Positions 1-64,000 of a stretch of DNA of 64,000 nucleotides are shown in pieces. The stretch is from Hormiphora californensis (Eukaryota; Animalia; Ctenophora). Numbering within the stretch: the stretch's first letter is position 1; every line of letters begins with the position of its first letter. Made by a program: the position numbers and the translations under genes. The stretch covers positions 6,138,001 to 6,202,000 of the forward strand of contig CM035354.1 of the NCBI GenBank assembly GCA_020137815.1, in the 5' to 3' direction. Below the pieces are notes generated by a model. It was given only the letters and a program-made list of their open reading frames with translations, had not been told where the DNA came from and searched no databases.

Positions 1-323
1 AGAGGAAGAGAGAGTTACCCATCTGTAATCAGAGATTAGATTATACACCTGTACGTGCCTGTGTCCTGTACGTACCTTGTGTCTTGTGGAGCCCACCCTG
101 CAGCACTTGTTCTCTGTGTACATGGCTGTGATGTATCCAAGCTAATCACTAACATGGTATCTACCAGTATTTTCAGGTATAGTTGCTGGTGATATAGTGG
201 TACCACCCTCCTCTCCCTACCTACTGGACTGCAGGTGTCAACACGAAGTGTCGCTTGTAGCCCCCTCTCGGTAGGTAGAGCATAACCCAAGCGTTATAAC
301 ATCTAGATTCTAGCTCTCACCAG

Positions 324-3300
324 ATCCTTCCTCGCGAGATTCGCTGCACAGCTGGCTATCATGACGACCAAATTTGCAAACTATATCCCAGTCCATAATT
401 GATAATGAACTCCTACTAGTCGTGTTTTTCTTACCCATCACCCCCTTCAGAACTGGAGCTGTATGTCTGAGGATCTACTAGAGCACGTCTCACAACGTGT
501 AGCATTGGAACAGCAAATGCCATCATCCTCCCGACTCTCACTCAGGAACTCCCGGCCCCCATCTGCCCCCTCCTCCAGAGCATCCAGCCGTCCCCCTTCA
601 TCCCAGGTATATGTAATTCATTTATAGTTTTCAGCTACCACTGCAGTGCCACACCTTGTTATATATTCTTCTTCAATCCACCTTCTTTTCTATATTCTCC
701 CTCTTTCCTCCCTCATGATCATTTTACTTCTCTCCGGTGTTTTATTATACACACACCATCTGTATATAACATGTGTGTGGATGGAGGACACATATTCACA
801 CATGTTGGGAGGAGGAGGAGGAGGAGGAGGAGAACGTGTTGCTTTCTCTCCTTCTCTTCTTTTCACGCCTTCCACAAATATATCGACCTCTTGGTTTCAC
901 CATATCAGTATATCTTCCTTCATCAAATCTTTCTCTCCAGGCAAGTTATCCCGGTGACCTAGGCCGGCCCAAGACAACCTCTACCACCCGTCGTAGTACC
1001 CCGGGAACCAGGAGTAGACCTAGCACGGCCCGGGAACAGAGATCCCGGGACAAGTACAGGGAATCTCTCTCTGAGACTGGTATAGCACTGCCATCCCGAG
1101 TTGTGGAGCGGCTGGTATCCTCCTATAGCGCGGATAAGCTGCAGTCACGGCCTATGACAGCGTGCTCTAGCCATGGGCTATACGATGTTATGAGGGAAAA
1201 GGTGAGTGCTCACTAATTAGCTTCACAAGTCAGGTCATTACAAACTTTAGTTGGATAACCATGGTTACAGACATCTGACAGATTGGGTTAGCCAATGTTG
1301 ATATGTGGTAACCATGGTAACACAACAAAGTTAAACAAACATCTCCTAGGTAAACAAAGGGTATAATGATATGATATCAGCATTCCAAGTTTATGATAAG
1401 TTAGACAGGGGCTTCGTTTCTCGGGACCAGTTTAAAAGGGTACTTCGACATTTTACTGTCGATCTGAACAGGAATCAAGTGGAGAACTTGCTACAGAGGT
1501 ATGTTAACTATGGTCACCAATTAGTTTGAGGGAAGTTGTTATCAGAGGTAACCATGGTAACCATAGATAATCATGGAAACCCCACTACCCAGGTCTGATT
1601 TGGTGGACGATTGGAATTATAACCGGTTACCATATCGAGTATTCCTGGACCGGTACATGGAGAGGGGGAGAAGTGGGTACATCAGACACTCCTCACCAGT
1701 TACAGGTAATTATCGTTGTGTTTCACCCGTTTAGACTCCCGGATAATAAGCAGCATCTTGAGCCGTTTATCATTTCTCATCATATTCTAACGAGATGTGG
1801 GAGCGTGTCAATCACAATGAACCAAACTTGTTGAGTAAGTTACCCCTTAAAAACCAAACAGCACCATGTTGACATCCTCCATGATATATCACCCATGTGT
1901 TTCAGGGGAGAGACCAGGGACTGCCGACACTCAGTTTGCAGACATTGCAGAGGCGCGGTTATTTGCTCAGTTACACAGTGACTTTGTTGACGTACTGGAG
2001 AAATTCAGGTACCCACATTTATTACCCGGGTTTCTTAATTTGCATCTCAGTTTTCTCCCTCGCGTAGCGAGGTTGCGCGATGTACACTGTACAGTCAGTA
2101 TCTGACAAGCGTGACCCTATTCTTGCGCAGAAACCGCGGTCTCCAACTCTCCCCTCTAAACCTGTATCCCCCTGTACCACCCCTTAATTAACCTGTTATA
2201 GGAGTCGTGATGAGGAGCAGACGGGGTGTGTGGAGTATTCTGATTTCAGGAATATCATGTCTGATTACGGGGTGAAGGTGGCCCCCGCTGCTGAAACTGA
2301 TGACATTGTGAACTATGTGGACTATCTGAACTCTGTAACGATCAGGTAACGAAAACTATACATCCTCTATTGGAAGTTGGAACAGGAAATGCTCGGTCAA
2401 GATTCCTTGAAGCTTGTGGTGAATTGAGTCTTTGTGGGGGTAACGTGGGGCATGGGGGTTTGGGAATGAGGCCTGACCTGTTTGAGAGAAATGAACTGTA
2501 CTGCTGACTGTAAAAACATATCATGGCTGTATCACTATCAGATGATTCGAACCAGTTAGAAACAAGTCATGTAAAAAATTGTCTCTTAAAACTTCGGTAA
2601 CAGCAAAAATAGAAAAAATCGAGAGACATTCGGCTCATTAAATATGTAATTAGTGATCAATTGGTCATTAGTGTAAGCTCTGAGATGTGAGAATGTAATT
2701 AGCTCACTCCAATGAACATGAACATACCCCGAACATACATACATATTTAATTATTTTGCATAAAGTAGCTGCTACACAATTATAAAATGTGCCATCTCAG
2801 ATCAAGACGGTCTACCACAGGAACCGACCGAATCAGGAAATACCGGTCCCTGATTGGCTGATAACTAGTCACGTGACCTAAATAACGAGTTCTGATTGGT
2901 TGTTTACTTGTGTCGGTCGATTCCTGGTCTACAAACATTTATAACCTACTACCTCACATATAACTCATTCTACGTATAGCGTTCCTGCATTCCTCCATCT
3001 CCCGCAGCTCCCTGGTGGCCTCTAGAGGGTCCTTCTCAACAGCACTCTCCCTCAACATTTCCTTGGGTCCCTTCCTGGGTAGCAGAGTTCTAAGTTGGTA
3101 TGGTTTACACTTGCACACCACACAAATCAGACAGAGGAGAGCCAGGAAGATTCCACAGCAGATTGCTATTGTGGTACGGGGTACTCCAGGATAGAGGTTG
3201 TCAGGTTTAGAGGGCGGGGTTGTGGTAGAGTTGTTGGGTGTGGTGGTGATGATCTCAGTGGAATTCAGAGCGTCTGCTGCGATAACTGGGTGGGGAAATG

Positions 3301-5686
3301 GAGTGGTTAGGGATTGAAGCTCTATATTTTAACAGTAGGTGGTTAATAACCACATACAGTAAAACCACTGGTTACCTAAAGAAAAGAAGAGTAGGAGATT
3401 CTTCCTCATGGTTGTGGTTTTGAATCGTGTCCTTCTCCGGATCAGCTGATACACTTTTTGACAAATTATGTTTTGTCTACATCAGTCTAACAAAACAAAA
3501 ATAATGATTAAATTGGGAAATAGGGTTATAAATTAGATAGCGTCCCGGCCGTGGTTTCAGCTCAGTGTACCCCCTTCGAATGGTAACACTTTGGCCTTTC
3601 GGCGTACAGGTGAGAAAGAAAAGAAATCTAACTTAAGGCCATGGTGTCAAAATAAGATATGTCATATCCCGGTCATATACATATAGAGTCTAGAGAGTAT
3701 AGAACCAAGCTAATTTGGGTATGATATTTCCTCATTTCTCTCCCTCATGCGCTGTCCTCTCTCACGATATCGCGAACGCTACGTTTAATTTATAGGGATC
3801 TCTCCTACCCCAAAAAGAGAGAGGGGACATTGTACTCAACAAGCTAATAGGGGTTTGGGACAAAGGTATAATAGGTTACTACAGAATCACGATGTCACAC
3901 TGTATGATGTGTGTATAACACTGATTGAGAAAAGAGAGAATGGAGATGTGAAAGAAAGGGAGAGAGAATAGAGATGTGAAAGAGGGAGAGAATAGAGATG
4001 AGAAAGAGAGAGAATGGAGATGTGAAAGAAAGAGAAATGGAAGAGAGACATATTGGGATTAGCACCCAAGTCATGCAAACAGTACCCACACATACCGATC
4101 CAGCGGTAAACACAAGTACATTTAATAAGGAACCATAATAAAGTTCAAGAGCCTCCAAGAGCACCCAAGAGCGTACCCGATCGAAGAGAGACCACACCTG
4201 AGAGCGCACCACACCCAAAAGAGACCACATCCAAGAGCGGACCACCTCCAGAAGACACCACTTCAAGAGCGCACCACATCAAAGAGAGTTCCCCATCCAG
4301 AAGATACCACGCGCAGGGGACACCACGCGCAGAAGAGACCAGCGCGGCGTTGTATTTGCGCGTGCGGTCTCTTCTGCGCGTGGTGTCCCCTGCGCGCGGT
4401 ATCTTCTGGACGGGGAGCTCTCTTTGATGTGGTGCGCTCTTGGAGTGGTGTCTTTTGGAGGTGGTACGCTCTTGGATGGGGTGCGCTCTTGAACTTTATT
4501 ATGGTTCCTTATCATTTAAAAAGTGGGGAAAAAGTGATATAAATCTAGTTCTCTAATAATAATCTCAGTTAAGTTCAAACCAAGCAAATAGATACAGATT
4601 AGAAGGGGATCAGCGAGGAGGGAGGGGTCGGAGAAGGAGGTAGTAGTAGTAGTAGTAGGCTAGTGAGAAGGTGTAGTTCAGGAGCTATAAATCAGGAGCT
4701 ATAAATCAGGACATGAATCATGCATCATGCAGCAGTTCATTCGTCTTGTGGTAATAACGGAGAGAAGGGGGCCATCCACGATGATCGGCTAGTTTACATA
4801 TTATTATATCAGTGCTCCTATACTATAGCATAGTCGCCAATAAATCTCTCTCTCGCTCTCTCTCGCTCTATCTATCTCTATTTCTATCTCTATTTTTTAT
4901 TTCTCGCATATTCTACATAGTGTTCATAATATATTTCTCATTCCCCGATTGCTAAAAGCTGATATATTTTAGGCCCGAAACTGGAGAAGAGGACGCGGAG
5001 AGAAAATCATCGCTGGCTCGACCGCAGACTGCACCCGCTGAAATGGTAAGAAAGCAACAACAAAAGTAGAAATACAGAGATAGGGGAATGTGAAGATCGA
5101 ATTGTCGAATTTGGCACAGCCAGACATGCAGACATTCTACGTAAAAGAAAGACATTCAACATGAAGCACAGATCTACATAAACTATTAGGAGGGATACCA
5201 ATGTCCAGTTTAGATGGGCGGGTCCACCCAGTAGTAATAAATATAATCATGCTGCTACACATGCATATGCACATGTGTCAAACAAGTCATGTGTTGCTAG
5301 CTGCAGCTGCATCTAGGATCTACATCCGGTTAGAGTAGGTACTGCCAGAATAATGAATCCCTGCACGGGACTTGGTTACGAAGTCACCCCTAATATTGCT
5401 TTCGCGGAGGGGTAATTTCATTACCAAGCACAGGACATAATTCAGGTATTTCGAAATGCTTCATGTTTTTCAGTTCTGTATGTGTTGTCATGGTTATGTT
5501 CGTTGTCATGGAAACTCCCCCCCCCCCCCCGTTTCCAAGTTTCCACCTCCCCTGCTGCACTGCATCTTCCCATAACATCATCAATATCATCCAGCAGAGC
5601 ACATCTGCACAAAGCTCAGCAGGGGGTTCAGCTGGTGCTGATGGAATCTAATTGAAAACAGAGGGAGAGAGAGTGAGATAGAGAGT

Positions 5687-5727
<41 letters not shown>

Positions 5728-7085
5728 TGCACACAAGCTGTTCTCGGTCGGATTGGTCGGCATCCTAATGAGAAGAGAGACTGAGAAAGACGTGTTGGGA
5801 AGACACTCTCACTCTCACCCCACCCTTGTTGAGAATTAGTACAGTGTCTAGTTTGCTGTTTAGTCTCTTTATCCCCTCTATTCGCCGCAATGGCTTTCCT
5901 TCATTTATCCAAGGTAGTATTAAAAAATTCATCTGTCTAGGAGACGGACAGTCGTCTGCCCAGTATCTCTACCGAGTGTTGAGTCCAGTCTGTCCTTGTT
6001 GAGTAAGGGGTGGGACTCAAGAGTTTACTTTTGTTTTCTTCTCTAAAACACTAACTATCCCCTCCCTCTCTCCAGGCGCTGAGTCATGTCTACACGGCTG
6101 CAGAGTCTGACCAGGAAATGCAGTATCAACAACTCAGTCTCAACCTGAGGCCTGTATACAAGGATCCGAGGCAGCGGGCTCTAGTTAAAATTGAAAACTG
6201 CAAATACTTCGTTAGTAAACCCTCGTCCCTCCCCTTCCCTATCCGATAGTTATAGTGACCTGTGTACGTGACCTGTGCCCTGTAATAGCTCACATTCATT
6301 TATCATGTACTGGTAAATGACACCAACAATCAACATGGTGAATAATATACGACTGTTTTCAGAAAGGAGGCCAGCGGAAGCCCACACCTAATCCTGGGGC
6401 AACAATTCAAGGGCAGATACAACGATTGGTAAGAAATGAACACAACACGCACTTGAGTCAGAGAGAATAGAGAGAAGTATATTTCATGCGTCTATGTTTT
6501 ACTGAAGAGTTAGTGAACAGACATGAAAATTAGACCGCTCTAATTCATGAAAAATTACTAACGACTTTCTTCAATTGCCAGTTCGGTCCTGACACTGCCG
6601 CCCTACGCCGAGTAATGCAGAATCATGACACGGCCCGGGATGGCACAATCACCATTGGGACATTTCGGGACCTCCTCCGAGACCTCGACATAAAGTAAGT
6701 TAAACTAGTTGCCATGGTTATTGTGTTAGGGACTGTGGGCAGAACAAATTGCAGAACAAGCTTGAAAGGGCTGGAAGAGGAGACAGAGAGATAGTTGGAC
6801 ATTCAGAATGAATTGTTAGTCCTGTCCGCACCTAATTGTGGCATAGTTAGAAAAGGGATGGTTACACTTAGAGTGTGTAGCTATAGAATATACTCTTCCA
6901 CTTTTAGTTTTAGCTAGAAATTAGAAACTGGAATTTGTTAGAAAAAACCAAAGTTAACCAAAATCTCCCTCAGAGTGGACGACAATGATTTCTATTCGGT
7001 TGTTAACAAGTTTGACACCTCCTTCAAGGGTGTAATCCCATATCGGAAATTCCTGAGGACATCCAAAGCTAAAGCAGCATGTTGA
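324..7085 (+). CDS. Multi-exon EF-hand protein, EFCAB6-like (5' end probably outside the window)
   Basis: GT-AG exons translate to repeated EF-hand pairs: ~1350-1498 (VNKGYNDMISAFQVYDKLDRGFVSRDQFKRVL), ~1906-2008, ~2202-2346 (RDEEQTGCVEYSDFRNIM), ~6581-6693 (HDTARDGTITIGTFRDLL) and ~6974-7085 (FDTSFKGVIPYRKFL...C*). The EFCAB6 assignment rests on recalled architecture only. Confidence 0.7.
2818..2926. mobile_element. 109-bp MITE, hAT-like
   Basis: TIRs CAGGAACCGACCGA / TCGGTCGATTCCTG (13/14 match). 8-bp flanking duplication GTCTACCA / GTCTACAA. Internal ATTGG x2 and GTCACGTGAC. Confidence 0.85.
2954..3409 (-). CDS. Nested small type-I membrane protein (121 aa; signal peptide, S/T-rich ectodomain, one TM helix)
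   Basis: Exon 1 3409-3376 and exon 2 3285-2954 join in frame across a GT-AG intron: MRKNLLLFFSLVIAADALNSTEIITTTPNNSTTTPP...TTIAICCGIFLALLCLICVVCKCKPY...MSYM*. Confidence 0.75.
4125..4512. mobile_element. Foldback/MITE with long inverted arms built from short tandem subrepeats
   Basis: Ends ATAAGGAACCATAATAAAGTTCAAGAGC / GCTCTTGAACTTTATTATGGTTCCTTAT. Flanked by the direct repeat CATTTA. Internal CAAGAGCGCACC-type repeats. Confidence 0.85.
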
Positions 7086-7326
7086 AACTGGGGAGTAGCT
7101 ATCATATTGGGACTCTGTATTATAGACATTTGATTGGTGTGTTGTATGTATGCTGTTCAGGGTGCAAATTAGCAATTTGTATATCGGGACTCAATGTTGA
7201 GCAATATGTACAATGTATTTGAAATATCAGAGAAAGATCATGGGACAAACGTTCGGGAATTGAAAATAGGGCAGAAAGCCAGAATAGTTTTTGAAAGATC
7301 TCTGTGACAGGAAATTCAATAGATTA

Positions 7327-8117
7327 GGGCGCGCACAGACTGTTCATGCGTGATCATGTCCATAAGTGGGCAAGATTTTGATCAAGTCACGCAGACTGTT
7401 CAAGCTTGATCATCTGATCAAGCTTGGACAGTAAAAACTGAAACTTATTCATATCAAAGCAAAAACCACTGTACCCGAATAATTTTGATACTCTGAATCG
7501 CGTAAGCTAGTTTTAATTTCAAATCCTTCGGAGGTCGGCTGGTCGGGAATGTGTCTTAATTGGGCATAATTGGGTCTAATTGACCCCACTTACAACTCGA
7601 CTCGTCACCTGGAAATGACGTGAGGGCACTTTTCCGACTAATTTTGATACGCTGAATCACATAAGCAACTTTTCCAAGCCCCCCAGAGGTCGGGAAATGC
7701 CCTAATTGAGCAATTAAGATCAATTAGATCCAATTATAATACTCAATTAGGACACTTTCCCGGCCTCTGGGGGCGTGGAAAAGTTGTTTATGTGATTCAG
7801 CGTATCAAAATTAGTCGGAAAAGTGCCCTCACATAAGTGTCTATTATTTCCAGGTGACAAGTTTTAAGTGGGGTCAATTAGACCCAATTATGCCCAATTA
7901 GGACACTTTTCCGACCTCCGAAGGATTTCAAAACTAGCTTACGTGATTCAGAGTATCAAAATTAGTCGGGTACAGTGGTTTTTGCTTTGATATGAATAAG
8001 TTTCAGTTTTTACTGTCCAAGCTTGATAAGATGATCAAGCTTGAACAGTCTGCGTGACTTGATCAAAATCTTGCCCACTTATGGACATGATCATGCATGA
8101 ACAGTCTGTGCGCGCCC
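7327..8117. mobile_element. ~790-bp palindromic MITE, PIF/Harbinger-like
   Basis: TIR GGGCGCGCACAGACTGTTCATGC..., arms complementary almost to the centre, TTA duplicated on both sides. Confidence 0.9.
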
Positions 8118-8793
8118 TTAATGGCAGTGAGTTAGTACATATAATGAGAATAATTCTAACACAGTTAGTGGTTACAACTGCAAGTATTGATTTTCGACGT
8201 TGTTTATCGATAGTTACAGCTTTAAATGATGTGTTCCAGTGTATGATGACGATATCATTATCAAATAGGTTTTAATTTTAATCCTGAGATAAGCATAAAT
8301 ATGCTGTGTTTGTTTTGTGTTTATTAGATTTATCGAAGCGATATATCAAAATCAAACAGTCTGTGGCACTTTCTTGTTGCGCGTAAAATATTTGCGCGTT
8401 TTAAGACTGCGCGGCGCGGGGTAGAGCGCAAAATTTCATGAAAATTTTTTGCTGCACAACTTTTCAAAAATTTTCAGAAATGTGAAATCAAAATTTAAAT
8501 TTTCATCTCTCAGTTAGTTTTTGCCCCTCAAATCTGACTTTGTAGCTAACAGTGATGCTCCGTCACATTTTCCACTGCACAGCGCCCCCATGCGTCGTTC
8601 CCAGCGTTCAAAACTAATAATAAATGCTTTTTGTGCGTTTTCGACGCTGTGAACCACGCTGGGAACGACGCATGGGGGCGCTGTTTGTTTGGCCAATATT
8701 GCGGAGCAGGACCGAGCACCACTGTAACATACAACAGTTGTAGCATTGAAGCATGATTACCCTCATTCCAACTAAACACCCCTTTCCCTACTA

Positions 8794-11700
8794 GTGATGG
8801 AGGAGGATGATGACGGTGGTTACGCTGACATGTTCGCTCAGGCAGCTATGGAAGAAGAGGCAGAGGAGGCAACAGCAGTGGACTTGGAGGCACTCCCTGA
8901 ACACGAGGAGGAGCCACCCATCTCAATCGCTGACATCAGGCTGAATAGCGAAGACATTGATCCGGACCTGGTTGCTACAGTGTCCGCCATGGGAAGTACG
9001 GAGGGTACGAACTATGTGAAGGGACCCGAGTGTGCTATTTGTATTGGTGATCTCATCAAGTTCCTGAGGCTTGAAAACAAGAAAACGTGTGAAGTGAGGA
9101 GGCAGTTGGCTAAAATAAAGGTTATGGAGAAGGATTTGTTGCCCATTTTAACGACATACTATGATGACAGTACAATACTGGAGTCTATGATGAAGCTGAT
9201 GGTCAACCTTACCATGCCTGTACTGCTGTGCTTTGAGAAGGAAGAATCGACCAAGAAAGACTCCCTGCGACAGAAGCTTTATCTAGAGGTGAACAACTAT
9301 CTGCGGGAATACAAGCACCACTTTGTTCATTTTGAGGCAATGAAAGTGTTCAGCAGCCAGCTGGGGAACCTACTACAGATGGGTAAATCTAACAGGTCTG
9401 ATGATGACGATTTGATGTTGGAAAGAATCCTTATCACCATTCGTAATCTTCTTCATGTCCCCTCTGATTCTTCAGAGGAGAATGACCTTCAGAACTCCCT
9501 TACAACCCATGATCGTCTCGTTCTGTCAATGGCAGATTTTGGTGTCACTGATTTGTTGTTCTATCTCTGTGGAAACAAGGAGGAGGAACAGCACTGCCTC
9601 CTCGCTCTGGAAACCATTTCCCTGATTTTCCGAGACTTTGAACCATCCGTCCTGGCTCAGGCTAACACAGGCCAGGACCAACAGAAGATAGACCGAGAAC
9701 TGGAAGAGTTAAAGAAAAAAGAGGATATGAAGAGGCAGCAACGTAAAACTGCTAAAAGTACCCGGCACTCTAGGTTCGGGGGCACATTTGTGGTTCAGGG
9801 TAAGAAGTCCATCACGGAGAAAGACCTGATCTATCATAAGAACATCAAGAAAATCAAGGACCTGTCATTTGATGACGAGAAACAAATTCGTCGGCACACC
9901 GGATACCATTCTATAGCAGAGGACAAGACACAAACCCGATATTCAACTCCCAAAACGAGGGCAGCCCTCAAGGACCTGGCTATCAAGTTTCTGGATGTTT
10001 GTTACAACCCGCTAATGAAGAAGACCTAAATCCTTGTTGTGTCGGGGTCAGGGATCAGCTGATTGTGATGAGACTTTCTACCTTGTGGGCATGTTCCTTC
10101 TTCATGGAGTTCAACAGAAGTTCACTGACTTCAAGTTGGACTGTTGTAGCCGAGACACTTAGTATTGATTCGTTCTCCTACATTCCTCCAGATAACCTTC
10201 AAGTTCCACGAGGAGATAAAGGGATTCAATGCCAAGTTGATACATCCTCAAGATCCTGTTTGCCAAGCGACTACACAACGCAGGTCCGGTCTTACAGAGA
10301 GATGCTGGAGAATCTGAATATATGCTGGTCTCTAGAGATGAGAAGATAAAAGGCATTGCGAATGTGATTCAAAACAACATTTTCTACCAACAAGAGTACA
10401 GGGAGTTACCTACCATGCTGCTAAAACAGTTTGAGAGGAGAGTCTTTACCAGGACCTACCTGACCGATCTAGTTGAGTGTGCACACCTGTATATCAGGAT
10501 GCTGGATGCCTACACACGGGACAACACACTCATAGTACAGGAGACCAAGAAGGTGAAGAAGAAAGGAGGGGGTAAGAAGAAGAAGAAGAGGAAGAACTTG
10601 TTGTCTGAGGATGAGATGAAGGAGATGTGGGAGGGAGACATTGAGGGCGAGGTTACTAAAATGTTAGTAGCCGGCAACATCTCAACTCGTAATGTCAGCC
10701 CTTTTGATGCCTCACTAGATTATAGTATGGAACAACAGAGGATTCTGTGTAAACACAATATTCAGGATCTCCTAAAATCTGGTTCATTTGATGAGGCTGT
10801 GGCACTCTTCAAGGCAGCCCAGGAAGTATGGCCTAGCTCTCCCTCGTTTGGTATGCCCGACATGTCCATTATTGATGAGGTAAATGTGGTGAAGGGTATA
10901 TTTCTATCTCGAGAAGAGATACCTGATTTCATGACCGGAGGGGATGATGGCGGGGCAGCGTCTCATCACGCCGAGGAGGCAGGAGAGTTCCCTCAAGAAA
11001 TGCACCAGGTTAAGAGAGCAGGTTCCAGAACAATGACTATTTGATGTTATACGCTCGTCCTGCTATTGTAAAGTGTTACTGTTATCCTACTGGAGACATT
11101 CGAAACTAATGCACCCTACAACAAATCACTGCATGTTGTTAAGATGTTGTACAGACTAGCTAGTAAACTAGCCATGGCACCATCTAATGTTCCAGATATC
11201 ATTCTTTGTTACATGTCCGGAAGATCCTGGCTGCCCCTCGAGTGGACTCCTATAAGGATCTCAGGAAGTTTGCAGCATTCATTGCTAGACGGTTTGTAAC
11301 ATCCCTCCAGGAGACTCCGATGATATGTATAGACACAGCTGTTCTGGAAGACAACTGATGATGTTACTGGCTATTGATGCGGGATATGATCAGGATAAGA
11401 TCCCTGGTAAGAAACAGAGTGTGGAGTGGACACCTGCAGAGGAGAGTGAGGTCAGGACATTGTTTGAGAAGTGGGTGGATAAGGCACAGGCAGGTGGATA
11501 TATGCGATATGATCGCACAGGACATGACTACCAGCACTGATAAGCTGAGGATGGATGTAAAGAAGAAAATTCTGGAACTAAACCTGGTGAGTGGTGTTAT
11601 CTGTCTGTCTGTCTGTCTGTCTGTCTGTATCTGTCTGACCTGTCTGTCTGTCTGGCAAATATATGTCTATCTGACTAGGTTTCCATTAGTCTGTCCATCT

Positions 11701-13056
11701 CAACAACACTAATTCCAGGTGGGAGCTGAGAATGGGGATATTCTCAAGAAAAAGCCCAAGAGCAAAGTGGATTGGCTGCCTGATGAGAGGAGTGCTCTCC
11801 GTTCTCTCTACGAAGAGTTCCAATACGAGAAAGATCCCGTGGCGCTTATCCAAGAAAAACTGGACACCAAATCCCGGCAAAAGATAATCAAGGAGCTGGA
11901 GAGTATGTTGGGTGTGAGGAAGGCTGATCTAAATCCGGAGCGGTGTATCTGGACGAAAGATGAAGATGAAGAGCTGAAGATCCTGTACGAACACAAATCA
12001 GAGACCCACTCTGGGGAGGGATTGTTAGAGGTCATCCAGGACAAGATCTCCAAGTCTAGGACAGTTCAGGAGATTAAAGATGCACTGGTGAGGCTGAAAC
12101 TGAGAAGAGATGAGAGTAGCTCGGAGCACTTCTGGACTAAATCTGATCTGGCGGTAGTTGAGAAACACCAAGGTCTGCTGTCCAAGAAGGAGATGGTATT
12201 GCAGATAAGACAGGATTTACCTGATGTGGATTATAGCTCCATCATCCAGCAGCTCATTAGGATGGGTGTCATGACAACCATCCAGGGTGCTGAGATTCTA
12301 ATCCAGTGCAGTGATCTAGAACTTGAAGAGGAAGAGGAAGAAGAGGAGGAGGAGGAGGAGGAAGAGGAACATGATTTGTTTGATATTCCCAGTCATGTGC
12401 GAGGTTTGGAGTTGGATCATAGTGTCGCTCTCCGGTGGTTAACCCGTCTCTGTCAGGATGCAGTTGAGAACAGGGAGAACATGGTGGATTATGATACTGT
12501 GTTCCTGGTTCCTAAATGTGAGGAGCACCACGAGGCGTTGCGGGATGGAACATTTAAAGATCTGTTGAAGTGTCTGGGGGCGGTACCTCCACTCAGTGCT
12601 TACGAGACATTCTGGAAGATAACTAGTGATATCAGTGACAATGTGTTGAGAAAGGGGTTGTCACTTCTGAAAGGAGAGGATGGTGGAGATAGCACGGATC
12701 TGGATGATGTTGATGTGTCTAGTTATAATAGACCGATCCAGGAGGAAGAGGAGGAGGAGGGGGATATTGATGATTTCTTTGCAAAGTTACGGAACCAGAA
12801 ACCCACTGATAATGAGGCCGAGGTGTTTGTTGCACGTGCAGGGGACAAGTCACGTGATACAGAGTCACGTGGGGGCAAGTCACGTGATACAGGGTCACGT
12901 GACCAGTCTGATAGTAGTGACAAAGAGAATGAGGTCAGTGTGATCAGCAAGACTAAACGAACACTAGATGACAGTGATAGTGATGATGATATGGGAATGG
13001 TTAGTCAGACCAAAAAGAAACGAACTGCAATCATTGCTTTTAGTGACTCAGACTGA
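8794..13056 (+). CDS. TIMELESS: Timeless (TIM2/Timeout, replication fork protection), broken by apparent frameshifts, one likely intron ~11590-11718
   Basis: N-terminal TIMELESS domain (YVKGPECAICIGDLIKFLR, DLLPIL, LMVNLTMP, RHSRFGGTF, NNIFYQQEYRE), Myb-like W-repeats and a C-terminal PARP-binding-like domain (VFLVP...FKDLLKCLG...ETFWKI), spread over ORFs 8794-10029, 10322-11044 and 11719-13056. Confidence 0.92.
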
Positions 13057-13285
13057 TTGATAAGGGAGGAATTAGGGGGATATATGGATCAATTGGGTAC
13101 AAGAGAGGACGTTTTTAATTATTTTAACTTTTTGTTACTTTATGGTTATATTATTTTGTATTCACATCTTGTATTCAAATATTTGAACTCTAAAGTTATT
13201 CAAAAAAAAACATCGCTGTCTCTCTACTTGTGTGTGATAACAATTCTCTAATCTTGCCCACTAACTTTCTAGTGTTAGATACAAC

Positions 13286-16200
13286 ATGGCGTGGACATCT
13301 GACAGCAAATCTGCAATGTACTATCAAGGCCAAGGTGGGGCTAGTAGTAGGTCCAACAGCTCCAACCCAAGTAGGTCACTGAGTCATCTCGACTCTCGAG
13401 ACCACTGTGGACAATATATATGTACCAACTACCAACTCATTGAATGTTACTTTTCATTCCTACTCCTAACTATACCCCACTCCCCCCCCCCCCTAACACC
13501 ATTCCCTGTCCTCAGAAGCGCCTGGTAGCACCGAGGTGGCTGAGCCGGTGGCTAACTTCCTCAAGTGGCTATACCACTTCATTGAGAAGAACGAGATCTA
13601 CCATGTTGAAACAATGTATGAAGATGGCTTCTACAAGATCTCCGGTAGGTGATATCTGAGGCACAACATGCAGACCAAACCCCTTTGAGTTTCGAGAATA
13701 ACAAAGTTTTAATTCCATCCCCGTGTAATCATAACCACTTCCTAATCACCCCAAATTATCACCTAATTACCCCCCAGAGTTTTACTACAAGGACAGGCCA
13801 TGGCCCTCTCCCGAGGAAGTTCAGAGTATTGTAGAGGAGAAGGATGCCGGGTCCATCTTCATGATCTTGTACAGGGAACTCTACTACAGGCACATCTATG
13901 CTAAACTAAAACCCACACTCAACCACAGGTAAATTATTTAGTTCTTCAAAGTTTTATTTTGAAACTGGCCCGTTTTACCTTGTGTGGCTCACACCGCATT
14001 TTATTTCATCAAGTTTTATTTCTCCAATGCTAATGTAACCCATCTAGGTTTGAGTCCTTCTCCAACTACTGTGAGTTGTTCTCCTATCTGCTTGGTGCAG
14101 ATGAGCCAGTACAGATAGAGCTACCTAACAAGTGGCTGTGGGATATCATCGATGAGTTTGTGTATCAGTTTCAGAGCTTCCAACAGTTCAGAAGCAAGGC
14201 AAGTAGATAAGAACATCCACAGGATTAGCTAATTCACCCCGAGCTTTATCAATTATAACCCACCGCCCACCGGTTATGAAACAGGGTGTAAATTTTGGAT
14301 CTTTGCCATTTGCCAACGTTGGTATATTTATTTCCAGTCTCTCCATTATATTCTCTTTCCTACAGGGTACCAAGATGTCAGAGGAGGAGAAGGGAATGCT
14401 ACAAGACGAAGAGAACAGCTGGAAGGTAACTGCTGTTCTGAACATCCTCATGCAGTTGACCGAGAAGAGCAATATTAACGACCAGCTGAGAGCTCTGGAG
14501 GCTGGAGAACCTATCACTGAAGAGGTTGCCGGGGAATTTGGTATTAAACCCGTGTACTCTATGACAGGTAAAGTGATTCCTAAAATGTTGCATGTATCAC
14601 AATGACATTTCTAAATTCTGATTTATCTTTGTGTGGCTCACACCGTCATTTTATTTCAAAATGAACAGAGCGAGCGTGCTCTTTGATGGTTTGGTAGATC
14701 TAATTTATCTCTCCCTAAAACTACTACTACTCTCTCCGCAGGTTTCTTCTCCCTGGTAGGGTCTACTGCGACTCTACTTGCCTCCTGGGTGACTACCACA
14801 TGGCTCTATCCTGCATCAAACATGTATCAGTTCAAGGATAAAGATATGATGGCCCTGGTACCTGCCTGCCAAATTACTGCTAACTACTATGCTGGATTTG
14901 CATATTTCATGATCAGGAAATATGCCAACACCATCCAACTGTGAGTTCCCAGAATTATTAGCAGATAAAGAAAATAGTGACTCAGGGATTCTCAGGGATT
15001 TTACCAGATAACAAAATGTAGTGACTAATGAATTATCAACAACTCCTCTCCCTAACCCCCTAACTACTAATATATCTCACCTGCAGGTATCAGCACATTC
15101 TTGGTTACATGCAGCGAACAAAGCAGTTCTTCCAGAACCGATCCTTCCAGGCTGAGGATATTAACAAGAAGAATGATCAGATGCTGGCCCTCCTTGCTAT
15201 CGCCAATACCTTCTGCCCTCTGAGGCTGGATGAGAGCGTCAATATCCAGGTAGGGAGTAGTAGGGGAAAAAAAATAATCTTATACCGTAGTTCGTCATAC
15301 ACCGTTTTATTCAAAATTTTGTCCACGCAAAAATTATCTTTGCGAACCCTCCACATAAGCACGCAAAAAATTCTCTGCCAAAACACTCTCATGAGGTGTT
15401 TGGTAGTGAAAAGTTAACTGCCGCAAGGGCAGGCATGCCCAGACTCTTATTTTACATTTGAAACTGAACCCCTCCTTGTTGTAGATCAAAGAGAAACAGG
15501 GAGAGAAAGTGAACAGGTTACAGCACGATAGAGATATGACTGTGTACGATGACCTGTTCTTCAGTGGATGCCCCAAGTTCCTGTCCCCTGTCGTATCTGA
15601 GAATCCGACACCCTTCGGAACAAGGTAACAATTGTTATAGCTTTTCAAGGAAACGATAAGTTTTTCTAGGACAAGTGACAAATCGTTTGCCTTGCTCGAC
15701 CCTGTAAAAAGGGTTTGAGCAAAACAACTTATCTTATTGTATGCTATTATCTCTAGCTCTTAAACACCATTTGTTTCAGTGGCCCCCGAGGTCTCCAGCT
15801 GCAGGTATTCAAGGCAGAGGTTGAGCAACAGAGGCTAATTCCTACCCTCCGAAGTTTCCTTAAACTCTACACCTCCATCCCCATTTCCAAACTTGCCAAG
15901 TTCCTTGACATGAATGAGAATGAAGTGAGGTGCTGTTTAATGGCCTTCAAGCACAAAAAAGAAATTGTAAGTGTTACACCGGTCATTCATTTTCTATCCC
16001 GCTGTGTGTCCCACTGAGGCCGGTCTCAGTTGTGGAGAGTGTGTGCAGTAACGCGCGGTGCGTCATTGGTAGAGACAATGCCGCGCACTCACTCTCACCT
16101 CCCGCCCAACCCTGATTACCACATCGACCTCCATCTTGTACACCACTTGTCTGGGCTGTTATGGGCACTCCATTACTGCCCACTACCTCTTAAAACTCAA

Positions 16201-16452
16201 ATACCAAGCCTCAGACAAGTTCTTTCCATTAATACCCCTTCTCTCTCTCTTTAGGCCAGGGGAGATAACGTTGACCAGACCACACTTGATATCGATTTCT
16301 ATGTTGACAAGGATATGATCCATATTTCGGATACTAAAATCGCTCGACATTACGGAGACTATTACGTACAACAAGTCTTGAAGCTGAAGGAATCGAATAA
16401 GTTGATACTGGGCTCTGCTCTCACCCGACCAGGACCCCAGCCAGCTGTTTAA
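13286..16452 (+). CDS. EIF3L: Eukaryotic translation initiation factor 3 subunit L
   Basis: Exons encode [66 protein letters not shown] and [16 protein letters not shown]. Stop TAA at 16450-16452. Confidence 0.95.
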
Positions 16453-16770
16453 ACCGGGACACTTTTACCATTAATTTATGACCCAAGATGTGTGCCTGGG
16501 AGATCTTTTTTCGTTTTATCCTCTTGTTGTTGAGTGTGAAGTGGTTTTGTGAAATTCACAGACAAACAAATACATTTGCAACAGAAAAAAGATATCGGTG
16601 TATTCACAGGTCTTTTCAACAAAGAGACGGTGTAAAGATTGGTAAAAAACGTAAAATCACATGACTCATCTAAAGTCTCTTATCACACACGAAACACAGT
16701 GTTGTCAGTCCTAAATCACACCTTCATAATCACACCCTAAATCACACTCCTTCCCAAATCACACAGTCCT

Positions 16771-19700
16771 CTAATCGGACCAGTCATCATCAGACTCGCT
16801 ATCAGATTTATCAGAATCAACAGCCAAATGTTTGTTTCTCTCTGCTAGAGCCCTTGCTAGTGCACCTGCCATACCCTCCAATTTATCTTCCGGCTCAGGT
16901 TCAGGTCGGTTGTCAGCCTGAAAGAAGGAAGGAGTTAGAGTGCGCGCTAAGGAGTCTACAAATGAGAGGATTGGCGTTCGCGCGTGCTGGGTGCTGTTCT
17001 GCTGAGTTGAAGTTATAAATAGAAGAGATCAGGTCTGGAGATGATCAGAGAGATGCAATGTGATCGTGAGAGAGAGTGGCTGCAGAAAATAAACCCTCCC
17101 GCACACACCCAACCATCCCACACGCCTCACACACACTCACAGATCGATCACTTCTGGGGGTACCAGACTTGGAGGAACTCTCCGATTTGTTGGCCTGAAT
17201 TTTGGGATTATTTTAACAATCAAACAGCAAAAAAGGGGGTAGTTTATCAGTTATCTAACTTACAGCTTTAAGACCTCCTCTAGCTCCACCGAATCCCCTG
17301 ATGGCAGACATTAGATCCCCACCACCACCAGCACCTCCAGCAGGTGCGGCGGGTAAAGGGTTATTGGCAGCACTTTGCAACTGTTTACCCCTCCTAATTT
17401 CATCTAGCAAGTTCCCCTTCCCCGGGGGAGGTGGGGGCGCACCAGGTGCCACTTTAGCCAATGCAGGGGCAGGAGGTGCCCGTGGGGCTGCCGGAGCAGG
17501 GGGAGCTTTAGGTGCAGGAGGGGCTGCAGGGGCAGGAGGGGCCCTTGGTGCAGCTGGTGCTGGAGGTCCACGGGAATGGGCAGGGGGTGGAGGAGGTGCA
17601 CCTCTATTACCTGGTAATGGGACAATGTTAGCATTTAGTGGTACGTCACTCACCCAGTGTCAAAAACTCGAGAAATTTCGAATCCAATTTCCATCTTTGA
17701 GGGAAAGTAATGCCTGGCCTAGTTCCCGAAATCCGAATCACATAGATTTGTCGGTAATGTGAATAACTTACACACAAGGTGGTGGTCCCTATTGTTACTT
17801 ACTAGGTGGTGGGGGAGGTGATCCCTATTGTTACTTACTAGGTGGTGGGGGTGGTGGTCCCTGTCGATGAGGTGCAGGGGGAGGTGGTCCCCTCTCATTC
17901 CTAGCGGGGGGTGGTGCTCGTCCCCCTGCCCTGGGGCCGGGTGGTGGGGGAGGTGCCCCCCGATTAGAGGAGGGAGGTGCAGGTGGGGCACCACCTCCCC
18001 GACTAGGTGGGGCAGGGGGAGGAGGTCGGCCACTCGGCTTTGTAGTACCAGCAGGTTTCTCTAAAGTTTCTATTCCCCCCATTTGGTCTACATAATCAGT
18101 AATAAACTGGGCGGTACTCTCATCCAGTTCGTTAGCCTTGACACCAGCAGCGTTCAGGAGTTGCTTGAACAAGGGATGCGCTTGGGAATCCTGAGAGGTG
18201 GGGGGGGTTCATTAATTTTATCGGGATTTTATCAAAATACTATTTAAGTTTTCTGTCAGAGCCAGATATCACATATATGAAACATATGATGAAAGCTTCA
18301 CACACATGTGTAACAGCCTCGTGATTTGCTTACATCAAACTTGTTCTTGGTTTCGTCCCAACCCAAGATGGCTGAGATGTTTGAAATTGGATGGTCCTGA
18401 AATATCAGCCTTGCTAATCCCCTTCTTCTTCTTATCCTTCTTTTTATCTTTCTTCTTTTTGTCCTTCTTACTAAGAGGAGCCACCGGCTCAGGGACAGGG
18501 ATATTGTTGGTTGTTGGTGGAGGCATGACTGCAGCGGGTGGGGGTCGGTTCTGGGCATCTATCTTCTCTGAAATATAGAGCGGTATGTGAGGGACAATGT
18601 GAGAGGGAAGGAGAGGAGAGAGTAGGAGAGGAGAGAGATAGAGAGAAAGAGAGGAAGATAGTGGAAGAGAGAGAGGAGATACTAATCGACGAGACTCAGA
18701 CCTACATATCCGCTCCCCTAGCCGTCTCTGCGCTCTCTGCATTTACTGATATGCCTCCTCACCGCGTTCTTTCTCTTCCCTCCTCTACTCTCCCTCCCTT
18801 CCCTCTTGCGCGGGTCGGCTCTGCTCTTTACCGGGGGCTCCTCCGTCTCTCGCCTCCTCTCCTCCTCCCTCTACGCTTCTCTCGTGCTGACCGCGTCTCG
18901 CTGCTTCTCTGCCTCCGCTCGGCTTCGTCTCCCTGCTCTCGTCTCGGCTCGTCTCTCCTCTCTTGCGCTTCTCTGCTCTCTCGCTCGCCGTCCCTTCTGG
19001 ACTGCGTCTCTGGCTGCGTCGTCCGTCGGCGCGCTCTCTCTCCGCCTCTCGCCGCTAGCCGCTCCGCGCTCTCGCGCGTCTCTTCTCTCCCCGCTCTCCT
19101 CCGCTCTCTCAGCTCGCTTCTCTCCGCCTCCCTCTTCGTCCTGCGAGAACATGAAACTGCAGCAACCCCTCCTACCTAATCTGTCGTATCGGTCATTAAA
19201 CTGAATGATGCACCCATCAACCGAGACAGTTCGTTTCACCATATCCCCCACCGCACCTCCCGGCACCCTTTTCAAACTATTAGATATCGGCAGAGGTGCG
19301 GGACCGTCTTCCCTTTGTCCCTAGGGGGTCTCCTCCAACTTTTCCGGCCCCCTCACCTCCTGATCCCTCTAATCACTTCCTAGTCTTTCACATATCATAC
19401 CCTCTTCCTTTGTGTTCGACCGTCAGCAGATGCTACCCTGACCCTTCCTGTGGTGTGGTAATCCCCTGGCTGATGGGAGGTTGCGGAGGTGTGTAGATGA
19501 TTCGATGGGGAGGTGTGTTGGTAGGAGGGTCCATAGTTATGTGTAGGAGATGAGCGGGTGTGGTAGGAGGGTTGGGATATCGGGTAGTTCGTTGGAGAGG
19601 TAGTTGTGCTAGATCCTGGGCTTTGGTATGAAAAAGAGCTGTACCCAAGAGGGTCGTGGGAGGAGCACGAGGGAGATGACACCATATATCCCAGATGGAG

Positions 19701-20816
19701 TGGGTGGGTCACCTGTTCAGTACAATGGTAACTCTCTCGATTTAAAGAGGTCCCATAACTGCTGCAACTCTTAAAATCTCCTTGGCGGTAGAACGGAATT
19801 TCATCGGCGAATGCCACACTTTTCTTAGCCCGTGGTAAGGATTTAGTAGGAGATATGATGGTGGGACGAGGTCTAGTAACCAGGTCACATGACCGGGCGG
19901 ATCGTAGTGGAGAAGGAGGTGGAGGAGGTATCCGGTCAGATAGTTCTATCAGCCCACTGTCAGTAGCTGGATCACTCAGATGATTAGCAGTAGGGCAGGC
20001 TGGAATTGGACTGATGGAACACGGTCGTCTCTCCTTCTTCACCATGTGAAGGTTTCAGAGGAGAGAGAGAGTTTGTTCAATCCTCACACTCTCTCTGATG
20101 GCCCAAGAATGAAAGTTACATTTACAACTCCTTAATCTGCAACCTTCGATAACAAATTGTCAAAACTGTTCGTATACTGCACTTATTTCCAAGTTGCAAC
20201 ACTGGACACTGGATCGGGGAAACAAATCAATGTTGTCAGAAGAGAATAAGGGGAGGGTAGCAAGGTAACATACTTGCTTCTGCAAACGAGTTAACGCGAG
20301 AGAGACGTTATACACACACAAAGTTTCTGCATAGGGCTAGAGGGAGAGAGCGGGATAGTGGTTGAACGAGAGAGAGGGAGAGAGGGCTACAATAATCTAG
20401 GGTATAGAGAGAGAGCTCAGTGAGGGAGAGCTGAATGCAGCTCAGGCAGAGAGGGAATTATAGATGTTGGGTGTTAGCAGACATCCAGGCGAGGGAGAGC
20501 AAATGGACAACTTCAACATCTAGCTGCAAGCGGACGAATTAAGAATGGAGACAAAAAATAACGATAGAGAGACAGACAAAAAAAGACGGCGAGAATACAG
20601 CAATATAGAGATTGAAAACTGGAGAGGTGTAGTCTGACCAGTGACCAATTCACCGGAGAGACAAAGTGAGAGAGATGAAAATGAGTAAGGATAGAGCCAG
20701 AGGACAGAGAGCGAGAGAGAGAGGGGGGATAGAGAGACTAGAGAAAGAAGGGAGAGAGAGGTGTAGTGAGACAGAGAAAGAAAGGCAGTGAAAATAAGAG
20801 AGAAAGAAGAGAGAGA

Positions 20817-20879
<63 letters not shown>

Positions 20880-21227
20880 CGCGAGAGAGAGAATGATATA
20901 GTAAATGGTTTAAAGAAAGTTTAAAATTAAAACTTTAAAGACTGTAGCTAGCGAGATCTAGTTGCTCCAGGGTGGTAAATGAGGCAGAATAAAGAAAGGA
21001 GATAAGAGAGATTGATTGAGCGTAACAAGAGAGAGATATTGGATATAAAGTCAATTGATAGGATGATTTGTCATTTGTTCTGAACAATTGGTCAATGGTC
21101 ATGGTATTGCACCTACCCTTTCTCTTTTTATTTCGATTGATTATTCCATTGACGGCATCTAAAAACAGTTGTGCCTCACCATCGTGACAGAAGTTCAGCC
21201 CTACCATACACTTCTGGAAAAGGAAGA

Positions 21228-21283
<56 letters not shown>

Positions 21284-22293
21284 TTAGAGAGAAAGAGAGA
21301 AGTAGAGCACACACAAGTGTACAAACGTGCACGTACTGCTGCAGACCATCCAACATTACACGCGAATGACTGTCAAAACACTAAACAGGAAAAGAGATCA
21401 TAAAACTCAGATAGTGAGGGTAATCCAATACTCCTATATTTTTAGTATTTTATCATGTTTGTGGAAGTTTCGGAGAGAAAAGGGGACAGAAAGAGAGGGA
21501 GAGAGTGAGACAGAAAGAGACATGATCATCGAGACATCATGATCATCGATACCCGACAGTCAGGCGCTCTGCATATTTTACATGCTTAGACATTTGGTAA
21601 ATTTTAAATATTTAAACAAATCACCAACTGGGATGATTACTTATTACTTCTAGATTATCTATCCCAATATTGATTTCCAACCTCATTCCAAGCCACTAAT
21701 CCCACCATAATTATAGGGGATCCTCGACCCCCCCCTGGATCCCTCTTTCTATACGCTACCCTTTTAGTTACCTCTCCAGCGAAGGTATGGAAGTAGGGAT
21801 ATGGTGTCCTGTAGTCCATTTCTAGGTAAAATTCCTCCGAGTGCACCACTGTATGTGTCTGCGGAGGAGGAGCGTGTTAGTAAGTTGATAAGGGCGAGAT
21901 GAGCGAGTTAGTACTGGTAAGGGCGAGAGGAGCGAGTGGCCCCAAGAACAAGAACATGTCCTACGAATTAAGTCTTACATCAATGTTAACAACATGAATG
22001 AAGTATGATCTTTGGTTGTGGTCCTTCACCACACAGGCCACTCCAGTATTCTTCTTTGTCCAGACCCGGGGATTTGGTGCTGCTTGGAACAACTGGGCTA
22101 CCGTACACGCCATCACCTGTTATAATAGTGGGTGTTAAGGAATATTTTAAACAATTGGGGCTGGATATAGTTGATATTTCAAAGAAAGTCTTACTCACCT
22201 CTTGTTTAGGGGCGTACATCTCCCGAATAATGGTGTTTTCCTCATTTGATAGGAGCTCTGACCGAGCATACGTCGGCGAGGCTTTGTTAGCCA
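16771..22293 (-). CDS. WASL: WASP/N-WASP actin nucleation-promoting factor
   Basis: WH1 exons (SELLSNEEN, WTKKNTGVACVVKD, PYFHTFAGE, MVGLNFCHDGEA), basic tract plus CRIB (KKKGISKADISGPSNFKHLSH), polyproline, two WH2 motifs (NLLDEIRRGKQLQSA, DLMSAIRG), and central/acidic end GALARALAER...DDDWSD*. Confidence 0.93.
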
Positions 22294-22902
22294 TGATAAT
22301 AGTCTTGCTAGATTGGTACTGAAGAGAGAGAAGCTTTTAGATGGATTGTGGGAGTGTTATCGTTTTCCCGGGGATTCTCTCTAAAATCGTGATTTTAGAT
22401 CAGAAATTCATGAGATTTCTGTCTCCTGCTTTTAAAAATTGGAACCTTACAAGCAAAATAAGTCACGCACAAATTCCGAAGTTGATCTGAAATCCGGATA
22501 AATATTCCGTCTTGCTTGCAAAATATCCAAGACCTGATTATGAGAGACTGTATCGGGGTGGGGAAGGACGCTCCCTGGTATTGGAAAATTCGGTTACTCT
22601 TCGGACATTCCAAAATCCTATTTTCTTTCCAGCGATGATAAAAATATATGCAAGCCGGGACACAACTAATATTCCATGGTGTTACAGCTAAAACAGGTCT
22701 TTCAACAAACGCGGGCGAAATAGAACGGCAAGAGGGGTGGTACACACATATATCATGGATATAAAATAGCGATAGAGAGGGGGCCTGTTGCGGCTGCTGG
22801 AGAGGGGGTAATCGAATTGGGAGAGATTAGATGAGACGGAGCTGATGCTACCTTGGTCACAAACTCTCATTTGGGAATTCCTTTTGTTTGGTTTGCAGTG
22901 AT

Positions 22903-25752
22903 ATGGGCTTGAGTTCTCTTGTTTTATTTGTTTGTCTGTTCGGGGGTGCAGTAGGACAACTTGCAAGTCAACTCAACACTTTTTACATTGGTAAACAACC
23001 CAGAAACTGATATTGTTTTAGAGAGATTGTTTCAAACTCCCATTATTACGTATCATTTTGCCAGGTGGTTCTGGTACTTTGAAATGTGCATGGAGCCAGC
23101 TGTCCGATAGTGAAATAAAACTGGTCAAATGGTATCGAAATGGAAAACGACTCAGACAAAAGTAAGATTTGCAAGATCTTCGATCTTGACCCATTTTTTG
23201 TGTCTAGACCTGTCAGTCAGGGCAACATAAACAGCTATTGTTACTCTTTCTCCCGAACATAAGAACCCCATATTTCAGTTCGAGGTTTGAGTATGACAAT
23301 GAGGGTGGTAATTACACTCTCACTATAAATGACCTGTCAGCTAGGGACAGTGGCCGATACACCTGCTCACCCAAACACACATCGGATGTTAAAGTCGCTG
23401 TAAGTGTAACGACGTGTGTTATTGTTATTGTTAACGGGTAAATCACAGTTCAATAATCTTCCCCCTGACTCAGGATGGCGTGTTTATGGTGCAGGTAATG
23501 AACTACAACCTCCCAGACCCCAGAGACCCCTCCATAGTGACAATCGCAGAAGGATCAGGAAGATACCTAAACTGCAAGTTAGTAACAGTTATAGCCCTAT
23601 GTAAATAATGTCATGGTAACACCAATCTCCCTCTCCTTCTCTCCTTAGTTACAAGTGGCCCAAGGAATCGTACGACCTGAGAATGTTCTGGAGCTGGAAT
23701 GATGCCGAACTAGAGGTACGATTGCATTTTCTCACGACAACAATATTTCATTACCAAATTCCTTGACACCCCCACCTTTTAACCTGTTTCCCATGATTCA
23801 GGACCCCTTTTATCCCATAATGTGCAGGATCCCAGGGGTGAGATTGGAGAGACGAACAGCTTGTACAGGTTCGGTGTCCATGAAGATGGCCGAGACTTCA
23901 TAGAACTGAAGGAAATGCAGATGGGGGCCAGTGGGGTGTTCGCCTGTAACTACGAGTATCCTGACGGACAGGTTTATACCATGTCCTTCGATATCAAGGT
24001 ATGCACTATGCACGATGTACAGGAAAGTAGGAGTACATGATGTACTGTACATCATTTGTTATGTTCTCCTTTACAATGTTTGCGGTGCAGCCCAGTAGGA
24101 AACTTCCATCATCCTGTGATCCGGGATACCAGCCAAAATTTGGTCGGAACTCGGAATAAATGATTTGAGAATAATTTGAAACTTGCCATGCCCAAATATG
24201 AGTCATATTTATGATCCAGCGTGATTGTGTTGACATAATTTTAAAACTTGTCGGGCGCCATGATTTGGTTACTGTGCAAAGTGCACATTGTCAGTGTGTC
24301 GCTTGACAAGCCGTTTTCCGCCCGCTCAGATCATGATCCGGAGGAAACTTTTGTGATCTCGATCACAAATTTGATACCAGGATACCAGCCGGCGGCTGGT
24401 AGATCTTGATCCCGCACGGCTGGTCCGCGCGCTCCAAATAGGATCCCCTGAATTGCCAATTTAACAGTGCTCGGTAAGCTCAGTTGGTAGAGCACGATAC
24501 TCTTAATCTCGGGGTCGCGGGTTCGAGAACTGGGTTTAAATCTGGCCTACTGACATTTTTTCAAAAAAAGTTTTGGAAATTAATTTTTCTTATGACATAA
24601 TCTTCTCTCCCTTTTTCTCTCTACTTTATTTCTCTCTCTCACACACACATAATGATGATTTAACACATTTTTCCCCTGCCTTGGTGAATGCCCGAAGGAT
24701 GTTTTTAGCACTAATACCAAATGATACCAAATGTATTGGTTACCATACCAACCACACTGGATACCATAGAAATCAGTCAAACATGCTCTTTGGGCACCAA
24801 ATTCACTAGGAAATCCAATTTTGAAGTGTATTCATCAATTTTTCACCCAATTGTGGCAGGGAAACCTCGCATTATGAATACATAATGCAATAATTCTTGT
24901 TACCCCAAACTTTGGGGCTCCGCAAGACCTTTTCAAAACCAACCAAAAAGAAGAAAAAACCAGCCAAATTTTCTAGAAATTCAGGATACCAGCCGATTCT
25001 TGGAAGTTTCCTACTGGGGCCGGTGCAGTGAAAGAGGGTAGAGCAAGGCAGTATACCATGATAACACTCAGGTAGAAGAGAGGGAAGGGCCTCAAGATGT
25101 GATCAGGACAATTACATTCCGTGAGGACTACGGGAGCGGTACTCTGATGTGCGATCTCAGCAGCCTGCGAGAAGTTACAGTTGAGAGGTATGGAATCTGG
25201 CGGAATTAAACATCCTTGTTTAGTATTTCCACGAACATAGTTGTGATTGTCTTTGTTGGCAGTTGTCTTGAACGCCTATGGTTTTGCTGATATTTCTTTC
25301 AACACCAGGTTCTACTGGGAGATAAATGGAGAGGAGCTTGAGGATTCTGATGAGAAATACACGATAACCGAGGATGGTCCCACCAAGAGACTAGTGGTAA
25401 ACGATGTTACTGAGGAGGATACTGGTACTTATAGATGTGTCGCTGAACTTCAGTATTATCCCATTGCTGTGAGGTTCAACGTCAATGTTATCGGGTCAAC
25501 CAAAGATGTAGACTTTGACAGTTGGACCCCATTCAGGTAAAAAAACTAATCCACCAGATTACACATCTTGCAGAAGTGATACTAACTAAGCCCCTAATAA
25601 GCATTAGATTGTAGTTGCCCCTAGTAAATTGACCCTGATCCCACAGTGTGTGTGATAAGCAGAACAAGAAGTTCCGGTTCCGTACGTGTGTTGCCGAAGA
25701 CTGCGTTGCCAAGTACGGATATGTGTACGAAGTCGATACGGAAGATTGCTGA
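22903..25752 (+). CDS. Secreted protein with three Ig-like domains and a C-terminal TSP1-like module
   Basis: Signal peptide MGLSSLVLFVCLFGGAVG. Ig motifs LKC..KWYRNG..LTINDLSARDSGRYTC, LNC..FWSWN..ASGVFAC and LMC..YWEING..EDTGTYRC. Ends FDSWTPFSVCDKQNKKFRFRTC...EDC*. Confidence 0.8.
24090..25020. mobile_element. Non-autonomous TIR DNA transposon (~930 bp) in an intron
   Basis: TIR (G)CCCAGTAGGAAACTTCCA / TGGAAGTTTCCTACTGGG(GC). Flanking duplication CGGTGCA(G). Internal repeated GGATACCAGCC. Confidence 0.85.
24469..24527 (+). pseudogene. 3'-truncated tRNA-Lys(CTT)-derived sequence
   Basis: GCTCGGTAAGCTCAGTTGGTAGAGCACGATACTCTTAATCTCGGGGTCGCGGGTTCGAG has an A box, a CTT anticodon loop and a B box, but lacks the 3' T-stem and acceptor strand. 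Confidence 0.8.
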
Positions 25753-26654
25753 AAGGAGAGAAGAAAGATCTGTTTTAGATGAGAGATCAATGAGTTACAA
25801 GATTTTTTGACTTTCCAGAAGAATTATTAAGTATGAATCTTATCAAATTACAAACTATGTAAAAAACTTGATTTGTAAATAACTTAGATGTCTCTCTGTC
25901 TATCTGCAAATCACAAATGTTAACTAGAAAGCGGGAGAAAACAGGCGTCCCGCGTCAGCAACCCCGTCAAACCCAGTTTGACAAACTGAGTTTCTCTTTT
26001 GTGACCAACAGAATTCATAATAAGTGTAAAGAGCTTAACCATTGAGTTATGACGCTTAGAAACAGAAGTAGAGACCAGACTCTGGCCGAGAAGAACAGGA
26101 GAAAACGATTTTTTAAACTTCCAGCCCCAAAAAGAAAAACTAAAAAAATGTGATTGAGTTTTGAACCGCGCATGTGACATTGCATGTGACATTGCAGCGT
26201 ACTATTAAAACATTCGCGCGGTACATCTTCACCGTGTGATCGTTTGAGACCTTTATAATTCTTCGGACGGTGGAAAGAGAGGTCTCGTTCCTGGACCTGA
26301 ACAAATAAAACCGCAGTATTTTCAGCAAGCAATTCACACACAAACATTCACAAAACAATTACAGAGGGTAAATCTTACTCTAAAAACGTTATTTTCAAAT
26401 GACAATAATTTTTGGGAAGTTGTAAACACATCACAAGACTGAGAAACTATGCATCACCGACACACCACTACTACACAGCGCCTCACTTCAGCTGAGGCTC
26501 TCAAAGCAGAAGGGTGGTCAATATTAATATTACAGAAATCGGTTGTGGAAGAAGATGTTGGATAAAATATGGGGATTGGTGTAGTAGCGTTTCAAAAAAT
26601 CAAATCAGATCACATGAGATGAAAGAGTGTTTTGTTAAACAGTGTCCAGTATAT

Positions 26655-31866
<5,212 letters not shown>

Positions 31867-32427
31867 GTCCGCCTCCCTACATTGGGAGATACAGTTTGTC
31901 ATCCTATGGTGATGTGACAATCTAGAGACACAGTTCTCGTGCAGCAGAGGGGGCGTGTGCTTCACAGCAAGGGGTTGCTACAGAGAGGGAGAGACAGAGA
32001 CGAAATGTTGTTCAGAGAAAAAGATATCGAAAGTTACAACCGAGATCAGATTCGAGAACTGAGAACTGAGAAAGAAAGAGAGGAAGAATGTTTTTGCTAC
32101 GCAGCACGCCGGAATATGTATAAAAAGTTTTCGTTACATGCACATATCGTTTGGAGCACTGTACACATTCAAGTTTGAACACACACTAATTCCGCACAAA
32201 CACAGCTAAGTTTATTGTTTTGCATGAAAAACTGTAATTACCTCATATCGGCCAAGGTAGATCGAATCATGATATTCATCAATCTCCCGCTCGCACTCTC
32301 TCACTACACACTAAAACACGCGGGGTATGATCAGAAACATAAAAAATATGTATTACACAACCATTTTGGCGGGTACATCATAACTACAAATTGCAACATG
32401 TAAATTGTTGTGTACATGCACCAACAG

Positions 32428-33177
32428 TTAGATCAGATACGGGATAACTGCTCGCCTACCAGCTGGATAATCCTCGATCTTACTACGATAGTAACTGTGA
32501 GCCTGACAGCCTCTCTGCCCCAGAAACACAGAGGTGAACACAGCAAACCAGAGGGCTGCACGTGTTTGGGCAACTGCTGCGTATCCCCACCACTCAACAA
32601 TTTCTCCAAAGTAGTTAGCAGCAGAGACAAGTTTAAAGACGCCCTTGGTTGGTGTAAGATACTGTTTACCAACCCTTCTGGCAGCTAACTCTCGGAGATG
32701 AGAGTCGGCTGAGATGTTAATAACTGCACCACACACAAAAATCAGGACACCTAGAATCTGGATAACAGATAAAGCATTATCAGTTGAATGTAATCTGAGG
32801 AGAAATGTGACCTGCAAAAAGCCGTTAAATGTACAAAAACCAAAAGCAGATACAACAGTTTCCAGTGGTGTCGGGTTAGATGAGGTCATGAGAAAGGGAA
32901 ATATAAATGATCGGTTGAAGTAATGAGCTGTGAATAAACAAAGTGGTATGAGAATCGGTAAAGGGAGACTGAAGTCTAGATGGAAGAGGGTAATGAAAAA
33001 TGCGGGGCACTCTTGAATCATCCAGCCAAGTTTAGCGTTCATTTTAGCCCCACAAAACACTCCTCCATCTTTTGTGAACTTCCCATACGGTGCTGGGTTC
33101 CAGTGAAGATAAAACGGGAGCACAATCGTGACCAGAAAGGCAAGGTTGACAACAGAATCCGCAGTTAGAGGAAACAT
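32428..33177 (-). CDS. SRD5A1: 3-oxo-5-alpha-steroid 4-dehydrogenase (SRD5A1/2, DET2 family), intronless
   Basis: Motifs PYGK, GWMIQECPAF, HYFNRSFIFP, NYFGEIVEWWGYA and YPAGRRAVIPY. The Met at 33177 follows a TTTTAG acceptor, so it is preferred over 33207. Confidence 0.9.
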   Translation of the reverse strand: MFPLTADSVVNLAFLVTIVLPFYLHWNPAPYGKFTKDGGVFCGAKMNAKLGWMIQECPAFFITLFHLDFSLPLPILIPLCLFTAHYFNRSFIFPFLMTSSNPTPLETVVSAFGFCTFNGFLQVTFLLRLHSTDNALSVIQILGVLIFVCGAVINISADSHLRELAARRVGKQYLTPTKGVFKLVSAANYFGEIVEWWGYAAVAQTRAALWFAVFTSVFLGQRGCQAHSYYRSKIEDYPAGRRAVIPYLI

Positions 33178-33932
33178 GTGCCCTAAAATTACAAAAAAAT
33201 AAAACATTGCGGTTCAAACAAAAAGGATGATGTCAACCAGATAATTTGGCTTGATAGCCATCGTTTCAAGTGACTTATCACTCAGTAGCAGCCCAAAAAG
33301 TAAAGAAAACTGGCAAATTTTGAGTTTGAAAAATTAAAACTTTAAAATTTCAACTTTTGAAAAAATTTACAAAAAAAGTGCTGCGCGTTACGCATTTTGT
33401 AACGCGCAAATAAAAAATCGCGCCGCGCACCCCATTTCACACTGAAAAAAGTTTTCAGTCCAGCTTTCAAATTTTCGCTTTTTCGATTTCCTTTTTTAAA
33501 CTTTTTCAAAAATCGAGGTTCGAGCGCCAGTTTCGACCAATCACAGCTTAGAACATCTCTTATGACGTGCGGGTCACGAGTGTGCGATAGAACTGTTCTG
33601 CTCTATAAATCTTGATTGGTAAAAGTTAAAACTGAAAACGCTGTTGCCAGTAACCAGTTACTCGATCTGATCATATGTTACCTTCCGAGTTCCAGCTTCC
33701 CTCATTTGCGTACCCCCGCTACGTTAAAGATGACTGCAGCTTATGTAACAGTCCCTACTCCATTCATTCGCGTACCCCAATTCGAGGTGACTGAACCCAG
33801 TCCAGTTAACTTCACAGTAAATCCGTTGTTTTCCCCCAGGCTCCCGCTCCGCACATAAACGCTTCATTATTCCTTGCCTATACTATTCCTTGCATGCGGT
33901 TCTAAATCTGATCCTGTTTCACAACTTTTGGG

Positions 33933-34400
33933 AAATAGATCCCTCCCTTGGCATTACCTGGTTCGTTCCTGGGTTCCCGTGTCCTGTCTGCTGTCTCTCG
34001 CTATCACTGCCACCACGCCCTACTTCCAGACAAACACACTCAAGCTCCCCTATATCCCACCTATGACCTGCTTTCTCAATCCTACATCAATTCTACCTGG
34101 AACTAAATAGTCTACCTCCCTGTCCTTACCTGGTTCGTACCTAGGTTCTCGTGACCTGTCTGCTGTCTCTCGCTACCATTGCCACCACGCCCTACTTCCA
34201 GACCAACACACTCCAGCTCTCCTATATCCCACCTATGACCTGCTTTCTCAATCCTACATCATTTCTTCCTGGAACTAAATAGTCTGCCTCCCTGTCCTTA
34301 CCTGGTTCGTTCCTGGGTTTCCCGTGTCCTGGGTGCTGTCTCTTCTTCCAGACCCTCTCTCCAGCTCCCTTACATCCCACCTATGACCTACTGTCTCTTT
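33933..34400. repeat. ~172-bp tandem repeat, about 2.7 copies
   Basis: AAATAG...TTACCTGGTTCGT unit recurs at 33933, 34105 and 34277. Confidence 0.85.
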
Positions 34401-34519
34401 TCTGCACCATTCCTTCCTATATTCCTTCCTACATCCCTTCCTACTTTCTACACCATTCCTTCCTACATCTACCTGAGACTTAGTAGAGGGACCACCCATG
34501 ACTGAGTCAATGAGTTAAT

Positions 34520-35177
34520 ATTTTCAAGTGTGTATTTGTGTAAATTGTTACCATTTTCTGGCCTCTGAGTTGTTTAGCAGAGTTTGAGTAGCTGAGGTTC
34601 CAGATTGGCTGAGTTTTATGCCGAAGAATGAAGAAAGAAGACCCATACATACCGTTTTTCTCAATACGTTTTTCTCGATAAAAAACTTGTCAAGGACTCT
34701 TCAGTGAGTGTGTGTTTGAAGGACAGCTAATTTATAATTTATTACCGAATCTGTGTATATGTGTTTGTGATTGTTTGTTTGTCTGTGAATGTGCTTGTAA
34801 GTTTGTTATCATGTTTTTGCATTAACCGTTTTGTATTGACTGTTGATGTTGTGTTTTGCGTCTGTGACTTTGTGTTTAATCTGTTTTTAATCTGTTTTTA
34901 TGTCTGTCTGCTTGTTTTGTTTGTTCATCACCTTGTTTCAGTTTTCTATTTTCCATTGTTCCTCGTTTTTGTGCATCCAATGCTACTAGGATATGTTTCA
35001 CTGTCTCTAAGTATTGTTTAAACCGCTTTAGGAAACCGCTGATGTGAACTGTTTATTTTCACCTCTCAGCCTTGTATCACTTTTATTGGTGTATGGTGTA
35101 AGAGCGGGACGAAGTTATATATTAATGTGTGTGACTTTGTGATAAATTGTGCATAAACTTAAACTTAAACTTAAACT
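34520..35177 (+). mobile_element. Possible 3' end of a non-LTR retroelement
   Basis: GT-rich UTR-like tract ending in a short tandem tail (AAACTT)x3-4. No RT motif was seen. Confidence 0.35.
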
Positions 35178-35577
35178 GCTAACTTTAAAGTTCACGAAAG
35201 AGGTTTTGACTTTTGTGAACTCAACTTGCTATTCACTAGAGTGTAAGTAAAACGAACTAGCTGCGTGTCACTTGCGATATCGAGGTTCATATGTTCAATT
35301 CATACATGGCACACAATGTATGCACAATACCAAACACGCAGCCACTTCATATTTGTCATCTTGTTTTTCGCTTTGCAAAGAATATATGACGTCATAATTA
35401 TGAACAAATGATTTGAATTGGAGACGGGTTTGTTCAACTTTGTATATTTTGAGTGGCAAGGCCAAGGGCCCAAGGGTCCAGTTACGGCAGAAAATGGTGT
35501 ACTGTGTACCTGGAACATAGATACTTCGTTTCTTAGTTTTAACATTCAACCCTTCCAGATGTAGCAAGAAGATAATT

Positions 35578-36336
35578 ATGAGTTCTGTTGTTACCCTTCT
35601 CCCCAAGACTGTGGAAAACGCAGATGCATCTATTCTGACTCTACATCATCCGAAAAATGGCCAAAAGTGTTTGGTATATTTCGCAAACAACACATTTCAC
35701 GAGCTTCTATCTGCAAATGATAAATACGTTTCGTGGTTTGTTGGTGATAGTTTGATCGGTGGAGAACCGTTAACTGTCGCTACCAAGATCGACCCGGTAT
35801 TCTTAGTGCTGCCGTATCTGATGAAGAATCCTCACCAATATGCCCCACTGGACCAGACTCTAGTTGATGACCAGTTCCCCTGTGCTATGCAGCTCAGTGA
35901 AACAGACGTGTCCTGTGTAGCAGATGTGAAGGATGAAAGGCTTGGTATTGTTAAATTCAACAAGGAAAAGACTATCAACTGGCTAGTTGGAAAGGTGGAC
36001 AAAGTTATCAATGCGATGAAAGAAAATGGGGTTGAGCCAGGGTTTAATTCTCTGCTGAGTGACAAAGAGTATCAGAGGTATGCAGTTGGTATAGTGAGTG
36101 ACTATATCTCAGCCACCCTCTCCTCTGATCTACATGACAGATTGGGTATTGAAGTTGTGTGTTATGAGGATGAGAAGCCTGCAAAAAGGCAGAAGTTAAC
36201 TGAACCTGACTTACCGGTGAAGGAGAAAAAGGGAGTGAAAACTAAAGCACCCAAACAGACTAAATCACAGCGTGATCTAGCGAACGTGAACACTAAAGGA
36301 ATGAAATCGATGGCTTCGTTTTTCAAAAAGAAGTAG
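35578..36336 (+). CDS. RNASEH2B: Ribonuclease H2 subunit B, intronless
   Basis: Motifs LHHPKNG, SWFVGD, ATKIDPVFLVLPYL and KFNKEKTINWL, plus a C-terminal PIP box KGMKSMASFF. Confidence 0.93.
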   Translation: MSSVVTLLPKTVENADASILTLHHPKNGQKCLVYFANNTFHELLSANDKYVSWFVGDSLIGGEPLTVATKIDPVFLVLPYLMKNPHQYAPLDQTLVDDQFPCAMQLSETDVSCVADVKDERLGIVKFNKEKTINWLVGKVDKVINAMKENGVEPGFNSLLSDKEYQRYAVGIVSDYISATLSSDLHDRLGIEVVCYEDEKPAKRQKLTEPDLPVKEKKGVKTKAPKQTKSQRDLANVNTKGMKSMASFFKKK

Positions 36337-36466
36337 TTTTTATCAGTTATATTATTGGAATAACACGTTTGTATTTTTATCAAATTATTTATTTGCATTT
36401 TTAATCCACAATTATGTGTTTAACTTTAAAAGGACAGCACAGCTGAACATAAGTCCGATCACATAT

Positions 36467-36793
36467 CTACTGACAAGCTAAGAACTTGGCAAGTTTGAAG
36501 GTCTGTAGAAGTTTCTCACTCCACTCCTCCCCTTCCTGTAAGACCGGTTCCTCTCCCAACCTCATGTTACACAACACCTCCCTATCCTCCATACTATCTA
36601 TCAGATCAAACGCATGGTGGTATATCGTATATTTCTGGATCCGGTTCCTAGGTTCTCTCAGCTCGGGGCGGGTCCGATTCTTTCTTCTTTGCCCTATTTT
36701 CCATTGGCGAGGCCGGCGGTAGGATAAGTTTTCGGCTGCCGAAGAAGCCACAAGAAATACGACGACGATAGACAACAAAGCAAAACGATACAT
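36467..36793 (-). CDS. Small secreted orphan protein (108 aa), prepropeptide-like
   Basis: Signal peptide MYRFALLSIVVVFLVASSAA, then a basic segment with RR/RRK sites and an acidic segment with two Cys. Confidence 0.65.
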   Translation of the reverse strand: MYRFALLSIVVVFLVASSAAENLSYRRPRQWKIGQRRKNRTRPELREPRNRIQKYTIYHHAFDLIDSMEDREVLCNMRLGEEPVLQEGEEWSEKLLQTFKLAKFLACQ

Positions 36794-36834
36794 TGTAATG
36801 TTTGGCTTTCCATCTTCTATCTCTCGCTCTCTCA

Positions 36835-36887
<53 letters not shown>

Positions 36888-36963
36888 CCTCTCTCTCTCT
36901 CTCTCGCTGTCTCTCTCTCTCTGTCTCTCTCTCCCACTCTCACTCACTCTGTCTCTCTGTGTC

Positions 36964-37041
<78 letters not shown>

Positions 37042-37366
37042 ACTCACTCTGTCTCTCTGTGTCTCTCTCTGTCTCTCTCTCTCTCACTCTCCCTGGTCAG
37101 TGTTGACATTGACACACATCACAGAGCAGTGCGATCATCCAACTCTCCTAATCCATCAACTACCACCCCTCCCCTCACATTGCAACCATGTTGTAACCTA
37201 TCTGTTATCTAAACAACCATATTCTAAACCCAGTAACTCTTTCTAGCTAAGGCTTATACAGCACCCTTTCTTTTATACTCTCTACTGCTGCTTCTGCAAG
37301 TAAAATACGTCGTAACAAGAGTGTGTGTATCTGAGTTGGAAGCCAGAATAATCGTGGATACCAAAA

Positions 37367-39309
37367 ATGTCAGCATTCGGTTAGTAAAGATACACAGTCG
37401 TCAGTCATTAATTTGACACTGCCTAACTTTGACAGTCACCGAATCTGATACCCCACTCTCCAGTTGAGCGCTATATTATCTGACACAACGTATTTTCCAG
37501 ATGACGATGATTTTCAAGGGAACTACGTGCGAGTGAATGATTTTGCTGACGAGGATGATGATATTGCGGTAAGAGAGAAAGAGATAGAATGATGGTACAA
37601 TGATGTAACTTGGTTGTCCAGGCTGGATTCACGCCATGTTTACTGTTTTCATTAGACCACATGCCCTAACTAACTAAAACCCCTCTCCAGGACAACTGGG
37701 AAGATGTATTGGATGAAGATGAGATCGAGGAGAAGCGGAAACAAGCAGAAAAGGCTGAGGAAGAAAGGAGTGAGTATAGGGAAATGGGGGATATCTTTAA
37801 TCAGCATGATAAAACGGGGAGAGAGAGGGAAACTGCCGTATTAGGCAATACAAATTAAATTCTCTAGAATATTGTATATGCATGACATGGGAGTTTTTTA
37901 TTGTAAGAAAGTGTGATTCTTTAAGCGGGGGGTTATATTGTGGTTTAAGGATCATAAAACCCCCAGAAGTAGGGCGGTACTAACAATTATTATGTTACTC
38001 AGAGGAAGCAGAAAAACAGAGGAAACTAATCAAAAGGGCAGAAGAAAAAGCAGAGAAAGAAAGGATAGCTGCTTTGTTGAATGCTGCCCCTCTTTCCCCT
38101 GAAGAGATACTGAAGTAAGAAATGGGAAACTACTGTATTACAGTAAATGAAACAGCTTTAACGAATCTTACTCATACCTCTACACAGTTCTGTATTTCTA
38201 TAACCCCCTCTCTCCTATCCCAGGAGGCGGGTAGAGAGATCATGATACCTCTACAAATGCCTCTAAACAGTTCTGTGTCTTTCTCAGGAGGCAGGTTGAA
38301 AGTTCCCAGTCAGCAGCGAACGATCTGTTTGGTTCAGAGGATGGGGACAGTGCCCCAGCCCCAACCACAGCAGCAGTGACAGCAGCCGTTCAGCATCTAA
38401 CTCTCTCTGCAGTTGCTGCTGATAGTGTGGACAACTATGTACCAGTGGAACCTGAGGATTTTACTGAACTGTGCAGGAGAACTGCCCTCAAACTGAGGAA
38501 TTATAATGTAAGTGTTCGGAGCTCTGTCAATTCAGCATATAGAGTCACAGTTATAATACTCTTTTCTCTAAGTCTCTAACCATACTCATTATTCACTTAA
38601 ACTATAACCCCCCAACCCAGGATGATGAATGCTATGCCAAGTTTGTAAAAGATCTGACCCTGGAACTCTGCAAAGATAGTAAGTTTCTCTGTTCTTTGGC
38701 TCCTTCTCTATTGAGACAGGAAGCACTTTTCATCGAAAGATTTTTTGATAACTTCGTCCTTTTTTACAATTGTGCCCATGCCCTCCCTTTCCCTAACTAG
38801 TCGTTATGTTCTGTGTTTGTAATCCCCAATTCTCCTTTGCAGTGGTTAGCGAGGATATCAAGAAAGTATCAAATGCCCTGATAAACGTTGCTCATGAGAA
38901 ATCACGGCAAGAAAAAGAGGTAAGACTCCATAATAAACAGAAAGTACATAACCCCACTCTTCACTCACGAGCACTCACACTATTAGTGTCGACCAAATCG
39001 CAATGACGAAAGTCGCGGTAGTTCTTTAGGGTTTCACAGCCGACACTCCTAGAAGAAGAAGAAGATAGCCCCACCCTGGCCTCACCCCTTGCTAGTTTGT
39101 AGTTGTGTACAGCTAATAACCCCTTATACTAGTTGTGTACTCATCCCTTCATCCCCCCTCACCAGGCTAAGAAGAAGGCCCAGTCAGGAAGTAAGAAGAC
39201 CACCCTACAAGTTTCAAAGAAAGCTCCCACAAGTTCTGACCTCCTAGATGACTACCACGATGACCAATATGGTGGGGGCTATTACGATGATGACATTGAC
39301 TTCATGTGA
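37367..39309 (+). CDS. EIF3J: Eukaryotic translation initiation factor 3 subunit J
   Basis: Acidic N-terminus (DFADEDDDIA, DNWEDVLDED), EDIKKVSNALINVAHEKSRQEKE, and C-terminus GGYYDDDIDFM*. Confidence 0.88.
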
Positions 39310-41308
39310 GGAGACTCTATCTCTCTTTCTAAATTATTGACTCTCGCACACCAGACAAGGGAGACAAATGTGTTTTCATTTGTTATACTGTAATTGGTTT
39401 TCTTTTTTCAATCCTTATATTGGATGTTTTGACCGTTTTTACATCTCGGATTCCCGAGATTTGGACGTGAATCCGTGACCTCACTTACATTCCCTCATTT
39501 CTCGGTTTGTTACAACCACCCCGCCCCTATGTAAAGCACAGTTTCAGCACTTCGTCTGCGCGGCGCGCAATTGAGCGCCAGAATCTTCTTGTGCAACCTC
39601 TTTCCTCCACTTTTCCTACGACACGTGGGACTCTGCCACCGCCATTATGAATTATCTGTCTGTTTATCCATGCATGTAGGGGAGGTTTTGAAGTTGTGGG
39701 GGCCATTTTTTGGCCAAAATTTTTTAGTCACGTGACCACTGACCAGTCACGTGATATGACATACCCCGAGTTTCGGAATTTTTGGAAACTCTTATAGATT
39801 GAAAATTTTGATTTTTATACCAAAAAGTCGCCATTTTCGTCAAGAACGAGTCGTTATTGACGAAAGTCGAAGACGGCGACTTTTTGGTTTACTTACTAAC
39901 GGTCCACAGACACAATCATCCAGTAAGGCCTGTCAGAGCATTGGCCTGACCCTACTCTCATTTCTTCAAGAGCGTGCGAGAACTGTGGTCAGAGCATTGG
40001 CCTGACAGAGTAAGGCCGGAGTGGGAGAAAAGGGCGGGAGAGAGACATTTATCGGTGAGATAAGAGGGTCATCAGTGAGACGAGAGTGGTAGAAATCAAG
40101 AATAGTTTGGGTGTTAGCAAAGATTGCCAGGAAGAGAGAGAGCAAGATATACGATATTAGGGAGGATAGAAAAGGTCTACCCCGATAACCGAAGCCGTTC
40201 CCATTCTCGCAAGATAGGCGAGAAGCCTAGCGAAAACCAGTGTAAGGTAGTGAAATTCAATGATTGGGGATCAAACATCCAATTTTGTATGGGCAACCGA
40301 AAAAGTTGCGGGGGCCATAGCCTACGTGGCCCCCGCGTCCCCTACATGCGTGTGTTTATCTCATTGGAATTCCTAATTTCACTGTCACAAGCGGTGGTAC
40401 ACAAGTTCAAACAACCAATTTAACGGATATGAATATAATAAGATTGCAGGTTTTTTATTTAAATAAAAGGATAGATTTCACTCCAGGCAATATTTGAAAT
40501 AGAACACCAGGGGACACTGACACACACTCTCTCTCATAGTGTCATTGTACAATCACAGTTGGCCCAATTGTGTGAAGTTAAGATGCACACAGCAGAAATA
40601 AAGCTAAGGAAAATTAATACTTTTTAGGGCAGAAGTACTACCACACGCAGGGCTCCCTGTCACCTATTGAGGGACCTCTTTAGTCTCTCTCTCTCTAGTC
40701 TCAAAGAGAGAATTATAGCATATTCTGAGACTATTGGAGCCCAGGTGTGTGTATTGCTCGAGGTGTGTATAATATGGGGGAAAGCTATATACAAAAGAGA
40801 TATCACAAATTGTGGTGTTAACAGGATTAAAAACTCCCTCACATAAAATAGTTAAAAATCATTCTAGAAGCTGAGCAAAGACCAAAATAATATATGTTGC
40901 AACAGCATGTATATATACTTGGGACGGCATTCTATAGCGGTATATTGTGGTAGAGAGCAGTGTAATAACTCTTCCTGGCTATATAACGGTGTAAAATAAT
41001 GTTTCACTCTTTTATAATCTCCAAATGTAATAGTTCACAGGTTTTAAATTCACTTCAATAACGCATTTAAAACAAGATTATTTTCTAACTCTTAGCGGGT
41101 AAGTTAGCCCCAAAAAACATAATTATATACCCTTATTTTCACGTATTTGGAATCTGTCAGAACTCAGAACCACAGCAGAGGTTCTTCCTGACAGCGCTTG
41201 GATCCGATATATTTTTAGAACAAAATAAACGGCCCGCAATTTTTCTCTGAAGCACGTCTCACACACACACATATCAAGACTCATTATCAATCTCTCTTTG
41301 GAAATGTC

Positions 41309-51960
<10,652 letters not shown>

Positions 51961-52169
51961 GGGGCGCGAAACAAACCTGGGCAGATGTGCTGAAGTTGTG
52001 AAGGGCTAGCAAACTACTAGCTTGGGTTCGAAGCATGGGGCTGTTAGTTAGGTTGTAGAGAGGGGTGAAGTCCATGCCTCGCCCACCACGGTCAACTGTT
52101 AACCTCGGAACTTTCAGCGCTCAATCTTCCACATCTAAGCTACTTTGTATAACAGTTATCATGTTAGCT

Positions 52170-53235
52170 AACGGGATATCACTGCGCTGGCAAGCGCAAA
52201 GGTGGCCCCATCCCATCCCCCCGAAACTTTTCCCGAAAAAGTGGGCCCGCTTGCCAACAGCGTAGATATAACAATTTTGAAGTTTTAGCCCATTTTGGCA
52301 CTTTTCGACCCCTCCTAACTCCAGAACCAGATGAGCTAGGAAGCTGAAATTTGGTACTAAGAAGCTTCACATAGACCTCTACTGACGGTAAAAATTTCAA
52401 GTAGCTAGCTCATTCCGGTCGCAAGTTATGACACCACCCCCAAAACAGAAAATTCAGTGTGGCGATAGGTATATATATAGATAGATATATAGATATAGAC
52501 GCTTCACTGTGTAACACTTGTAGCCCGAACCATACTAGCTAGAGACTTGAACCAACTTTTATCCGTTAGCAAATCGTTCGGGGCATGCATTAGTTAAGGT
52601 TTCGAGTGAAAATTTCCACTATGACGACCGTAATGACGTCACAAAGTGACGTCATTGAAAAATCTCAGACCAAATATTTTCAAACGCCTCTAACACCCTC
52701 AAGACGTATTATGATTCCTAATTTGACGGAAAATCGTTAGTGGCAAATTGTCTGAACTTTCTGATACTATATTGTGATTTTCTCTAACTTGTCATTTTAA
52801 GACCTTAAAACGCGTCGGAACTCAAAAACTTGATGTGAAAATCTACACAAAAACGCACATTTCGTACAATAACTTCAGTTCTTGACTACTGCTGCCTTTA
52901 AAACTTTCCACACGTTTAGTGCTTCATCGGCCGAATAGTCTGTCATAGTTTTTTACGTCGTCGTGACGTCACATGTGACGTCACGACGTCAAAACGACGT
53001 CGAATTTTGAAAATTTCGTCAAATCAGTTTCCTACAACCCAGGATACATTTGAATTACATTTTAACACTTTAGCTGACAATTATCTTAGTTGTTTGAGGT
53101 CATAAATGACCTCAAACGACCAAAAAAGAGTTCAAATTTAGAGCAAAAACTAATTGAAATTAGTTCGCCAGAAAGGTGGCCCATTTTGAACTTACTCCTT
53201 CATTTCCGTCACCTTTGAGTTGAAGGCGGAAAAGT
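52170..53235 (-). mobile_element. Non-autonomous Helentron-type (DINE-1/HINE-like) element
   Basis: On the minus strand: 5' AAAGGTGAC with a nearby inverted GGGCCACCTTT, an internal (TATC/TA)n microsatellite at ~52470-52500, and a 3' GGGCCACCTTT followed by the stem-loop TGCGCT-TGCC-AGCGCA. Confidence 0.6.
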
Positions 53236-54936
53236 TTACGGATACCTCAATGTCTTTGAAGCCTCAACTCAAAGGTGACGGAAATGAAGGAGTAAGTTCA
53301 AAATGGGCCACCTTTCTGGCGAACTAATTTCAATTAGTTTTTGCTCTAAATTGACTGCAATACGTATTACAGTTTTATTATTAAATCTGTTTACAATAAT
53401 TTGACACTGTCAATATTGCTAATCAGAGGTAGATCCTCGAAACTTGTTGCGACATTATACCCGTCTGGTTCATTTGTTCAGCCACAGAGAGAATAACAAA
53501 AACTCTGATTATCAAACATGAGGCTAATAAACAGTTATCCGATCACCCAACTGTCTACTATTGTCAATATTGCCCTCCTTTTACAGTTTACAACTTACAA
53601 GTTTACTAGTTTCATCATTCAAACTGAAGATGAGTATGGAACAGGTCCTGCTGAATTCTAGCAATGATCAACACAAATGACAAAAGCAAGATAATAAAGG
53701 TATCTTAACCAAATGTCACTAAATAATTTTAACGACTATGACCGAACTTTGGAAGATTACAAGATTACAAGATTACAAAAAAGTTTTAGTATGTACAATT
53801 CACAAGTCATACAACGCACTCAGCAGGGCTTCCGCGTGAGAAAACAGTGTCGTGGCCTAAATGAACCTACTTTACCTCGGTGAGACGGGCTACTATACCA
53901 GATCCACAATCTCAAATCCTAACTGATGAAGCCGAAAGCTTCTGATTCTTAAGTGAATTTCAGTACTGCTGAATAGTTGTTTTCATTAATTCTTAATTCC
54001 CTACCTTATCTAATCTCATTTCTCGCCCTTAGCCACAAGGATTAAGGACACATCTTCCCCTAGTGCATTCGAATTCTTTATCTAGCTGGCAAGTTAAGTT
54101 TCAATCTAGACAACCATAAGATTGGAGTTAGCCTTGTAGTCCTCTTTTCGCAGATATTGCACACAGCACATTGCACATATTCTGTATTCAGCTCCACACA
54201 GAAGCTATTCGAATAACAAGTCAGCAGTACATGATAATGGCGCACCTTTCGACCAGTCCCGCCGGTGGCCGTGAAAACGAGCGCAACGGGCCTGCAGCCG
54301 GGCGCCGGCAGCGATGGGCGAGGCAGAACTTCTTTCGGCAAACGCTGCTGGGATAAGGTAGAGCTTTTCAAGAACTTCTTGTGAGTTTTGGCTTAGCCTA
54401 CGCTGCAGTCCCCAATGAAAGCCGTGGGAAACGCGTGCACCAGGGATCTGCAGCGCATGGCAAAGTTGTGGCGAAAGCCGAAAAGTGGAACTGGAAGTTG
54501 AAAAGTCTGAAAACTTTGATTTTGGAGATTTTAAATTATCCCGAGAGCCTCGCGGCGCGTTTATTATTGGCATGCGCTGCAAATATAATGTGCGCGTTTT
54601 GACGGCGCGGCGACGCGGCAGATTTTCCAAAATGTTTCTTGTTTTTGGCCTGAAACACCCAAAAGACAAAAACCCTGCCGTGCGGTGTTGGGGTTAGCAA
54701 ATTTTCTGCCGTGGGCCAGCAGCGTCTGCCAACCAAAACCCCGCCCTTTTGATCCCACCGATGCGGTGCTGGCTGTTGTGGTTTTATTTTCCCTTTTGGT
54801 CCAAGAGTTTTCCTCTCCATCAGTAAAACATGGCTGATAATGAATAGGCAACATACGGTGACTATTTATTCAACTAGTTCATCCTTTTTTCGCCCTATTC
54901 GTAGTCTTAATTTTGTTTAAATTTTAGTGGACAGCT

Positions 54937-56325
54937 ATGAGTGATCCTGTGAGGGTATGTGTGATCGGTGCCGGTGTCAGTGGCCTCTGTATAATGGGTA
55001 TGCTCAAGAAATACAAAGACCAAGGGAAAGCAGTCACCGTAACATGCTACGAGAAACAGGATGTTATTCTCGGGCTGTGGAATTTCACCTGGAGGACGGG
55101 AATGGACAAAACTTGTGAACCAGTCCACGCTAGTCAGTACAGGGATCTCTTCTCCAATGGACCTAAGGAGGCGTGCGAGTTCCCTGATTACACATACGAA
55201 CAACACTTTGGCAAGGCAATCCCCTCCTTCCCCCCAAGATCCGTGCTACGGGACTACCTCGTTGGTTATTTCAACCATCTAGGGGTTGGAGAGGAAGATG
55301 TTTTACTGAACCACTCTGTTCAATCCGTAACCTACTGCGAGAAGACCAAGAAATTCACCGTTACTGCTCTCAATTTTTCCGAGGGCAATGACAAGGCAAC
55401 GTCGCTTTCAGATGTGTTTGATTATTGTGTTGTGTCTATCGGTCACTTCTCCATCCCCAACGTCCCAGAGTTCCCTGGACTTGATAGCTTCCCTGGAAGA
55501 GTTATGCACAGCCATGACTTCAGGAATGCCCGAGAGTTCACCGGCCAACGGGTCCTGACGGTGGGTAACAGCTACAGTGGGGAAGATATGATGCTGCAGA
55601 CAAAAAAGTTTGGTGCTAAGGGTGGTACCATCTCCTACAGGAGCCAGCCAACTGGTTTCAAGTGGCCAGAGGGTATTGACGAAAGGCCCCTTGTTTCCCG
55701 GTTTGATGGGAATACTGCTCACTTTTCGGATGGCACCTCAGGAGAGTATGATGCTGTTATTCTTGCCACCGGATACCTGGTCCACATTCCGTTCATGGAG
55801 TGGGAGTACAGGCTGCAGTGCCCCACCATCCTTAATGTCCCTGACCTGTACAGGGGTGTCTTGTGGACTCCCATGTCCGAGGGCAAGAAGAGTGCTGATA
55901 ACAGGTTGTTCTACATCGGCATGCAGGACCAGTGGTATACCTTTACCCTGTTCCAACTCCAGGCCGTGTGGATCGCACAGGCCATTAAGGGGCTCAAGGA
56001 GATTCCCCCTGTTGAGGAGTGCCATGCTGAGATAACCCTGTGGACTGGGACCAACCCTGAGGTCACTAGCTGCCCTTACAAGGCCATCCAATCCCAGACT
56101 GACTATCTTCTCCGGATGCAGGCTGATACCGGCTTCGAAGGGGAGTTTGATGCACATCAGCAGCTCTTTGATTGGAAGAAGAGTAAAATGGATGATGCAG
56201 GAATACATGAGTACAGGAATAGGGCCTACCCCTCCCCAACAACAGGTACCATGGCCCCCCTCCACAGTACCCCCTGGATGGACCTAATGGATGATGGGAT
56301 CGATGCTTATATCAACGCTGCCTAG
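54937..56325 (+). CDS. Flavin-containing monooxygenase, bacterial Tmm/mFMO type, copy 1 (intronless)
   Basis: FAD motif GAGVSG, WNFTWRTG.D...EPVH.S.YR.L.SNGPKE, FMO motif FPGRVMHSHDF, NADPH motif GNSYSG, FYIGMQDQWY and TGTMAP.H.TPW. Confidence 0.95.
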   Translation: MSDPVRVCVIGAGVSGLCIMGMLKKYKDQGKAVTVTCYEKQDVILGLWNFTWRTGMDKTCEPVHASQYRDLFSNGPKEACEFPDYTYEQHFGKAIPSFPPRSVLRDYLVGYFNHLGVGEEDVLLNHSVQSVTYCEKTKKFTVTALNFSEGNDKATSLSDVFDYCVVSIGHFSIPNVPEFPGLDSFPGRVMHSHDFRNAREFTGQRVLTVGNSYSGEDMMLQTKKFGAKGGTISYRSQPTGFKWPEGIDERPLVSRFDGNTAHFSDGTSGEYDAVILATGYLVHIPFMEWEYRLQCPTILNVPDLYRGVLWTPMSEGKKSADNRLFYIGMQDQWYTFTLFQLQAVWIAQAIKGLKEIPPVEECHAEITLWTGTNPEVTSCPYKAIQSQTDYLLRMQADTGFEGEFDAHQQLFDWKKSKMDDAGIHEYRNRAYPSPTTGTMAPLHSTPWMDLMDDGIDAYINAA

Positions 56326-56553
56326 ATTCCCACTCCAACAATTTAACAAATACCCCAGAGCTGGGGTGTTACATTTAAGCAGGCTTCAGTTTTTTGTAAA
56401 AAGCATGTTTGTGTTTGTAATTGCATCTTTGTATTTTGTATCTTAAAATATGCTAACGTTTTCGTTTAGTTTGGATAATATAGCGGGCATTTTGTGGCCT
56501 ATTGCAAACTTTGTAGTATGGGCAGCAAATGCCAGGTCTGACTGGACCCAGAA

Positions 56554-57039
56554 GGGGGGGGGGCGTCAGTCGTCACCTTTTTTTTGCCCATTGCCCATAA
56601 TCCCAGCGAATTTTGGTAAGTGGCAAAAGTGGGCAAAAATGGGCAAAATGAAATTTTCAGTGTTATATGTCGTTTTTTCAACTCTATACCTTCATGTCAT
56701 CTCTTAAAAACTCGGTCAGAATGGTCTTTGGTGTCTAATTAGTAGTCAAATTGTTTTTAGTGGTCAAATCCTAAATTTAGGATTTTTTAGGTTTTTTGGC
56801 TTTAATGGGTTTTAGAAACGTCCTAGAACAAAATAAATACAAGCATCTTCCTCAGCGTGAAATTCTGCTTCGATTATAGTGGCTATAAACCTATCTATGA
56901 TGTAAGGTGCAGGAGTTATTTTTTTGCCCATTTTTGCCCATTTTGCCCAAAGTCCCACGATTTTTGAAAATTCACTTTTGCCCATATGGGCATATATGGG
57001 CAAATATGGGCAAAATAAAAGGTGACGCCCCCCCCCCCC
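56554..57039. mobile_element. MITE with poly-G/poly-C ends
   Basis: Ends G10-CGTCA...CCTTT / AAAGGTGACG-C12, subterminal TTTGCCCA repeats, 8-bp duplication ACCCAGAA. Absent from the paralogous site downstream of copy 2. Confidence 0.85.
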
Positions 57040-57332
57040 ACCCAGAATAAAATCATGATATAAGTACATGTTGAGTAAGTTTTATAGAACTATTTTTCAT
57101 AGGATTTTACCTTTAATACCTTTAGTGGACCCAGAATAAAATCATGATATAAGTACATGTTGAGTAAGTTTTGTAAACTATTTTTCATGGGATTTTTACC
57201 TTTAGTAACCTTTTGTTTTGTAAAGGATAATTTATACAATAATGGCTTTGACGGCCATCTTTTAATAATCAATTGTTGAAATTTCTTCTTAACTATTAAA
57301 TCCTAAAATGTCCCTCTCTCTCTGTAGCAGTC

Positions 57333-57427
57333 ATGAATGGAATGGAGAATGTCGCAGGCCTGGAGATGCAGATGAACAACATGTTTGAGTTGCACAAACA
57401 GATGACAACTGGTGCCATGCCCACCGC
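57333..57427 (+). pseudogene. Truncated duplicate of the first ~32 codons of the HMG-box gene
   Basis: Near-identical to 60743-60837 (MNGMENVAGLEMQMNNMFELHKQMTTGAMPTA), then breaks off. Confidence 0.9.
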
Positions 57428-57585
57428 CCTCCGAACGGGAAAAACGTGCAGCTCAAGTCGCTTGAAACGGACTTTATTGGCATGTGCTGCAAATATAATG
57501 TGCACGTTTTGACGCCGCGGCAGATTTTCCAAAATGTTTCTTTTTTTTGGCCTGACACCCAAAAGACAAAAACCCTGCCGTGCGG

Positions 57586-57868
57586 GGAAAACGTTAAAAT
57601 CTGGGTGCCTTCCATTGCTAACATTTCATCGATTTTGGGGTTCGAGACGGGTTAGGGCTGTTCTTAGGGTCGGGTTAGGGTTTTGTTTGGTGTTATCGGT
57701 TAGGGCTATCGATTCTCTATCAGATACCGTTTAGTTTACTCAAATCGGCCATGTGGTTGCGTGGCTATAGCCGTTTGAAAAAAGTCGGTCTAAGTGGTTT
57801 TAGGTGTACTTTTTTGGCAGCACGCACCTGTAAGCACGCTGCAAGTCACCCAGATTATAATCGCGCCC
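57586..57868. mobile_element. 283-bp insertion with imperfect TIRs and 9-bp TSD
   Basis: GCCGTGCGG on both sides (single at the paralogous site ~54678). AATCTGGGTG / CACCCAGATT inverted near the ends. Internal GGTTAGGG motifs. Confidence 0.8.
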
Positions 57869-58128
57869 GCCGTGCGGTGTTGGGGTTAGTGAATTTTCTG
57901 CCATGGGCCAGCAGCGTCTGCCAACAAAAACCCCGCCCTTTTGATCCCACCGATGCGGTACTGGCTATTGTGGTTTTATTTTCCCTTTTGGTCCAAGAGT
58001 TTTCCTCTCCATCAGTATAACATGGCTGATAATGAATAGGCAACATACGGTGACTATTTATTCAACTAGTTCAGCCTTTTTTCGCCCTATTCGTAGTCTT
58101 AATTTTGTTTCAATTTTAGTGGACAGCT

Positions 58129-59517
58129 ATGAGTGATCCTGTGAGGGTATGTGTGATCGGTGCCGGTGTCAGTGGCCTCTGTATGCTGGGTATGCTCAAG
58201 AAATACAAAGACCAAGGGAGAGCAGTCACCGTAACATGCTACGAGAAACAGGATGTTATTCTCGGGCTGTGGAATTTCACCTGGAGGACGGGAATGGACA
58301 AAACTGGTGAACCAGTCCACGCCAGCCAGTACAGGGATCTCTTCTCCAATGGACCTAAGGAGGCGATTGAGTTCCCTGATTACACATACGAACAACACTT
58401 TGGCAAGGCAATCCCCTCCTTCCCCCCAAGATCCGTGCTACGGGACTACCTCGTTGGTTATTTCAACCATCTTGGGGTCGGAGAGGAAGATGTTTTACTG
58501 AACCACTCTGTTCAATCCGTAACCTACTGCGAGAAGACCAAGAAATTCACCGTTACTGCTCTCAATTTGTCCAAGGGCAATGACAAGGCAACGTCGCTTT
58601 CAGATGTGTTTGATTATTGTGTTGTGTCTATCGGCCACTTCTCCATCCCCAACGTCCCAGAGTTCCCTGGACTTGATAGCTTCCCTGGACGAGTTATGCA
58701 CAGCCATGACTTCAGGAATGCCCGAGAGTTCACCGGCCAACGGGTCCTGACGGTGGGTAACAGCTACAGTGGGGAAGATATGATGCTGCAGACAAAAAAG
58801 TTTGGTGCTAAGGGTGGTACCATCTCCTACAGGAGCCAGCCAACTGGTTTCAAGTGGCCCGAAGGCATTGACGAAAGGCCCCTTGTTTCCCGGTTTGATG
58901 GGAATACTGCTCACTTTTCGGATGGCAGCTCAGGAGAGTATGATGCTGTTATTCTTGCCACCGGATACCTGGTCCACATTCCGTTCATGGAGTGGGAGTA
59001 CAGGCTGCAGTGCCCCACCATCCTTAATGTCCCTGACCTGTACAGGGGTGTCTTGTGGACTCCCATGTCCGAGGGCAAGAAGAGTGCTGATAATAGGTTG
59101 TTCTATATTGGCATGCAGGACCAGTGGTATACCTTTACATTGTTCCAACTCCAGGCCGTGTGGATCGCACAGGCCATCAAGGGGCTCAAGGAGATTCCCC
59201 CTGTTGAGGAGTGCCATGCTGAGATAACCCTGTGGACTGGGACCAACACTGAGGTCACTAGCTGCCCTTACAAGGCCATCCAATCTCAGACTGACTATCT
59301 TCTCCGGATGCAGGCTGATACCGGCTTCGAAGGAGAGTTTGATGCACATCAGCAGTTCTTTGATTGGAAGAAGAGTAAAGTGGATGATGCAGGAATACAG
59401 GAGTACAGGAATAGGGCCTACCCCTCCCCAACAACTGGTACCATGGCCCCCGTCCACAGCACCCCCTGGATGGATCTAATGGATGATGGGATCGATGCTT
59501 ATATCAACGCTGCCTAG
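58129..59517 (+). CDS. Flavin-containing monooxygenase, bacterial Tmm/mFMO type, copy 2 (intronless)
   Basis: Same motifs as copy 1. 13 amino-acid differences in 462 counted by eye. Confidence 0.95.
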   Translation: MSDPVRVCVIGAGVSGLCMLGMLKKYKDQGRAVTVTCYEKQDVILGLWNFTWRTGMDKTGEPVHASQYRDLFSNGPKEAIEFPDYTYEQHFGKAIPSFPPRSVLRDYLVGYFNHLGVGEEDVLLNHSVQSVTYCEKTKKFTVTALNLSKGNDKATSLSDVFDYCVVSIGHFSIPNVPEFPGLDSFPGRVMHSHDFRNAREFTGQRVLTVGNSYSGEDMMLQTKKFGAKGGTISYRSQPTGFKWPEGIDERPLVSRFDGNTAHFSDGSSGEYDAVILATGYLVHIPFMEWEYRLQCPTILNVPDLYRGVLWTPMSEGKKSADNRLFYIGMQDQWYTFTLFQLQAVWIAQAIKGLKEIPPVEECHAEITLWTGTNTEVTSCPYKAIQSQTDYLLRMQADTGFEGEFDAHQQFFDWKKSKVDDAGIQEYRNRAYPSPTTGTMAPVHSTPWMDLMDDGIDAYINAA

Positions 59518-59584
59518 ATCCCCACTCTACAACAATTTAACAAATACCCCAGAGCTGGGGTGTTACATTTAAGCAGGCTTCAGT

Positions 59585-60635
59585 TTTTTGTAAAAGGCAT
59601 GTTTGTGTTTGTAATTGCATGTTTGTATTTTGTATCCTGAAATATGCTAACGTTTTCGTTTAGTTTAACTAATATAACGACCATTTTGTGGCCTATTGCA
59701 AACTTTGTCGCATGGGCTGCAAATGCCAGGTCTTGGACTCAGTACATGTTGAGTAAGTTTTATAGAACTATTTTTCATGGGATTTTTACCTTTAGTAACC
59801 TTTAGTAACCTAAACCTAGTACATGTTGAGTAAGTTTTATAGAACTATTTTTCATGGGATTTTTACCTTTAGTAACTTTTAGTAACCTAAACCTAGTACA
59901 TTTTGTAAAAGGCATGTTTGTGTTTGTAATTGCATGTTTGTATTTTGTATCCTGAAATATGCTAACGTTTTCGTTTAGTTTAGCTAATATAACGAGCATT
60001 TTGTGGCCTATTGCAAACTTTGTCGCATGGGCTGCAAATGCCAGGTCTTACCGGACTCAGAATAAAATCATGATATAAGTACATGTTGAGTAAGTTTTAT
60101 AGAACTATTTTTCATGGGATTTTTACCTTTAGTAACCTTTAGTAACCTAAACCTAGTACATGTTGAGTAAGTTTTATAGAACTATTTTTCATGGGATTTT
60201 TACCTTTAGTAACCTTTAGTAACCTAAACCTAGTACATGTTGAGTAAGTTTTATAGAACTATTTTTCATGGGATTTTTACCTTTAGTAACCTTTAGTAAC
60301 CTAAACCTAGTACATGTTGAGTAAGTTTTATAGAACTATTTTTCATGGGATTTTTACCTTTAGTAACTTTTAGTAACCTAAACCTAGTACATTTTGTAAA
60401 AGGCATGTTTGTGTTTGTAATTGCATGTTTGTATTTTGTATCCTGAAATATGCTAACGTTTTCGTTTAGTTTAACTAATATAACGACCATTTTGTGGCCT
60501 ATTGCAAACTTTGTCGCATGGGCTGCAAATGCCAGGTCTTACCGGACTCAGAATAAAATCATGATGTAATTACATGTTGAGTAAGTTTTATAGAACTATT
60601 TTTCATGGGATTTTTACCTTTAGTAACCTTTGTAA
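59585..60635. repeat. Compound tandem repeat (~77-bp unit interleaved with a ~170-bp unit)
   Basis: AGTACATGTTGAGTAAGTTTTATAGAAC...TAGTAACCTAAACCT occurs about 7 times. The TTTTGTAAAAGGCATG...GCCAGGTCTT block occurs 3 times. Confidence 0.9.
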
Positions 60636-60742
60636 AGGGTAATTTATACAATAATGGCTTTGACCATCTTTTAATAATCAATTGTTGAAATGTTTTCTAA
60701 ACTATATAAATCCTAAAATTTCCCTCTCTCTCTGTAGCAGTC

Positions 60743-62913
60743 ATGAATGGAATGGAGAATGTCGCAGGTCTGGAGATGCAGATGAACAACATGTTTGAGT
60801 TGCACAAACAGATGACAACTGGTGCCATGCCCACCGCAATGAACCAGTTCAGTATGCACTCTGAACTACTCCCTCAGCAGCAGGCAATACTCTCCCAGCA
60901 ACACATCCTGTCTCAACAGTTTGCTGCCCAGTCTCCCGTCCCCCACTCCCCAATGGGCAGCCAACCCGCCCGGGGCAGGGGTATCAATGCAAATCAATTG
61001 AAGATAGATAACAGGAAACGGAAAAGGAAAGATCCAAACCGACCTAAACGAGCCATGACACCGTACTTTTTCTTTGCGGCGGAGTACAGGAATAGTTTGA
61101 GAAGAGAGGGCAAGCCTGTTCCAGGAGTAAAAGAGGTAAGACATACTAGCTATAATACTCCGAGGTAACTTGTTTTTCAAGCCCCCCCCCCTTTTCCTCC
61201 CTTCCCTTCCCCCTTCCTAACCTTCCTAACCTTCCCTCCCCCCGCAGGTTGCCCAGTACTGTGGACCAAAATGGAATTCCATGGCAGAGGAGGAACGAAG
61301 ACCATTTGTAGAGTCCGCTGAACGAGATAGACAGAGGTACCTGGAGGAGATGAATATCTACAAAAAACCACGTGATGAGGACAAACCTAAACGGCCCGCC
61401 AGCGCTTACTTCCACTTCCTGGTTGATTTCCGTAAGAAGATGGCGGGTAAACCACTCCCAGAACACACCACCATCCCCAAACTGAGTGGAGCTCTGTGGC
61501 AGAAGATGACCGAGGATGAGAGGAGGCCGTATAATGAGAAAATGGAGCAGGAGAAGAAGGTGTATGAGCAGAAGTTGGCTGATTACAGAAAGGTAAGGGT
61601 TTGGAATTGTGTCAAGATTGTATGTTCTAGAAGCCCAGCCCCTTAAAATCTAGCTCTCTTTCTATCTCTCCTTTTTTCTTCTCTCTACCTCTCTTTTTTT
61701 CCTTAGCTCTCTTTTTCTTTCTCTCTAGCTCTTTTTCTCTCTCTCTCTCTCTCACTCCCTCTCTCCCCCCTCTCTCTCTCACGAGTTTCCTGGAGCCTGA
61801 TAAGGTGCAGTACTACACTAGTAAAATACCAATCACCCTCTAGGTCTGACCCTAATTGCCGCACCCAATGTCTTCCTAAATACTCCCGCCCTACTACCTA
61901 ACTAGAGTGTTAACTTGTGTGGCTCACACCGCATTTCGATAGATCAACAGTTAACCTTATTAACAAGAAAGCACCAAGATACTGGTACTAAATCAATTAA
62001 ATTAACAGAAACAGCTAACCATAACCTTTCTCCCCACCAGATGAAAGCAGAGGAGGCGATCAAGCTAGCGGAGAAGACGAAGCCAGAGGACGGAGGAGTC
62101 GGTGGAGGGTATTCCGAGTACACTGCCCCTCCTGCCTCGACCCCGGTAACGATACCAGCTGCCAGCGCTGCCTCTTCCTCCGCAACCACTTCCACCCCGC
62201 AACTTACCATGCCCCAGATACCCGCTGAGTACACCGATATCAACCGCCAACTCCAGATGGTATAGTGTGACGAGATACTACACTCCCCCCCCCCCCATTA
62301 ACATGCCCCCCCCCCATTAACATGCCCCCCCCCCCTCCCCATTAACATGCCCCCCTAAATTAGCGTTAACCCGGATTGACACCCCCCCCCCCCTTGAAGT
62401 AACTAATAACCCCCATTAACCCCCGCTCCTCAAGCCCGTTTATCCGCCCTATCACGGACCCACCCTCCACTATATATCCCCACATGACGCTTTTTTGTGA
62501 TAACCCTATTCCTCGTGACACCTGTATTGGGTTACAAATGTGCAATTGTTATTTAATGTTCTTGGGTGCTGTGTTCATTATTCGCTCTTTGCAAATGTCC
62601 CCCCTCCCCTCCCTGTAACCCCTGGGGATGCTGATACCCCTCCCCCCTCATTGTGCTGCTGTGTTCCTAACCCCCTCCCTCCCCTTCCCAGATGAGTAAC
62701 CAGATGAACAGCCAGAACAAGGCGATCAGCTGGCAGGAGCAGTTCCAAACAATGCAGGCGGCCCAGGTAGTCCAACACTTCAACAACTACTCAAACTACT
62801 ACAATAACTCTCCCTCAAGTGCAAGTGGCGCCTCCGCAGCCGACCCAGCAGCCCAACTATTACAAAGTTTAGCCCCCGTACAAGACACTAAAGCGGCAGC
62901 CACCCCACGGTAG
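60743..62913 (+). CDS. Two-HMG-box protein (HMGB/DSP1-like) with Gln-rich N- and C-terminal extensions
   Basis: Exons 60743-61135, 61248-61592, 62041-62259 and 62692-62913. Box 1: KDPNRPKRAMTPYFFF...WNSMAEEERRPF. Box 2: DKPKRPASAYFHF...WQKMTEDERRPY. Confidence 0.9.
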
Positions 62914-64000
62914 ATTATATCTCTACCACCATCGCACCACCCTCCCCGAGTATAGTGCTGCGTGTGTGAGTGTGTGATAATTGGACGTAATAGTGTGCCC
63001 CTAATTACACCTGCATAATTTAACACGCGAGAGAGAGAGAGAAAGGGACATTACAGCCTCTTAATAACAGTTCACCCCCTGGCAACTGGCTGTCAGGGTG
63101 TGAGATATGTACCCCATATATATAACGTCGTGGTAACAGCAAAATATACCTTTTAGTTAGAGAGAACAAGAAAGTAGGCCTTAACATGTTCATACCCCTT
63201 CATTTTTGAAGATTTCACCCCACTCATTTATTGTATTTACACAGCCCCCTGGTAAAGAGGCACATCTTAATAACACATTTACAGTTTTATCTTATACATA
63301 CACACACCCACATCATTAACCACCCCTCCTTATGCCGCGAGTTTTGTTTTTGAGTTTCAAGTGTGTGAGAGAGATCACACACCCACTAGATATGAGAGAG
63401 TGTTAAGTTAAGAGAAGTGTTACAATAATAATCTCTATTAGATTTTTAATCTTTTTTCTTTACCTTGCGTGAGGACCTTTGCATGAACAAGACTATACAA
63501 GAAGAGAAAGAGGGAGAAAGTATTATTAATGGGTGAAAGGGAGAGAGAGAGAATTCCAACTGTCTGTTGGGGTTGAAGTTTGTGTTGGTTGTTGATTGAG
63601 TCGGATATTTTTAAAGACAACAAAGAGTCGAGAGAGAGAAAATTGTGAGAGAAAAGGGGCCAAGAGAATGATAATTGATAAAAAGAGTGAAAGATATTTA
63701 TGAGATAATTCGGAGTTATTATTTTCACGCCTATTTTTGAATGAGAAAGGAACAGCACATACCGCGAAAGAGATACCGGTACACCTCCAAATATATTGTT
63801 TGTAGGAGTACTGATATCCACAGTACATCATTATACACAGTGTGTTGTGTGTGTGTGCCTGTTTTGTTAGTACAGGATGTGTATAACGTACTGGTGTTAA
63901 CGTTAATATTTACCCCCCGAAAATATCCGACTATCTTACTTCCACAAGGGCTAATCTCTCTTAGTGGGAGATGGGAGTTAGGTAGTTAGAGGAAAATGTG

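Follow-up and report, generated by a model that had tools for sequence, protein, structure and literature searches.

A native clade II, Tmm-type flavin monooxygenase gene of the ctenophore Hormiphora californensis, likely inherited vertically and likely duplicated in tandem

The window analyzed here, a stretch of 64,000 nucleotides of Hormiphora californensis contig CM035354.1, contains a gene native to the ctenophore that encodes a clade II, Tmm-type flavin monooxygenase (FMO), predicted to be soluble and to oxidize small amines and sulfides. Vertical descent from the last common animal ancestor or earlier is likely, as is a recent tandem duplication; we assign this reading as a whole a probability of about 70%. 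A preliminary description of the window had proposed a notable horizontal acquisition from bacteria by the ctenophore. This proposal is not supported: the animal homologues form one clade with a common insertion, and a grouping of the window protein with bacteria was rejected.

As that description had noted, two intact, stop-free FMO reading frames lie between a TEAD gene upstream, which has TEA (PF01285) matches in two ORFs and YBD (PF17725) matches in three, and a multi-exon HMG-box gene downstream on the same strand as the FMO copies (Table 1). The copies are 97% identical, differing at 35 of 1389 nucleotides and at 13 residues. Because both align colinearly with bacterial Tmm/mFMO chains over residues 6 to 460, we read them as intronless, a feature that, considered by itself, speaks against vertical inheritance.

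Table 1. Features of the FMO locus (window positions)
Feature	Coordinates	Strand	Remarks
TEAD/scalloped gene	41687..50518	-	Span of exons with Pfam matches; points away from FMO genes
Duplicated unit 1	54564..57427	+	Upstream region, FMO copy 1, 3' flank, HMG 5' fragment; self-BLAST
AG acceptor, copy 1	54926..54927	+	Predicted trans-splice site; 9 nt before ATG; context as copy 2
Tmm-like FMO copy 1	54937..56325	+	462 aa, intronless
MITE	56554..57039		Terminal inverted repeats; 8-bp target-site duplication 56546-56553 / 57040-57047
Truncated HMG 5'-end duplicate	57217..57427	+	Acceptor and first 32 codons; ends at duplication junction
283-bp very high-copy repeat	57586..57868		Inserted upstream of copy 2; 9-bp direct repeat on both sides
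AG trans-splice acceptor, copy 2	58118..58119	+	Ctenophore spliced leader on an RNA contig here
Tmm-like FMO copy 2	58129..59517	+	462 aa, intronless
Internally repeated 3' flank	59586..60391	+	77-bp units and longer copies; skipped by some contigs
HMG-box gene, coding exons 1-2	60743..61592	+	PF09011/PF00505

The Tmm-like FMO is a native host gene and not contamination. One RNA contig from one study carries the ctenophore spliced leader (sequence taken from PMC8527503) at the copy 2 acceptor, 9 nt before the ATG, with 13 loose letters preceding position 58112, and a Bolinopsis-type mRNA likewise begins with a ctenophore leader. RNA contigs were found on the FMO coding sequence in all four RNA-type runs examined, one of which was only guessed to be RNA, and DNA contigs of a second species tile it at about 93-95% identity. 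The GC3 of the FMO (0.60) compares with 0.41-0.60 in seven neighboring host coding stretches, and its codon-use distance is 0.34 to the pooled host coding sequences versus 0.43-0.73 to 65 bacterial tmm genes. The preliminary description had argued against contamination from host MITEs in the flanks; the MITE is there, and the leader on the RNA contig and the gene in the second species' DNA likewise speak for a host gene.

A recent transfer into the species or its genus, like contamination of the assembly by bacteria, would fit an intronless gene with 44-48% full-length identity to bacterial Tmm, but the spliced leader on the mRNA and the occurrence of the gene in a second species already speak against it. 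Nearer homologues (50-54% identity, higher than to bacterial Tmm) are found in a ctenophore-like clade, and an approximately unbiased (AU) test rejected trees in which the window protein was forced together with bacteria (p 8.5e-7). The alien index calculated from E-values was +7.3 without ctenophores and -40 with Bolinopsis, compared with a cut-off of 45 given in the accessible part of PMC6005172, so the index lends the proposed acquisition no support. Since homologues are present in jellyfish, corals, bivalves, and copepods, a recent import is unsupported, and we consider it already refuted. The locus is a clear case of a false transfer signal, as the gene appears strongly alien against vertebrate FMOs alone and the signal vanishes once marine invertebrates are included in the sampling.

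The assignment of the protein to the Tmm/mFMO subfamily on the basis of colinear motifs was supported by comparisons of sequence and fold. Bacterial Tmm/mFMO chains make up all of its best PDB matches (E 1e-121 to 1e-111), versus E 1e-43 for insect PNO and 1e-26 for an ancestral vertebrate FMO, and an AlphaFold model (pLDDT 86.6) reached a TM score of 0.91 to mFMO and 0.63-0.66 to vertebrate-type FMOs. The PF00743 score exceeds its cut-off in the FMO copies, whereas scores against the NCBIfam Tmm model (NF058570), at 502.6 and 511.7 bits, fall below the equivalog cut-off of 675. GAGVSG at 11, FPGRVMHSHDF at 185, and GNSYSG at 210 correspond to the GxGxxG FAD motif, the FxGxxxHxxx(Y/F) FMO signature, and the GxSYS[AGS] NADPH motif with its lid tyrosine, respectively (definitions from the accessible part of PMC7688232). 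The C-terminal hydrophobic helix of vertebrate FMOs, reported earlier as lacking, is indeed not present, the maximum 19-residue hydropathy being about -0.05 over the last 60 such segments. We read the protein as a clade II, Tmm-type flavin monooxygenase that is predicted to be soluble.

Five of the seven residues mutagenized in Tmm7211 (N72, S203, R226, H227, N288, D314, and R409) are identical here, as N74, S212, R235, D331, and R427. H227 is replaced by Ser, as in RnTmm, and N288 by Thr, a position occupied by Asn in 161 of 162 bacterial-clade rows. A loop at residues 309-326 carries an insertion shared by the animal rows: by alignment it has 10 residues in 162/162 bacterial-clade rows, 12-19 (mostly 12) in 123/123 other-animal rows, and 15-19 (mostly 18) in 22/22 ctenophore-like rows. 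We relied on the alignment-based count because a motif-based measure gave no value for 70 of the 138 rows of other animals and for 53 of the 279 rows of the bacterial clade.

Tmm-like homologues were named in Bolinopsis, Rhopilema, Desmophyllum, eight bivalve genera, and two copepod genera, which bears out the earlier caveat that such FMOs may occur in other invertebrates; among the collected homologues, none was identified from a sponge, placozoan, or choanoflagellate. For phylogenetic analysis, 121 rows were cut to 80 by removing 19 for gaps, together with suspected chimeras, copy 1, and thinned near relatives. The 80-row tree was a quick tree, and 45 of its rows were kept for the careful tree and the AU tests. 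The 45-row tree (LG+C20 PMSF) recovered an animal clade with UFBoot 98 and SH-aLRT 89, within which a ctenophore-like clade is sister to the other animals, and the window protein branches outside the bacterial Tmm clade, contrary to what a transfer into the lineage would predict. In a FastTree of 484 rows, the animal clade comprised 162 rows (support 0.958) and included 0 of 76 GTDB rows and 0 of 113 rows added by bacterial searches. The backbone beyond the animal clade is poorly resolved, with the bacteria supported at 48/36 in the 45-row tree.

Membership of these clades is largely anonymous. Within the 24-row ctenophore-like clade, a positive ctenophore identity applies to the two window proteins and Bolinopsis alone. 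A further 20 rows are unnamed, and one member, P0014, is labeled as a protein of a Planctomycetota MAG, from a contig of 1,657 bp; many rows of the other-animal clade likewise have no taxon name. Scanning metagenomes with the ctenophore-like alignment (best 80 of 557 loci, 23 of 64 parts scanned) yielded two transcript-sized loci of 49-52% identity, L081 with a ctenophore leader and L082 showing none. A third locus, L134, looks bacterial, and 14 pattern matches on viral contigs gave 0 confirmed relatives.

One old transfer, into the animal stem from bacteria or into bacteria from early animals, followed by vertical descent, would refine the vertical reading, and we view it as possible though clearly not the likelier course. 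An animal-plus-bacterial clade was 2.7 lnL units lower and was not rejected by the AU test (p 0.39), mean identity between animal and bacterial rows is 48-52%, and the window gene is intronless. Against this, the bacterial Tmm form a shallow group (mean identity 65%), the other clade II FMOs are mostly eukaryotic according to the accessible part of PMC10682829, and in the trees many divergent Tmm-like sequences (33-45% identical to the query) come off both around the two groups and beneath them, several of these sequences looking eukaryotic by their extensions. A protist origin of these divergent rows is our inference. Atlas look-alike clusters have diatom, ciliate, and streptophyte members, a weak indication that is not phylogenetic, and among the 120 of 528 matches listed, a profile search seeded with six divergent representatives gave almost exclusively bacterial-type Tmm.

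An early, independent acquisition of a bacterial Tmm by ctenophores, with the grouping of ctenophores and other animals being a tree artefact, appears improbable. A tree constrained to place all ctenophore-like rows with bacteria was borderline (AU p 0.056), the mostly 18-residue insertion differs from the mostly 12 residues of other animals, P0014 bears its bacterial MAG label, and early transfers into ctenophores have been reported (PMC6005172, accessible part). However, ctenophore-like and other-animal rows were joined in every outgroup-containing tree, their insertions lie in the same loop, and the branching order is as expected if ctenophores split first. Moreover, the best 80 of 583 relatives included no GTDB genome above 48% identity, and "monooxygenase" and "flavin" are both absent from the main text of that Mnemiopsis study. 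Descent within animals remains our preferred account of the gene.

Self-BLAST paired 54674-56551 with 57866-59742 (96.5% identical) and 57127-57427 with 60544-60837. The co-duplication with a host gene proposed earlier holds for the 5' part of the HMG gene only, since the copied portion is limited to its first 32 codons. The duplication would have taken the promoter, the FMO, and those codons, and repeats would have inserted afterward into each unit separately; the MITE is high-copy in the genome (summed contig depth in the thousands) and missing from unit 2. Contigs from two DNA runs and from one RNA run leave out the repeated 3' flank. Between the copies, pN/pS is 0.21. Copy 1 may be drifting, for its residue 60 is Cys, whereas Gly occupies this position in 305 of 306 other aligned sequences and the remaining one has a gap.

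Origin aside, the two copies could be alleles of one locus misassembled in tandem. Their 2.5% divergence fits allelic size, short-read contigs merge into one FMO mixing letters of both copies, a second-species contig continues unbroken through 60837, and the junction at 57427/57428 is bridged by none of the contig pieces listed. Conversely, contigs begin at 60808 in two runs of one sample, and in one run the preceding contig, which has the unit-1 letter at 60769, stops exactly at 60837, the end of the duplicated segment; this stop counts for duplication because a graph branch would produce such an end. Each unit also has its own repeat insertion, and contig depth is greater over the FMO than over the HMG gene (111 vs 61-89, 425-559 vs 236-341, and 1781 vs 273-962), a contrast to be read with the warning that such depth does not measure copy number. 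The bins over copy 1 are empty because contigs were placed on copy 2, and do not mean that copy 1 is missing. We find misassembled alleles rather unlikely and a tandem duplication of the FMO gene likely.

Conserved residues predict that the window FMO oxidizes trimethylamine (TMA) and DMS. By analogy with bacterial enzymes, NADPH would reduce FAD, and O2 would then give a C4a-hydroperoxyflavin, which Asn74 and bound NADP+ would hold beneath the Tyr213 lid; a soft nucleophile would enter past Asp331 and be oxygenated, converting TMA to TMAO and DMS to DMSO. The likeliest role would be the clearing of amines and sulfides of dietary or microbial source, with TMAO as a possible useful product. The osmolyte or piezolyte function put forward in the preliminary description is a hypothetical one.

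As a single locus the gene is ordinary, its subfamily being already auto-annotated as "trimethylamine monooxygenase-like" in marine invertebrates, yet the soluble Tmm-type lineage across these animals is apparently uncharacterized. A literature search, with subscription journals mostly outside its coverage, found no description of an invertebrate Tmm-like lineage or of a ctenophore FMO transfer. TMAO increases with depth in many invertebrates, and diet versus synthesis as its source is described as unsettled in the accessible part of PMC10077225; the invertebrate orthogroup offers a concrete candidate enzyme for such synthesis. A bolder and decidedly tentative proposal is that one soluble Tmm orthogroup, common to marine invertebrates from ctenophores to copepods, is their TMAO- and DMSO-making enzyme and crossed the boundary between bacteria and eukaryotes a single time, close to when animals arose and possibly in the direction of bacteria. 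If so, zooplankton enzymes would directly consume TMA and DMS, and animals would account for a share of the "tmm" signal in ocean metatranscriptomes. Many orthogroup members lie on transcript-sized environmental contigs, and at least one member of a copepod-containing group (P0211) is annotated as Tmm; environmental tmm counts may for these reasons include animal transcripts.

Compared with the bacterial enzymes (RnTmm 5ipy, Tmm7211 7d4k, Methylophaga mFMO 2xve, Myroides Tmm 6kbw, and model NF058570), the window FMO shows a full-length colinear match, the same fold (TM 0.88-0.91), the FAD, NADPH, and FMO motifs, Asn74, the Tyr213 lid, and Asp331, and shares the lack of a membrane anchor. It differs in its identity of 41-48%, its score under the equivalog cut-off, an 8-residue loop insertion at about 311-322, and Thr for Asn288, and in being a nuclear gene with a trans-spliced mRNA and a predicted activity. 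With the RefSeq "trimethylamine monooxygenase-like" proteins of Bolinopsis microptera, Rhopilema, Ruditapes, Mytilus, Argopecten, and Ylistrum, and with the Tigriopus and Eurytemora homologues, it shares the animal clade and the insertion site, whereas its likely tandem duplicate sets it apart from the RefSeq proteins. The Bolinopsis protein is 51% identical and has a matching mRNA with a ctenophore leader, but the window FMO sits on a separate ctenophore-like branch as sister to P0004, to which it is 54-57% identical. Clade II FMOs, namely insect PNO/SNO, plant GS-OX, yeast FMO, and bacterial Tmm (Nicoll and Mascotti 2023, PMC10682829, accessible part), are similar in their length of about 450-460 aa, soluble type, and short NADPH-domain insertion; the insect and plant members give much weaker matches (E 1e-43 and 1e-30), and the window FMO belongs to the Tmm subgroup. 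The class B chemistry and the FMO signature extend to clade I, which differs in its structural identity of 19-23% and its length of about 530 aa with a membrane helix. This different clade contains vertebrate FMO1-5, the known animal TMA oxidases, of which FMO3 makes TMAO.

The two FMO genes lie, as the preliminary description placed them, between TEAD and HMG genes; Pfam matched TEA and YAP-binding-domain exons on the minus strand upstream of the pair and HMG-box exons on the plus strand downstream. The copies differ at 35 of 1,389 bases and in 13 residues, with a pN/pS of ~0.21. Residue 60 of copy 1 is Cys, where 305 of 306 other aligned sequences have Gly, which suggests decay or a sequencing error. 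Because intron-poor host genes (5-alpha-reductase-like and RNase H2 subunit B) exist in the window, intron absence is weak evidence of transfer.

Features of the window (units 1 and 2 are the duplicated segments carrying FMO copies 1 and 2)
Feature	Position	Strand	Details
Timeless-family gene	8794-13056	+	at least 3 long coding stretches (PF04821, PF05029)
Proline-rich, CRIB-like and WH2-like ORF pieces	about 17255-21324	-	motifs suggest a putative WASP-family gene
Steroid 5-alpha-reductase-like gene	32428-33207	-	single ORF (PF02544)
RNase H2 subunit B gene	35578-36336	+	single ORF (PF09468)
Array of 22-bp unit	about 50590-51160		~26 copies, adjoining TEAD TEA-domain exon
Perfect 89-bp inverted repeat	53135-53352		40-bp spacer; within high-copy repeat 52054-53400, between TEAD and FMO genes
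FMO copy 1 ORF	54937-56325	+	462 aa
MITE	unit 1		486 bp; inverted ends, 8-bp target-site duplication
FMO copy 2 ORF	58129-59517	+	462 aa
High-copy repeat	unit 2		283 bp; 9-bp flanking repeat
Internally repeated 3' segment	59586-60391		806 bp

Self-alignment showed a tandem duplication with ~2.9 kb of shared sequence, spanning the upstream region, the FMO gene, its 3' flank and the HMG 5' end. The proposed co-duplication with a host gene holds in that the FMO unit was duplicated with HMG sequence, but the HMG share is its first 32 codons only; the proposed host MITE in the flanks was found in unit 1. Short-read contigs merge both FMO copies and no piece among the contigs listed bridges the junction, as might be seen if the copies were not a real tandem duplication. 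However, contigs start at 60808 in two runs of one sample, and in one of those runs the preceding contig, which bears a unit-1 letter, stops exactly at 60837, the end of the duplicated HMG fragment; contig depth is also higher over FMO than over HMG in three runs. We consider it quite probable that the duplication is real, possibly polymorphic. In two DNA runs and one RNA run, contigs jump over the 3' segment; it is a private expansion, a misassembly or a collapse of contigs, and not an intron.

The earlier argument against contamination was upheld. A metatranscriptome contig over 58112-59128 carries 13 unaligned 5' letters, CTTTAAACAAATT, which exactly match the Hormiphora californensis spliced leader given in PMC8527503, aligned so that the AG ending the leader falls on genomic AG 58118-58119. 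Because of this match, copy 2 mRNA is read as trans-spliced, from one contig in one study, and the host as a ctenophore, probably of the pleurobrachiid kind. All four RNA-type runs compared have RNA contigs on the CDS. Positions 58077-59013 are also tiled, at ~93-95% identity, by DNA of a second species, which includes the HMG gene too, and the FMO gene's GC3 (0.60) and codon usage match the host more closely than they match any of 65 bacterial tmm (trimethylamine monooxygenase) genes. Together, the leader, RNA contigs, second species and base composition exclude assembly contamination. Metagenome-scan locus L081, near-identical to the Bolinopsis protein, starts with a ctenophore-type leader.

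Homologue searching gave 2,616 matches at E <= 1e-20, the top ones being Tigriopus, Bolinopsis and proteins on transcript-sized contigs (47-54% identity), with bacterial genomes not among them; the Bolinopsis homologue (51%) is annotated 'trimethylamine monooxygenase-like'. With the Ruditapes homologue as query, the named proteins listed came from eight bivalve genera, Rhopilema, Desmophyllum, Tigriopus and Eurytemora. Among GTDB relatives, from a scan covering 53 of 64 parts, the best 80 of 583 show 42-48% identity. The alien index, from homologue-search E-values, speaks against a transfer specific to this lineage: it is +7 when ctenophores are left out and -40 when Bolinopsis is included, both below the threshold of 45 applied in a Mnemiopsis study (PMC6005172).

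In a first tree of 307 rows, most of them without a taxon name, three groups separated: bacteria, a ctenophore-like clade, and one uniting cnidarian, bivalve and copepod rows. Later trees added divergent representatives and a five-row outgroup; insect PNO was the best match of both outgroup rows examined. In a 45-row IQ-TREE analysis (LG+C20 PMSF), ctenophore-like rows (100/100) were sister to the other animals (100/98) in a joint clade (98/89), with weak support for bacterial monophyly and the backbone. The same animal grouping appeared in an 80-row quick tree (SH-aLRT 94), and a 484-row FastTree gave an animal clade of 162 rows (0.958) with zero GTDB rows within. In the alignment used for this count, the loop at residues 309-326 is 10 residues long in every one of the 162 bacterial-clade rows, and all 145 animal-clade rows have a longer one. 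AU tests on the 45 rows rejected grouping the window protein and its sister with bacteria (p 8.5e-7); grouping all ctenophore-like rows with bacteria was borderline (p 0.056), and all animals with bacteria was not rejected (p 0.39). No sponge or choanoflagellate homologue was identified among the sequences gathered for trees. The Tmm kinship first proposed is clear, but the protein groups with other animals and not with bacteria; the animal clade in the trees with an outgroup, the shared longer loop and the homologues in other marine animals speak against a special horizontal acquisition by this genome. The feature is real and was correctly classified, and is best understood as belonging to an old Tmm-like lineage that marine animals share; no description of this lineage was found in the literature searched.

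Several proteins on short contigs fall within these animal clades. P0014, a ctenophore-like clade member from a 1.7-kb contig, carries the label of a Planctomycetota MAG and is probably mis-binned; P0014, P0016 and P0017 are Ala/Arg-rich members on 1.6-kb contigs. Dozens more, environmental proteins within P0139-P0235 on contigs of 1.4-2 kb, cluster with the Tmm-like proteins of copepods. One of these, P0211, is annotated as trimethylamine monooxygenase, and zooplankton transcripts may therefore inflate marine tmm counts.

In the Nicoll and Mascotti scheme (PMC10682829), the protein is a clade II FMO; members are soluble and mostly eukaryotic, with bacterial Tmm also placed among them, and according to the same paper N versus S substrate preference is not predictable from sequence. 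By established class B chemistry and bacterial structures, FAD would be reduced by NADPH, O2 would then give hydroperoxyflavin, and this would oxygenate any soft nucleophile reaching it. TMA and DMS are, by analogy, the best-supported guesses at substrates. Physiologically, the enzyme may clear amines or sulfides that come from diet and microbes, the default role for clade II. Putative TMAO production as osmolyte or piezolyte is possible; the accessible portions of PMC6797910 and PMC10077225 held no ctenophore TMAO data, and a pressure role is shown, in the text available of PMC7997507, for a bacterial Tmm only.

Placement in the Tmm/mFMO subfamily, as first proposed, agrees with the structural comparisons. 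Among solved structures, bacterial Tmm/mFMO chains take the first 13 places (E 1.5e-121 to 3.7e-111, residues 5-460), followed at a distance by insect PNO (E 1e-43) and ancestral vertebrate FMOs (E 1e-26), and an AlphaFold model (pLDDT 86.6) reaches a TM of 0.91 when superposed on mFMO, against 0.63-0.66 for vertebrate-type FMOs. The FAD motif, FMO signature and GxSYS[AGS] motif, the last proposed as Tmm-defining (PMC7688232), are all found. The copies score 503 and 512 bits against the NCBIfam Tmm model, below its cut-off of 675. Weighing structure matches, motifs and mutated residues against that score, the protein likely works like a Tmm, though it is not filed as a bacterial one. Five of the seven residues mutated in Pelagibacter Tmm (PMC8498191) are identical in the ctenophore protein, whereas His227 is replaced by Ser, as in RnTmm (another bacterial Tmm), and Asn288 by Thr.
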